A DNA stretch of 48,490 bases from an uncultured Bacilli bacterium (GCA_947629475.1 CANRDV010000002.1:1-48490), one strand, 5' to 3'. Numbered from the stretch's first letter, positions 1 through 48,490 are shown. Made by a program: numbers and translations. The notes: generated from the letters alone by a model not told the origin.

Positions 1-6
1 TATATT

Positions 7-47
7 AAAAAACTTTGCAATCCTTTTTATAATATGGATTTGCAAAG
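7..47 (-). terminator. Rho-independent terminator-like hairpin downstream of the truncated istB
   Basis: Arms 13-23 (ctttgcaatcc) and 36-47 (ggatttgcaaag) form about 11 bp with one bulge. On the minus strand the hairpin is followed by TTTTTT (reverse complement of 7-12). Confidence 0.45.
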
Positions 48-61
48 CTTCTAAAAATTTT

Positions 62-478
62 TCATGATTTTATCCTGTAAGTTAAATGTCTATTTTTAGC
101 TGCTTCTAATCCAATAGCAGTAGCAAGGTGGGTTTTACCCACCCCTGGACTACCTATAAAGATAATATTTTCATGATTTTCTAAAAATCTTAAGTTTTTA
201 AAATCTAATATTTTCTCTTTATTAATAGATGGTTGGAAAGAAAAATCAAAATCTTCAAATCCTTTTTTATAAGGAAAATTAGCTGTTCTAACACATCCTA
301 AAATTGATTTTTCATCCATTAATTCAATTTCTAAGTTTGTAAGTTCATAAAGAGAATCTACAATATCTTTTTCTTTTGAATTAATTAAATCAATATAAGT
401 ATCAATATTTTCTTTAACCTTAATTAATTTTAAAGTTTCTAAGTTATTTAATAATTTGTTATAATTACTCATTTTCAT
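62..478 (-). pseudogene. istB: IS21-family IstB helper ATPase, 3'-truncated (138 aa)
   Basis: It has an IstB-like N-terminal region followed by Walker A GSPGVGKTH. The ORF stops about 25 aa after the P-loop, whereas full IstB is about 250 aa. I found no continuation in any frame. SD AAGGAGAAT precedes the ATG. Confidence 0.75.
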
Positions 479-893
479 ATTCTCCTTCTAATTCATAAAT
501 TAAATTTTCTACAGCATTTGTATGCATAGGTATATTTTTTAGATAATGTATTAAACTATCAATATCTTTAATGGTTTTAGGATTTAAAATATACCTATAT
601 GCCTCTTTGGCATCTTTTTTAATATCTAGCAATATAGCATCAATTTCGTTTTCAATATCTAATATTCTTTTAGTTTTTAATTTCATTTCGTACTCCTTTT
701 CTAATTCAATTATTAACTTTTTTATATCCTTAATACAATCTGGTATAATTTTTATACTAGTTTTTAGTTCATCAATATCATAAATACTTTCTGGTGATAA
801 TATATATCTATAAGCTCCATCTAAATAATTATTAATATCAGTTAAATTATTTTTAATCATTATTTCATTATCTAATAATAAATTTCTTTTCAT
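465..893 (-). CDS. Hypothetical 142-aa protein with an internal two-fold repeat, located between istA and istB
   Basis: A strong SD (aaaaGGAGGattaaaaaATG) lies 17 nt after the istA stop, and the stop overlaps the istB start. The two repeats are AYRYILSPESIYDIDELK...LIIELEKEYE and AYRYILNPKTIKDIDSLI...LIYELEGEYE. Confidence 0.5.
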   Translation of the reverse strand: MKRNLLLDNEIMIKNNLTDINNYLDGAYRYILSPESIYDIDELKTSIKIIPDCIKDIKKLIIELEKEYEMKLKTKRILDIENEIDAILLDIKKDAKEAYRYILNPKTIKDIDSLIHYLKNIPMHTNAVENLIYELEGEYENE

Positions 894-910
894 TTTTTAA
901 TCCTCCTTTT

Positions 911-2107
911 TTATTTAGATAATCTACCAAGTAATTCTAAATTTTTCTTGGTTAATTTTTCAATTTCTTCTGCACTTTTATAAGGAATAACTGTAGCTAA
1001 AGCATCTTTGTAATGTTCTTCCTTGTAATTAATCTTATTAGAAGAAATATCGTGTATTGTTATTAATTTTTTGTTATAATAAATATAAAGTTTATTATCA
1101 ATTTCGTTTAATTTTACGGTTTGATTAATATACTTTTGTGGGACTGAATATTGTCTTCCTTTATAATTAACAAGTAATCCATTAGATACCTTGGCTGGAA
1201 TCATAGTATCTAAATAAGAATCGATAATTTTCTTGTTTGGTAAAGGTTGTAAATATTCTTTTTCTTTTGTAAATAAAACACTTGGAAGCATTCCTGTTGT
1301 TTGACTAACTTCATTATTTACAAGGATGTTTATTTTTTTTACTATTTCAATCAACTCTTCTTCATTAGAAAATTCATAATCATATGGTAATAACCAATTT
1401 ACAAAGCGATTACATGATTCGTCTTTGCCTTTAGTTTCAGGAGACTTTACCTTACATTTTTTAGGAATAAATCCCATATCTTTAGCAAAGTTTTTAAACT
1501 CTGTAGTAAAAGCATTTTCAGAATAATTAACTATACTAGACATGTTATCAGTTAAACATTCTTTAGGAACTCCATTTATAAATTCAAAAGTTTCTATTAA
1601 ACATCTTTCTACTGTTTCAAGTGTCATAAATTTATTATAAACATATTTACGATATCGTGATGCTCCAAGAGTTGCTGAGAATATGTAAAATTGTATTTCC
1701 TCTCCAGATTTAGTATGAAGAGTGATTGGTCCTTTCCAATCAAATTGAAGTTGCTTTCCATATTCTGTTTCAAATCTAAGATGTATTTTTTTATTTTTCT
1801 CAATTTCAATTCTATCTTTTAGATGATTATTTACATATTTTCTAAAGTTAGAATAACTACCAATGTCATTATCTACATTTACTACAATAAACATATAAGT
1901 AGCTTTCTTATTGTTTCCTGGTATAGATAGTTTTTCTACTATTAAATCATCGTATTTTGCTAGTTTAGATAATCTTTTCTTTCTTGGTGGTTTTTCTTCT
2001 CCATTAAGTAGCTGATCGTATATTTTCTTTACTGTTCTTCTGTCCATGTTGCATATTCTACCTATTTCTGACATGTTTGGTTTTATTCCTTCATACTTAC
2101 ATCTCAT
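911..2107 (-). CDS. istA: IS21-family transposase IstA (HTH plus DDE/rve core)
   Basis: The N-terminal HTH region (MSEIGRICNMDRRTVKKIY), the LQFDWKG catalytic-core signature and the size all fit IstA. The likely start is the ATG at 2107, behind GAGGAG. The ORF track begins at a GTG at 2122. Confidence 0.85.
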   Translation of the reverse strand: MRCKYEGIKPNMSEIGRICNMDRRTVKKIYDQLLNGEEKPPRKKRLSKLAKYDDLIVEKLSIPGNNKKATYMFIVVNVDNDIGSYSNFRKYVNNHLKDRIEIEKNKKIHLRFETEYGKQLQFDWKGPITLHTKSGEEIQFYIFSATLGASRYRKYVYNKFMTLETVERCLIETFEFINGVPKECLTDNMSSIVNYSENAFTTEFKNFAKDMGFIPKKCKVKSPETKGKDESCNRFVNWLLPYDYEFSNEEELIEIVKKINILVNNEVSQTTGMLPSVLFTKEKEYLQPLPNKKIIDSYLDTMIPAKVSNGLLVNYKGRQYSVPQKYINQTVKLNEIDNKLYIYYNKKLITIHDISSNKINYKEEHYKDALATVIPYKSAEEIEKLTKKNLELLGRLSK

Positions 2108-2223
2108 CAATTCTCCTCTCACATTTTGCTGTTAATTTTTAAATTATTTGAACTATTTTTTTGCGATTTTGAAAAAATTAAATTATTCTAGGTGATAAAA
2201 TAAAATTAAAAATTTTGTAATAT

Positions 2224-2380
2224 ATATTTTCACCTAAATTTTGAGCAAACTTTTGGAAATAGGCAATGGTATGATAGGCTTATATTTGCCAGCTGGCTTA
2301 AATGCTAGCTGGCACAAGCCATTAAATTCATACCATTGGGTTCATATTTCCAAAAGGAAATTAAAATTTGGTGAAAATAT
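2224..2380. repeat. Imperfect palindrome / long hairpin of about 155 nt
   Basis: Matching arm blocks are attttcacc(t)aaatttt / aaaattt(g)gtgaaaat, ttttggaaata / tatttccaaaa, caatggtatga / tcataccattg and gccagc / gctggc. The centre is near 2302. Confidence 0.6.
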
Positions 2381-2556
2381 TATTAATATACCAGTTAAAA
2401 TAAATTTTTAACTTATTATATTTACTAATTTTTTAGACTATTTTAATTTTTAAATCGTTAGTGATAATATCGTTAAAATTAACATTTTGCATTTCCTTTG
2501 TCACCTCCTCATATAGATTATAACAAAAGAAATGCACTTTTTGGGGTTTATTTTTC

Positions 2557-2599
2557 ATGTACATTTTTGTACATTGTTATTTTCCCTTTTTTGTACATT
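2557..2599. repeat. Three direct copies of (T)TGTACATT
   Basis: Copies lie at 2557-2565, 2567-2575 and 2591-2599. They may be IS21 terminal or subterminal transposase-binding repeats. Confidence 0.4.
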
Positions 2600-2957
2600 T
2601 CTATAGTATCATTAACATATATTATTTTCTATTTAAATTAAAAAGAATATAAAATTTAGTTTGAGTTTATACAAATTTTATTAGTAGTCTTGAATACATT
2701 TTTAAGGCAATGATTATTCTATATTCTTATGATCTATATAATCAACTTGACGAGATAATGATAAGCATTAAGATACATAATAAAAGATACTTTCAACTGA
2801 AGTAACCCTATACTTATTATAGATTAAATTTATTATATCTCTAAAATTGGGGAATAAATAACTTGGGTGACCTGCATCTACAACTATACGATATCCATTA
2901 TTATTCATTCATATTCACCCTACTTTAGTCTATGTGTTTACCTAGATTTGGTTACTT

Positions 2958-3467
2958 TTATTTAATATTCTTAAAAATGTCAATCAAATAATCAACTATT
3001 TTTTCATTTTGCATCTCATCTAAACTATTAACAAGTCTATATTCACTATGCTCATCTTCTTGTAAAACAATATCAGAAATACTTTGATTATCTAATAATT
3101 CACATTCATACACTAATCTTGTAAATACTATATCCTTTTCTTTATCATAATTACTATCTTCATGTAAAATACTTTTAACTTCAATATCTAAATTAACTTC
3201 TTCTTTAGTTTCTCTAACAAGAGCATCTCTTGGTAATTCTCCTAACTCTACCATTCCACCAGGTATATCCCAATAATTAGGTAAAGAATTAGGTTTACTC
3301 CTTTTTATTTCAGTTCTTTTAATTAACAAATATTCACCATTTATTTCTAGTAAACCATGAACTATTAATCTATTCATAAATTTTACACTTTCCTTTATTT
3401 TTTTATCTAACTCATTTCTAAAACTAACTTTTTTATCACCAAATATAAATTTAACAAAACAATACAC
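2958..3467 (-). CDS. NUDIX hydrolase
   Basis: The Nudix box is GGMVELGELPRDALVRETKEEVNL (Gx5Ex7REUxEE). The true start may be the internal MNRLIVHG at about 3377. Confidence 0.8.
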   Translation of the reverse strand: MYCFVKFIFGDKKVSFRNELDKKIKESVKFMNRLIVHGLLEINGEYLLIKRTEIKRSKPNSLPNYWDIPGGMVELGELPRDALVRETKEEVNLDIEVKSILHEDSNYDKEKDIVFTRLVYECELLDNQSISDIVLQEDEHSEYRLVNSLDEMQNEKIVDYLIDIFKNIK

Positions 3468-3519
3468 AAAAATCGGTAATCTGTATATATTTTTGTTAAA
3501 ATAGATAAATTTTCTAACT

Positions 3520-3924
3520 CTAAATATATTCTATATCATTATCTTTGCACCATTCTATAGCAAGTTCCTTATACTTTTCCTCTCTAAATTTATACCAATC
3601 ATCAATAACATCAAAATTAATACAAGTATCTTTAAATCTTCTAAAGGCTCCTTTACCATTTATTGCTATATATAACTGATTATATAATCTTTCATCTTCT
3701 ATCCCATCAATAAATTCTGCCATCATACTATATTCGTCAATATAATACTTTGTTGGTAAAATTATATATTCTTCATATATTCTTTCTTTTTCTTCTTCAC
3801 TGATATCAATATAATCATCTATGTAAACAATTTCCAAATTTTCTGGATTTAAATAAGCAGTTGTATCCATTCCATCATTAACAAATTCTAAAGCCTCTAT
3901 TATATCGTTTAATTTTACTTTCAT
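3520..3924 (-). CDS. UPF0158-family protein, copy 1
   Basis: The ING KGAFRRFKD motif and the 134-aa size fit UPF0158. SD AGGAGAA overlaps the upstream stop. The gene is nearly identical to 20440-20844. Confidence 0.7.
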   Translation of the reverse strand: MKVKLNDIIEALEFVNDGMDTTAYLNPENLEIVYIDDYIDISEEEKERIYEEYIILPTKYYIDEYSMMAEFIDGIEDERLYNQLYIAINGKGAFRRFKDTCINFDVIDDWYKFREEKYKELAIEWCKDNDIEYI

Positions 3925-3934
3925 AAATTCTCCT

Positions 3935-5338
3935 TTATTCTATAACCTTATTATATTCATTTTTCATCTCAATAGGTGTCCATCCATTATTTACCCATAT
4001 TCTAGAATTATTATATATTTCCATTAAAAAACTTAATATTTCTTGGAAATTTTGCTCTGTAATCTCTACTCCATACTCTTTAAGTATTTCAATTGAATCA
4101 TTTATATAAGTATTTCCTAATCTATACATATCAGAAATTTTTTTAATAATAACTTCAATAGCATCAAATGGTATATGCATTTTCTTTAAATATTTTTTAA
4201 ATTCCGTTTTAGCTTCAGTCTCTTCATAATAATCATAATTAGAATATTTAAGTAATTCCTCTAATTTAAATTTCTTTCTCCTTATTTTTTCTTGCCTAGA
4301 AATAACATCATCTAATATTTTTTTTAAATTCCATTTCTTTAAAATTTTATTAACAAAATACGTGTTATGCTCTCTAAAAATTGTATCTATATTATCAACT
4401 CTATCACATGATGACAAAGCACAAGTAGAAACTTCTAATTCATCACCATTTCCATAATATAAACTATAATAATAATTTAAATAACTATCTGAAACAACTC
4501 CATATAATTCAATCATTGATCGAACTAAATTATACATCTTTGTATTTTCATCTACTATTTTTTGCATTTTCATAAAATCAATATTTTTAACAACATCATA
4601 AACATCATTGGTCATAGAAATATAAAATTTATTTTCTCTTCTAAATGTAAATACTAAGCCCGAAACTTCTAAGAAATGATATGCTTCCACACTTATATTA
4701 TTATCTTGAATAGTACCTTTATTTTCTATTAAATCTTTTAGCAAATTAAATTCTTTATCTATAAATCTTTCAATTAAATCCGTTAGTTTATCTTTATTTA
4801 TAAGTGAATTATAAACAATTTTAACAAGTTCTTTTTTAGGTTTATTACTTAATTTATTAACATACAAAAGATCACCTATATTTTTTAAATCACTTACTTT
4901 TAGAGTTTCAAGTATTTCTTTTAAATCTTTATTTATTGGAGTATTTTCTGCATGTTCTAAATTAAATTTTGCAGCAGTTGATATAGAATCTAATAATTTA
5001 TTAATTATTTGTTTTATTTCAGTTGGAATATAATAAGAATAATAATCTCCATTTTTATAAACAAAAACTAAAAGTGAGTCTAAATCTTGCATATAAAAAG
5101 CCTTCATTTCAGAATTTTCATAATACATTAATCTTTCAAAATACATTTTAGTAAAATCATCATCTTTAGATTCATTTAAACAAAACTCAAAATCATATAA
5201 AATATAATCTTTTAATTCATATATATTTTTAACTCCAAATTCTTTAAACTTTTCATTAAGTAAGTCCTTATCTAAGGCTCTTAAGGAAGATAATAAGTCT
5301 TCTTTTCCCCTTTTTATTAAATATTTTTCATAATTCAT
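3935..5338 (-). CDS. Hypothetical 467-aa protein, no recognisable catalytic motif
   Basis: A long ORF with SD TAGGAG lies 15 nt downstream of the HipA-like gene and is coupled to the UPF0158 gene. Confidence 0.6.
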   Translation of the reverse strand: MNYEKYLIKRGKEDLLSSLRALDKDLLNEKFKEFGVKNIYELKDYILYDFEFCLNESKDDDFTKMYFERLMYYENSEMKAFYMQDLDSLLVFVYKNGDYYSYYIPTEIKQIINKLLDSISTAAKFNLEHAENTPINKDLKEILETLKVSDLKNIGDLLYVNKLSNKPKKELVKIVYNSLINKDKLTDLIERFIDKEFNLLKDLIENKGTIQDNNISVEAYHFLEVSGLVFTFRRENKFYISMTNDVYDVVKNIDFMKMQKIVDENTKMYNLVRSMIELYGVVSDSYLNYYYSLYYGNGDELEVSTCALSSCDRVDNIDTIFREHNTYFVNKILKKWNLKKILDDVISRQEKIRRKKFKLEELLKYSNYDYYEETEAKTEFKKYLKKMHIPFDAIEVIIKKISDMYRLGNTYINDSIEILKEYGVEITEQNFQEILSFLMEIYNNSRIWVNNGWTPIEMKNEYNKVIE

Positions 5339-5353
5339 ATTTTACTCCTATTT

Positions 5354-6538
5354 TTAATTACTATTTAAAACTAATTCTTTTAATTTATTAATTTGTCTAT
5401 TCAATAAAATACATAATCTTTCTATTCTTCTATCACTTATTTTTGTTAAATCTTGATATTGATGTAATAAATTATTAAACCATTCAACTATACCATCTAA
5501 TTTACTTATATCTATTCTTTTTAAATTCTTTACAATTTTTATTATTTCATCAAAAGGTTTTATTTCATAGAAAAATCTTCCATTACCAGAAATAAGTATA
5601 TCTTCTTCATCATAATATTCAATTTTTAAACTTTCTCCGTTATCAAATATTGGAGCAACATCTAACCATTCCAAAGTATTAACATCTCTTATAATTCCAA
5701 AGTTATTTAAATGTCTATCTTCATTCATAATTATGTAATCTAAAATAAACATATTTTCAAGTTTCTCACGAGCATTTTTTATATTATGACTTTCTAATTT
5801 TTGGATATACTCTTCATAATCTTCTATACTATCATGTCTCTTCATATCATTTTTTATTTGAGAACAAGTAATAAATTCTGTATCTTTAGTAATAAAGCAA
5901 GGACATTTAGATACTACTATATCTTTATATGTATCTATCTTATATTCTACATGTTTAAAACCTAATCTCTTACATATTTCACTAGCTAATGCTTCATTAA
6001 AAGGCTGCAATATTTCAGTTTTATACCCACTTTTTAATAAATATCTTGTTCCATTTTCAATAATCCAAGCTTTCTTTAACATTCCGTCTGTTGTATTATT
6101 TGGTGTTTTTAAAGATTCCTCTTTTGTTATTTTTTTACTATTAGTTTCAAAAGATGCTTCCATAAACTCAGCATAATCAAAATCATTATCAAAGAAATTA
6201 ATATCATCATAATTTATATTACTATCATATGGTTTTAACCAATATTGATCGGATAAAGATAATCCAAAAGCTTTATCTAACAGTTCATAAGGTGCAGTTA
6301 TATTTAATCTATGTAATAATAAATCTAATTTATCACGCCATGAAGGAATTCCTCTTCCTTTAAACCATTCACTTAAATTAGTTCTAAAAGAAGTATCATT
6401 TTCTATATAAAAACTTTTTAAAATATAGGGAACATAATCAATGTTCTTAACCTCATATATTTTAGTAAAAACACTTGTTGCATTATCATATTCAGCTATT
6501 AAGACTTCAATGTTTTTATTCATAAGTATACATTTCAT
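5354..6538 (-). CDS. HipA-like serine/threonine kinase (toxin-type)
   Basis: The motif MNEDRHLNNFGII matches the HipA C-terminal catalytic-loop signature (D-x-H-x-x-N-F). The size is about 395 aa. The likely start is the ATG at 6538, behind GAGGTGA. The ORF track starts at a GTG at 6547. Confidence 0.7.
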   Translation of the reverse strand: MKCILMNKNIEVLIAEYDNATSVFTKIYEVKNIDYVPYILKSFYIENDTSFRTNLSEWFKGRGIPSWRDKLDLLLHRLNITAPYELLDKAFGLSLSDQYWLKPYDSNINYDDINFFDNDFDYAEFMEASFETNSKKITKEESLKTPNNTTDGMLKKAWIIENGTRYLLKSGYKTEILQPFNEALASEICKRLGFKHVEYKIDTYKDIVVSKCPCFITKDTEFITCSQIKNDMKRHDSIEDYEEYIQKLESHNIKNAREKLENMFILDYIIMNEDRHLNNFGIIRDVNTLEWLDVAPIFDNGESLKIEYYDEEDILISGNGRFFYEIKPFDEIIKIVKNLKRIDISKLDGIVEWFNNLLHQYQDLTKISDRRIERLCILLNRQINKLKELVLNSN

Positions 6539-6553
6539 AGAAATCACCTCATT

Positions 6554-6598
6554 TGTAAATATTTACATTATTATATCACAAAATACTTAATAAATCAG
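6554..6598 (-). promoter_or_regulatory. Putative promoter of the HipA-like operon with a perfect 14-bp palindrome over the predicted transcription start
   Basis: On the minus strand the -35 is CTGATT (6593-6598), the spacer is 17 bp, and the -10 is an extended TGaTATAAT (6570-6575). The palindrome TGTAAATATTTACA lies at 6554-6567. Confidence 0.35.
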
Positions 6599-6619
6599 TA
6601 GGTTTGATTAACTTTTTAA

Positions 6620-7815
6620 TAATTTATAATACATAGTGACCCCCAGGTTATTATGTATTTTTTTAAAAATGCGATATAATATAGGGCTAAAGGGAGGAGG
6701 TGAAAAATATGTGGACAAGTTATCAAGAAATGTATTTTAATATTGGTAACGAGAAAAAGCTAATCGATAAGAGATTAGAAATGGTAAGGTTTGCTAAAGA
6801 AAATGGAATAAAAAAAGCGGCAAGATTCTATTCATGTAGTAAGAATACAATAAAGAAATGGTATAAAAGATATGCGGCATATGGATTGAATGGATTGTTA
6901 GATAAATCAAGAAAACCTAAAAATAGTCCCAAAAGAATAAAACAAGAAGATGCCAATAAAATAATTGAAGTATCTAAATTGGCTAAAGAAAAGAAGAAAC
7001 ATATAACTGTAAAAAATGTTAGAAAAGCATCTGGAATAAATGATTATTCTGATGTAACAATAAATAGATATATCAATAAATCTGTTGGAAATAAAAGAAA
7101 TAAAAAACATGTTCTAAATTCTAGTGGAGATGTTAAATGGAAAAAGAAATTGCTTCCATGGCAATTAATTCAAGTAGATATAAAATATTTAACTGATATA
7201 GATAACCTTAAACCTTATTTTGTTAGTAGTAAAAATAACTATAAAGGTATAAAAGTAAAATATCAAATAACTGCTAGAGATGTAGCAACTGGATTTGCAA
7301 TAGTAGCATATTGTGAAGATAAATCTCTAACTTATACAACTATATTTTTGGAAAAAGTCTTATATCCATTTTTACAACAATTTAAAGGTTTAGATTTAAA
7401 GACAATAACCATTCAAACCGATAATGGTCAAGAATTTACAAATAAATATAAAAGAACAAAATATCAAAATCCTGTTGATTCTTCTTTCACAATATTTATT
7501 GATGATAAGTTTAAAAAACATAGAACAAACACTCCATCTCATCCTACTGCTGATAGTGATGTTGAAACTTTTCATTGGTCAATTGAAAGAGATTGCCTTG
7601 CTTGGGATGATATTGTTGATGATGAATTTTTAATTAAATATACTAATCTTTATATGCAAGAGTATTGGAATTCTATGATTAAAATAAGAGGATATTCTCC
7701 TATTGATAAATTAAAAGAGACATATGATTTATCCAATATCGAATATCCTATGCCCCAAATATTAAATGTGTAATCTCCCACAGATCACGTTTAATATTAT
7801 ACACTAAATCCAATA
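6620..7815 (+). mobile_element. IS481-like insertion sequence, ends not resolved
   Basis: A single transposase ORF with its own TATAAT (6675-6680). I could see only weak terminal inverted-repeat similarity (tataata..gtga at about 6622-6640 versus about 7785-7810). Confidence 0.4.
6709..7773 (+). CDS. DDE transposase, IS481-like (HTH plus rve integrase core)
   Basis: The N-terminal HTH is AARFYSCSKNTIKKWYKRYAAYGLNGLLDKSRKPKNSP. DDE-type blocks are VDIKYL, TDNGQEF and HWSIERD. SD AGGGAGGAGG lies 8 nt before the ATG at 6709. Confidence 0.75.
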   Translation: MWTSYQEMYFNIGNEKKLIDKRLEMVRFAKENGIKKAARFYSCSKNTIKKWYKRYAAYGLNGLLDKSRKPKNSPKRIKQEDANKIIEVSKLAKEKKKHITVKNVRKASGINDYSDVTINRYINKSVGNKRNKKHVLNSSGDVKWKKKLLPWQLIQVDIKYLTDIDNLKPYFVSSKNNYKGIKVKYQITARDVATGFAIVAYCEDKSLTYTTIFLEKVLYPFLQQFKGLDLKTITIQTDNGQEFTNKYKRTKYQNPVDSSFTIFIDDKFKKHRTNTPSHPTADSDVETFHWSIERDCLAWDDIVDDEFLIKYTNLYMQEYWNSMIKIRGYSPIDKLKETYDLSNIEYPMPQILNV

Positions 7816-7816
7816 A

Positions 7817-7960
7817 ATATACAAATTTTAAAAATTCTTTGATTCTTTCTTATAAGAAAGAATGCCTGTCCGGCTAGGACATTTGCAAACCTTTCCTGGC
7901 TTCTTTGATTACTTTCTTTTCCATAAAAGAAAGTAATGCCTGCACGGCTAGTGCAAATAA
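7817..7960 (+). repeat. Tandem pair of double-hairpin units of about 55 nt, homologous to the ISL3-internal module at 24643-24760
   Basis: Units lie at 7835-7889 and 7901-7958. Each has an AT hairpin (ctttctt..aagaaag) and a GC hairpin: gtcc-ggcta-ggac at 7868-7880 and gcac-ggcta-gtgc at 7942-7954. Confidence 0.7.
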
Positions 7961-8224
7961 AGTTGAAAGGAATTTAATTAATTATGAAATTATTATTATT
8001 AAAATTATACTTATTAGATATTCAAATGTTTTTTCTATCTTTAGAATTAAAATACTTAAAATTTAAAGCTAATAGAATATCTAAAAAACAATTACCATTT
8101 TAAGCCAATTACAATTTACATCAACTTATTTTTAAAAAAATCGCCTTATGACGATTCTTTCGTTTTGCAATTTTTAGTCATTATGTGTTGACAAAAATCA
8201 TTTGATTAACTTTTACTTTAGTTA

Positions 8225-8325
8225 TTAGTAATTATCATTATTTCACCACTTTTTATCGTTATATGATAATTTCAGGTGAAAATAAAGTATTTTTTACTAA
8301 AATATAATTTAATGACAAACTAAAA
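8225..8325 (-). pseudogene. Remnant of an abiEi paralog: promoter/operator plus the first 6 codons, then a stop
   Basis: 8225-8325 aligns with 22927-23027, including ttttcacc...ggtgaaaa, tatgataat and the ATG ATA ATT ACT AAT start. The reading frame ends after MIITNN. Confidence 0.55.
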
Positions 8326-8396
8326 GATACCTTTAAGTACCTTTATAGATTTAATTTATTATATCTTTCCTTTAGTATATATATTCACATATGACT

Positions 8397-8424
8397 ACAA
8401 AAAAAGATGCTAATTATCACATCT
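8397..8424 (-). terminator. Weak terminator-like hairpin at the helD stop
   Basis: The stem is agatg/catct (8405-8409 and 8420-8424), followed by a 7-nt U run on the minus strand. The stem is only 5 bp. Confidence 0.3.
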
Positions 8425-10618
8425 ATTTTCTTAATACTTTACTTGATTCATCATATTTTTTTTTTACATCACCTATTAAAGGTTTAACTAATTCTTTATT
8501 ATAAAGTACATTTAACTCATGTAAGGCTCTAGTCATTGCAACATAAAGTAACTTCATATCAATTTGTTTACTTGAATCATATACTCCTTCCGTTGCATCA
8601 CTTATTATAACAGCATCAAATTCTAATCCTTTAGCCAAATAACTAGTTATTGTACATATACCACCATCATACTTAGTATCACTATCAGTTATATTAGTTA
8701 CTTTAATACCTAACTTTTCTAAATTTAAACTAATTATTTGAGCTTCCTTTTCCTCTTTACAAATTATTGCAATTGAACTATAACCTTTTTCAATATAACT
8801 CTTTAATACTTTATTAATTATTAACATTTGATTATCATTAAAATCAATATAATTTACATCAATTCCATGTCTTATTACAGGTTCAGCTGTTGAAAATTTC
8901 AAATATTCTGTTAAATTATTAGCTGAATTCATTATTTCAGTCGTTGTTCTATAACTTTTTTTCAAATATTTAATACTACAATCACCATCAAAGGTTGTTT
9001 CTATTACCCTATCCCAATCTGATATTCCCCGATATTCATAAATTGATTGGGCTAAATCACCAAATATACTAAATGTCGCTTTTGGCATTAATCTTTTCAA
9101 AGCAAAAAAATTAAATTCTCCAAAATCTTGAGCTTCATCAACAACTACCTGTCGATAATTTTCATAATTTTTACTACCAAAAATTCGATAATATAAATAC
9201 ATAAGAGCTGCTAAATCTTCAAATTCTATTTTTTTAGATTTAAGATCACTAATATTTTCCTTAACTTCATTTTTAATATTATATTTATTAGTATCTAAAT
9301 ATAAATTTATATTTTTTAGAAATTCTATATATAAAGTTATTATTTTAGGACTTCCACCACTAAAATATTTTTTCAAACTTTGATGACATCCATTATTAAT
9401 CTCTTTCTCGATTGCATCTATTTTTTTTCTTTCTTTAACAGCATCATCACCATTCATTAACTTAATTTTCTTATAAAATTCATCATGAATTCTATTTAAT
9501 AATTCTTGCTGATGTTCTTTAATATATCTTTCAATTATTAAAATAGCTCTTTCTATTTTTTTATTTATTATACTATAATCTAAGGCTTCTTTATCTAAAT
9601 CCTCATATATATCTTTAATAAATTTACTATCAAGAATTTCATAGCCTTTGATTTCAAAATTAGTAGTTGGAACAATTCTTGTCTCAAAATTATTAATAAA
9701 TTTATCTAATATTCTTTTAAATGCCATTGAAACTTTTAATCTTTGATAAAATAATTGTTCGGGATTAGTAATTGATTTAATTAATTTATCTTTATCTGAA
9801 ATTAAAGTAAACTCTATTCCTAATAAATCCTTTATTATTTCATCGTAAGTCAATTGGTTGACATCATCAACATCTAAATCAGGTAAAACTCCTGAAATAT
9901 AATTAACAAAGAATTTATTTGGTCCTATTACTAAATATTGTTCAGGTTTTATATTTTTTATATTATTATAAACAAGATAAGCAACTCTATGAAGAGCAAC
10001 TGTAGTTTTTCCACTTCCAGCAACTCCTTGAATAATAATATTATTGGAAATTTCATCTCTAATTATAGCATTTTGTTCTGCTTGAATAGTTGCTACAATA
10101 TTCTTTAATCTATTATCAGCACTAGTACCTAAATATGGTTTTAAAAAATCATCATTAGAAACTGTATCAACATCTTGAAATTCTTTTAATTCTCCATCTT
10201 CAATTTCATATTGTCTCTTTAAAGTTAAATTTCCCTTTATTACTCCACCTGGAGCCTTATAAGATGCTTCTCCAATATTACTATCATAATACATTGATGC
10301 AATAGGAGCTCTCCAATCAACTGTTACTAAATTATTATCTTCATCAAAAACTCCAATTTTTCCTATATAACACTCTTCTTCTTTCTTTAAATCATCACTT
10401 GTAAAATCTATTCTTGCAAAATAAGGCTTTTTTTGAGTTTTTTTCATTAAATTTAATCTTTTAGTAAACTCTCTAAGTAAACTTTCTAAAAGGATTGGAT
10501 TATTTCCATACATTCTTGGTAAAGCATCCAATCTAAGTTCAGTATCCTCAATTATTCCTTTAAATCTTTCTAATGTATTACTCAAATATTTTTTTTCTTC
10601 AATAAAATTTTTATACAT
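8423..10618 (-). CDS. helD: HelD, the RNA polymerase-associated UvrD/Rep-like helicase (helicase IV family)
   Basis: The segment KKPYFARIDF...YIGKIGVFD...VDWRAPIASMYYD...KNIVATIQAEQNAIIR...IQGVAGSGKTTVALHRVAYL is colinear with B. subtilis HelD. The C-terminal helicase motifs VDEAQD, KKSYRTT and GLEFDAV are present. Confidence 0.85.
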   Translation of the reverse strand: MYKNFIEEKKYLSNTLERFKGIIEDTELRLDALPRMYGNNPILLESLLREFTKRLNLMKKTQKKPYFARIDFTSDDLKKEEECYIGKIGVFDEDNNLVTVDWRAPIASMYYDSNIGEASYKAPGGVIKGNLTLKRQYEIEDGELKEFQDVDTVSNDDFLKPYLGTSADNRLKNIVATIQAEQNAIIRDEISNNIIIQGVAGSGKTTVALHRVAYLVYNNIKNIKPEQYLVIGPNKFFVNYISGVLPDLDVDDVNQLTYDEIIKDLLGIEFTLISDKDKLIKSITNPEQLFYQRLKVSMAFKRILDKFINNFETRIVPTTNFEIKGYEILDSKFIKDIYEDLDKEALDYSIINKKIERAILIIERYIKEHQQELLNRIHDEFYKKIKLMNGDDAVKERKKIDAIEKEINNGCHQSLKKYFSGGSPKIITLYIEFLKNINLYLDTNKYNIKNEVKENISDLKSKKIEFEDLAALMYLYYRIFGSKNYENYRQVVVDEAQDFGEFNFFALKRLMPKATFSIFGDLAQSIYEYRGISDWDRVIETTFDGDCSIKYLKKSYRTTTEIMNSANNLTEYLKFSTAEPVIRHGIDVNYIDFNDNQMLIINKVLKSYIEKGYSSIAIICKEEKEAQIISLNLEKLGIKVTNITDSDTKYDGGICTITSYLAKGLEFDAVIISDATEGVYDSSKQIDMKLLYVAMTRALHELNVLYNKELVKPLIGDVKKKYDESSKVLRK

Positions 10619-10642
10619 AGATAAAACCTCCTATCTATATCA

Positions 10643-11080
10643 TTATTTAATATAATTCATTTTTTCTAAAGCATATATAGCAAAAGGTGATAATTGGTCT
10701 TTAGATAAATCTTTAATTGAATACCAATTAGCTCCCTCAGAATCCAAACCATCTGCATCGCTTTTTAAATTAACTTCATTAGTTTCAACTAAATATAAAA
10801 TTCCTATATGATGTAAATCTTCAAATAAGTCTTTTTCCATTTCCCATTTTATATTAGTTGCCGTAACATCAAATAAACTATATTTACTTATTTTAATTCC
10901 AGCTTCCTCCATTATCTCTCTTTCTAATGTAACACAAGGAAGTTCGGTATGTTCAATTCCTCCTCCTGGCAAATCAAGTTTACCTTTATATCCTCCTCGA
11001 GCTTTTTTTACTAAGGCTATTTTATTATCCTTTATGATAATTCCATATGCACCAACATGAGTTTTTACAATTTCTTTCAT
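10643..11080 (-). CDS. NUDIX hydrolase
   Basis: The Nudix box is GGGIEHTELPCVTLEREIMEEAGI. The likely start is the ATG at 11080, behind AAGGGAGA. Confidence 0.8.
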   Translation of the reverse strand: MKEIVKTHVGAYGIIIKDNKIALVKKARGGYKGKLDLPGGGIEHTELPCVTLEREIMEEAGIKISKYSLFDVTATNIKWEMEKDLFEDLHHIGILYLVETNEVNLKSDADGLDSEGANWYSIKDLSKDQLSPFAIYALEKMNYIK

Positions 11081-11098
11081 TCTATCTTCTCCCTTCAA

Positions 11099-12013
11099 TT
11101 ATTTATTTAAAAAAATATTATTTTTTAAAACATCATTATTAAGTAAATTATACCAATTCAACCAATAATCTTTTTTTTGATTTTTATCATATAAATCTAT
11201 TTTTCCTATTTCATGCAAATAAATTTTCTCTAATAAAACTTTTAATATATAGTAATCAAACATTTCTTTCATTTGTTGAGCATTATTTTTATTTAAACAC
11301 TTTTTAATAATTTTTTTACATAATATATAATTAAACCTACCATTCTTATAACATAATTTCAATAACATACTAATATATTCATATTCTTTTGGAGCAATTA
11401 TCGTCTCATCAAAGTCTATTATTGCTAAATCCTTTTTATCCCATAATAGATTTGTTAAAGAAAGATCTCCATGTATTAAATATAATTTATATTTTTGAAT
11501 ATTAATTTTTAATTTATCATATTTTTCTATAATATTGTTGACAATATCTTCATCTAATTTACTAATTCTTATCTTTTTTAAATCTTGTCGATATTTATTA
11601 ACTTTGTAAAAAATAGTATCTTTATAATCAACCCTAAGTACTTCTGTATCAATTAAATTTATTTTTTCTACCAATAGATTTATATGTTTTTGATTTAACC
11701 ACGATAAATTCCTATAATCTATATATTCATACAATTCTATTTTAGCAGTATTAGACTTATACTTCATTAATATTTTTGGAGTTTTTATATTATTAGCTTC
11801 GCAGTTTTTTAATAATTTATTTTTTAATTTATCATTGCATTTAGTCATATAATACTTTACAACATATTTTTTTCTATTACAAGTTTCTAAAAAATATACT
11901 TTATTTGAAATTCCTTTTTTTATTCTTTTTAGTCTTTTTATTGAAATATTATTTTTTATTAAAAAATAGCTAATATCATTTTCTATATTTAAATTCTTCA
12001 ATAGTTTTTTCAT
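11099..12013 (-). CDS. Aminoglycoside/choline-kinase-family phosphotransferase (APH fold)
   Basis: The catalytic loop LIHGDLSLTNLLW and the metal-binding IIDFDE are present. The start is uncertain (12037 or 12013) and overlaps the upstream GT gene. Confidence 0.65.
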   Translation of the reverse strand: MKKLLKNLNIENDISYFLIKNNISIKRLKRIKKGISNKVYFLETCNRKKYVVKYYMTKCNDKLKNKLLKNCEANNIKTPKILMKYKSNTAKIELYEYIDYRNLSWLNQKHINLLVEKINLIDTEVLRVDYKDTIFYKVNKYRQDLKKIRISKLDEDIVNNIIEKYDKLKINIQKYKLYLIHGDLSLTNLLWDKKDLAIIDFDETIIAPKEYEYISMLLKLCYKNGRFNYILCKKIIKKCLNKNNAQQMKEMFDYYILKVLLEKIYLHEIGKIDLYDKNQKKDYWLNWYNLLNNDVLKNNIFLNK

Positions 12014-13160
12014 ATATATCAGCCATTCTTTCAACAATTATTTCAGGGCTACATTTTTGAATAATATAATTTCTTGAATTTACACTTATTTTTTTTCTTA
12101 ACTCTTTATTTTGACATAACATTAACATTTTAGAAGCCAAATCATTATAATCTTGATTTTTAAATAAAAGCCCCGATACTTGATTTTCAATCATCTCTTT
12201 AACACCAGTATTATTACTTGCAATAATTGGCAATTCATTTAATAGCATTTCCTGAGCAACATATGGATAATTATCAAATATTGAAGGTATAATTCCCATT
12301 AAACAATTAGCATAATAATTATTCAGTTTTGAATTTTCTATATGACCTAAAAATTCTAAATTACTATGATATTTTTTAGGTATTATATCTTTTATATATT
12401 TAATCATTGATATTTCTTTATCATTACGCTTTGTATCTTTGCCTATAAATAAAAATTTAATATCTTTATTATCTGTTTTATCCATAAATATAGTTATAGC
12501 TTTTGCTAAAATATCTACCCCTTTTCTTTGTTCTAAACTACCAACATATAAAATTATAGGAGTATCATGATTACCAGTACTTTTAATTAGATCGACATTA
12601 CATGGATTAGGAACAACTTTTATTTTTGAATAATTTAAATCTAAATAGTATTTTTTTAATTTTTGTAAAAGAATATTTGAACACGAAATTATTCTATCAG
12701 CATTATAAATAACATCTTTTTCCCATTGGAGCATTTTTTCATTTAACTCGTTATCCCCTATACCACGTTTATTATAATGTTTCCATATACATAAAGGTGT
12801 ATGTAATTTCACGAGTATTGGAATTTTTCGTTCATGGATATATTTTACTATTTCAGCCCCCCATTCAGGAGTTTCTATAATATCAATTTGATTATTATTA
12901 ACTAATTCTATAACTATATTTTTTATTTTTTCCCTATATTTTTCATAATCAGATATTTTTTTATTTGAAATAGGATTGTATATTCTAATAACTTTAACTT
13001 TTCCATCATAATAAACTTTATCTTCTTTAAGTCCACGAGTAATAACTATTACTTCATGTCCAATTTTGGTTAATTCTTGTCCCAATATTTTTTGATAAGT
13101 TGCAATCCCTCCAAAATTTGTTTCTTCAGGATATTCCTCACTAATTAAACAAACTTTCAT
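11976..13160 (-). CDS. Family 4 glycosyltransferase (GT-B fold)
   Basis: The N-terminus is MKVCLISEEYPEETNFGGIATY..., followed by EQRKGVDIL and an E-x7-E-like C-terminal block. The start ATG overlaps the upstream stop (TAATG). Confidence 0.8.
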   Translation of the reverse strand: MKVCLISEEYPEETNFGGIATYQKILGQELTKIGHEVIVITRGLKEDKVYYDGKVKVIRIYNPISNKKISDYEKYREKIKNIVIELVNNNQIDIIETPEWGAEIVKYIHERKIPILVKLHTPLCIWKHYNKRGIGDNELNEKMLQWEKDVIYNADRIISCSNILLQKLKKYYLDLNYSKIKVVPNPCNVDLIKSTGNHDTPIILYVGSLEQRKGVDILAKAITIFMDKTDNKDIKFLFIGKDTKRNDKEISMIKYIKDIIPKKYHSNLEFLGHIENSKLNNYYANCLMGIIPSIFDNYPYVAQEMLLNELPIIASNNTGVKEMIENQVSGLLFKNQDYNDLASKMLMLCQNKELRKKISVNSRNYIIQKCSPEIIVERMADIYEKTIEEFKYRK

Positions 13161-13750
13161 TATTTCACCCTTTCTCTTTTATAAGGTATATAACCAAAAG
13201 AGTTGCAAACAATTTCGTAAGTTTTGGCTTTTGAAATTTCATCTGTATATATTACTTCTTGGGCAAATTGTTCAACCTCTTCAAAATGCTTTATATGGTC
13301 ACTTATAGCACTAGCCAACCGATAATCTATATCAGTTCTATTTTTACTTTCTATTAAAAATCTTTGCCTCATTGAATCTTCAATATTTTTATAAGTTAAA
13401 GCCACTAGTCTAACCATAGGCACTATCCTTTTTAATTGTTTTATATCCTTATAAGAAGCATGAATTAAAATAGTTTCACAAAGTTCAAATGCTTTTAAAC
13501 AATCATAGTAAGTTACACCATATCCACGTATTCCATCTGTAGAACCTATTAATAGTTTTTTAGTTTCTAATAAAGATAAAAATTTTTCTAATGTAATGTA
13601 ATCATAAAATCCTTTTTTATCATCTATTCTTGGTTCTCTTGTAGTTATATGTTTAGGAACTATTATATCGTGGTATTGAGTTAACATATCAGTTATGGTT
13701 GTTTTACCACTTAAACTAGGTCCTGTTAAGCAAGTTATAATCTTTTCCAT
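13160..13750 (-). CDS. Guanylate-kinase-like P-loop kinase
   Basis: The P-loop GPSLSGKTT is followed by a TTREPR...GFYDYITLEKF block, resembling the guanylate kinase TTRxPR...DY.F signature. Confidence 0.6.
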   Translation of the reverse strand: MEKIITCLTGPSLSGKTTITDMLTQYHDIIVPKHITTREPRIDDKKGFYDYITLEKFLSLLETKKLLIGSTDGIRGYGVTYYDCLKAFELCETILIHASYKDIKQLKRIVPMVRLVALTYKNIEDSMRQRFLIESKNRTDIDYRLASAISDHIKHFEEVEQFAQEVIYTDEISKAKTYEIVCNSFGYIPYKRERVK

Positions 13751-13794
13751 TTCAACTTCCTCCTATACCTAATCCATCTATATAAATCCGCTTT

Positions 13795-13851
13795 ATCTTA
13801 TCATATATAGACTATTTAGTCAATAAGAAATCCAAGAAATCCAAGAAATCT
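13795..13851 (-). promoter_or_regulatory. Putative promoter of the kinase-GT-kinase-NUDIX-helD operon with a 3 x 9-bp upstream direct repeat
   Basis: On the minus strand the -35 is TTGACT (13818-13823), the spacer is 17 bp and the -10 is TAAGAT (13795-13800). The repeat aagaaatcc x3 lies at 13825-13851, directly upstream. Confidence 0.4.
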
Positions 13852-13898
13852 AACTTAAATATATCTTTATTAGCTTATTTTATTATATTTTTAAAATT

Positions 13899-14575
13899 TT
13901 AATCCACTAATTTGTTAACTATTTTTATGATATCTTCTCTATTAAATCCAAGTAACATCATATATTTATCAATAGATTCATATTTACTTTTAAATAATTT
14001 TAAAGTATCTTCCATATATTCCATTTTCGAATTTCCTAAATACTTAGGCATTTTAGGATTATCAAGATGCATTTTTCTAATAGTCTCTTTTAAATAAGTA
14101 TATGATACTTGATAATCTACTAAAATTTCCTCTTCTAAAACATTACATAACAAAAGAATTAACATGCAAATAACTCCCGTTCTATCTTTACCAGCATTGC
14201 AATTTATTAAAATACTACCCTTGCTATCTCTTATAGTTTTAAATACCTCTTTGATACTATCTAAATCATCTATTATATCTAAATAACCATAAGGAATATC
14301 TTTTTCTTTTTTAGGAAAATCTCCTCCTCTTAAAGGAATATTATAATAATTAAATTCTTCAAAATTACTAAAAGCATTCTTCTTTTTAGCTATTTCTTCT
14401 TTATTTCTTAAATCTATAACTATTTTAAGATTATTTCTTCTAAAGTATTCTTTTTCCTTATCTGTTAAAGTAGTTGGTACAGAACTTCGATAAATTCTAT
14501 TAAATTTCGTTACTTTCTTATCACTTGTTAAATAACCACCTAAATCTCTAAAATTCTTAACATATTCTAATTTTA
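13899..14575 (-). pseudogene. Protein-tyrosine phosphatase (CX5R, Y_phosphatase3-like) with an in-frame TAG at codon 2
   Basis: The frame reads ATG TAG AGA ATA AAA TTA GAA TAT GTT AAG AAT TTT AGA GAT TTA GGT GGT ... I N C N A G K D R T G. It is open from 14569 to 13899. The only in-frame ATG before the active site (14573-14575) is followed directly by TAG (14570-14572). Confidence 0.6.
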
Positions 14576-14615
14576 TTCTCTACATAATACATCCTATCTA
14601 TTAGTTTATATTTTT

Positions 14616-16241
14616 TTACTTTTTTTGATAATAATCATCATAATTTCCTAAATATTCTCTAATTTTTTTATCTTCAATATAAATTATCTTTTTAGCTATT
14701 TCATTTATAAAATATCTATCATGTGAAACAAACAAAATTGTACCAGGATAATCTTTTAAGGCATCTTCTAAAACTTCTCTGGTTGTAATATCAATATGAT
14801 TAGTTGGTTCATCCATGATTAGTAAGTTAACATTTTTTTGCATTAATTCAAATAATTTTAATCTAACTTTTTCTCCACCTGATAATTTTCCAACTCTTTT
14901 AAATACATTTTCTCCATTAAACATAAATTTAGCTAAAGATGCTCTCAAATAAGTTTCGGAACCATCAAAACATTTTCTTCCTACTTCTAGTATAGTTGCA
15001 TTATCATTTTCAAAAGTAATTGTTTGAGGAATATATCCTATTAATACATTACTACCTATTTTAATATTTTTATTTTCTATCTTATTTTCATAAATATTCA
15101 TTATATATTTAATTAAAGTTGATTTACCACTACCATTTTTCCCCATTAGACAAATTCTATCTTTAAATATAACATTAAATGATATATTTTTTAGTAACTC
15201 TTTATCTTGAACATTTAAATTAAAATTTCTAACTAAAAGTACTTGATTTCCAGATCTATCATTCATTTGAAAATTTAAGGGTATTTCTTTTTTAGTTTCC
15301 GGTTTATCTAATACTTCTATTTTATCTAATCTCTTTTGAATGCTAGCAGCTCTTTTAAAGAAAGATTCTCCTCCTGGAAATGCTAATTTACCAAATTCTT
15401 GTAATTGTTTTATTTTTCTTTTCATTGCATCTATCATTTTCTGTTGATCTTTATATTCTTGAAATTCTGCCAAAATTCTTCTTTCATTTTCTTTTAAATA
15501 ATAAGAATAATTTCCATGAAATATTTCAGCTTTTCCTCTTTCAATTAATACAATTTTGGAAACTACCTTATCTAAAAAATACCTATCATGAGAACATAAT
15601 ATAACTGTTTTAGAATAATTTTTTAAAAATGATTCTAACCATTCTAAAGTATCAATGTCTAAATTATTAGTAGGTTCATCTAAAAGTAAAATATCTGGAT
15701 TAGATAACATAATCGATGCTAAATTAACAATTGTCTTTTCTCCACCTGATAGTGTATTATATTTTCTTTCTAACATCATATCATCTATTCGAAACTTATT
15801 ACATAATTCATTTATTTTAAAATCAACATTATAACCATCTAAATTCATGAATTTGGTTTGTAATTTACCATACTTATCAAGAATTTTTTCCATTTCCTTT
15901 GAATCTGCAATAGCCATTTGCTTTTCTAATTCTTTCATAGATTTTTCAATATCAAATATTATTTTAAAATCTTTTATTAAAATATCCTTAACAGAACAAT
16001 TATCATCAACTACTAAAGGCATTTGAGATAGTAATCTTACATTAGCACCTTTTCTAATACTTATATTACCACCATCTATATTTTCCTCTTTTGTAATTAA
16101 TTTAAATAATGTTGTTTTGCCACACCCATTTTGTCCTATTAATCCTATCTTTTCTCCTGTTGTAACTTCTAAATCAAATTCATTTAAAATATTTTTAAAT
16201 CCATAATTCTTTATAACTTTACTTATATTTATTTCAAGCAT
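14616..16241 (-). CDS. ABC-F family ATPase (two ABC domains, no transmembrane domain)
   Basis: There are two Walker A motifs (GQNGCGKTT and GKNGSGKST), two LSGGEK signatures and an inter-domain linker. The protein is 541 aa. Confidence 0.85.
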   Translation of the reverse strand: MLEINISKVIKNYGFKNILNEFDLEVTTGEKIGLIGQNGCGKTTLFKLITKEENIDGGNISIRKGANVRLLSQMPLVVDDNCSVKDILIKDFKIIFDIEKSMKELEKQMAIADSKEMEKILDKYGKLQTKFMNLDGYNVDFKINELCNKFRIDDMMLERKYNTLSGGEKTIVNLASIMLSNPDILLLDEPTNNLDIDTLEWLESFLKNYSKTVILCSHDRYFLDKVVSKIVLIERGKAEIFHGNYSYYLKENERRILAEFQEYKDQQKMIDAMKRKIKQLQEFGKLAFPGGESFFKRAASIQKRLDKIEVLDKPETKKEIPLNFQMNDRSGNQVLLVRNFNLNVQDKELLKNISFNVIFKDRICLMGKNGSGKSTLIKYIMNIYENKIENKNIKIGSNVLIGYIPQTITFENDNATILEVGRKCFDGSETYLRASLAKFMFNGENVFKRVGKLSGGEKVRLKLFELMQKNVNLLIMDEPTNHIDITTREVLEDALKDYPGTILFVSHDRYFINEIAKKIIYIEDKKIREYLGNYDDYYQKK

Positions 16242-16308
16242 ATAACATCACCACAACTTATTTACCTATATTATACATTTAATAAACATTATTTTCAATA
16301 AAAGTAGT

Positions 16309-16839
16309 TTATCTTTCTCTAAGCATTAGTTCATATTCTTGAATATTTCCAATTGTATCTTTACTAATAAATTCATTTTTTATCCTAAAACCACATCCCA
16401 AATAACATTTAATAGCTTTAATATTATCTTTTAAAGGACACATGACTAATATATTAGCATTCTTTTCTTTAAATAAATAATCAACAATTAAATTAATTAC
16501 TTTTTTACCAATTCCTTTATTATGAAATCTTAATTCTCCAATAAATATATCAATTTCATAACAATTATTAATATCTATACCATATAACTTTTTATTATCA
16601 TTACTTAAACTTTGATATTGAACAATACCAATAGGAATACATTCATATTCAATCATATAAACCTTGACTTTCGAATCTTCTAAAGTTCTTTCATAATATT
16701 TATTTACAATTTCGCTATAACTTAGTTTTCTTTGTTCAAAACTTAAATATACTTCTTCTTCTTGATACCACTTTTCTAATAATTTATAATCTTCAATAGT
16801 ATTCTTTAATCTTCTTAATTTAATATTATCAATATGCAT
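16309..16839 (-). CDS. GNAT-family N-acetyltransferase (AAC(6')-like architecture)
   Basis: The acetyl-CoA binding block is HNKGIGKKVINLIV. The 176-aa size and the N-terminal LRRLK..D..LL.KW pattern are typical of this subfamily. Confidence 0.7.
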   Translation of the reverse strand: MHIDNIKLRRLKNTIEDYKLLEKWYQEEEVYLSFEQRKLSYSEIVNKYYERTLEDSKVKVYMIEYECIPIGIVQYQSLSNDNKKLYGIDINNCYEIDIFIGELRFHNKGIGKKVINLIVDYLFKEKNANILVMCPLKDNIKAIKCYLGCGFRIKNEFISKDTIGNIQEYELMLRER

Positions 16840-16848
16840 TAAACTTCC

Positions 16849-17943
16849 TCATTTATTATCATCAATATTGGTATAAACACTATGTCTTAATTTTATATCT
16901 TCAAAATACTCTATTCCAATTGCTCTTCTTACTCTCTTTAAAACTTCTTGAGCTTTCTTGCGAGCCTCTCTACTTCCTTCTTCTAACATATCATAAACAA
17001 AGTCAATATGTTGTTCATAATAATGTCTTCTTTCACGAATTGGTTCTAATATTTCTTGTAAGATATCGTTTAAAAATTTTTTTATTTTAACGTCTCCTAC
17101 TCCCCCTCTTTGATAATGGGCTTTTAATTCATCAAGATTTTTATATTCAGGTAAATATTTTTTGAAATGTGAAGGTGTACAAAAAGCATCTAAATACTTA
17201 AATACAGCATTATTTTGAACATCTCCTGGATCTTCTATTTTAATATGATTAGGATCCGTATACATACTCATGACTTTCTTTTTAATAGTATCAGGATTAT
17301 CTGATAAATATATACAATTATCAAGTGATTTACTCATTTTATTTTTGCCATCTATTCCAACTAATCTTTTACAAATATTATTATCGGGAGTTATTAGTTC
17401 TGGTTCAACCAAGGTATCACCATAAATGGCATTAAAAGTTCTAACAATTTCTCTATCTTGTTCTAAAATAGGAGCTTGATCTTCTCCACCCGGAACCACC
17501 TCCGCATCAAAAGCTGTAATATCTGCCGCTTGACTAATTGGATATGTTAAAAAGCCAACTGGTACACTTTTTTCAAAGCCTCTTTCTTTAATTTCTGTTT
17601 TTATAGTAGGATTTCTTTCTAATCTTCCTAATGTTACTAAATTCATATAATACATAGTTAATTCAGCAAGTTCTGGTACCTGAGATTGAACAAATATTAT
17701 ACTCTTTTTAGGATCTATTCCAACTGCTAAATAATCTAGAGCAACTTCAATTAAATTTCTTCTAATTTTTTCGGGGTCTCTTGCATTATCAGTAAGAGCT
17801 TGTAAATCGGAGATAAGTATATAAGGTATATATTTTCCTGAATTTTGCATTTCTACTCTATTTTTTAAAGAGCCAACATAGTGACCTAAATGTAACTTAC
17901 CAGTTGGTCTATCTCCTGTTAATATTATTTTTTTTCTTTCCAT
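16849..17943 (-). CDS. trpS: Tryptophan-tRNA ligase
   Basis: Class I signatures are PTGKLHLGHYVG (HIGH-type) and KMSKS. The 364-aa size and overall pattern fit TrpRS. Confidence 0.8.
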   Translation of the reverse strand: MERKKIILTGDRPTGKLHLGHYVGSLKNRVEMQNSGKYIPYILISDLQALTDNARDPEKIRRNLIEVALDYLAVGIDPKKSIIFVQSQVPELAELTMYYMNLVTLGRLERNPTIKTEIKERGFEKSVPVGFLTYPISQAADITAFDAEVVPGGEDQAPILEQDREIVRTFNAIYGDTLVEPELITPDNNICKRLVGIDGKNKMSKSLDNCIYLSDNPDTIKKKVMSMYTDPNHIKIEDPGDVQNNAVFKYLDAFCTPSHFKKYLPEYKNLDELKAHYQRGGVGDVKIKKFLNDILQEILEPIRERRHYYEQHIDFVYDMLEEGSREARKKAQEVLKRVRRAIGIEYFEDIKLRHSVYTNIDDNK

Positions 17944-18013
17944 ATTATTTTTCCTTTCTTTTAAAATTTGCTATTTACTTTTAAATTTGTTAAAATTAAT
18001 TTAGGTGATTGAA

Positions 18014-18508
18014 ATGGAATACTTTGATGTATATGATATTAATCGAAATAAATTAAATTATACAAAAATACGAGGCGAAGAATTACTTCCAAGTGAATAT
18101 AATGTTGGGGTTGAAATTTGGATATTCAATAATCATAAATTACTAATGACTAAGAGAAGTATCAATAAATCTCATCCTTTAGAATGGGAAGTTCCCGGAG
18201 GATGTTCTATTGTAAATGAAACAAGTCTTGATACTTTAATTCGGGAACTAAAAGAAGAATTAGGTATCATTATAACTAAAAATGAATGTAAATATTTAAC
18301 CACAACTATTTATAAACACCAATTTGTTGATATATACACAAGTAATCTTGAAATCAATTTAAATAAAGTAAACTTACAAGAAGTTGAAGTATCTGATGTT
18401 GCCTTTTTTACAAAAGAAGAATTTCTTAAGTTAGCTAAAGATAATAAAATTGTAAATTCTGTTTTTGATAGATATAACCTAATAAAAGATAAACTTAATA
18501 ATTATTAA
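18014..18508 (+). CDS. NUDIX hydrolase
   Basis: The Nudix box is GGCSIVNETSLDTLIRELKEELGI. The likely start is the ATG at 18014, behind AGGTGA. Confidence 0.8.
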   Translation: MEYFDVYDINRNKLNYTKIRGEELLPSEYNVGVEIWIFNNHKLLMTKRSINKSHPLEWEVPGGCSIVNETSLDTLIRELKEELGIIITKNECKYLTTTIYKHQFVDIYTSNLEINLNKVNLQEVEVSDVAFFTKEEFLKLAKDNKIVNSVFDRYNLIKDKLNNY

Positions 18509-18509
18509 T

Positions 18510-19613
18510 TTATTTACTTTCTATAACAATAACCGGAACCAGCATTTCTTCTTTAGTTATGCCACTATGATCTGCTTTTAATGGTTTAAACTTCGTATTT
18601 GTAATTGTATATCTAATATTTAAATTACTATTACCTATTAAGATAACATCTCCTAAATAACTATCAATTCTTTCATGTTTATTTCCAGAACCTAAAAGTT
18701 CTAATTTTAAAAACTCATCTTTATCATAAATTAGAAATTTATCTTGAAAATATTTCTTAATTAATTCTTTAAATAATTCCTTTTTATTATCTTTTAAGAA
18801 AATTGATACAAATCTTGATTCAATAGAAGGTGGTCTTTTTAAACAATCATCTATATCTTTATATTCATTTAAATAAACTTCTTCAATATCTAAAGCTCCA
18901 TGGTCAGCAGTAACAATAAAAATAGTATTAGAAAGTTCACTTGCTAACTTTTCTAAATTATCATTTATATTTTTTAGTTCCTTTTTTACTTCTTGACTAT
19001 TAATTCCATATTTATGAATTAAAGAATCAGGTTCAGTCCAATAAGCTGATACTAAATTTCTATTAGTATTATTACAAGCATTTCTTATGCCATCACATAT
19101 CTTTGTAAAAGAGTTTTCTTCTTTTTTAGAAAAATCTGGAAACACTTTAATGTATTTAACATCCTTATTTTTCTTTACAATTTTTTCATATATAGTTTCA
19201 TATTCTAAATCTTCTATTTTATCTACTACTTTTTCACCTGTATAAAAATCACATCCTGAAAAAAGTTCTATCATACGATCATATTCTTTAAAATAAGGCA
19301 TCCAACCTACCCATCCACTTTCATAAGGTGATAAACCCGAATGAATCGAAGTGGTTGCAACTGTTGTTGTAGGTGGGAAAACTGAAGTTACATTTGTTAA
19401 TAAATTTTCTTTTAAAAACTTTAATTCCTTACTATAAATTTCTAAAATATTACTACCTAAAGCATCCAATATTAAATAAACAACATTTTTATAATCATTA
19501 TCTAGTTTATTATCAAGTACATCTAAAGAAGAATATTTCCCTTTTAGTCCATATTTTTTTAAAATTGATGAACTAACTTGTAAAAGACATCTATCGTAAT
19601 CTGGTTTAAACAC
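18510..19613 (-). CDS. Alkaline-phosphatase-superfamily enzyme (phosphodiesterase / nucleotide pyrophosphatase-like)
   Basis: Metal-ligand blocks are LDALGSN, FPPTTTVATTSIHSG, VTADHG and ADHSG. Confidence 0.6.
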   Translation of the reverse strand: MFKPDYDRCLLQVSSSILKKYGLKGKYSSLDVLDNKLDNDYKNVVYLILDALGSNILEIYSKELKFLKENLLTNVTSVFPPTTTVATTSIHSGLSPYESGWVGWMPYFKEYDRMIELFSGCDFYTGEKVVDKIEDLEYETIYEKIVKKNKDVKYIKVFPDFSKKEENSFTKICDGIRNACNNTNRNLVSAYWTEPDSLIHKYGINSQEVKKELKNINDNLEKLASELSNTIFIVTADHGALDIEEVYLNEYKDIDDCLKRPPSIESRFVSIFLKDNKKELFKELIKKYFQDKFLIYDKDEFLKLELLGSGNKHERIDSYLGDVILIGNSNLNIRYTITNTKFKPLKADHSGITKEEMLVPVIVIESK

Positions 19614-19681
19614 ACTATCACCTCTTATTCCAATATTTCAATCCTTTTCTATTATATAAAACTGGTAGAAAAACTAAAAGT

Positions 19682-20413
19682 TTATTTTATCTTCTTTTCT
19701 TCTATATAATTTAACCATTTATTATAAAATTCATCAAAATTATTTATCTTTTCAATACCAACATTTAAAACATCTCTTATATCTACATTATGACAAATTT
19801 CAATATAATTCCAAATTTTTTCAAATATATCTGGTTTATTACACATTATTAAAGAATATATTGCATATAAACATGCTTCATCTAAATTAATTCCTAAATC
19901 ATTTTTTATATTATTAAAACTAACTTCATAAGTATCATATACTAGATCCGAATCATCATACTCAGGATTACCAACTTCTTCACAAGTGTAACTTGTATTA
20001 ATAATAGCTTCAAATAAAGTAATAACTTTACTATATTCTTTATATAGAATCAATTTTCTAATTAAATCATAAGTATTATCTAAAACAAATTCAAGTTCTG
20101 AAGAAGGATAATATACATAGTCTACATCAGCATCATAATAACTATAAGTACCTGTTTCATAAGAATAACTTTGAAAACATATTTCTCCATCTTCTATTTT
20201 TTTATAATCATCAAGTATCTTATTATATTCATTTAAAGTATCATCATCTAATTTAATTTTTTCACCTTTAAAATTTTTAATTTTACATATTATATATTCA
20301 TAATAGTTTACTGGCAAATTATCTACTAACTCTTTTATTAAATCTTTAATTTCAGAAATAGATAAATTTTCTAATTCTTTACTTAATTCTATTTCAAAAT
20401 TTTCTTTATCCAT
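19682..20413 (-). CDS. Hypothetical acidic 243-aa protein
   Basis: The ORF lies 26 nt downstream of UPF0158 copy 2. I recognised no motif. Confidence 0.55.
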   Translation of the reverse strand: MDKENFEIELSKELENLSISEIKDLIKELVDNLPVNYYEYIICKIKNFKGEKIKLDDDTLNEYNKILDDYKKIEDGEICFQSYSYETGTYSYYDADVDYVYYPSSELEFVLDNTYDLIRKLILYKEYSKVITLFEAIINTSYTCEEVGNPEYDDSDLVYDTYEVSFNNIKNDLGINLDEACLYAIYSLIMCNKPDIFEKIWNYIEICHNVDIRDVLNVGIEKINNFDEFYNKWLNYIEEKKIK

Positions 20414-20439
20414 TTTTCAAAAACTCCCTTACTCTAAAT

Positions 20440-20844
20440 CTAAATATATTCTATATCATTATCTTTGCACCATTCTATAGCAAGTTCCCTGTATTTTTCA
20501 TCTCTAAATTTATACCAATCATCAATAATATCAAAATTAATACAAGTATCTTTAAATCTTCTAAAGGCTCCTTTACCATTTATTGCTATATATAACTGAT
20601 TATATAATCTTTCATCCTCTATCGTATCAATAAATTCTGCCATCATACTATATTCATCAATATAATACTTTGTTGGTAAACTTATATATTCTTCATATAT
20701 TCTTTCTTTTTCTTCTTCACTGATATCAATGTAATCATCTATGTAAACAATTTTCAAATTTTCTGGATTTAAATAAGCAGTTGTATCCATTCCTAAATTA
20801 ACAAATTCTAAAGCATCTATTATATCATTTAATTTTACTTTCAT
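20440..20844 (-). CDS. UPF0158-family protein, copy 2
   Basis: My manual alignment gives about 17 mismatches over 405 nt against 3520-3924. SD AGGAGAAG is present. Confidence 0.7.
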   Translation of the reverse strand: MKVKLNDIIDALEFVNLGMDTTAYLNPENLKIVYIDDYIDISEEEKERIYEEYISLPTKYYIDEYSMMAEFIDTIEDERLYNQLYIAINGKGAFRRFKDTCINFDIIDDWYKFRDEKYRELAIEWCKDNDIEYI

Positions 20845-20855
20845 AACTTCTTCTC

Positions 20856-21452
20856 CTACTTTACTTCATAGGCATTCTTTATTAAAAGAATTAAGCCTTT
20901 TAAATTTTTATTATCTGTTTTTATATTATATTTTCGATAATCATATTTTTTACTAGTTTCATATCCAGGCGTAAAATGACTATTAGAATATCCTAATTTA
21001 TCAGTTTCTAATACTATCTCTTTTAATTCAATGCAAGATAGATCATCTAACATTCCTAATCCTTCACCTTCTACTATATAAGGATATTTTTGAGCATCAC
21101 TATATTTTTCTAAGAAAGCCTCTCCTAAATAAGTAATTTCAAAGGTTGTTGGGGAACCATAATCATATTCCATTTCCATTGTATCATTTTCTTTTAGCTT
21201 AAGACTACTTAATTTTGTAGTAACTGCATTAAGTAACTTTTCATAATCAGGATTTTCTCTTGGACAAATCCAACAATCATATATATTATCTTTATAAGTT
21301 ATGTCATATAAATGATATGCTAATGAATTAAAAGATGCTAAGATTGTATAAGCTAAATCTGCAATTGTCATTCTATCAGTTATTTCAATAACCCTCCATA
21401 TTTTATTTTCTAACCCTTCTATTCCAACTTTAAATTTTAATACTTTATCCAT
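20856..21452 (-). CDS. pRiA4b ORF-3-like domain protein
   Basis: The N-terminus FKVGIEGLENKIWRVIEITDRMTIADLAYTILASFNSLAYHLYDI matches the characteristic start of the PRiA4_ORF3 domain (..L.G..P.IWRr..vp...tl.dLh..Iq.amgw...HL..F). Confidence 0.6.
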   Translation of the reverse strand: MDKVLKFKVGIEGLENKIWRVIEITDRMTIADLAYTILASFNSLAYHLYDITYKDNIYDCWICPRENPDYEKLLNAVTTKLSSLKLKENDTMEMEYDYGSPTTFEITYLGEAFLEKYSDAQKYPYIVEGEGLGMLDDLSCIELKEIVLETDKLGYSNSHFTPGYETSKKYDYRKYNIKTDNKNLKGLILLIKNAYEVK

Positions 21453-21494
21453 TCTTTACCTCCACTTTTTAACTATTATTTAAAATTATGATTC

Positions 21495-22358
21495 CTAATC
21501 ACTTAAATTTTCTGTAATACTAATAAAGAAATCACTATTCCACATATCTAAACTATCTACATCTTTAATAAATGGTATAACATCTTCTTTAGCAGCTTGA
21601 TAATCTATTTCTTTAAATTTCTTAATTAATAATTGTTTTAATGTATTTATATCAAAATTACTATTAGAATCAAGATAATTTGAAGCAATTAATTTATTTT
21701 TAACTAATTCTAAATTAACTTTAGTATCATTAGCTAAAAAGAATATATAGTCATATAAATCCCTTCCCTTAATTCGATTATTCCAACTTCTACATAAAAT
21801 AGCATGGATTTTTCCAGCGAATAAAGATTCTTTATCATATAATTTTATTTGATGAGGACTTGGCAATAATTTATATTGATCTTCATAAGTAGCACCACTA
21901 GGTGGATTAACATCTACTTCAAATTTTATTTTGATACTTTTTAGTATATGATCATATCCATGACTAGTTTCATTTGGAAAAAATTTTAATATTAATTCTA
22001 AAGTATCACCTTTCACAAAAGCCGTAGATATATTAGAAATATTATTTTTAATTTTACCATTAATCTCTAAATTTAATCCATAAGCATTTAATTCCTTTTT
22101 AATATAAATAAAATATTTACTTAAATCAAAATCTTTATTTGGAGAAGTTAAAGCAAAATCTAAATCTTCAGAAAATCTATCTAAATTATAAAAAATTCTA
22201 AGAGCCGAACCTCCATAAAAGGCTACTTCTTTAAAAAAGTTTCCTCTTGATAAACCAGATAAAATTATTTCTTGAATAATTTCTTTTAAAGCATTTATCT
22301 CATCATTTGTATTTTTAATTTCATATTTTGATAGCATTTGGCTAATTATATTATTCAT
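21495..22358 (-). CDS. abiEii: AbiEii/AbiGii-family nucleotidyltransferase toxin (type IV TA)
   Basis: The motif is FYGGSALRIFYNLDRFSEDLDFAL. The gene overlaps the upstream AbiEi gene by 8 nt. Confidence 0.8.
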   Translation of the reverse strand: MNNIISQMLSKYEIKNTNDEINALKEIIQEIILSGLSRGNFFKEVAFYGGSALRIFYNLDRFSEDLDFALTSPNKDFDLSKYFIYIKKELNAYGLNLEINGKIKNNISNISTAFVKGDTLELILKFFPNETSHGYDHILKSIKIKFEVDVNPPSGATYEDQYKLLPSPHQIKLYDKESLFAGKIHAILCRSWNNRIKGRDLYDYIFFLANDTKVNLELVKNKLIASNYLDSNSNFDINTLKQLLIKKFKEIDYQAAKEDVIPFIKDVDSLDMWNSDFFISITENLSD

Positions 22359-22941
22359 TTATTTTCCTCCTCATATATTTAGCTAATAACTTGATATTAG
22401 TAGAATGATATAAGTTACTTAATTTTTCTATTTTTTCAACATTTAATTTATTAAATTCATAAATATCTATTCTTAAATCATCAAACAACATATGTTCTAA
22501 TTCAGAATAACTATTCAACGGATTTAAAGTATACATTTTATCACATAATGATTTTTCAGGAGATGCTATTTGATAAAAATAATTATTTTCTTCTTTTAAA
22601 ATTATTTCTTCTGGATAAGCAAGTTTAGGAACATCCCTATATGTAAATACTCCAAACTTTGTATTAAATACTTTTTTCTTTTTTTTATCAAAAGTTGCAC
22701 AGGTTATTGTATCTACTCGTTCAGGAATTAATTGATAAAAAGATAGGGCATATTCAAAGGAAATATAAGATGGTCCATAAATACTTCCAGCTAGTAAGTA
22801 TCCTTTAGTTGTTGGATCTGTTTCATATAAACCATTTACAATTTTTGTTAATTTTCTATCTCTAACTTCTCTTGATAACTTGGTATTTTTATTTGAATAT
22901 TTTGCTAAATTATTTTTAGCTAAATCATTAGTAATTATCAT
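22351..22941 (-). CDS. abiEi: AbiEi-family antitoxin / transcriptional regulator
   Basis: The position, the 196-aa size and the KLTKIVNGLYE block support the call. The likely start is the ATG at 22941 (MIITND), behind AGGTGA. Confidence 0.7.
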   Translation of the reverse strand: MIITNDLAKNNLAKYSNKNTKLSREVRDRKLTKIVNGLYETDPTTKGYLLAGSIYGPSYISFEYALSFYQLIPERVDTITCATFDKKKKKVFNTKFGVFTYRDVPKLAYPEEIILKEENNYFYQIASPEKSLCDKMYTLNPLNSYSELEHMLFDDLRIDIYEFNKLNVEKIEKLSNLYHSTNIKLLAKYMRRKINE

Positions 22942-22942
22942 A

Positions 22943-22989
22943 TTTTCACCTCTTTTTATCATTATATGATAATTTCAGGTGAAAATCAA
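22943..22989 (-). promoter_or_regulatory. abiE promoter with nested inverted repeats (putative AbiEi operator)
   Basis: On the minus strand the -35 is TTGATT (22984-22989), the spacer is 17 bp and the -10 is TATAAT (22961-22966). Inverted-repeat arms ttttcacct (22943-22951) and aggtgaaaa (22977-22985) flank the inner palindrome ttatcat-tat-atgataa over the -10. Confidence 0.55.
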
Positions 22990-23071
22990 GCATTTTTTTT
23001 AAAAAATAATTTAATGACAAAATAAAAGGCTCTACAATTTCTAGTGGGGTGACCAATTGGCTTCAAATCCA

Positions 23072-23122
23072 TATAAAATAAGGGAAAAATTAAAGTTTTC
23101 AGTAACTTAAAAATTTTCCCTT
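23072..23122 (-). terminator. Terminator-like hairpin after the ISL3 transposase gene
   Basis: The stem aagggaaaa / ttttccctt (23080-23088 and 23114-23122) is 9 bp, followed by AUUUUAU on the minus strand. Confidence 0.4.
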
Positions 23123-23164
23123 ATTTTTTTCACCTTTTTATTCTAATTTCTAAAAAAAATATAT

Positions 23165-24562
23165 TCATCGTTTCTTATCTTTTTTAGAAAAAACTTTTCT
23201 ATCACTTGAGTAACTTTGATGTAAAATTGCTAATGCTCTTAATCTAAAAAATTTAAAATTTTTATATCCAAAACTCCTATCTACTATTTTATCAATTATG
23301 TTATTATTTGCTTCTGTAAATCCATTTGAATATCTTTCATCTAGAAAAGAATTTACTATCGGATCTAACCAATTTTCTATTGTTTTTGAAGCTTCAATCA
23401 TTTCTGGTATTTTACTATCCTTACACTTTTTAATCCAATTCTGTATTTCTTCTTTGGCATTTTCATATTTTACATTATATACAATTCTTAAGAATTCCTC
23501 TTTTAAAGTATAAGCAACTTGTAAATCTTTATCTACACCTAGAATTTCATTTAATCTATCTATTCTATATATTTCTACCATTTTATTATTTATTTTAACT
23601 TTTATTTTACTATACCAATAATCATTATATTTATCAACTGGTTTCTTTTTTGTTAATCCTTTATTATATCTTTCTTCTAATTCTTCTCTTTTTTTCCTTT
23701 CTACTTTAGTTTCATTAAATGATTTCAATAGTAAACCTGTATTAAATCTATTTTTTACTATTTTATAATTTTTAGACTTCTTATCATTTTCATATTCATG
23801 TACCAATCTTATTCTAATTTTATCTAGACCTTTCGAAACATAACTGATATAATGAAATGGGTCGGCTACAAAAATTGCGTTCGGAAAACAAATTTTTACG
23901 ACCTCGTAATATGTTTTGTATAAATCACATATTACTGCTTTTACAGATGCTCTATTATTTACTTTAGAAAAGTATTTCAATAGAGCTTCTTTTCTTCTTG
24001 ATGGTAATATATCTAAAGTTACTCTATGTATTGGATCATTTAAAATAACAGAATACACTCCTTCTTCTGTATAGGTTGATACTTCATCTAAAGATATTAC
24101 TTCTGGTAAATTCTTTACTTCATCAGGATAATTTTTCATTGCCTCCAAAAATATCGCTCTTACTGTTGTTTCTGATACTTTATTATCAATAGAAATTTGT
24201 TTTATTGTTTTATCTCGATTTAAACAATCTTTTAGTATCAATTGCTTTAACTTTAATGAAACCGATTGATTCTTATTAGTTAATCCTAAATCTTCTGTAA
24301 ATGATTTATTACAAACCTTACATTCAAATCGTCTTTTATAAACTATTAAGTTGGTATGTTGCTCTGATGTTTTTAAGTAATTAACTTTGCTTGGTTTCAA
24401 GTAATCATGTATCTTATCGCTAAAATTATTGCAATATGGACATCTTACTTTTTTCTTTTTACTTTTTACATGAATATTTATTTCTCCTTTCTCTTCTTCA
24501 ATTTTGGTAATGTCTATACTTGAATCTAATTTTAATAGACATCTCATTTCTTCTTTTTTCAT
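23165..24562 (-). CDS. ISL3-family transposase
   Basis: The N-terminal zinc finger is CPYCNNFSDKIHDY...CKVCNKSF, followed by the ISL3 HTH and DDE regions. The protein is 465 aa. Confidence 0.9.
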   Translation of the reverse strand: MKKEEMRCLLKLDSSIDITKIEEEKGEINIHVKSKKKKVRCPYCNNFSDKIHDYLKPSKVNYLKTSEQHTNLIVYKRRFECKVCNKSFTEDLGLTNKNQSVSLKLKQLILKDCLNRDKTIKQISIDNKVSETTVRAIFLEAMKNYPDEVKNLPEVISLDEVSTYTEEGVYSVILNDPIHRVTLDILPSRRKEALLKYFSKVNNRASVKAVICDLYKTYYEVVKICFPNAIFVADPFHYISYVSKGLDKIRIRLVHEYENDKKSKNYKIVKNRFNTGLLLKSFNETKVERKKREELEERYNKGLTKKKPVDKYNDYWYSKIKVKINNKMVEIYRIDRLNEILGVDKDLQVAYTLKEEFLRIVYNVKYENAKEEIQNWIKKCKDSKIPEMIEASKTIENWLDPIVNSFLDERYSNGFTEANNNIIDKIVDRSFGYKNFKFFRLRALAILHQSYSSDRKVFSKKDKKR

Positions 24563-24642
24563 ACAACCTCTTTCTGTAACATCTATCTAGTGTTACTATA
24601 AAATTATCTCAAAAAAAAGAACTTATTGAAAGTCCTATTTTT

Positions 24643-24760
24643 CGTCTTGCCAGACAGGCTTTACTTTCTTTTACGGAAAAGAAAGTAAACAAAGAAGCCG
24701 AGAAGGGCATTATATATATGTCTCCGACGGCACTTTCTTTAAAAGAAAGTGGAAAGAATA
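24643..24760 (-). repeat. Double-hairpin module (two units) in the 5' leader region of the ISL3 transposase gene
   Basis: This is the reverse-complement homolog of 7835-7958. The AT hairpins are tactttctttt..aaaagaaagta and cactttctt..aagaaagtg. The GC hairpins are gtct-tgcc-agac (24644-24655) and gtc-tcc-gac (24720-24728). Confidence 0.7.
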
Positions 24761-24816
24761 ATTTTTTAAAATTTTTAAAGATATCTTATCTATATTAAAA
24801 TTTGTATATCAATCAA

Positions 24817-24976
24817 TACCCCAATAGAAATTGTAGAATTTTAAAAAAGCAACCCCAGCAAAAGGTGTAGTTTTTTCAAACTATCACCCCACTAGATATT
24901 GTTGCTTTTTTATTTTTTACCCCACTAAAAATCGTAAAGGGGGGAATTATTTCACCCCACTAAAAGTTGTAGAGCC
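24817..24976 (-). repeat. Five tandem repeats of about 34 bp, each carrying an ISL3 IR-like core
   Basis: Cores start at 24817 (taccccaatagaaattgtag), 24851 (aaccccagcaaaaggtgtag), 24885 (caccccactagatattgttg), 24918 (taccccactaaaaatcgtaa) and 24953 (caccccactaaaagttgtag). The last one is the terminal inverted repeat. Confidence 0.65.
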
Positions 24977-24980
24977 GAAA

Positions 24981-25000
24981 AAAATCAGTTTCCTGATTTT
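24981..25000 (-). terminator. Terminator hairpin of the 25005-25292 gene
   Basis: The hairpin is aaaatcag-tttc-ctgatttt. The U run runs on from the stem on the minus strand. Confidence 0.45.
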
Positions 25001-25004
25001 AATC

Positions 25005-25292
25005 TTAAATTTTAAATTTTGGACTTTCAGAAGCTTTTTCAATAGTATCTTCTACAAAAGTATCTCTTAAGAACTGTGGCTTTTTACTTGCTTCTTCTTG
25101 CTTTGTTCTATTTAAATACGCATACATTTGACACTCAATTTCTAAATAAACTTTTATAAAATCTGAACCAAATGCTGACACACTAAGTCTTTGTCCACTT
25201 AAATATAATTTTGTTGCTTCCATAACCATTGGATTTGGATGGTTTATAACTTCTTCAATATGTCTAGCAGTTTTTAAACTTTCTAAATTCAT
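25005..25292 (-). CDS. Hypothetical 95-aa protein
   Basis: An ORF with its own terminator. I recognised no motif. Confidence 0.45.
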   Translation of the reverse strand: MNLESLKTARHIEEVINHPNPMVMEATKLYLSGQRLSVSAFGSDFIKVYLEIECQMYAYLNRTKQEEASKKPQFLRDTFVEDTIEKASESPKFKI

Positions 25293-25390
25293 TTTAACAC
25301 TCCTTTACTATCTTTAATATATCATATCTTTTTTAGATTTTAATAAAATATTTTTAAAATTTTACAAATGTTTACAAAAAAAGATGATTA

Positions 25391-26014
25391 TTATAAATCA
25401 CCTAGTTTTTGACCAATTACTTTAAGAGGGTCAACATTAACTCCATTTTTATATATTTCTAAATGTAAATGATTTCCCAAAGATTCGTTGATTTTATTAG
25501 TTCCACTCATACCAATCTTCGTTCCTTGTGTGATAGCTTCTCCTTTTTGAACACTTATTTCACTTAACCCTGCATATGATGAAACAAATTCATTTTCGTG
25601 TCTTACCTCAACAATTTTTCCTAGTAATTCATCTTCTTTAATATCAATTACGGTTCCATCTAAAATTGATGTAACTTCAAATTTCTCTTCATTTACATAG
25701 TCAATTCCTGTATTTGGCATATAAGTATTATCATAGTAAACAACTGATTCTTTTTGTCTATCAATATCATCTTCTGCATTATAAAAGTATCTTTTTATTT
25801 TAACACTTTCTAAAACATAAGGATTACTAACGGTTGCTTCTGTATTTACAACGGGAACAATATCTCCTAGAATAACTGATGAAACATAAGTAACATCACT
25901 TAAAGAATCTTCTAAATCACTTTTCATAGCCCTACTTGTAAAGAATAGTCCTAAAATAAGCATTAATATTAAAGAAATATATAAAACAGGAAATACAAAT
26001 GGTTTTAATTTCAT
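25391..26014 (-). CDS. Membrane-anchored LytM/M23-domain protein with degenerate active site (SpoIIQ-like)
   Basis: There is an N-terminal transmembrane segment. The HxH motif is intact (GNHLHLEIY), but the HxxxD position reads NTGID and the YAHL position reads YAGL. Confidence 0.65.
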   Translation of the reverse strand: MKLKPFVFPVLYISLILMLILGLFFTSRAMKSDLEDSLSDVTYVSSVILGDIVPVVNTEATVSNPYVLESVKIKRYFYNAEDDIDRQKESVVYYDNTYMPNTGIDYVNEEKFEVTSILDGTVIDIKEDELLGKIVEVRHENEFVSSYAGLSEISVQKGEAITQGTKIGMSGTNKINESLGNHLHLEIYKNGVNVDPLKVIGQKLGDL

Positions 26015-26064
26015 ATTTTCACCTCATTTAAAGTATTTCCTGTTAATCATTTTTTATACATTTT

Positions 26065-26256
26065 TTAAAATATTTTTATATAGATAAAATCATAAATAAA
26101 GTTAGTAACTAAGTATACAATAGATAATAATATTAAGAAATAAGCAACTCTTGCTTTAACAACTTGTCCTTTTTTAAAAATAGCATTTATGTTTATTCCA
26201 TCCATTGCCCAAGTAGTTAAAATAGTTACTAAAACATATAATACAAACTTAGTCAT
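26065..26256 (-). CDS. Small two-transmembrane-segment membrane protein (YwzB/DUF1146-like)
   Basis: The protein is 63 aa with two hydrophobic segments around MDGININAIFKKGQVVKAR. The family call is from memory. Confidence 0.45.
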   Translation of the reverse strand: MTKFVLYVLVTILTTWAMDGININAIFKKGQVVKARVAYFLILLSIVYLVTNFIYDFIYIKIF

Positions 26257-26710
26257 TTTCTTCCTCGATTTCTTTTATTTTTTCAATTCTTTTTTTATGT
26301 CTTTCTAAATTACTAAAATCTGTTTCAATAAAAGTATTAACCATATTAATTGCTTCTTTTAAAGGAGTATCTCCAGAAAATGCTATTACATTTGTATTAT
26401 TATCAAGTCTTGTATAACTTGCTTCAAGTGCATTATTGCATTTAGCACAGTAAACTCCTTTTATTTTATTTAAAGCAATACTAATTCCAATTCCACTTCC
26501 ACAAATAGCAACTCCAAAATCAATTGTTTTATCCTTAATATCTCGACCTAACATTTTAGCATAATCAGGATAATCACAAGATTCTTTTGAGTTTGTACCA
26601 TAATCAACAACTTCTAAAACTTTTTCATGATGTTTAAAGTTCTTAATAAGTTCTTCTTTTAGAAGATATCCACGATGGTCTGATGCAAATCCTAATTTTA
26701 TCTTATCCAT
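26249..26710 (-). CDS. rpiB: Ribose-5-phosphate isomerase B (RpiB/LacAB family)
   Basis: Motifs are GFASDHRGY and ICGSGIGISIALNK. The likely start is MDKIKLG at 26710. Confidence 0.85.
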   Translation of the reverse strand: MDKIKLGFASDHRGYLLKEELIKNFKHHEKVLEVVDYGTNSKESCDYPDYAKMLGRDIKDKTIDFGVAICGSGIGISIALNKIKGVYCAKCNNALEASYTRLDNNTNVIAFSGDTPLKEAINMVNTFIETDFSNLERHKKRIEKIKEIEEEND

Positions 26711-26779
26711 ATTTATCACCAACCATAATATACCATTTTTGTAAAAAAAAAGCAACTATAAAATGCTTTAATCCAAAAA

Positions 26780-27073
26780 TTATTTCTTTAAAGTTTTTAT
26801 TTCTAATTCTTTTTTTAAATAATGTTCCATTTCCATTATTTTATTAATTTCAAAATTAGATAAATTAAAGTTATTATTTTTTAAATCTAAAACATATTCT
26901 AGTAAAGTTTCATAAATTGCTTTATCATTAGCAGTTCTACTTTCTATTGTTATAATTCCATAATGTGCTACAACAACCATATAATATTTATACCAACTAT
27001 TATGGTCATTATTCCGATAATAATTATCTTTAACAATATTAATTTTTCTTTTTAATTCTTCTACATCAATCAT
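26780..27073 (-). CDS. Hypothetical 97-aa protein
   Basis: The internal ATG at 27073 is preceded by GGGAGGT. The longer ORF-track form overlaps rpmE and is unlikely. Confidence 0.45.
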   Translation of the reverse strand: MIDVEELKRKINIVKDNYYRNNDHNSWYKYYMVVVAHYGIITIESRTANDKAIYETLLEYVLDLKNNNFNLSNFEINKIMEMEHYLKKELEIKTLKK

Positions 27074-27104
27074 ATAAACCTCCCTTGCATTAAAAAAAGA
27101 CTTA

Positions 27105-27314
27105 TTATTCGCCTTTTTCAAATCCATATTTCTTATTAAACTTGTCAACTCTACCTGCACGAGATGCTCTAGTTTGTTTTCCTGTATAAAAAGGATGACA
27201 TTTTGAACATACTTCAACATTGATTTCTGGTCTTGTTGAAATAGCCTTAAAAGTTTCTCCGCAAGCACAAGTAACAGTTACTTCATAATTTTTAGGATGA
27301 ATATCTTTTTTCAT
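27105..27314 (-). CDS. rpmE: 50S ribosomal protein L31 (Cys-containing zinc-ribbon type)
   Basis: The sequence is [22 protein letters not shown]...[21 protein letters not shown] precedes the ATG at 27314. Confidence 0.9.
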
Positions 27315-27367
27315 TTTAATCTCCTTTCGCCATGACAAAAAGTCATAGTAATAAACTTTTCTTATGT

Positions 27368-27396
27368 AGTATACCAACTTTTTCTATAAAAATCAA
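27368..27396 (-). promoter_or_regulatory. rpmE promoter
   Basis: On the minus strand the -35 is TTGATT (27391-27396), the spacer is 17 bp and the -10 is TATACT (27368-27373). Confidence 0.5.
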
Positions 27397-27528
27397 GCAT
27401 TTTTTGCTTTAATTCGCTTATTTTTACTATTTTTATCAATTAATTCTATGCAGAAACCATAGTTTTATTATATTCTAAACATTTTTCTTCTAATAATTTA
27501 AAGTTACAACATCTATTAACTTTCGAAT

Positions 27529-27703
27529 AAAATAAAAGATTAGAGTATATAACCCTAATCCGCTTTATCAACTCCCGATTTAATGGCTGGGTACACCGCT
27601 TTATCAACTCCCAATTTAAGGGCTGGGTACACCGCTTTTTTTTGTTACTTTAAGAAGTAACTATCCTAATATATGCATTTCTGCATCACATAATTTCTTA
27701 TGT
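27529..27703 (-). ncRNA. Candidate small RNA or leader of about 175 nt containing a 36-nt tandem repeat
   Basis: The unit runs from a sigma-A-like promoter (27710-27738) to a hairpin plus U-tract (27529-27560). It contains three short 5' hairpins and then the tandem repeat. It holds no ORF. Confidence 0.3.
27560..27638. repeat. 36-bp tandem direct repeat, 2.2 copies
   Basis: Copy 1 is ccgctttatcaactcccgatttaatggctgggtaca (27560-27595). Copy 2 is ccgctttatcaactcccaatttaagggctgggtaca (27596-27631). A partial ccgcttt follows. The full copies differ at 2 positions. Confidence 0.85.
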
Positions 27704-27709
27704 GATATT

Positions 27710-27738
27710 AATATAACATTATTTTTAATTGAAGTCAA
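27710..27738 (-). promoter_or_regulatory. Sigma-A-like promoter immediately after the SGNH hydrolase gene
   Basis: On the minus strand the -35 is TTGACT (27733-27738), the spacer is 17 bp and the -10 is an extended TGtTATATT (27710-27715). Confidence 0.45.
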
Positions 27739-27755
27739 CACTTTTTTGTAACTTT

Positions 27756-28466
27756 TTATAAAGTTTTTTCAATCTTTTTAATAACTTCATTAGCAATTTT
27801 TAAATAACCTCGACTAGTTAAATGATAATCTTTTTCATTTGGTAAATAGTTTTTATCTTGTTTAATAGCATTATAAATATCAACATAAGTTATCTTATAT
27901 TTATCTGCTAAAGATTTATATTTATCATTTAAATAAGCAAATATTCTACTTGATTCTTTAGTATCTTGATAGGGATTATAATAACCTATTAAAATTATTT
28001 TGGTTTTTGATAAGGAAGTTATACTTTTTAATAAGGTATCCATATTACTTATCATAGTATCTAATTTAGGTTTTATACTATCTAAATTTTCTTTCGTATT
28101 TAATATTTCAACTAATTCATCCATGCCAATGGCAATTGTTACTAAATCTGCTTCCCTTAATTCTTTTTTGATATTATAGGTTTTATCGTCATATAAAACT
28201 GATTTATCATCTTTAATATCATCTATTAGTTCTAGAATAGTATAGTTATTCTTAGAATAATAAGAATTATATTTATGAAGTAAATCATTATTTTCTAAAT
28301 AAGATTTTAAATAGTCATTATAACCATAACTATGGTTACCATAAGAGTTTATTCCTTCATTGATTGAATCTCCTAAAGACATATAATCTATTAATTCATT
28401 ATCATTAGCTTTATAAATTATAAAAACTAAAACAAAGATTAAGACTACAACAAGTATTTTTTTCAT
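27756..28466 (-). CDS. SGNH/GDSL-family hydrolase with N-terminal signal/anchor
   Basis: Block I is MSLGDSINEG and the C-terminal block is DYHLTSRGY (DxxH). A hydrophobic N-terminus is present. Confidence 0.7.
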   Translation of the reverse strand: MKKILVVVLIFVLVFIIYKANDNELIDYMSLGDSINEGINSYGNHSYGYNDYLKSYLENNDLLHKYNSYYSKNNYTILELIDDIKDDKSVLYDDKTYNIKKELREADLVTIAIGMDELVEILNTKENLDSIKPKLDTMISNMDTLLKSITSLSKTKIILIGYYNPYQDTKESSRIFAYLNDKYKSLADKYKITYVDIYNAIKQDKNYLPNEKDYHLTSRGYLKIANEVIKKIEKTL

Positions 28467-28503
28467 TATGACCTCCAAAATAAAAGATTAAAGATATATT
28501 TTA

Positions 28504-29757
28504 TTATATTTCTTTAATCTCTATTTTAGCACCTACGTTTGTCAATTTTTCTACTATTTGCTCGTATCCTCTTAAAATATGTTCAATATTTTCTATTTCG
28601 GTGTCCCCATCTGCTACTAAGGCTGCAATTAGAAGGGAAGCACCAGCTCTAAGGTCGGTGGCACTAACTTTTGCACCTTTTAATTTGGTTGGTCCACTTA
28701 TGGTTATAGTTTTACCATCTTGTGAGATATTGGCTCCCATTTTGTTTAAGTAATAAACATTCATAAATCTATTTTCATAAATATTTTCTGTTACATGACT
28801 TTCACCGGTTGCTCTTGTTAAAAGAGTAGTGAATGGTTGTTGTAAATCTGTTGGAAAACCTGGATAAACATGAGTTTCAATATCTACCTTTTTTAATTTA
28901 TTTTGACTATCAATTATTAAGTAATCGGAATGAATATCAAGATTAGCACCCATTTCTTCTAACTTATCCGTTATACTTTTGATGTGTTCTGGAATAATGT
29001 TATCAACTTTTAAATAATCACCAAGTAAAGCTCCGATTATGGTATAAGTTCCAGCTTCAATTCTATCAGGAATTATATCATGATTTGTTCCATTTAAACT
29101 TTCAACTCCTGTAATTGTAATGGTACTAGTGCCGGCTCCTTCAATCTTAGCTCCCATTTTATTAAGCATATCTATTAAATCTACTATTTCGGGTTCTCTG
29201 GCTGCATTTGTAATTATCGTTTTTCCTTTGGCTAAAGATGCAACTATTACGGCATTGATGGTTGCTCCAACGCTTGGCATATCTAAATGAATTTTAGCAC
29301 CTTTTAAAACTTTCGCATCAATTACAAATAAGCATCCTTTTTCTTCAATCTTAGCACCTAATAATTTAAAGGCTTTTAAAGTTTGGTCAATTGGACGAGA
29401 ACCTATTTGACATCCGCCTGGAAAATACATTTCAACATGCTTAAAGCGAGCTAAAAGAACAGCCATGAAATAGTAAGAAGCTCGAAGTTTATTCGATAAC
29501 TCCTCAGGTATTTCTTTATTTTCTAAGTTTTTAGTATCAATCAAAAGACTACCACTGGCTCTTTTCACGGATACATTTAAATATTCTAAAGTTTTTTCTA
29601 AGACATCTATATCTGAAATATCAGGAACATTGCAAAGAGTTGTTACACCATTTGCAAGCAAAGTTGCAGGAATTAAAGCAACAGCACTATTTTTAGCTCC
29701 ACTTATTCTTATACTTCCTGTTAATTTTTGATTTCCTGTTACGTTTAATACTTTCAT
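28504..29757 (-). CDS. murA: UDP-N-acetylglucosamine 1-carboxyvinyltransferase
   Basis: Full-length MurA pattern, including ISGAKNSAVALIPATLLA and the active-site segment PGGCQIGSRPID. Confidence 0.9.
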   Translation of the reverse strand: MKVLNVTGNQKLTGSIRISGAKNSAVALIPATLLANGVTTLCNVPDISDIDVLEKTLEYLNVSVKRASGSLLIDTKNLENKEIPEELSNKLRASYYFMAVLLARFKHVEMYFPGGCQIGSRPIDQTLKAFKLLGAKIEEKGCLFVIDAKVLKGAKIHLDMPSVGATINAVIVASLAKGKTIITNAAREPEIVDLIDMLNKMGAKIEGAGTSTITITGVESLNGTNHDIIPDRIEAGTYTIIGALLGDYLKVDNIIPEHIKSITDKLEEMGANLDIHSDYLIIDSQNKLKKVDIETHVYPGFPTDLQQPFTTLLTRATGESHVTENIYENRFMNVYYLNKMGANISQDGKTITISGPTKLKGAKVSATDLRAGASLLIAALVADGDTEIENIEHILRGYEQIVEKLTNVGAKIEIKEI

Positions 29758-29785
29758 ACTTAATCACCACTATATTTTATTTGTT

Positions 29786-30622
29786 TTATTTATTAATGTT
29801 AATCTTGGAAGCAACTGTTTCTTTAATAGCATCAAAACCTGCTCCAATTATTTTTCTTGGGTCTATTACTTCTTTATTTTTTTCTATAAATTCTCTTACG
29901 GCTTTACTCCAAGCATCTTGAATATCAGAATTAATATTTATTTTGGTAATTCCTGCTTCTTTACATTTCTTAAGAACTTTTATATCTAAGCCACTTCCTC
30001 CATGTAATACTAAAGGAACCGGTACTTCATTGGCTAAATTTTCAATTAGTTTATAATCAATATTAAGTTCTCCCTTGTAAATTCCATGAACTGTTCCAAC
30101 ACTTGGGGCAACCGAGTCAACCTTAGTATCTTGGACAAATCTTACACAATCTTCTAAAGTAGTATTAGTTCCTTTTTCTAATTGATTATTCTTTAACTCT
30201 CCCATAGAACCAATTTCCGCTTCAACGGATACATCATTATTCTTGGCATATTTAACTACTTCCGATACTTTCTCAACATTTTCTTGATATGGTTTATTAG
30301 ACATATCTAGCATAACCGAAGTAAAACCAGCATCAATTGCTCGCATACAACTTTCAACACTTTTACCATGGTCAAGATGTAAACAAACATCAGTTTTTAT
30401 TTCTAAATCAACAATTAAACTATAAACTAAAGATGCAACAACATCATAACCTCCCATATATTTGATTGCACTTTCAGATACTCCTAAAATAACTGGGACT
30501 TTTAGTTCATCACATTTTTCAAGAATACATTTAGTCCATTCTAAATTATTGATATTAAAATGGAAAACTACTTCACCTTTTTTCTTAGCATTTAAAAGCA
30601 TTTTTTTACTATTAACTAACAT
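29786..30622 (-). CDS. fba: Class II fructose-bisphosphate aldolase
   Basis: Motifs are HLDHG and LVLHGGSG. The likely start is the ATG at 30622, 8 nt after GGAGG. Confidence 0.85.
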   Translation of the reverse strand: MLVNSKKMLLNAKKKGEVVFHFNINNLEWTKCILEKCDELKVPVILGVSESAIKYMGGYDVVASLVYSLIVDLEIKTDVCLHLDHGKSVESCMRAIDAGFTSVMLDMSNKPYQENVEKVSEVVKYAKNNDVSVEAEIGSMGELKNNQLEKGTNTTLEDCVRFVQDTKVDSVAPSVGTVHGIYKGELNIDYKLIENLANEVPVPLVLHGGSGLDIKVLKKCKEAGITKININSDIQDAWSKAVREFIEKNKEVIDPRKIIGAGFDAIKETVASKININK

Positions 30623-30694
30623 AATAATCACCTCCTAAAGAATACTACATTTTTTTTGAAAAGTAAAGAAAAAAAGCACATTTCGTGCTAATTT

Positions 30695-32224
30695 CTATCG
30701 TTTTGAAGTTGGCTCTTGAGATAAGCCATAGATATCTATACCAAGTAAGGCTTGATTGTAATAATCTCCATCAAATTCAACGATATCACTTCCTAATAAA
30801 CAGTAATTTCCCCAGCACATTTTTCTAATTGCCTCTTGAGCTTCATAACTTAAATCTGTAAAACGCGTACATACTTCTTGTCCATTAACAGTATATCTTA
30901 AAGGTTGATTGTAGTCTATACATCTAATCATTTCTCTTACAACTAAGTTATTAACTTCTTTAGCTTGAATTGGGTCTTCTAACATATATCCTAGATAAAT
31001 TATATCATTATTATAATCAGAAAACTTTTTAACATAACCTGCATCAATTGGATTTAAACCCCAGATAAGTCTTTCATAATGAACTCTTCTAGGTGCAACT
31101 GATAATTCATCATAATGGGCAAGGGGACTTTCTCCCTTATTTGCAAAGTAAAGTAATTCACTTAAATTTCTAGTTGTAATTTCATATAAACTTTCAATAT
31201 TAACTTGATTTATATTGGTATTATTATAATCATATACTTCTTCAGAACCTTCACTATCTATAATAGTAAATAATTCCATGCTATCTTCTGGATTATAAGA
31301 TAAAAATGTATATGGTTCAGGTTCTAATGATTTTTCATATGGTGTCATATAATTACTTGGAACGGAAGTTACAACTGGCGTTGGAATTGGTGTTGGAACG
31401 CTTGTAGGTACAGGAGTAGGTACTGGTGTTGGAACCATAGTTGGTACTTGAGTTGGAATCTGAGTTGGTACAGATGTAGGAACAAAAGTTGGAAATTCTT
31501 CTGAATCAGATATTTCAATTGATGGAGTATTTTCAATTTCCTCTTTTTCTTTCTTTTTACCACAACTATAAGCACCAAGGGCAATCGCTCCTGCCGTAAC
31601 TACTGCTAATAATCTTTTAGTCCACTTAAAGTTATTAACTTTTAAATTGTCTTTAACTTTATTAACTCCTCTTTCAATTAGTTCATCATCTTCATCTTCA
31701 AACTCATATTCATCATCGGCTCCATAGACTTTTTCACCATCTACTTTTTCAGGCATAATATCTTCAACTAATCCTTTAAAATTTTGAATATTCGTTATTC
31801 TATAAGTTTTTTCTATTTCTTGTTTACAAACTTCAAGTATTTTATCATAATCATTTATATTAGCATAATCATCTGCACGAATAATTTCACTCTCTTTATT
31901 CGCATATTCAACTTCAAAATATTCTTCATTATCTTCATGAATTGTTAACTTAGTAATAATGTCTTTTTTAGTTTCAAGTAAGTAACCATTTTTAATTAAT
32001 GCTTCTTTAATACCTTTTGTATCATTATTTCTAATTAACTCACTTAATCCATTTGGATAAGTTCTCATAAGTTCATTCATTAATTTATTCATATGAGATT
32101 TTCTGGATTCAGCTGTTTCATTAAAACCATAAGTTTCTGTTCCATTACTTCTTAAAGCAACAAAACCTAAAATATTATTCGTATCATTTCTTACAATAAC
32201 TAATCTAATAATTTTATTTTCCAT
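30695..32224 (-). CDS. Hypothetical single-pass membrane protein with a Pro/Thr-rich (VPTx) linker
   Basis: The transmembrane segment is LLAVVTAGAIALGAY, followed by about 10 VPTx tetrapeptide units and a C-terminal domain of about 220 aa. Confidence 0.6.
   Translation of the reverse strand: MENKIIRLVIVRNDTNNILGFVALRSNGTETYGFNETAESRKSHMNKLMNELMRTYPNGLSELIRNNDTKGIKEALIKNGYLLETKKDIITKLTIHEDNEEYFEVEYANKESEIIRADDYANINDYDKILEVCKQEIEKTYRITNIQNFKGLVEDIMPEKVDGEKVYGADDEYEFEDEDDELIERGVNKVKDNLKVNNFKWTKRLLAVVTAGAIALGAYSCGKKKEKEEIENTPSIEISDSEEFPTFVPTSVPTQIPTQVPTMVPTPVPTPVPTSVPTPIPTPVVTSVPSNYMTPYEKSLEPEPYTFLSYNPEDSMELFTIIDSEGSEEVYDYNNTNINQVNIESLYEITTRNLSELLYFANKGESPLAHYDELSVAPRRVHYERLIWGLNPIDAGYVKKFSDYNNDIIYLGYMLEDPIQAKEVNNLVVREMIRCIDYNQPLRYTVNGQEVCTRFTDLSYEAQEAIRKMCWGNYCLLGSDIVEFDGDYYNQALLGIDIYGLSQEPTSKR
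31380..31492. repeat. 12-nt periodic repeat encoding the VPTx tetrapeptide array
   Basis: The units are gttggaattggt/gttggaacgctt/gtaggtacagga/gtaggtactggt/gttggaaccata/gttggtacttga/gttggaatctga/gttggtacagat/gtaggaacaaaa. Confidence 0.8.
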
Positions 32225-32290
32225 AATTCCCCTCACTTAATACGAACATATTATATAATGAATTTAAAAAAAAGTCAAGTTTGTCTTGAC

Positions 32291-32812
32291 TTAAAAGTAT
32301 TTATCAATTATTTCTTTAACATAAAACTGATATGTTACATCTTCTGTATCTTCATTTCCTTCAAGAAGACATAGGGGAGGGAATAATACACACCACCAAT
32401 TATCACCTGTTCCTTGACCTAAAGTTATTACTAAAGATTCGTATTCTCCTTCATCATATAAAACTCCTTTATAATACTTTTTAGGAAAATAATTCTTTCC
32501 AAACTTAACATCATATTTATAATCAGTTGTATCATCTATTACAATATTTAATTTATCTAAATTTTTATTAATAATATTTCTTGCTTCTTCAATACTTTTA
32601 GTATCTTTAAGTAATTTAGCAAGTTCTTTTTCTACTTCTTTTTTAACTTTTAATTTTTCATTTATATCAGTTTCTTCATTAGAACTTGCAATTATTCTAA
32701 TTCTAATAGATTCTTTAGGAATTACTATATTATCATTTTTATTTTTAACTAGTATAACTACAACTAAAGCAATTATGGTTAATATTATTGTTTTTGTCTT
32801 CAAAAAAATCAC
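32291..32812 (-). CDS. spoIIR: Stage II sporulation protein R
   Basis: The motifs RIRIIASSN and GDNWWCVLFPPLCL are characteristic of SpoIIR. The start is GTG at 32812 or TTG at 32803. Confidence 0.8.
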   Translation of the reverse strand: MIFLKTKTIILTIIALVVVILVKNKNDNIVIPKESIRIRIIASSNEETDINEKLKVKKEVEKELAKLLKDTKSIEEARNIINKNLDKLNIVIDDTTDYKYDVKFGKNYFPKKYYKGVLYDEGEYESLVITLGQGTGDNWWCVLFPPLCLLEGNEDTEDVTYQFYVKEIIDKYF

Positions 32813-32845
32813 CTTTCATATTAATAATGGGTGATTTCTTCTTTT

Positions 32846-33682
32846 TTATTCATTTATTTCAATATTTTTAAAGATAAAAACCATTCGAGGATTACCTTCC
32901 ATATCTTTTTTGGTAATTATTTTAATATTTTCTAAATACTTATTAGCAAGATTAACTACATCATTTTCTTGTTTATAACCTATTTCAAAAGCTATTAAAT
33001 ATTTATCATTTAAGTAACATTCACATTTACTTAAAATTTTATCATAGTATTCTAAGCCATTGTTATCTGCAAACAAAGCTAAATGAGGTTCATTATCGAA
33101 AACTAGTTTATCTATTTCGTTATCTTGATAACTTATATAAGGTGGATTAGCAATAATTAAGTCATATTTATCATGAATATTTTGAAATAAATCAGATTCT
33201 ATTATCTTAACATCTAATCCTAATCTTTCTTGATTAATTCTTGCAACTTCAAGGGCATCAATTGAGATATCACTTAAAGTAACATCAAGATTCTTATTTA
33301 AATATTTTAAAGTTAATCCTATACAACCACTTCCAGAACATAAATCTAAAACTTTGATATTATTACTAAAGTATTTATTTAGATAATTATTAGTATTACT
33401 AACTAATTCTTCGGTTTCAAATCTTGGAATTAAAACTCTTTTATCAACATAAAAATCAAGTCCATAAAAGTTTGTACTTTTAAGAGCATATTGTAAGGGT
33501 TCTCCTTTTTCTAAACTTTCTAGTAATTCTTTAAATTTAGTTTCTATTTCTAAGTCTACTATATCATTTAAATGTAGATTTAATTCTAAAGGATTGATAT
33601 TTAATAAGGTTCCTAGTAATAACTTAGTTTGGTCTTTATGAACTGTCTTATTTCCAAGACAAAGTAATTCTTCAATCTTCAC
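32846..33682 (-). CDS. prmC: Release-factor glutamine methyltransferase
   Basis: The SAM-binding motif LDLCSGSGCIG and the IANPPY motif are present. The gene lies directly downstream of prfA. Confidence 0.85.
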   Translation of the reverse strand: MKIEELLCLGNKTVHKDQTKLLLGTLLNINPLELNLHLNDIVDLEIETKFKELLESLEKGEPLQYALKSTNFYGLDFYVDKRVLIPRFETEELVSNTNNYLNKYFSNNIKVLDLCSGSGCIGLTLKYLNKNLDVTLSDISIDALEVARINQERLGLDVKIIESDLFQNIHDKYDLIIANPPYISYQDNEIDKLVFDNEPHLALFADNNGLEYYDKILSKCECYLNDKYLIAFEIGYKQENDVVNLANKYLENIKIITKKDMEGNPRMVFIFKNIEINE

Positions 33683-34738
33683 TTATTCACCCGCAAGTTT
33701 TCTAATTTGGTCTTCTTTGATTAAAGCATCAATTATTGGGTCTAGTTCACCTTCCATAACTCTATCTAATTGTTTAGTTGTAAATCCGATTCGATGGTCA
33801 GTTACTCGATTTTGAGGATAGTTATAAGTTCTGATTTTTTCACTTCTATCCCCGGTTCCAATTTTGCTTTTACGAATAGCCCCGGTTTCCGCTTCTTCTT
33901 TAGCACTCATATAGTCATAAACTCTACTTTTTAAGATTTGGAATGCTTTCTCACGATTCTTAATTTGACTTCTTTCATTTTGACAAGTAACAACAATTCC
34001 GGTTGGAATATGAATCATTCGAACGGCACTATCGGTTGTATTAACATGTTGTCCACCAGCTCCACTACTTCTATAAATATCAACGCGAATATCACTTTCT
34101 TTAATATCAACTTCAAAGTCTTCGGCTTCCGGCATAACTAAAACTGTTGCCGTTGATGTTTGGATTCTACCATTGGCTTCGGTAACTGGTACTCTTTGAA
34201 CACGATGGGAACCATTTTCATATTTAAACTTCGAATAAGCATTTTTTCCTTTAACCATAAATTCAATTAAAGTATATCCACCACTTGTACCATCTATTGC
34301 ATTTAAAACTTCAACTTGAAAGCCACTTTTAAGAGCATACTTTTCGTACATCCTAAATAAATCACCCGCGAATATATTTCCTTCGTCTCCTCCGGCTGCT
34401 CCTCGGATTTCCATTAAAACATTTTTAACATCATTTTTATCCTTAGGTATTAGTAATAACTCTAATTCATGTTCTAAGTCTTCTTTTTCTTTTTCTAGTC
34501 TTGCAATTTCTTCCGTTGCAAAGTCTGCTAATTCTTTATCATTTAGCATATTCTTTGCTTCTTCTAAATCACTTAAAACATGAGAATATTTATCATAACA
34601 AGCAACAACATCTTCAATACTTGCAAGTTCAATTGATATTTCCTTAGATTTCTTAACATCACTTAAGACCTCAGGTTTCATAAGTTCTTCATTTAATTCT
34701 TCAAATTTCTTTTTAATTGATTCTAATCTTTCTAACAT
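33683..34738 (-). CDS. prfA: Peptide chain release factor 1
   Basis: GGQ is present in SSGAGGQHVNTTDSAVR, along with RVQRVPVTE. The likely start is the ATG at 34738, behind GGAGG. Confidence 0.9.
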   Translation of the reverse strand: MLERLESIKKKFEELNEELMKPEVLSDVKKSKEISIELASIEDVVACYDKYSHVLSDLEEAKNMLNDKELADFATEEIARLEKEKEDLEHELELLLIPKDKNDVKNVLMEIRGAAGGDEGNIFAGDLFRMYEKYALKSGFQVEVLNAIDGTSGGYTLIEFMVKGKNAYSKFKYENGSHRVQRVPVTEANGRIQTSTATVLVMPEAEDFEVDIKESDIRVDIYRSSGAGGQHVNTTDSAVRMIHIPTGIVVTCQNERSQIKNREKAFQILKSRVYDYMSAKEEAETGAIRKSKIGTGDRSEKIRTYNYPQNRVTDHRIGFTTKQLDRVMEGELDPIIDALIKEDQIRKLAGE

Positions 34739-34776
34739 TTTAGCCTCCATTCCTTAATCAATATATAAAGGGACTG

Positions 34777-35226
34777 CTAATTCAAATCATCTTCATCTAA
34801 AACAACTAAATCTGATAAGTCATCATCATCGTCATTTGCATCAAAGTCATCATCATCAACGGAAACATCATCTGTATATTCATCACCATATTCATCTTCT
34901 AACATCATGTCTTCTTCTTCATTATCAATAAGTTCTTCTTCCTCTTCTTCTTCCTCTTCTAAAGAGTCAACAATAACCTTATCAGATGTATGTCTCTTTC
35001 TTAAATCCCATACTCCATCAACTAAAATAAACCTTTTATCAGTTGCAAGGGAAGTATAATAATCTCCTATCTTATTTTCAATTGTTGCAACCGGTAACTC
35101 TAATTTAGTTACAATCTCAGTAAATAAATCAAGAGTATTAATTCCTTTCTTAGCATTCTCTAAAATCATAAATGTAATATCCTTATAAGATAAGTTTTCA
35201 ATATCTTCTTTTTTAATCTCTTTCAT
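34777..35226 (-). CDS. rpoE: RNA polymerase delta subunit
   Basis: An N-terminal HARE-HTH-like domain (..FILVDGVWDLRKRH) is followed by a long Asp/Glu tail. Confidence 0.8.
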   Translation of the reverse strand: MKEIKKEDIENLSYKDITFMILENAKKGINTLDLFTEIVTKLELPVATIENKIGDYYTSLATDKRFILVDGVWDLRKRHTSDKVIVDSLEEEEEEEEELIDNEEEDMMLEDEYGDEYTDDVSVDDDDFDANDDDDDLSDLVVLDEDDLN

Positions 35227-35242
35227 AAAATCCTCCATTTTC

Positions 35243-35578
35243 TCATTTTATCATTATAATTATCAAAAATATATCTTCATCAATCTTATATTTAACTTTA
35301 AAATAATTATCTTTATTTTCAAGTTCTAATATATTTATATTTAAACATATAGTTTTGTTACTACTTTTTTCTTTAATTAAAGTTTTTTCTTCGTTAAAGA
35401 GAAAAGTTATTTCAACATCATCATTTATTCTTTTTAAAATATTTTCATCTTTTTGTAATATCATCTTGGAATCTAAAGTTTTAAATATTAATTTTTTATT
35501 ACTTAAAATTCCTTTTATATTGTATTCATATTTTTCATTTCTTAAACAATATTTTACTAATAAATTTACTTTTCCCAT
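35243..35578 (-). CDS. Hypothetical 111-aa protein (YwiB/DUF1934-like by position)
   Basis: A small ORF directly upstream of rpoE, as in Bacillus. The family call is weak. Confidence 0.4.
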   Translation of the reverse strand: MGKVNLLVKYCLRNEKYEYNIKGILSNKKLIFKTLDSKMILQKDENILKRINDDVEITFLFNEEKTLIKEKSSNKTICLNINILELENKDNYFKVKYKIDEDIFLIIIMIK

Positions 35579-35639
35579 AACTCACCGACACATATAAAAT
35601 ATATATCGACTAGCATTATACCACAAATAGAGTAATTTG

Positions 35640-35661
35640 AACACATATTTTTAATATTTTT
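35640..35661. repeat. Left copy of a perfect 22-bp direct repeat bounding the 3.3-kb islet
   Basis: aacacatatttttaatattttt is identical at 38947-38968. Similarity extends 5 nt further upstream with 1 mismatch. Confidence 0.85.
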
Positions 35662-35747
35662 AATATTTTTACTTTTCTTTTAAAAAATAATAGTTATTTT
35701 CTTTATATTAATACTTTTAGTAATCATATTTATCTGAGGAACTAATC

Positions 35748-35776
35748 TTGACAATGCAATAAATTTATACTATAAT
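35748..35776 (+). promoter_or_regulatory. Consensus sigma-A promoter of the 562-aa gene
   Basis: The -35 is TTGACA (35748-35753), the spacer is 17 bp and the -10 is TATAAT (35771-35776). Confidence 0.6.
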
Positions 35777-35824
35777 AGGCAACTAAAAAAAGGGACTTAT
35801 ACTTATTAAAGGTGGTAATTTTAA

Positions 35825-37513
35825 ATGATTTCTACTTCATTATTAACTATTGTTTTTGGTTTTGTTTTAGCTATCCATGGTTCTTATTACTTTACAAGTT
35901 TATATTGTAAATCATATAAGAAATTTCTTAGAAAAAAACTTCGTAAATTATATTATAAAATTGATTTTGGTATAGATAACATTCCTAATCTTGATGAAGA
36001 AGCAATTACCACGATTCCCTTGGTTAATGCTATTTATGTTTTAATAAAATATAGTCCTTTAAATACGAAAAGAATAATTAAAGAACTTAAGAAAAAAGAT
36101 ATGCTTATTCCAATTCATAAAAAGAAAATTTCAAAAGATAAACAAAAAATAGAAGATAAACAAGAACTAAAAGAAGTAAATAAAAAAGAGCAAATAGATA
36201 ATAATAATTTATTAAGAGAAAAAACTAAAGAACAATTAAAGTTAACTAAAGAATTAAATAATAGTGATGTTGCTTTAGTATTAAAAATACAAACCTTATT
36301 AGTAAAACTTAAAACTTTAAATCCAAGAAGTTATGATTTATTAAGTAAAGAATATGAACAATTAACAAGAGATAATAAACTTAATAGTTTTATGTTAAAA
36401 GATTTTTTAGCAAAAATTTTAGTATCATTAGAATACGATATAAGAGATGGAAGTACTCTTATTAATTACTTAGATTTTTTAATAACAACTACTGAAAAGA
36501 GAGTTCTAATGAATAGTCATCAAGAAGAAAAATTCTCTTTTCAAGAACTTGAACATTTAACTAAAGAAATTATAAACAATAGTAATATATATAGTAATGA
36601 AGATAAGTTAGTTATTTATAAAAAGATTTCTCTTTTATATTTATACTTAATATATGAAAATAAATATATAAATATAGATGAAGTTAGAGAAAGTTGTTTT
36701 AACTATGATACCTTATTATATGCTACTATTTTAAATATAATTGAGTTAAAAGAAAGAAATGTAATCGAAGATAATTTAGCATTTGATATAAATGAAAATT
36801 ATAGTTTAGAAAGTATAGTAAAACTAATAAAGGAAATAAAATTTATAAAAAAAGAAACTAAAGAAGTAACTCTAAAAAAACAAATAACAGTAGATAGCAG
36901 TGATACAACTTTAGTATTAAAAATACAAACTTTATTAGTAAAACTTAAAAAGATAAATCCTAAAAGTTATGAAACATTAAATAAGGAATATGAAGTCTTA
37001 GCAAGAGAAGGTAAACTTAATAATCTTATGTTAAAAGACTTTTTAGCAAGAATCTTATCAGTTATAAAATATGAAGAAAATAATATAAGTTCTATCCTTA
37101 ATTATTTAGATGTTTGGATAGAAACCTATGAACAAAAATTTCAAATGAATATGCAAGTAACAAAAAGTCTTACTTTTAAAGAACTTGAACATTTAACTAA
37201 AGAGATTATAAATAATAAAACCTATAGTAATTCAGATAAAGTAGTTATCTATAAGAAAATTGCTCTTTTATACTTATATTTAATATATGAAAATAAATAT
37301 ATAAATATTGCTGTTCTTAGAGATAGTTGTTTTAACTATGATGCTTTATTATATGCTACTATTTTAAATATAGCTGAATTAAAAGAAAGAAATTTAATCG
37401 AAGATAATTTAGCATTTGATATAAATGAAAAGTATGATTTAGAAAGTGTAGTAAGATTAATTACTGAAATAAAATTTATAAGGAATAAACAATTGGTAAA
37501 AAATAATAGTTGA
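35825..37513 (+). CDS. Hypothetical 562-aa protein with an N-terminal transmembrane segment and two tandem repeats of about 195 aa
   Basis: Repeat 1 is about 36263-36841 and repeat 2 is about 36898-37486. They are colinear and share blocks such as LVLKIQTLLVKLK, ELEHLTKEIINN and LLYLYLIYENKYINI. Confidence 0.7.
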   Translation: MISTSLLTIVFGFVLAIHGSYYFTSLYCKSYKKFLRKKLRKLYYKIDFGIDNIPNLDEEAITTIPLVNAIYVLIKYSPLNTKRIIKELKKKDMLIPIHKKKISKDKQKIEDKQELKEVNKKEQIDNNNLLREKTKEQLKLTKELNNSDVALVLKIQTLLVKLKTLNPRSYDLLSKEYEQLTRDNKLNSFMLKDFLAKILVSLEYDIRDGSTLINYLDFLITTTEKRVLMNSHQEEKFSFQELEHLTKEIINNSNIYSNEDKLVIYKKISLLYLYLIYENKYINIDEVRESCFNYDTLLYATILNIIELKERNVIEDNLAFDINENYSLESIVKLIKEIKFIKKETKEVTLKKQITVDSSDTTLVLKIQTLLVKLKKINPKSYETLNKEYEVLAREGKLNNLMLKDFLARILSVIKYEENNISSILNYLDVWIETYEQKFQMNMQVTKSLTFKELEHLTKEIINNKTYSNSDKVVIYKKIALLYLYLIYENKYINIAVLRDSCFNYDALLYATILNIAELKERNLIEDNLAFDINEKYDLESVVRLITEIKFIRNKQLVKNNS

Positions 37514-37655
37514 CCCCAGGAGCAAGGGAATTCTAAATATAATAACTATATCTACTCTCTTTGAGAACCCAGCTTTAATCCTTCACAAGTCAACTAAGTA
37601 ATATTATTATATAACAAATATATACATTTGTCAAAATTAGAAATTTATAGAAAAT

Positions 37656-37684
37656 TTGTAAAAGTAATAAAAATATAGTATAAT
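37656..37684 (+). promoter_or_regulatory. Promoter of the second AbiE-like pair
   Basis: The -35 is TTGTAA (37656-37661), the spacer is 17 bp and the -10 is TATAAT (37679-37684). Confidence 0.5.
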
Positions 37685-37708
37685 ATTAGTAAAGAAAGGA
37701 GAAACGAA

Positions 37709-38179
37709 ATGATAGATGATATTAATAAGAGCATTTATGAATATGCAAGAGACATTGACAAACAAACCAGACTTTTATCATTTTTAGATGTTTATAGAAT
37801 TTTATTAAAAGATTTAAATTGTATTGTTTGTATGGAAAGTGCTGCTGATTTACTAGGTTATTCAAATGGTGGTTTTAGACATCAGATTTATGTTTATTCG
37901 TTAGTTGACTTTAATAAACCATACATAAAATGTTTTATAGTAAAAGATTTAAATAATATTCCATTTATAGATAGAAAAGGAATTAAAGTTTCTCCTATCG
38001 AAATTGCAATTAAAGATATGTTAGAAAAAAAGGAAACTGACCCTCAAATTTTATATGAAACATTTGCTAATTACTACTTTGATAATAACAAATCATATAA
38101 AGGATTAGAATTACCAAAAAGATTATCTTTAAAAGCAAAACATTTCAAAGAGGAAGGAGCTTTATATTATGAGCAATGA
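37709..38179 (+). CDS. Putative antitoxin partner of the AbiEii-like gene (short, AbiEi-C-terminal-like)
   Basis: The 156-aa ORF overlaps the downstream nucleotidyltransferase gene by 11 nt. The assignment rests mainly on context. Confidence 0.45.
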   Translation: MIDDINKSIYEYARDIDKQTRLLSFLDVYRILLKDLNCIVCMESAADLLGYSNGGFRHQIYVYSLVDFNKPYIKCFIVKDLNNIPFIDRKGIKVSPIEIAIKDMLEKKETDPQILYETFANYYFDNNKSYKGLELPKRLSLKAKHFKEEGALYYEQ

Positions 38180-38879
38180 TGACAAAGAACTAGAAGAATT
38201 TTTATATAAAATTATTCATGAAATATCAAAAGAAAATGCTTCAATTGTATTTAAAGGTGGTTTAGCATTAAAAGACTTGCTTAGTCAAATACATAAGAGC
38301 AATATCATTGAAAGAAGAACAATAGATATTGATGCCAACTGGACTGGTGAAAAAAATTTAGATAAAATAACAAAAATTTTCAGTAATGCAGTAAAAAAAG
38401 TGGATGCAACTTGCAAATTAGAAGTTAGTCGCCTACCAAATGAAAATAGTTCTATGGGTTTTAAAATTTTAGATTCTGAAAAGAGCGTATTATCAAAAAT
38501 CGATTTAGACATTAAAAATAATCCATTTTATGTTGTTTATAAATTTGAAGATATTGATATAAAGTATTCATCTTTAGAAAAAATGCTAGCAGATAAATTA
38601 AGTGCTTTATCAGGTTCTCATGTTTTTAGAAGAGCAAAGGATTTATTAGATGTTTATTTAATAATTAAAGATAATGATATAAACATTGAAAAAATTAAAG
38701 AAATATTAAAATATGATTCAAGAGAACTAGAAAATTTTGAAACATTAATATCTAATAAAGAAATTATGAAAGATAGTTATGAGAAACTATTAGGAATTAC
38801 AAATAAACCTTTATTTGAAGAAGTTTGGAACAAAGATATAAAATTTCTAATAGATAATAAACTTATAAAAGATAAATAA
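38169..38879 (+). CDS. AbiEii/DUF1814-like nucleotidyltransferase toxin, short form
   Basis: The pattern VFKGGLALKDLL...RRTIDIDANW matches the nucleotidyltransferase fold pattern (GG.AL...T.DiD). The protein is 236 aa. Confidence 0.6.
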   Translation: MSNDDKELEEFLYKIIHEISKENASIVFKGGLALKDLLSQIHKSNIIERRTIDIDANWTGEKNLDKITKIFSNAVKKVDATCKLEVSRLPNENSSMGFKILDSEKSVLSKIDLDIKNNPFYVVYKFEDIDIKYSSLEKMLADKLSALSGSHVFRRAKDLLDVYLIIKDNDINIEKIKEILKYDSRELENFETLISNKEIMKDSYEKLLGITNKPLFEEVWNKDIKFLIDNKLIKDK

Positions 38880-38903
38880 ATTTATGTATTAAAAATTATA
38901 CTA

Positions 38904-38930
38904 ATGAACTTAAATAATAGTTCATTTTTT
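38904..38930 (+). terminator. Rho-independent terminator
   Basis: The stem atgaact / agttcat is 7 bp with an 8-nt loop, followed by TTTTT. Confidence 0.6.
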
Positions 38931-38946
38931 CATTTAAACACATATT

Positions 38947-38968
38947 TTTAATATTTTTTGAGGATAAT
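38947..38968. repeat. Right copy of the 22-bp direct repeat
   Basis: Identical to 35640-35661. It lies 16 nt upstream of the PBP start codon. Confidence 0.85.
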
Positions 38969-38984
38969 AGAAATAGGTGAGATT

Positions 38985-40973
38985 ATGAGATTTTTAAAAT
39001 TCATGACTAAATCAATGATTATCCTTGTTTTTTTAGCATTCTTTTCGATTGCTGGTATTTATTTATATGCTAAAATGTTACCTAAACTTAGTATAAGTGG
39101 AAATGGTAGTTATACTTTATATGATAATACAGAAGCAGTGTTTTTTCAAGGAAATGGAACTAGTAAATGGGTAAGTGTTGATGAAATAAGTGATTATGTT
39201 AAAAAAGCAACAATTACAATTGAAGATAAAAATTTTTATAAACATCATGGATTTGATGTTTTAAGAATTATGAAAGCTATGTATACTAATTTAACTAGTA
39301 GAAGTTATAAAGAGGGAGCTTCAACGATTACTCAACAATTTGCTAAGAATTTATATTTAGATTTTGATAAGACTTGGGAGAGGAAAATTCATGAACTTTG
39401 GTATACTATTCAAATAGAAACACATTATTCAAAAGATGATATCTTAGAAGGCTATTTAAATTGTATTAATTATGGTCATGCAATGTATGGAATTGAAAAT
39501 GCGAGTGAATTTTATTTTGATAAAAAAGCAAGTGAGTTAACGTTGGCTGAATCGGCAATGCTAGTTGGAATTCCTAAGTCACCTTCTAATTATTCTCCTT
39601 TAATTAACCATGAACTCGCTAAGAAAAGACAAACTTATATTTTAAAGACGATGTATGAAGAAGGAGTTATTACTAAAGATGAATATAATGATGCTTTAAA
39701 TGAAGAGTTAAAATTTCATGGTAAGAAAGATGGGCTTGATTTAGATACTTTAATGTATTATCAAGATGCTGTTATGGATGAGTTAAAAAGTTTGGGAAAT
39801 GTTATCGAAACTAATTTACAAAATGGAGGAATTAGAGTTTATACGAACTTAGATGTTAAAGCTCAGACAAGTTTAGAAAATAGTATTAAAAGTACTATCA
39901 CGGATAACGAAGAGATTCAGGCAAGTGGGATTATGATTAATCCTGAGGACGGAAGTGTAATAGGTTTAGTTGGTGGACGGGATTTTAATAAATCACAGTT
40001 CAATAGAGCATTAAATTCGAAACGACAAGTAGGTTCAATCATGAAACCATTTTTATATTATAATGCTCTTGAAAATGGATTTACGGCTAGTACATCATTT
40101 TTATCTCAAGAAACAACGTTTACTATAAGTGCTAACAATGTTTATACTCCTAAAAATTATAATAATTTATATGCTAATAAGGCTATAAGTATGGCATCAG
40201 CCATCTCTTTTTCCGACAATATTTATGCAATCAAAACACATTTATTCTTAGGAAGTGAAAACTTAATTGACACGGCTAAAAGGGTAGGGATTAAAACTAA
40301 ATTAGAACCAATTGCTTCTCTTCCTCTTGGAACAGTTGAATTAAATCATTTAGAAATCACGAATGCTTATGCTACTTTAGCAAGTGAAGGAATTAAACAT
40401 GAACCTTATTTTATAAAAAAGGTTACAGATATGGCAGGAAATATTTTATATGAACATAAAGATACAAGTGAAGTTGTTTTGAATAAGAGTATTACCTTTA
40501 TTTTAAATGATTTATTAAAAGGAACTTATGATTATAATATGATTGATTATACTTATCCAACAAATATTTCAATTGCATCTCTCTTAAAACATGACTATGC
40601 GATTAAATCAGGTTCAACTAATACAGATAACTGGATAATTGGTTTTAATAAAAATGTTGTTACTTCAATTTGGATAGGATATGACGATAATAAAGAAATG
40701 ACAACAAATGATTTTAGGTATTCTAAGAAAATCTGGGCTAATGCTATGGAAGAATATCTTGTTGATAAAGAAGTATCTTGGTATGAAATTCCAAGTAATG
40801 TTGTTGGAGTAATCGTTGACCCAATCACAGGAAATCTTGCTACTAATGAATCTAAAAATAAAAAAATCCTTTATTATATTAAAGGAACAGAACCAGGGTT
40901 TACGCAAGAAGTATTTGATGAATATGAAGAAAAACAAGATACTGAAAAAGACAATGATGAAGCTAAAGAATAA
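38985..40973 (+). CDS. Class A penicillin-binding protein (glycosyltransferase plus transpeptidase)
   Basis: GT51 motifs are EDKNFYKHHGFD and GASTITQQ. Transpeptidase motifs are SIMKPF (SxxK), SDN (SxN) and KSGS (K[ST]G). The likely start is the ATG at 38985, behind AGGTGA. Confidence 0.85.
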   Translation: MRFLKFMTKSMIILVFLAFFSIAGIYLYAKMLPKLSISGNGSYTLYDNTEAVFFQGNGTSKWVSVDEISDYVKKATITIEDKNFYKHHGFDVLRIMKAMYTNLTSRSYKEGASTITQQFAKNLYLDFDKTWERKIHELWYTIQIETHYSKDDILEGYLNCINYGHAMYGIENASEFYFDKKASELTLAESAMLVGIPKSPSNYSPLINHELAKKRQTYILKTMYEEGVITKDEYNDALNEELKFHGKKDGLDLDTLMYYQDAVMDELKSLGNVIETNLQNGGIRVYTNLDVKAQTSLENSIKSTITDNEEIQASGIMINPEDGSVIGLVGGRDFNKSQFNRALNSKRQVGSIMKPFLYYNALENGFTASTSFLSQETTFTISANNVYTPKNYNNLYANKAISMASAISFSDNIYAIKTHLFLGSENLIDTAKRVGIKTKLEPIASLPLGTVELNHLEITNAYATLASEGIKHEPYFIKKVTDMAGNILYEHKDTSEVVLNKSITFILNDLLKGTYDYNMIDYTYPTNISIASLLKHDYAIKSGSTNTDNWIIGFNKNVVTSIWIGYDDNKEMTTNDFRYSKKIWANAMEEYLVDKEVSWYEIPSNVVGVIVDPITGNLATNESKNKKILYYIKGTEPGFTQEVFDEYEEKQDTEKDNDEAKE

Positions 40974-41670
40974 TCTCAACTTCATCATTATTTTTTAATA
41001 AGAAAGCATTCGCATCATCCGTATCTAAATGGAGTTCAAAATAGGCTTCATCTGAATCTTTTAAATGAACATGATTAATAATACCACCTTTTTCTCCCGG
41101 AATTTTAACACTTACTTCTTTTATTCCAACTAAATTCTTTTCGGCTCTTATCCTACTATCAACATGAATATGACGAGTTGCTATTATTCCACAGGCTTTA
41201 GTTACACTTCCAAATGGTCCTATAATTGTTAATACTTCAGAACCTTCTATATCTCCTGAATCTCTAACCGGAGGATTAACTCCTAATTTATAACAATCTG
41301 TTTTACTTAGTTCAACTTGCGTATAATTTCTAATTGGTCCTAAAACTCTAACATCTTTTATCTCATCTTTGAGAGTTTTAATTGTTACAAATAAATTACT
41401 AGCAAACTGAGTTGGTTGATTTAAATTCCTTACTACTTCCATCTTTGTATCTTTAAATAAAGTATTATAATCTTCAAAACTTAAATGAACATGTCTATTA
41501 CTAATTCCAACACTTATTTTCATTTTATCCTCCTCCAATGAAAAATCAAATACAGGCGTTGCATCTCGATTTTTTTTATCATATTTCGCGTAGGCGAGGG
41601 CTAATTTTTTTATTTCTTCACTTATTTCACTTTTTTGAATTGTATCAACTTTTAAATCATCATCATTCAT
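40963..41670 (-). CDS. pduL: Phosphate propanoyltransferase / phosphotransacylase (PduL family)
   Basis: The two PduL repeats are GISNRHVHLS and ATRHIHVD. The likely start is MNDDD at 41670, behind GGAGGA. Confidence 0.8.
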   Translation of the reverse strand: MNDDDLKVDTIQKSEISEEIKKLALAYAKYDKKNRDATPVFDFSLEEDKMKISVGISNRHVHLSFEDYNTLFKDTKMEVVRNLNQPTQFASNLFVTIKTLKDEIKDVRVLGPIRNYTQVELSKTDCYKLGVNPPVRDSGDIEGSEVLTIIGPFGSVTKACGIIATRHIHVDSRIRAEKNLVGIKEVSVKIPGEKGGIINHVHLKDSDEAYFELHLDTDDANAFLLKNNDEVEIIL

Positions 41671-41797
41671 AAGTCCTCCTTCTACATATACTACTATTAT
41701 AAAAAAATTAATCTTGACTATCAAGACCTAAATTCAATAGTTTACTTAAACTTTACATATTTATCTATAAATATCATACACTTTAATGGAGGTTTTT

Positions 41798-42145
41798 ATG
41801 AATAATAGTTATAATTATAATCCATATCAAAATGGTTATCCAAGTACTTCAAGTATGAACCCTTCTTATATTCCAAGTGAATCATCATCAGCTCCAGGAG
41901 TAGGGGGAACAGAAATTACTAATGAATATGCTGAAGAGTTATTAAACAAGAATATTGGTAAAACTTTAAAAGTTTATATGTCTTTTAATGATTCAATTGA
42001 ATGGCGTGATAAAGTTTTTGAAGGAATACTTGAAGCATGGGGTAGAGATTTCTTCTTATTGAAAGCTCTTGACTCAAATAAACGTTATATGTTATGGAAT
42101 ATTTACATTAATTATTTAGAATTTAATGAAGATGTTACACTTTAG
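41798..42145 (+). CDS. gerQ: Spore coat protein GerQ-like
   Basis: A Q/N/Y/P-rich N-terminus is followed by the conserved core LLNKNIGKTLKVYMSFNDS.EWRDKVFEG.LE.WGRDFFLL...KRY.L..I.Y..F. Confidence 0.65.
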   Translation: MNNSYNYNPYQNGYPSTSSMNPSYIPSESSSAPGVGGTEITNEYAEELLNKNIGKTLKVYMSFNDSIEWRDKVFEGILEAWGRDFFLLKALDSNKRYMLWNIYINYLEFNEDVTL

Positions 42146-42191
42146 TTGAAAATTTTTAAGAAATTTGCTAAAATATAATTGGTGATATAAA

Positions 42192-42740
42192 GTGAAGAAT
42201 ATAATAATTTTAGCAATTTCAGTTGCAGTCCTTTTAATTATCTTTATTATAATAGTTTTAATAATCGGAAAGAATAAAATCAGGAGTATTTTAACTCCTC
42301 TTGATATGTCTAAGAAAGATATCAATGATTATTTAAAACAAAAGTATAAAGTTTATAAAGAAATGATTAAGTATATCAAAGATAATTTAAGTATAAGAGA
42401 AGAAGCTTTTCAAAACTTTTTAAATTTTGATACAAGAGAATGTTTACAAAGTGATTTAATTGATATGCTTGATAAAACTACTTATGAATTAAATGAATAT
42501 GTTGATAACTATGATGAATTATTAAAGAGTTCAGATTTTCTACTTTTAAAAAGAAAACTTTATAATATTCAAATAAACTTAGAAGCAACAATTGATTATT
42601 ATAATAGTAAAATATCCGTTTATAATACTTTAAAAGATAAAGGACCAACTAATTTTTCAACTAAGTTCTTTACATTTGATGAATATAATACAATTAAAAA
42701 TGAAAAAGAAGAAATATCTAGGTTAATTAACTTAAACTAG
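42192..42740 (+). CDS. Hypothetical membrane-anchored 182-aa protein
   Basis: It has an N-terminal transmembrane segment (IIILAISVAVLLIIFIIIVLII) and a GTG start behind GGTGAT. Confidence 0.5.
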   Translation: MKNIIILAISVAVLLIIFIIIVLIIGKNKIRSILTPLDMSKKDINDYLKQKYKVYKEMIKYIKDNLSIREEAFQNFLNFDTRECLQSDLIDMLDKTTYELNEYVDNYDELLKSSDFLLLKRKLYNIQINLEATIDYYNSKISVYNTLKDKGPTNFSTKFFTFDEYNTIKNEKEEISRLINLN

Positions 42741-42750
42741 ATATTTTTTT

Positions 42751-42778
42751 AAAAGGCTACCACTTGGGTAACCTTTTT
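42751..42778. terminator. Bidirectional terminator between convergent genes
   Basis: The hairpin is aaggctacc-acttg-ggtaacctt (8 bp plus 1 mismatch), flanked by an A run and a T run. Confidence 0.55.
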
Positions 42779-42779
42779 A

Positions 42780-44138
42780 TTATTCATAAATTCTAACTTT
42801 AATCTTCTTAGTCTTAGATTCATAAGTTGCTCTTAAATCTTCACCTGTAACTGTAACATCAACTTCATATTCACCTGGAGTTGTATATTTAGAAAGGTCA
42901 ACATTAGCAATTATCTTGCTAGCATCTATTTCATCTAAGGCTTCTTTGCTTCCTTTAACAATAACTGTAACAACACTATCACTAGCACTACCAGCTGTTA
43001 CTTTCAAGCCATTTGCTAAATTAATCGTATGAACTTGAACATTTGTAACTTCTTTTTGAGCTTGTTCACCAACTTTTAATTTAACTGTAACACTCTTTTC
43101 ACTCATATCTCTTACACCAGCTGGTTTTTCAAGATTAACATTAAATTCTTTATCACTAGATAATCCATCAACATCAACTACAACTGGAATATATTCAACT
43201 TTTTGTAATAATTCTTCATCACCATAGATTGTTACATTAGAAACACTTGTAGTAGTTGACTCAATTGCATATCCAACTGCAAGGTCTCCATCTGGAATAA
43301 CTCTAATTGGAACACTCTTACTTGTTGATGTAACAGTTAAGGTTGCTCCGATTGCTTTAGGTAATATTTCAACATCAACCATTTCACCATTGGTATCATA
43401 AGCAACTAAAGTATTATCATTTAGTTTTACTTCTCCAACTGGAGTATCTTTAGGTAACTTTTCTAAATCAACTAAAGCTTTAACATAAGCAACTTCGGCT
43501 AACTTCTTTTCAGAACCTTTAATAGTTACCTCAGTTTGGTCAAGGGTTATATTACTTATATCTTTTTTACTATCTAATTTATCACGATGTAATACTTCGG
43601 CTGTAACTTCTCTAGTTTCACTTACTTTATCATAGACAACCACCGTTACAACAGATGGGTCCAATTTATATTCAACTGATGTTACTCTTTGACGATATTT
43701 TAAATTAACTCGATGCGTTCCTACGGATAATTCTCTTAAATCAACAGTTATTTCATCACTTCCTGATAATTGTTTAGCAAGATAAATATTACTACGTCTT
43801 CCAATTAAAACCACGTCAACAGTTTCAGGTAATCCTTCAATCACATATGCTTCCTCATTGTAAATAGCTTTAACAGGTTGATTATATAACATTTCAGCTG
43901 AACTTACTAAAGCATTTGAATTTTGTTCAATAACAGCAAACGCTATAACTGCTAGAACTAAAGAGATAATTATCAAGAATTGTTTATTTGCAAATAGTCT
44001 TTCTAAAGTTCGATTATTACTACTAAATAAGTCTGATAATTTTAAGAATAATTTCATAACTGGAGTAATAATTATTTTATCAATTAGTTTAAATATCTTT
44101 CCTAAGAAAAGACAAAACTTTTTAATTATTTTCTTCAT
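42780..44138 (-). CDS. cdaR: YbbR-domain protein CdaR (regulator of diadenylate cyclase)
   Basis: It has an N-terminal transmembrane segment and repeated beta-rich YbbR-like modules. It overlaps and follows cdaA. Confidence 0.7.
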   Translation of the reverse strand: MKKIIKKFCLFLGKIFKLIDKIIITPVMKLFLKLSDLFSSNNRTLERLFANKQFLIIISLVLAVIAFAVIEQNSNALVSSAEMLYNQPVKAIYNEEAYVIEGLPETVDVVLIGRRSNIYLAKQLSGSDEITVDLRELSVGTHRVNLKYRQRVTSVEYKLDPSVVTVVVYDKVSETREVTAEVLHRDKLDSKKDISNITLDQTEVTIKGSEKKLAEVAYVKALVDLEKLPKDTPVGEVKLNDNTLVAYDTNGEMVDVEILPKAIGATLTVTSTSKSVPIRVIPDGDLAVGYAIESTTTSVSNVTIYGDEELLQKVEYIPVVVDVDGLSSDKEFNVNLEKPAGVRDMSEKSVTVKLKVGEQAQKEVTNVQVHTINLANGLKVTAGSASDSVVTVIVKGSKEALDEIDASKIIANVDLSKYTTPGEYEVDVTVTGEDLRATYESKTKKIKVRIYE

Positions 44139-44955
44139 AAATTTCCTCCTCGTTGTCTATATCGCTTTCTGCATCTTCATCAACAGCTTTTGGTCTTAAT
44201 TCATCAATTAACATCATTCTCGCATCATCTAAAGATAAATTATAGAATAATTCTCCTTTAACAGCAATTGAAATTCTTCCTGTTTCTTCAGATACAACGA
44301 TACTTAAGGCATCAGTTTCTTCTGCAATTCCAAGGGCAGCTCTATGTCTTGTTCCAAGTCGTTTATTTAGTTTTATGTTGTTACTAGTTGGGAAAACGGC
44401 TCCCGCACAACTAATTCTATTTCCTTGAATAATAACTGCTCCATCATGTAAAGGATTATTAGGGAAGAAAATAGATATTAATAATTCATTAGTAAGGTCA
44501 GCATATAATCCTTTAGCTTTATCTATATAATCTGATAGACTTATATCTCTTTCAATTACAATTAAAGCTCCAATTCTAGCTTTTCTACAATAGTCAACAG
44601 CTTGAATAATCTCATAAACCATTTTTTCTCTTTCATCAACTGTTAATATCTTATGTCGTCCTAGTAATTGACTTCGTCCTAACTGCTCTAAAGCCCCACG
44701 AATTTCTGGTTGAAAAATAATAATTAAAGCAAGAGGTCCCCATTCAATTACATACTCTAAAATCCAACCAACTGTTGTAAATCCTACATAATCACTTATC
44801 AATTTAACAATTACTATTACTAAAACACCTTTTATTAATAAAGACATTTTAACATTATTTTTAAAATTCTTTAAGATATAATAGAATATCATCCAAACTA
44901 TTCCTATATCTATAACTCTTCTTAAAACCCACCATACTGTATCAAATATTGTCAT
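44122..44955 (-). CDS. cdaA: Diadenylate cyclase CdaA
   Basis: It has three N-terminal transmembrane segments and a DAC domain with PLHDGAVII and GTRHRAALG. Confidence 0.85.
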   Translation of the reverse strand: MTIFDTVWWVLRRVIDIGIVWMIFYYILKNFKNNVKMSLLIKGVLVIVIVKLISDYVGFTTVGWILEYVIEWGPLALIIIFQPEIRGALEQLGRSQLLGRHKILTVDEREKMVYEIIQAVDYCRKARIGALIVIERDISLSDYIDKAKGLYADLTNELLISIFFPNNPLHDGAVIIQGNRISCAGAVFPTSNNIKLNKRLGTRHRAALGIAEETDALSIVVSEETGRISIAVKGELFYNLSLDDARMMLIDELRPKAVDEDAESDIDNEEEIYEENN

Positions 44956-45000
44956 ACTTAATTCTCCTTTTTAAAATCTTTAAATATACTTAATTATAAC

Positions 45001-45030
45001 AAAAAAAATGGTTTTAGTAAATACCATTTT
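45001..45030 (-). terminator. Terminator of the 45060-45734 gene
   Basis: The stem aaatggt / accattt is followed by a long U run on the minus strand. Confidence 0.5.
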
Positions 45031-45073
45031 CTATCTATTTTTTCTTAACCATTTTCTATCTATTTTTTCTTAA
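45024..45073. repeat. Perfect 2 x 25-bp tandem duplication spanning a stop codon
   Basis: ccattttctatctattttttcttaa occurs at 45024-45048 and 45049-45073. Confidence 0.85.
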
Positions 45074-45734
45074 CTTTAGAATTTAAACTATCTATATTGA
45101 AATATACATCATTAGCTATTTTCGAATAAATATAGTTATCAACTACATAATCTTTTTTTTCTTCTTTATCAGGTAATAACTTAATTGCATTAATTATTGT
45201 ATCAATAGTTTTAACATTTAAAATAAATAAATTACTATTACCAATTTCTTTTAAACTTTTATTTATTTCTTTCTTATAATAACTAAAATCATTACCAATA
45301 TCAGAATACCTACTAAAAATTATTTCTAATAATCCATTTATATTTTGATATATTTCTTGAGTTACTATATATTTTACTCCATCTATTATTTGAATAGTAA
45401 CTTTAATAAGAGAATCTCCTGCTACTTTATAAAATTCTAATTCATTATCTTTAATTTCAAAAACATTATTAAACATCTCCATACCAAGACTTTCTTCAAC
45501 AATTGTTTCTCTACTTAAAGACTTTGAAATAAGAGAATATTCTAATGAACTAGTAATTTTTCTATCAGATAACCAAAGTCCATATTCTAAAGTACTAGGG
45601 TCTCTTAATCCTTCAACCATTTGTCCTTCTAATAAATTAAACTCTGAAATAATATTATTTGCATCTTCCCTTAAATTTTTATTATCACATCTTGATAATA
45701 ATCTTGTAATATAATAATTCCAATCAAATTTCAT
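45060..45734 (-). CDS. Hypothetical protein of about 224 aa
   Basis: The likely start is MKFDWNYY at 45734, behind GAGGTG. I recognised no motif. Confidence 0.5.
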   Translation of the reverse strand: MKFDWNYYITRLLSRCDNKNLREDANNIISEFNLLEGQMVEGLRDPSTLEYGLWLSDRKITSSLEYSLISKSLSRETIVEESLGMEMFNNVFEIKDNELEFYKVAGDSLIKVTIQIIDGVKYIVTQEIYQNINGLLEIIFSRYSDIGNDFSYYKKEINKSLKEIGNSNLFILNVKTIDTIINAIKLLPDKEEKKDYVVDNYIYSKIANDVYFNIDSLNSKVKKK

Positions 45735-45789
45735 ACCAACACCTCGAGGTATTATTTTAACACAATTTATCAAAAAATCAACAAAAAAA

Positions 45790-45823
45790 TTAAAAAAAGA
45801 AGATAATTTTTCAACTATCTTCT
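45790..45823 (-). terminator. rplL terminator
   Basis: The stem agaagata / tatcttct (45798-45805 and 45816-45823) is followed by UUUUUU on the minus strand. Confidence 0.6.
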
Positions 45824-45837
45824 AAAAATTAATTCTA

Positions 45838-46215
45838 TTATTTAACTTCAACTTCAGCGCCAGCTTCTTCTAACTTAGCTTTAATTTCATTAGCTTCAGC
45901 AACTGGAATGTTTTCTTTAACAGCACCACCATTATCAGCGATATCCTTAGACTCTTTTAATCCAAGTCCAGTGATTTCTTTGATAAGTTTGATTACATTA
46001 ACTTTTGCTGCTCCAGCATTTACTAAGTTAACTGTAACTGTTGATGGTCCGTCATTTGCTGCATCTCCTGCGCCAGCTTGAACTGGTGCTGCTACAGCAA
46101 CACTTGATGGGTCAACACCAAATTCCTCCTTCATTGCATCAACTAATTCTTTGATTTCTAAAAGATTCATTTCTTTTAGAGCACTAATAAATTCATCTCT
46201 TGTTAATTTAGCCAT
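45838..46215 (-). CDS. rplL: 50S ribosomal protein L7/L12
   Basis: The full-length pattern includes an Ala-rich hinge and C-terminal KLIKEITGLGLKESKD. Confidence 0.95.
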   Translation of the reverse strand: MAKLTRDEFISALKEMNLLEIKELVDAMKEEFGVDPSSVAVAAPVQAGAGDAANDGPSTVTVNLVNAGAAKVNVIKLIKEITGLGLKESKDIADNGGAVKENIPVAEANEIKAKLEEAGAEVEVK

Positions 46216-46233
46216 AATTTTCTCTCCTCCTTA

Positions 46234-46731
46234 TTAATTATTTTCTTCTAATTGTTTAGAATATAAATCTAAACAAATTGCTAAATCTTTTGGTATAGCA
46301 AGCATACCACCTGCAAGCATTGTAAGTAAACCGTCTCTTGATGGAATAGTAGCAAGTTTCTCTAAAGTTTCTTTAGGGGTTACTTCATTATCAACTAATC
46401 CAACTTTTAATTCAACTGCTTGATGAGTTTTCATAAAGTCAGCCAAAACTTTAATTGGAGCAATTTGATCTTTACTAAAAGCAACAGCTGTTGGACCTTC
46501 TAGATGTTCATCAATAGAAATGTTCAAGTCATGCATAGCTCTTGCAATCAAAGTATTCTTATAAACTTTATATGTACTTTCTACATCTCTAAGTTTACCA
46601 CGTAATTCTTTGATTTCAGAATCAGTAAGACCACGATAATCAAATAAAACAACACTACTAGCATCTTCAACTTTTTGTTTAATCTCATCAATTACTTGTT
46701 GTTTTTCTTGTAATATCTTAGGATTTGCCAT
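46234..46731 (-). CDS. rplJ: 50S ribosomal protein L10
   Basis: The L10 pattern is present and the gene sits upstream of rplL. Confidence 0.9.
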   Translation of the reverse strand: MANPKILQEKQQVIDEIKQKVEDASSVVLFDYRGLTDSEIKELRGKLRDVESTYKVYKNTLIARAMHDLNISIDEHLEGPTAVAFSKDQIAPIKVLADFMKTHQAVELKVGLVDNEVTPKETLEKLATIPSRDGLLTMLAGGMLAIPKDLAICLDLYSKQLEENN

Positions 46732-46895
46732 TTTTTCCTCCTTTATTAAATTTATTAAATGTCATGCAAGGAAAAAGTCCTTATATAAGGACTTTAAATA
46801 ACTTTATCTTATTTATAGTCCTCGGTAGGATTTACTAATTACCTACTGTCTTTGGCACCACATCAATAAACTTATACTATTATAACACAATATTT
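46732..46895 (-). promoter_or_regulatory. L10 (rplJL) leader with an internal terminator-like hairpin
   Basis: This is a 164-nt untranslated gap. On the minus strand the hairpin aaagtcctt-atat-aaggacttt (about 46772-46793) is followed by UUUUCC. A GC-richer helix lies around 46820-46860. The arrangement is consistent with attenuation-type L10 leaders of Firmicutes. Confidence 0.5.
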
Positions 46896-47591
46896 TTATT
46901 TGTCAAATGAATTTATGTTAATTTTTATTCCAGGACCCATTGTTCCAGATATACTTATGTTCTTAACATAATCACCTTTAACAGTTGCAGGTTTAAGTTT
47001 TAGAATAGTTCCTACAAAACTATTTAAGTTCTCAAGAAGTTTTTCTTCTTCAAAACTAGCTTTTCCAATAACACCATGAACATTACCAAAACTATCTGTT
47101 CTAAATTCAACACGTCCAGATTTAACATCTTTAACGGCTTTAGCAACATCAGTTGTAACAGTTCCAGTCTTTGGATTTGGCATTAAACCTTTAGGTCCTA
47201 AAACTCTACCTAATTTACCAAGAAGTGGCATAGTTTCTGGAGTTGCAATTAAAGTATCAAAATCGAACCAGTTTTCTTTTTCGATTTTTTCAATCATATC
47301 CATGTCTCCTACATAGTCAGCTCCAGCTTCTTTAGCAGCTTTAGCTTGGTCCCCCTTAGCAATTACTAAAACTTTTTTAGTTTTACCAGTTCCATTTGGA
47401 AGAACAATAGCTCCTCTTAATTGTTGGTCAGCTTTCTTAGTATCAAGATTTAAATACATTGCAACTTCAATTGTTGCATCAAACTTAGCATTTGATGTTT
47501 CCTTAACTAACTTAATAGCTTCTTCTTTAGTATATAACTTTCCTTTTTCTAACTTTGTTAAAGCTTCGTTATATCTTTTTCCTCTTTTCAT
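46896..47591 (-). CDS. rplA: 50S ribosomal protein L1
   Basis: Full-length L1 pattern (MKRGKRY...[13 protein letters not shown]...). Confidence 0.95.
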
Positions 47592-47649
47592 ATTTACCTC
47601 CTTGTGGTTTTAGCGGACTTTAATCCTTCCACATAGGTTTCCCTATATG

Positions 47650-48072
47650 TTATTTAATTTCAATTCCCATATTAAGTGCTGTTCCTTTAACTGTTTTAAT
47701 TGCAGCTTCAAGGTCATTAGCATTTAAATCTGGTAATTTAATTGTAGCAATCTCTTTTACTTGGTCTTCTGTTAAAGAACCAACTATTTCATTTCTTCCT
47801 TTAACAGAACCCTTTTGTACTTTAGCATACTTTTTAATTAAGTAAGCTGTAGGTGGAGTTTTAATAACAAAGTCAAAACTTCTATCATCATAAATAGTAA
47901 TTTCAACGGGTGCTATATCTCCCATCTTATCTCTAGTTGCATCATTATACTTAGTACAAAATTCTTGTAAGTTAATTCCAGCAGGTCCTAAAACAGTACC
48001 AACTGGTGGAGCAGGGTTAGCTTTTCCTGCTTCAATTTCAAGTTTAACTTTCTTTACAATCTCTTTTGCCAT
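47650..48072 (-). CDS. rplK: 50S ribosomal protein L11
   Basis: Full-length L11 pattern (AKEIVKKVKLEIEAGKANPAPPVGTVLGPAGIN...). Confidence 0.95.
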   Translation of the reverse strand: MAKEIVKKVKLEIEAGKANPAPPVGTVLGPAGINLQEFCTKYNDATRDKMGDIAPVEITIYDDRSFDFVIKTPPTAYLIKKYAKVQKGSVKGRNEIVGSLTEDQVKEIATIKLPDLNANDLEAAIKTVKGTALNMGIEIK

Positions 48073-48197
48073 TATAACACTTCCTTTCTTAATTTCTTAG
48101 AAGCGAGTGGTCCAAATGGTTAACTTTGTCCGCTTAATAATTAAGTTAAGACATTTCCCTCCCACTAAAACTATATCAATCAAATATAGCATTACAA

Positions 48198-48226
48198 ATA
48201 ATACCATGATTTTTCTTAAAAATCAA
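48198..48226 (-). promoter_or_regulatory. rplKA promoter
   Basis: On the minus strand the -35 is TTGATT (48221-48226), the spacer is 17 bp and the -10 is TATTAT (48198-48203). This gives a leader of about 118 nt. Confidence 0.45.
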
Positions 48227-48426
48227 GTATTTTTTACTTTTGTTAATCTTTTTTTAAAATTATACCTTATCATTAGTTAAAATTATACCTAAGTTTTTGT
48301 TCATTTAATGTCTATTTAATATCTTTTGCAAAGATTAGCCAATACAATTCAACAAGACTTAACAAAAATGAAAACAAATATCAAAAACAATTATAACAAG
48401 TTTTAAAAGAATAAGATGAAAGATTA

Positions 48427-48471
48427 AAAGCAAGGGCGAGCAAAGCGAGTTTATCTTGACCCTTGCTTTTT
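48427..48471. terminator. Bidirectional terminator-like hairpin
   Basis: The stem aaagcaaggg / cccttgcttt is 10 bp, with T runs on both strands. Confidence 0.5.
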
Positions 48472-48490
48472 AGATTTCATCATTTACAAT

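Follow-up and report, generated by a model that had tools for sequence, protein, structure and literature searches.

Near-identical UPF0158 genes behind unrelated neighbours in a variable island of an uncultured Bacilli bacterium

Gene content of the two UPF0158 loci

The two UPF0158 genes described here lie in a 48,490-nt stretch of DNA from an uncultured Bacilli bacterium (GCA_947629475.1, CANRDV010000002.1:1-48490), referred to below as the window. The window has a G+C content of 25%; its first 25 kb are a variable island in which IS21, IS481-like and ISL3 elements occur, and housekeeping genes (MurA, RpiB) follow from about 25 kb on, together with an L10 leader, the sole match in an Rfam scan of the window. 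The island, which holds both UPF0158 copies, is hypervariable. No tRNA genes were found in the window, promoter scans gave matches no more numerous than in shuffled sequence, and no terminators were found inside either UPF0158 gene string.

The features of locus 1 and its surroundings are:

2958..3467, minus strand: Nudix hydrolase (Pfam NUDIX, E 2.5e-15; PADLOC PDC-S07), 52 nt downstream of copy 1
3513..3934, minus strand: full repeat at locus 1, consisting of the ORF, about 7 nt after the stop codon and the 10-nt spacer with the Shine-Dalgarno sequence; its partner is 20433-20854
3520..3924, minus strand: UPF0158 copy 1, 134 aa, pI 4.2 (Pfam PF03682, E 1.5e-10)
3935..5338, minus strand: U467, a 467-aa protein without Pfam family, 10 nt upstream of copy 1
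5354..6547, minus strand: HipA-like Ser/Thr kinase, first gene of locus 1 (Pfam HipA_C, 36 bits; cut-off 30.5)
6700..7773, plus strand: IS481-like transposase gene, directly upstream of the HipA-like gene and in the opposite orientation
8211..8368, minus strand: orphan abiEi 5' end with its upstream region, 85-90% identical to 22914-23028 and to a relative, L095

Those of locus 2 are:

18510..19613, minus strand: type I phosphodiesterase/nucleotide pyrophosphatase, downstream of U243
19682..20413, minus strand: U243, an acidic 243-aa protein without family, 26 nt downstream of copy 2
20440..20844, minus strand: UPF0158 copy 2, 134 aa (Pfam PF03682), 17 nt and 8 aa different from copy 1
20856..21452, minus strand: PRiA4_ORF3 (MM3350-like) protein (Pfam, E 4.6e-18), 11 nt upstream of copy 2
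21495-22358, minus strand: AbiEii (PADLOC, E 3e-99)
22351-22962, minus strand: AbiEi (PADLOC, E 6e-62)
23019..24917, minus strand: ISL3-family insertion sequence with terminal inverted repeats (transposase with Pfam match), directly upstream of abiEi

The first gene of locus 1 resembles the HipBA and PDC-M03 systems in having a HipA_C kinase core and a PADLOC match to PDC-M03A (E 6e-20), and its nearest solved structure is CtkA (E 1.8e-9). The likeness ends there, however: no HipB-like HTH antitoxin gene is adjacent, neither U467 nor UPF0158 has an HTH match in Pfam, and U467, UPF0158 and the downstream Nudix hydrolase match no described partner of such kinases.

For U467, none of 121 homologs has a Pfam match. 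Its AlphaFold2 (AF2) model (pLDDT 90) contains three winged-helix-like units, each of three helices and a β-hairpin, and a fold search gives a hint in the same direction, with only weak matches to winged-helix-repeat proteins (TFIIH p52, MAGE and ScpB; E at least 0.13). Homology links U467 to SEC-C-tailed proteins encoded next to UPF0158 in Lachnospiraceae (hhalign probability 96.5%, E 9e-10, 312 columns), a group in which UPF0158-Nudix fusion proteins also parallel the Nudix gene behind copy 1. A 465-aa ORF near copy 2, considered as a relative of U467, is the ISL3 transposase and is not related to it.

In locus 2, the PRiA4_ORF3 protein matches the structure 2I1S in the PDB (E 4e-4), and the pair AbiEi/AbiEii (21495..22962) upstream of the PRiA4 module is a type IV toxin-antitoxin or abortive-infection pair. 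U243 gave no remote homology to U467, SWIM, PRiA4 or DUF6904-like neighbours. NCBIfam, PHROGs and PADLOC returned no match for UPF0158, U467, PRiA4 or U243; with PADLOC-DB v2, the only genes of the UPF0158 loci to be matched are those for the HipA-like kinase, the Nudix hydrolase, AbiEi and AbiEii. A putative HipA 3'-end remnant upstream of PRiA4 in the window was discarded, the spacer being homologous to that of L095 and the likeness to HipA an AT-rich chance resemblance.

Two near-identical genes with unrelated flanks

The initial annotation of this DNA described the 405-nt UPF0158 ORF at 3520-3924 as recurring at 20440-20844, and its coordinates, lengths and counts are all confirmed: in an ungapped comparison 17 of the 405 nt are mismatched (95.8% identity), and the proteins differ at 8 of 134 residues (94% identical). 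Six of the differing codons are synonymous only and eight are non-synonymous. The family assignment holds as well, both proteins scoring above the PF03682 gathering cut-off of 21.1 bits (41.7 and 41.4 bits, over residues 3-133). Extended to its full length (3513-3934 against 20433-20854), the repeat aligns over 422 nt with 95.3% identity. It is thus gene-sized, as had been noted, but its edges lie about 7 nt beyond the stop codon and some 10 nt before the ATG, with the Shine-Dalgarno region included, rather than about 10 nt past the stop and at the start codon. Beyond these edges the flanks of the two copies are not alignable and the upstream proteins have no similarity to one another; the flanking genes are therefore unrelated, as the annotation had it, and Pfam and PADLOC uphold the identities it gave them (HipA-like, the 467-aa protein, pRiA4b-ORF3-like and AbiEi/AbiEii). 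The gap to the upstream gene, put at about 10 nt for both, is 10 nt between U467 and copy 1 and 11 nt between PRiA4 and copy 2. The ratio dN/dS is 0.33 between the copies, compared with 0.17-0.27 between genomes, and both copies are intact and under purifying selection.

A repeat of this kind could also arise in assembly, from one UPF0158 gene placed twice or from a collapsed repeat joined wrongly, and one public contig, L094 (ENA ERZ27249136 NODE_25139), indeed looks like such a product, with the 3' end of PRiA4 followed by a UPF0158 gene of copy-2 type in its 5' two-thirds and of copy-1 type in its 3' third, and then by the Nudix gene. The switch of type in L094 falls, however, within the longest stretch that is identical between the copies (87 nt, nt 229-315), and L115, a contig from the same sample, breaks there; this points to a chimeric contig rather than to a fault in the window, and L094 was accordingly rejected as a natural recombinant, a chimera at the identical stretch being its most likely origin. 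Each locus recurs in independent metagenome assemblies, copy 1 in L112 and copy 2 in L081 and L082, where it is linked to PRiA4_ORF3 and U243; in five assemblies, U467 accompanies copy 1 every time. The 17 copy-diagnostic sites stay with the correct flanking genes in these independent assemblies, five of them in addition to L094, so that the pair is not an assembly artefact of the window; we regard that explanation as very improbable indeed. As L094 illustrates, metagenome contigs can be chimeric at gene-precise repeats.

Arrangements in relatives

The closest relatives are found in metagenome-assembled genomes and contigs of uncultured Bacilli from gut metagenomes (numbered L here), and they fall into four arrangements. 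Type A, HipA–U467–UPF0158, is that of copy 1 and of L001, which aligns with locus 1 continuously through the HipA–U467–UPF0158 junctions, at 81.8% identity over 3.1 kb. Type B, PRiA4 (198 aa)–UPF0158–U243–phosphoesterase, is that of copy 2 and of L081, L082, L087-L093 and L095; the pairing of PRiA4_ORF3 with UPF0158 is kept in L087-L093, L095, L127, L083 and L096. Type C has the order PRiA4 (332 aa)–SWIM (552 aa)–UPF0158–U244–508-aa protein–metallophosphoesterase, and type D, seen in L002, the order AbiEi–AbiEii–SWIM (519 aa)–UPF0158. U243 is conserved after UPF0158 in every locus of types B and C; NPP-type phosphodiesterases or metallophosphoesterases follow the modules of both types, and a metallophosphoesterase takes the place of the type I phosphodiesterase downstream of U243 in relatives.

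HipA-like kinases head the UPF0158-containing arrays of L001, L095 and L127. In L095 the HipA-like gene stands directly upstream of PRiA4–UPF0158–U243, and L127 has a single array, HipA–U463–55 aa–147 aa–PRiA4–UPF0158–U243–metallophosphoesterase, with only one UPF0158 gene. The unit PRiA4–UPF0158–U243 occurs without AbiE in L087-L093, L095, L127 and L083. Together, the single array of L127 and the AbiE-less type B loci indicate that the two loci of the window are pieces of a single, recurrent set of accessory genes.

These arrangements also bear on the relation to AbiE. In the window, a complete AbiEi-AbiEii pair stands directly upstream of PRiA4–UPF0158–U243, and the order AbiEii–X–UPF0158 recurs in L002, where X is a SWIM protein, and in L023, where it is a PLD-like/SF2-helicase protein. 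AbiE is defined as a two-gene system, however, and only about 4 of 72 loci (L002, L018, L023 and probably L007) have AbiEii no more than two genes away from UPF0158; since the UPF0158 module exists without AbiE, UPF0158 would be at most an optional add-on to it. AbiE is a neighbour of the copy 2 module and not a component of it, and the earlier placement of copy 2 in an AbiEi/AbiEii operon does not stand, the conserved unit PRiA4_ORF3–UPF0158–U243 being found without AbiE, or behind HipA as in L095.

Origin of the likeness between the copies

Between genomes UPF0158 genes are 82-91% identical whatever their context, compared with 96% for the two copies of the window. Copy 1 and its positional ortholog in L001 share only 83% identity, though the U467/UPF0158 junction is common to both; copy 2 is 87% identical to the gene of L087; and the nearest other lineage, L095, is 90% identical to copy 1 and 91% to copy 2, with dS values of 0.28 and 0.29, compared with about 0.10 between the copies. 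The paralogs resemble each other more than they do positional orthologs with conserved flanks and junctions, as expected of gene conversion. Since the distances between genomes are alike (82-87% identity) whatever the context, they do not demonstrate a deep split between type A and type B.

The pair had been taken for a recent, module-sized duplication; this is unlikely, given that the HipA–U467–UPF0158 junction occurs in a lineage about 18% diverged (L001) and the copies are only 4% apart. In its gene-sized form, this explanation would have UPF0158 alone copied in behind another, unrelated gene, with a new operon junction as the result. The restriction of the similarity to the ORF and about 10 nt on each side fits such an event, as does an island with three IS families and rearrangement scars; but both junctions predate the split of the copies, U467/UPF0158 being present in L001 at 82% nucleotide identity and the PRiA4/UPF0158/U243 junctions in L087 and L127 (84% each) and in L095 (89%), and neither copy is flanked by direct or inverted repeats or recombination sites. 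We thus hold it to be unlikely. Nor do the copies resemble integron or other site-specific cassettes, as there is no integrase next to them and the similarity ends within 10 nt of the ORF.

A duplication of the whole array followed by reciprocal loss, with UPF0158 as the only gene kept in both descendants, finds a suitable ancestor in the single array of L127, and the orphan abiEi 5' fragment (8211-8368) testifies to past duplication of larger segments in the window. This course of events needs four deletion end-points, each no further than about 10 nt from the UPF0158 ORF, however, and the U467/UPF0158 junction, common to the window and L001, predates a duplication at dS 0.10; we consider it improbable to the same degree.

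Gene conversion would fit the likeness of the copies better than a fresh gene-sized insertion: since the U467/UPF0158 junction is older than the split of the copies (dS about 0.10), a resident UPF0158 gene appears to have been overwritten by its paralog. The starting point would be an array as in related uncultured gut Bacilli (HipA-like kinase–U467–...–PRiA4_ORF3–UPF0158–U243–phosphoesterase), of which the two loci of the window would be two fragments; one resident copy would then have been replaced by the other in a non-reciprocal homologous exchange, at dS about 0.10, and each copy would since have gained mostly private substitutions. The exchange would look gene-precise because UPF0158 is the only sequence shared by the loci and a tract cannot extend past it. 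Against this course, the 17 differing sites are mostly private substitutions without a clear conversion tract, two of them being common to copy 2 and L095 and one to copy 1 and L001. No second genome holding both loci was found, and the case for conversion comes from this one genome.

The evolutionary behaviour of the pair is of a standard kind, the concerted evolution of dispersed paralogs. An example is that of the duplicated tuf genes of enterobacteria, which evolve in concert by gene conversion. As there, the paralogs of the window are far closer within the genome than to positional orthologs, the identity ends where homology ends, and both UPF0158 copies appear to remain functional; the differences are that the UPF0158 copies lie beside unrelated genes in an accessory island, and that a single homogenisation event can be inferred, with no tract structure visible. 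Gene-precise repeats in accessory islands can stem from gene conversion and not from cassette mobility.

The UPF0158 family

UPF0158 is a large family with almost no literature, comprising at least 4,319 clusters at 50% identity (E at most 1e-3) and including proteins of Chlamydia and Bacillus; among the best 150 cluster representatives, most members are single-domain proteins of 130-160 aa. In 55 homologs, G90, G92, A93, F94, R95, R96, F97, C101, W110, Y111, Y118, W125 and C126 are invariant. The two copies of the window are ordinary members of PF03682: both share the length of the family and its motif, GxGAFRRFKD...WYxFR...WC, and at the family level they show no difference from it.

The AF2 model of UPF0158 (pLDDT 93) has a small α/β N-terminal part and a C-terminal part of four helices, and these helices carry nearly all of the invariant residues. 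A fold search with the model in PDB and BFVD gave nothing better than E of about 0.1, and a sequence profile search of the PDB gave no match. For PF03682, neither an assigned function nor a solved structure nor a fold analogue was found in PDB, BFVD or the literature, and literature searches on UPF0158, PF03682, PRiA4_ORF3 and pRiA4b found nothing functional. The present locus offers testable handles on this family: a confident AF2 model, a short list of recurrent partners and fusions, and a natural experiment in which near-identical proteins accompany unrelated partners.

Plasmids seldom carry the family (12 of 72,556 records), and it was not found in 50,697 phage records. The proposal that UPF0158 is a portable accessory component is borne out as far as a movable gene in a hypervariable island is concerned, but finds no support in the plasmid and phage counts.

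Neighbours, fusions and possible roles

The gene neighbourhoods were surveyed in the 80 loci most similar to the query, a sample biased toward Bacillota, with ORFs predicted in this analysis. In 72 species-level loci the neighbours at positions -1 and +1 are mostly heterogeneous and include housekeeping genes. Four kinds of protein, a minority of the neighbours, stand out from this background, U467-like, large SWIM, PRiA4 and SEC-C proteins, which occur only within two genes of UPF0158 and in 0 of 648 more distant genes. The start and stop codons of UPF0158 and the adjacent gene often overlap, by 4-10 nt, as in an annotated Vescimonas record, where the gene for a SEC-C protein overlaps UPF0158 by 4 nt. 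UPF0158 is further found fused to NUDIX, GAF, ACT_7, GNAT, RibD_C, thioesterase, RloB and TPR domains. What is new here, the recurrent partner set and a candidate multi-gene array in gut Bacilli, is modest.

As to function, the initial annotation raised an adaptor, an immunity factor and a sensor, in operons headed by toxin-type enzymes. UPF0158 might accordingly be the cognate antitoxin, immunity or regulatory partner of the enzyme that heads the operon (the HipA-like kinase or AbiEii). This reading draws on the HipA-like kinases at the head of arrays in three other lineages, on the recurrence of AbiEii within two genes in the four loci named above, on the small size and acidity of UPF0158 and on the tight coupling of its gene to the upstream one. 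It also draws on an approximately twofold excess of PADLOC models matched by genes within two positions of UPF0158 over genes at least four positions away (114 against 59 per 140 proteins), a rough comparison that counts models, not proteins, and takes its distant genes from the same islands. Against this, AbiE has an antitoxin of its own in AbiEi; the UPF0158 module also occurs without AbiE or HipA, and no locus seen has UPF0158 and HipA as immediate neighbours; most members of the family have no toxin neighbour; and there is no PADLOC model for UPF0158. The proposed association with toxin-type genes recurs in other lineages as adjacency to HipA and AbiEii, but does not extend to most of the family. 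Moreover, UPF0158 does not co-vary with its partner, the 94%-identical copies following the unrelated U467 and PRiA4; taken with the diverse neighbours and fusions, this makes UPF0158 unlikely to be a cognate inhibitor of the upstream gene product, and an immunity role fits poorly. In all, we find a cognate partner of the toxin-type enzyme quite unlikely.

The SUKH-type immunity genes of polymorphic toxins offer a further comparison. These encode small, acidic cytoplasmic proteins and occur in multiple copies, with heterogeneous neighbourhoods, in variable islands. UPF0158 is likewise a small, acidic cytoplasmic protein, multicopy in a variable island with heterogeneous neighbours; however, the UPF0158 loci show neither a toxin domain nor a secretion signal nor co-variation of toxin and immunity protein, near-identical UPF0158 copies follow unrelated proteins, and the UPF0158 model has no fold match above threshold to known immunity proteins.

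As judged from gene context, a role as generic regulator or adaptor is more probable for UPF0158 than one as cognate antitoxin. Two 94%-identical proteins beside unrelated partners amount to a natural experiment, which argues for a function independent of the partner. UPF0158 would be a self-contained, non-enzymatic accessory subunit, translationally coupled to an adjacent larger protein (U467/SEC-C, SWIM, PRiA4_ORF3 or PLD-helicase), with which the tight coupling would ensure its co-production, or alternatively fused to small nucleotide- or CoA-handling enzymes or to ligand sensors. Its conserved C-terminal helical surface, rich in arginine and aromatic residues (GxGAFRRFKD...WYxFR...WC), would bind a common ligand or target and not the variable neighbour. 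The enzymes found in fusions and as neighbours suggest a connection with nucleotide or CoA chemistry. The recurrent adjacency to AbiEii and HipA would not be expected from a purely generic role, and it makes a defence-accessory role possible.

The explanation that joins these strands, to which we give somewhat better than an even chance, is that the two genes are functional paralogs homogenised by conversion, that their loci are fragments of one array, and that UPF0158 is an accessory subunit independent of its neighbours. A bolder proposal, tentative and on balance doubtful, is that the HipA-like kinase, U467, PRiA4_ORF3, UPF0158, U243 and the phosphoesterase (Nudix, NPP or metallophosphoesterase) form an undescribed conflict or defence system of gut Bacilli, with a portable sensor or regulator pair, 'X + UPF0158', that could attach to AbiE and PLD-helicase effectors in other Bacillota.

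Further features of the window and of related islands

The orphan abiEi 5' end at 8211-8368 adjoins the IS481-like gene and is not followed by abiE genes; it looks like a remnant or scar of rearrangement. The IS21-like element spans 62-2122 and encodes an IstA-type transposase (rve and Mu-transposase C), its IstB gene being seemingly split into the ORFs 62-478 and 465-893. At 7840-7962 there are two tandem units of about 60 nt with two hairpins each, ttctttctt...gaaagaa and tgcctgtccggctaggaca or tgcctgcacggctagtgca, and an inverted copy of this unit lies at 24635-24707, beside the ISL3 element; these units look like a REP- or MITE-like element.

Between the two loci, 8423-13750 on the minus strand holds a string of five genes (guanylate-kinase-like, GT4 glycosyltransferase, APH-like kinase, Nudix and UvrD-like helicase), in which the glycosyltransferase matches the GT4-conflict model and the APH-like kinase has a weak TCAD9 match; the string looks like a nucleotide-centred conflict system. 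Nudix hydrolase genes occur three times within 16 kb of the island (2958-3467, 10643-11098 and 18005-18508), each beside a different accessory module.

A class I tRNA synthetase of the Trp/Tyr type (tRNA-synt_1b), a GNAT acetyltransferase and an ABC-F ATPase adjoin each other at 14616-17943, inside the island. In L083, too, the PRiA4/SWIM/UPF0158 array has a tRNA-synt_1b gene at its flank, and ThrRS or HisRS genes flank related islands. HipA-family kinases target aminoacyl-tRNA synthetases, so that the presence of these genes may be more than synteny.

Homologs of U467 at 65-71% identity (L104-L111, L121-L126) mark the edge of a defence hot spot. A short Amidase_3 gene always comes after them, followed by variable systems such as type I RM, Fic, a MutH-like nuclease with a methylase, or an OLD-family AAA_15/TOPRIM protein with a UvrD-like helicase (Gabija-like); a small DUF6429 gene, not HipA, often precedes the U467 homolog.

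Two repeats lie outside the island. At 27560-27638 there are about 2.2 tandem copies of a 36-nt unit, CCGCTTTATCAACTCCC(A/G)ATTTAA(G/T)GGCTGGGTACA, which match each other at 95% and are G+C-rich against the 25% G+C of the genome; and the 562-aa ORF at 35825-37513 contains two internal direct repeats of about 630 nt that are 74-87% identical.
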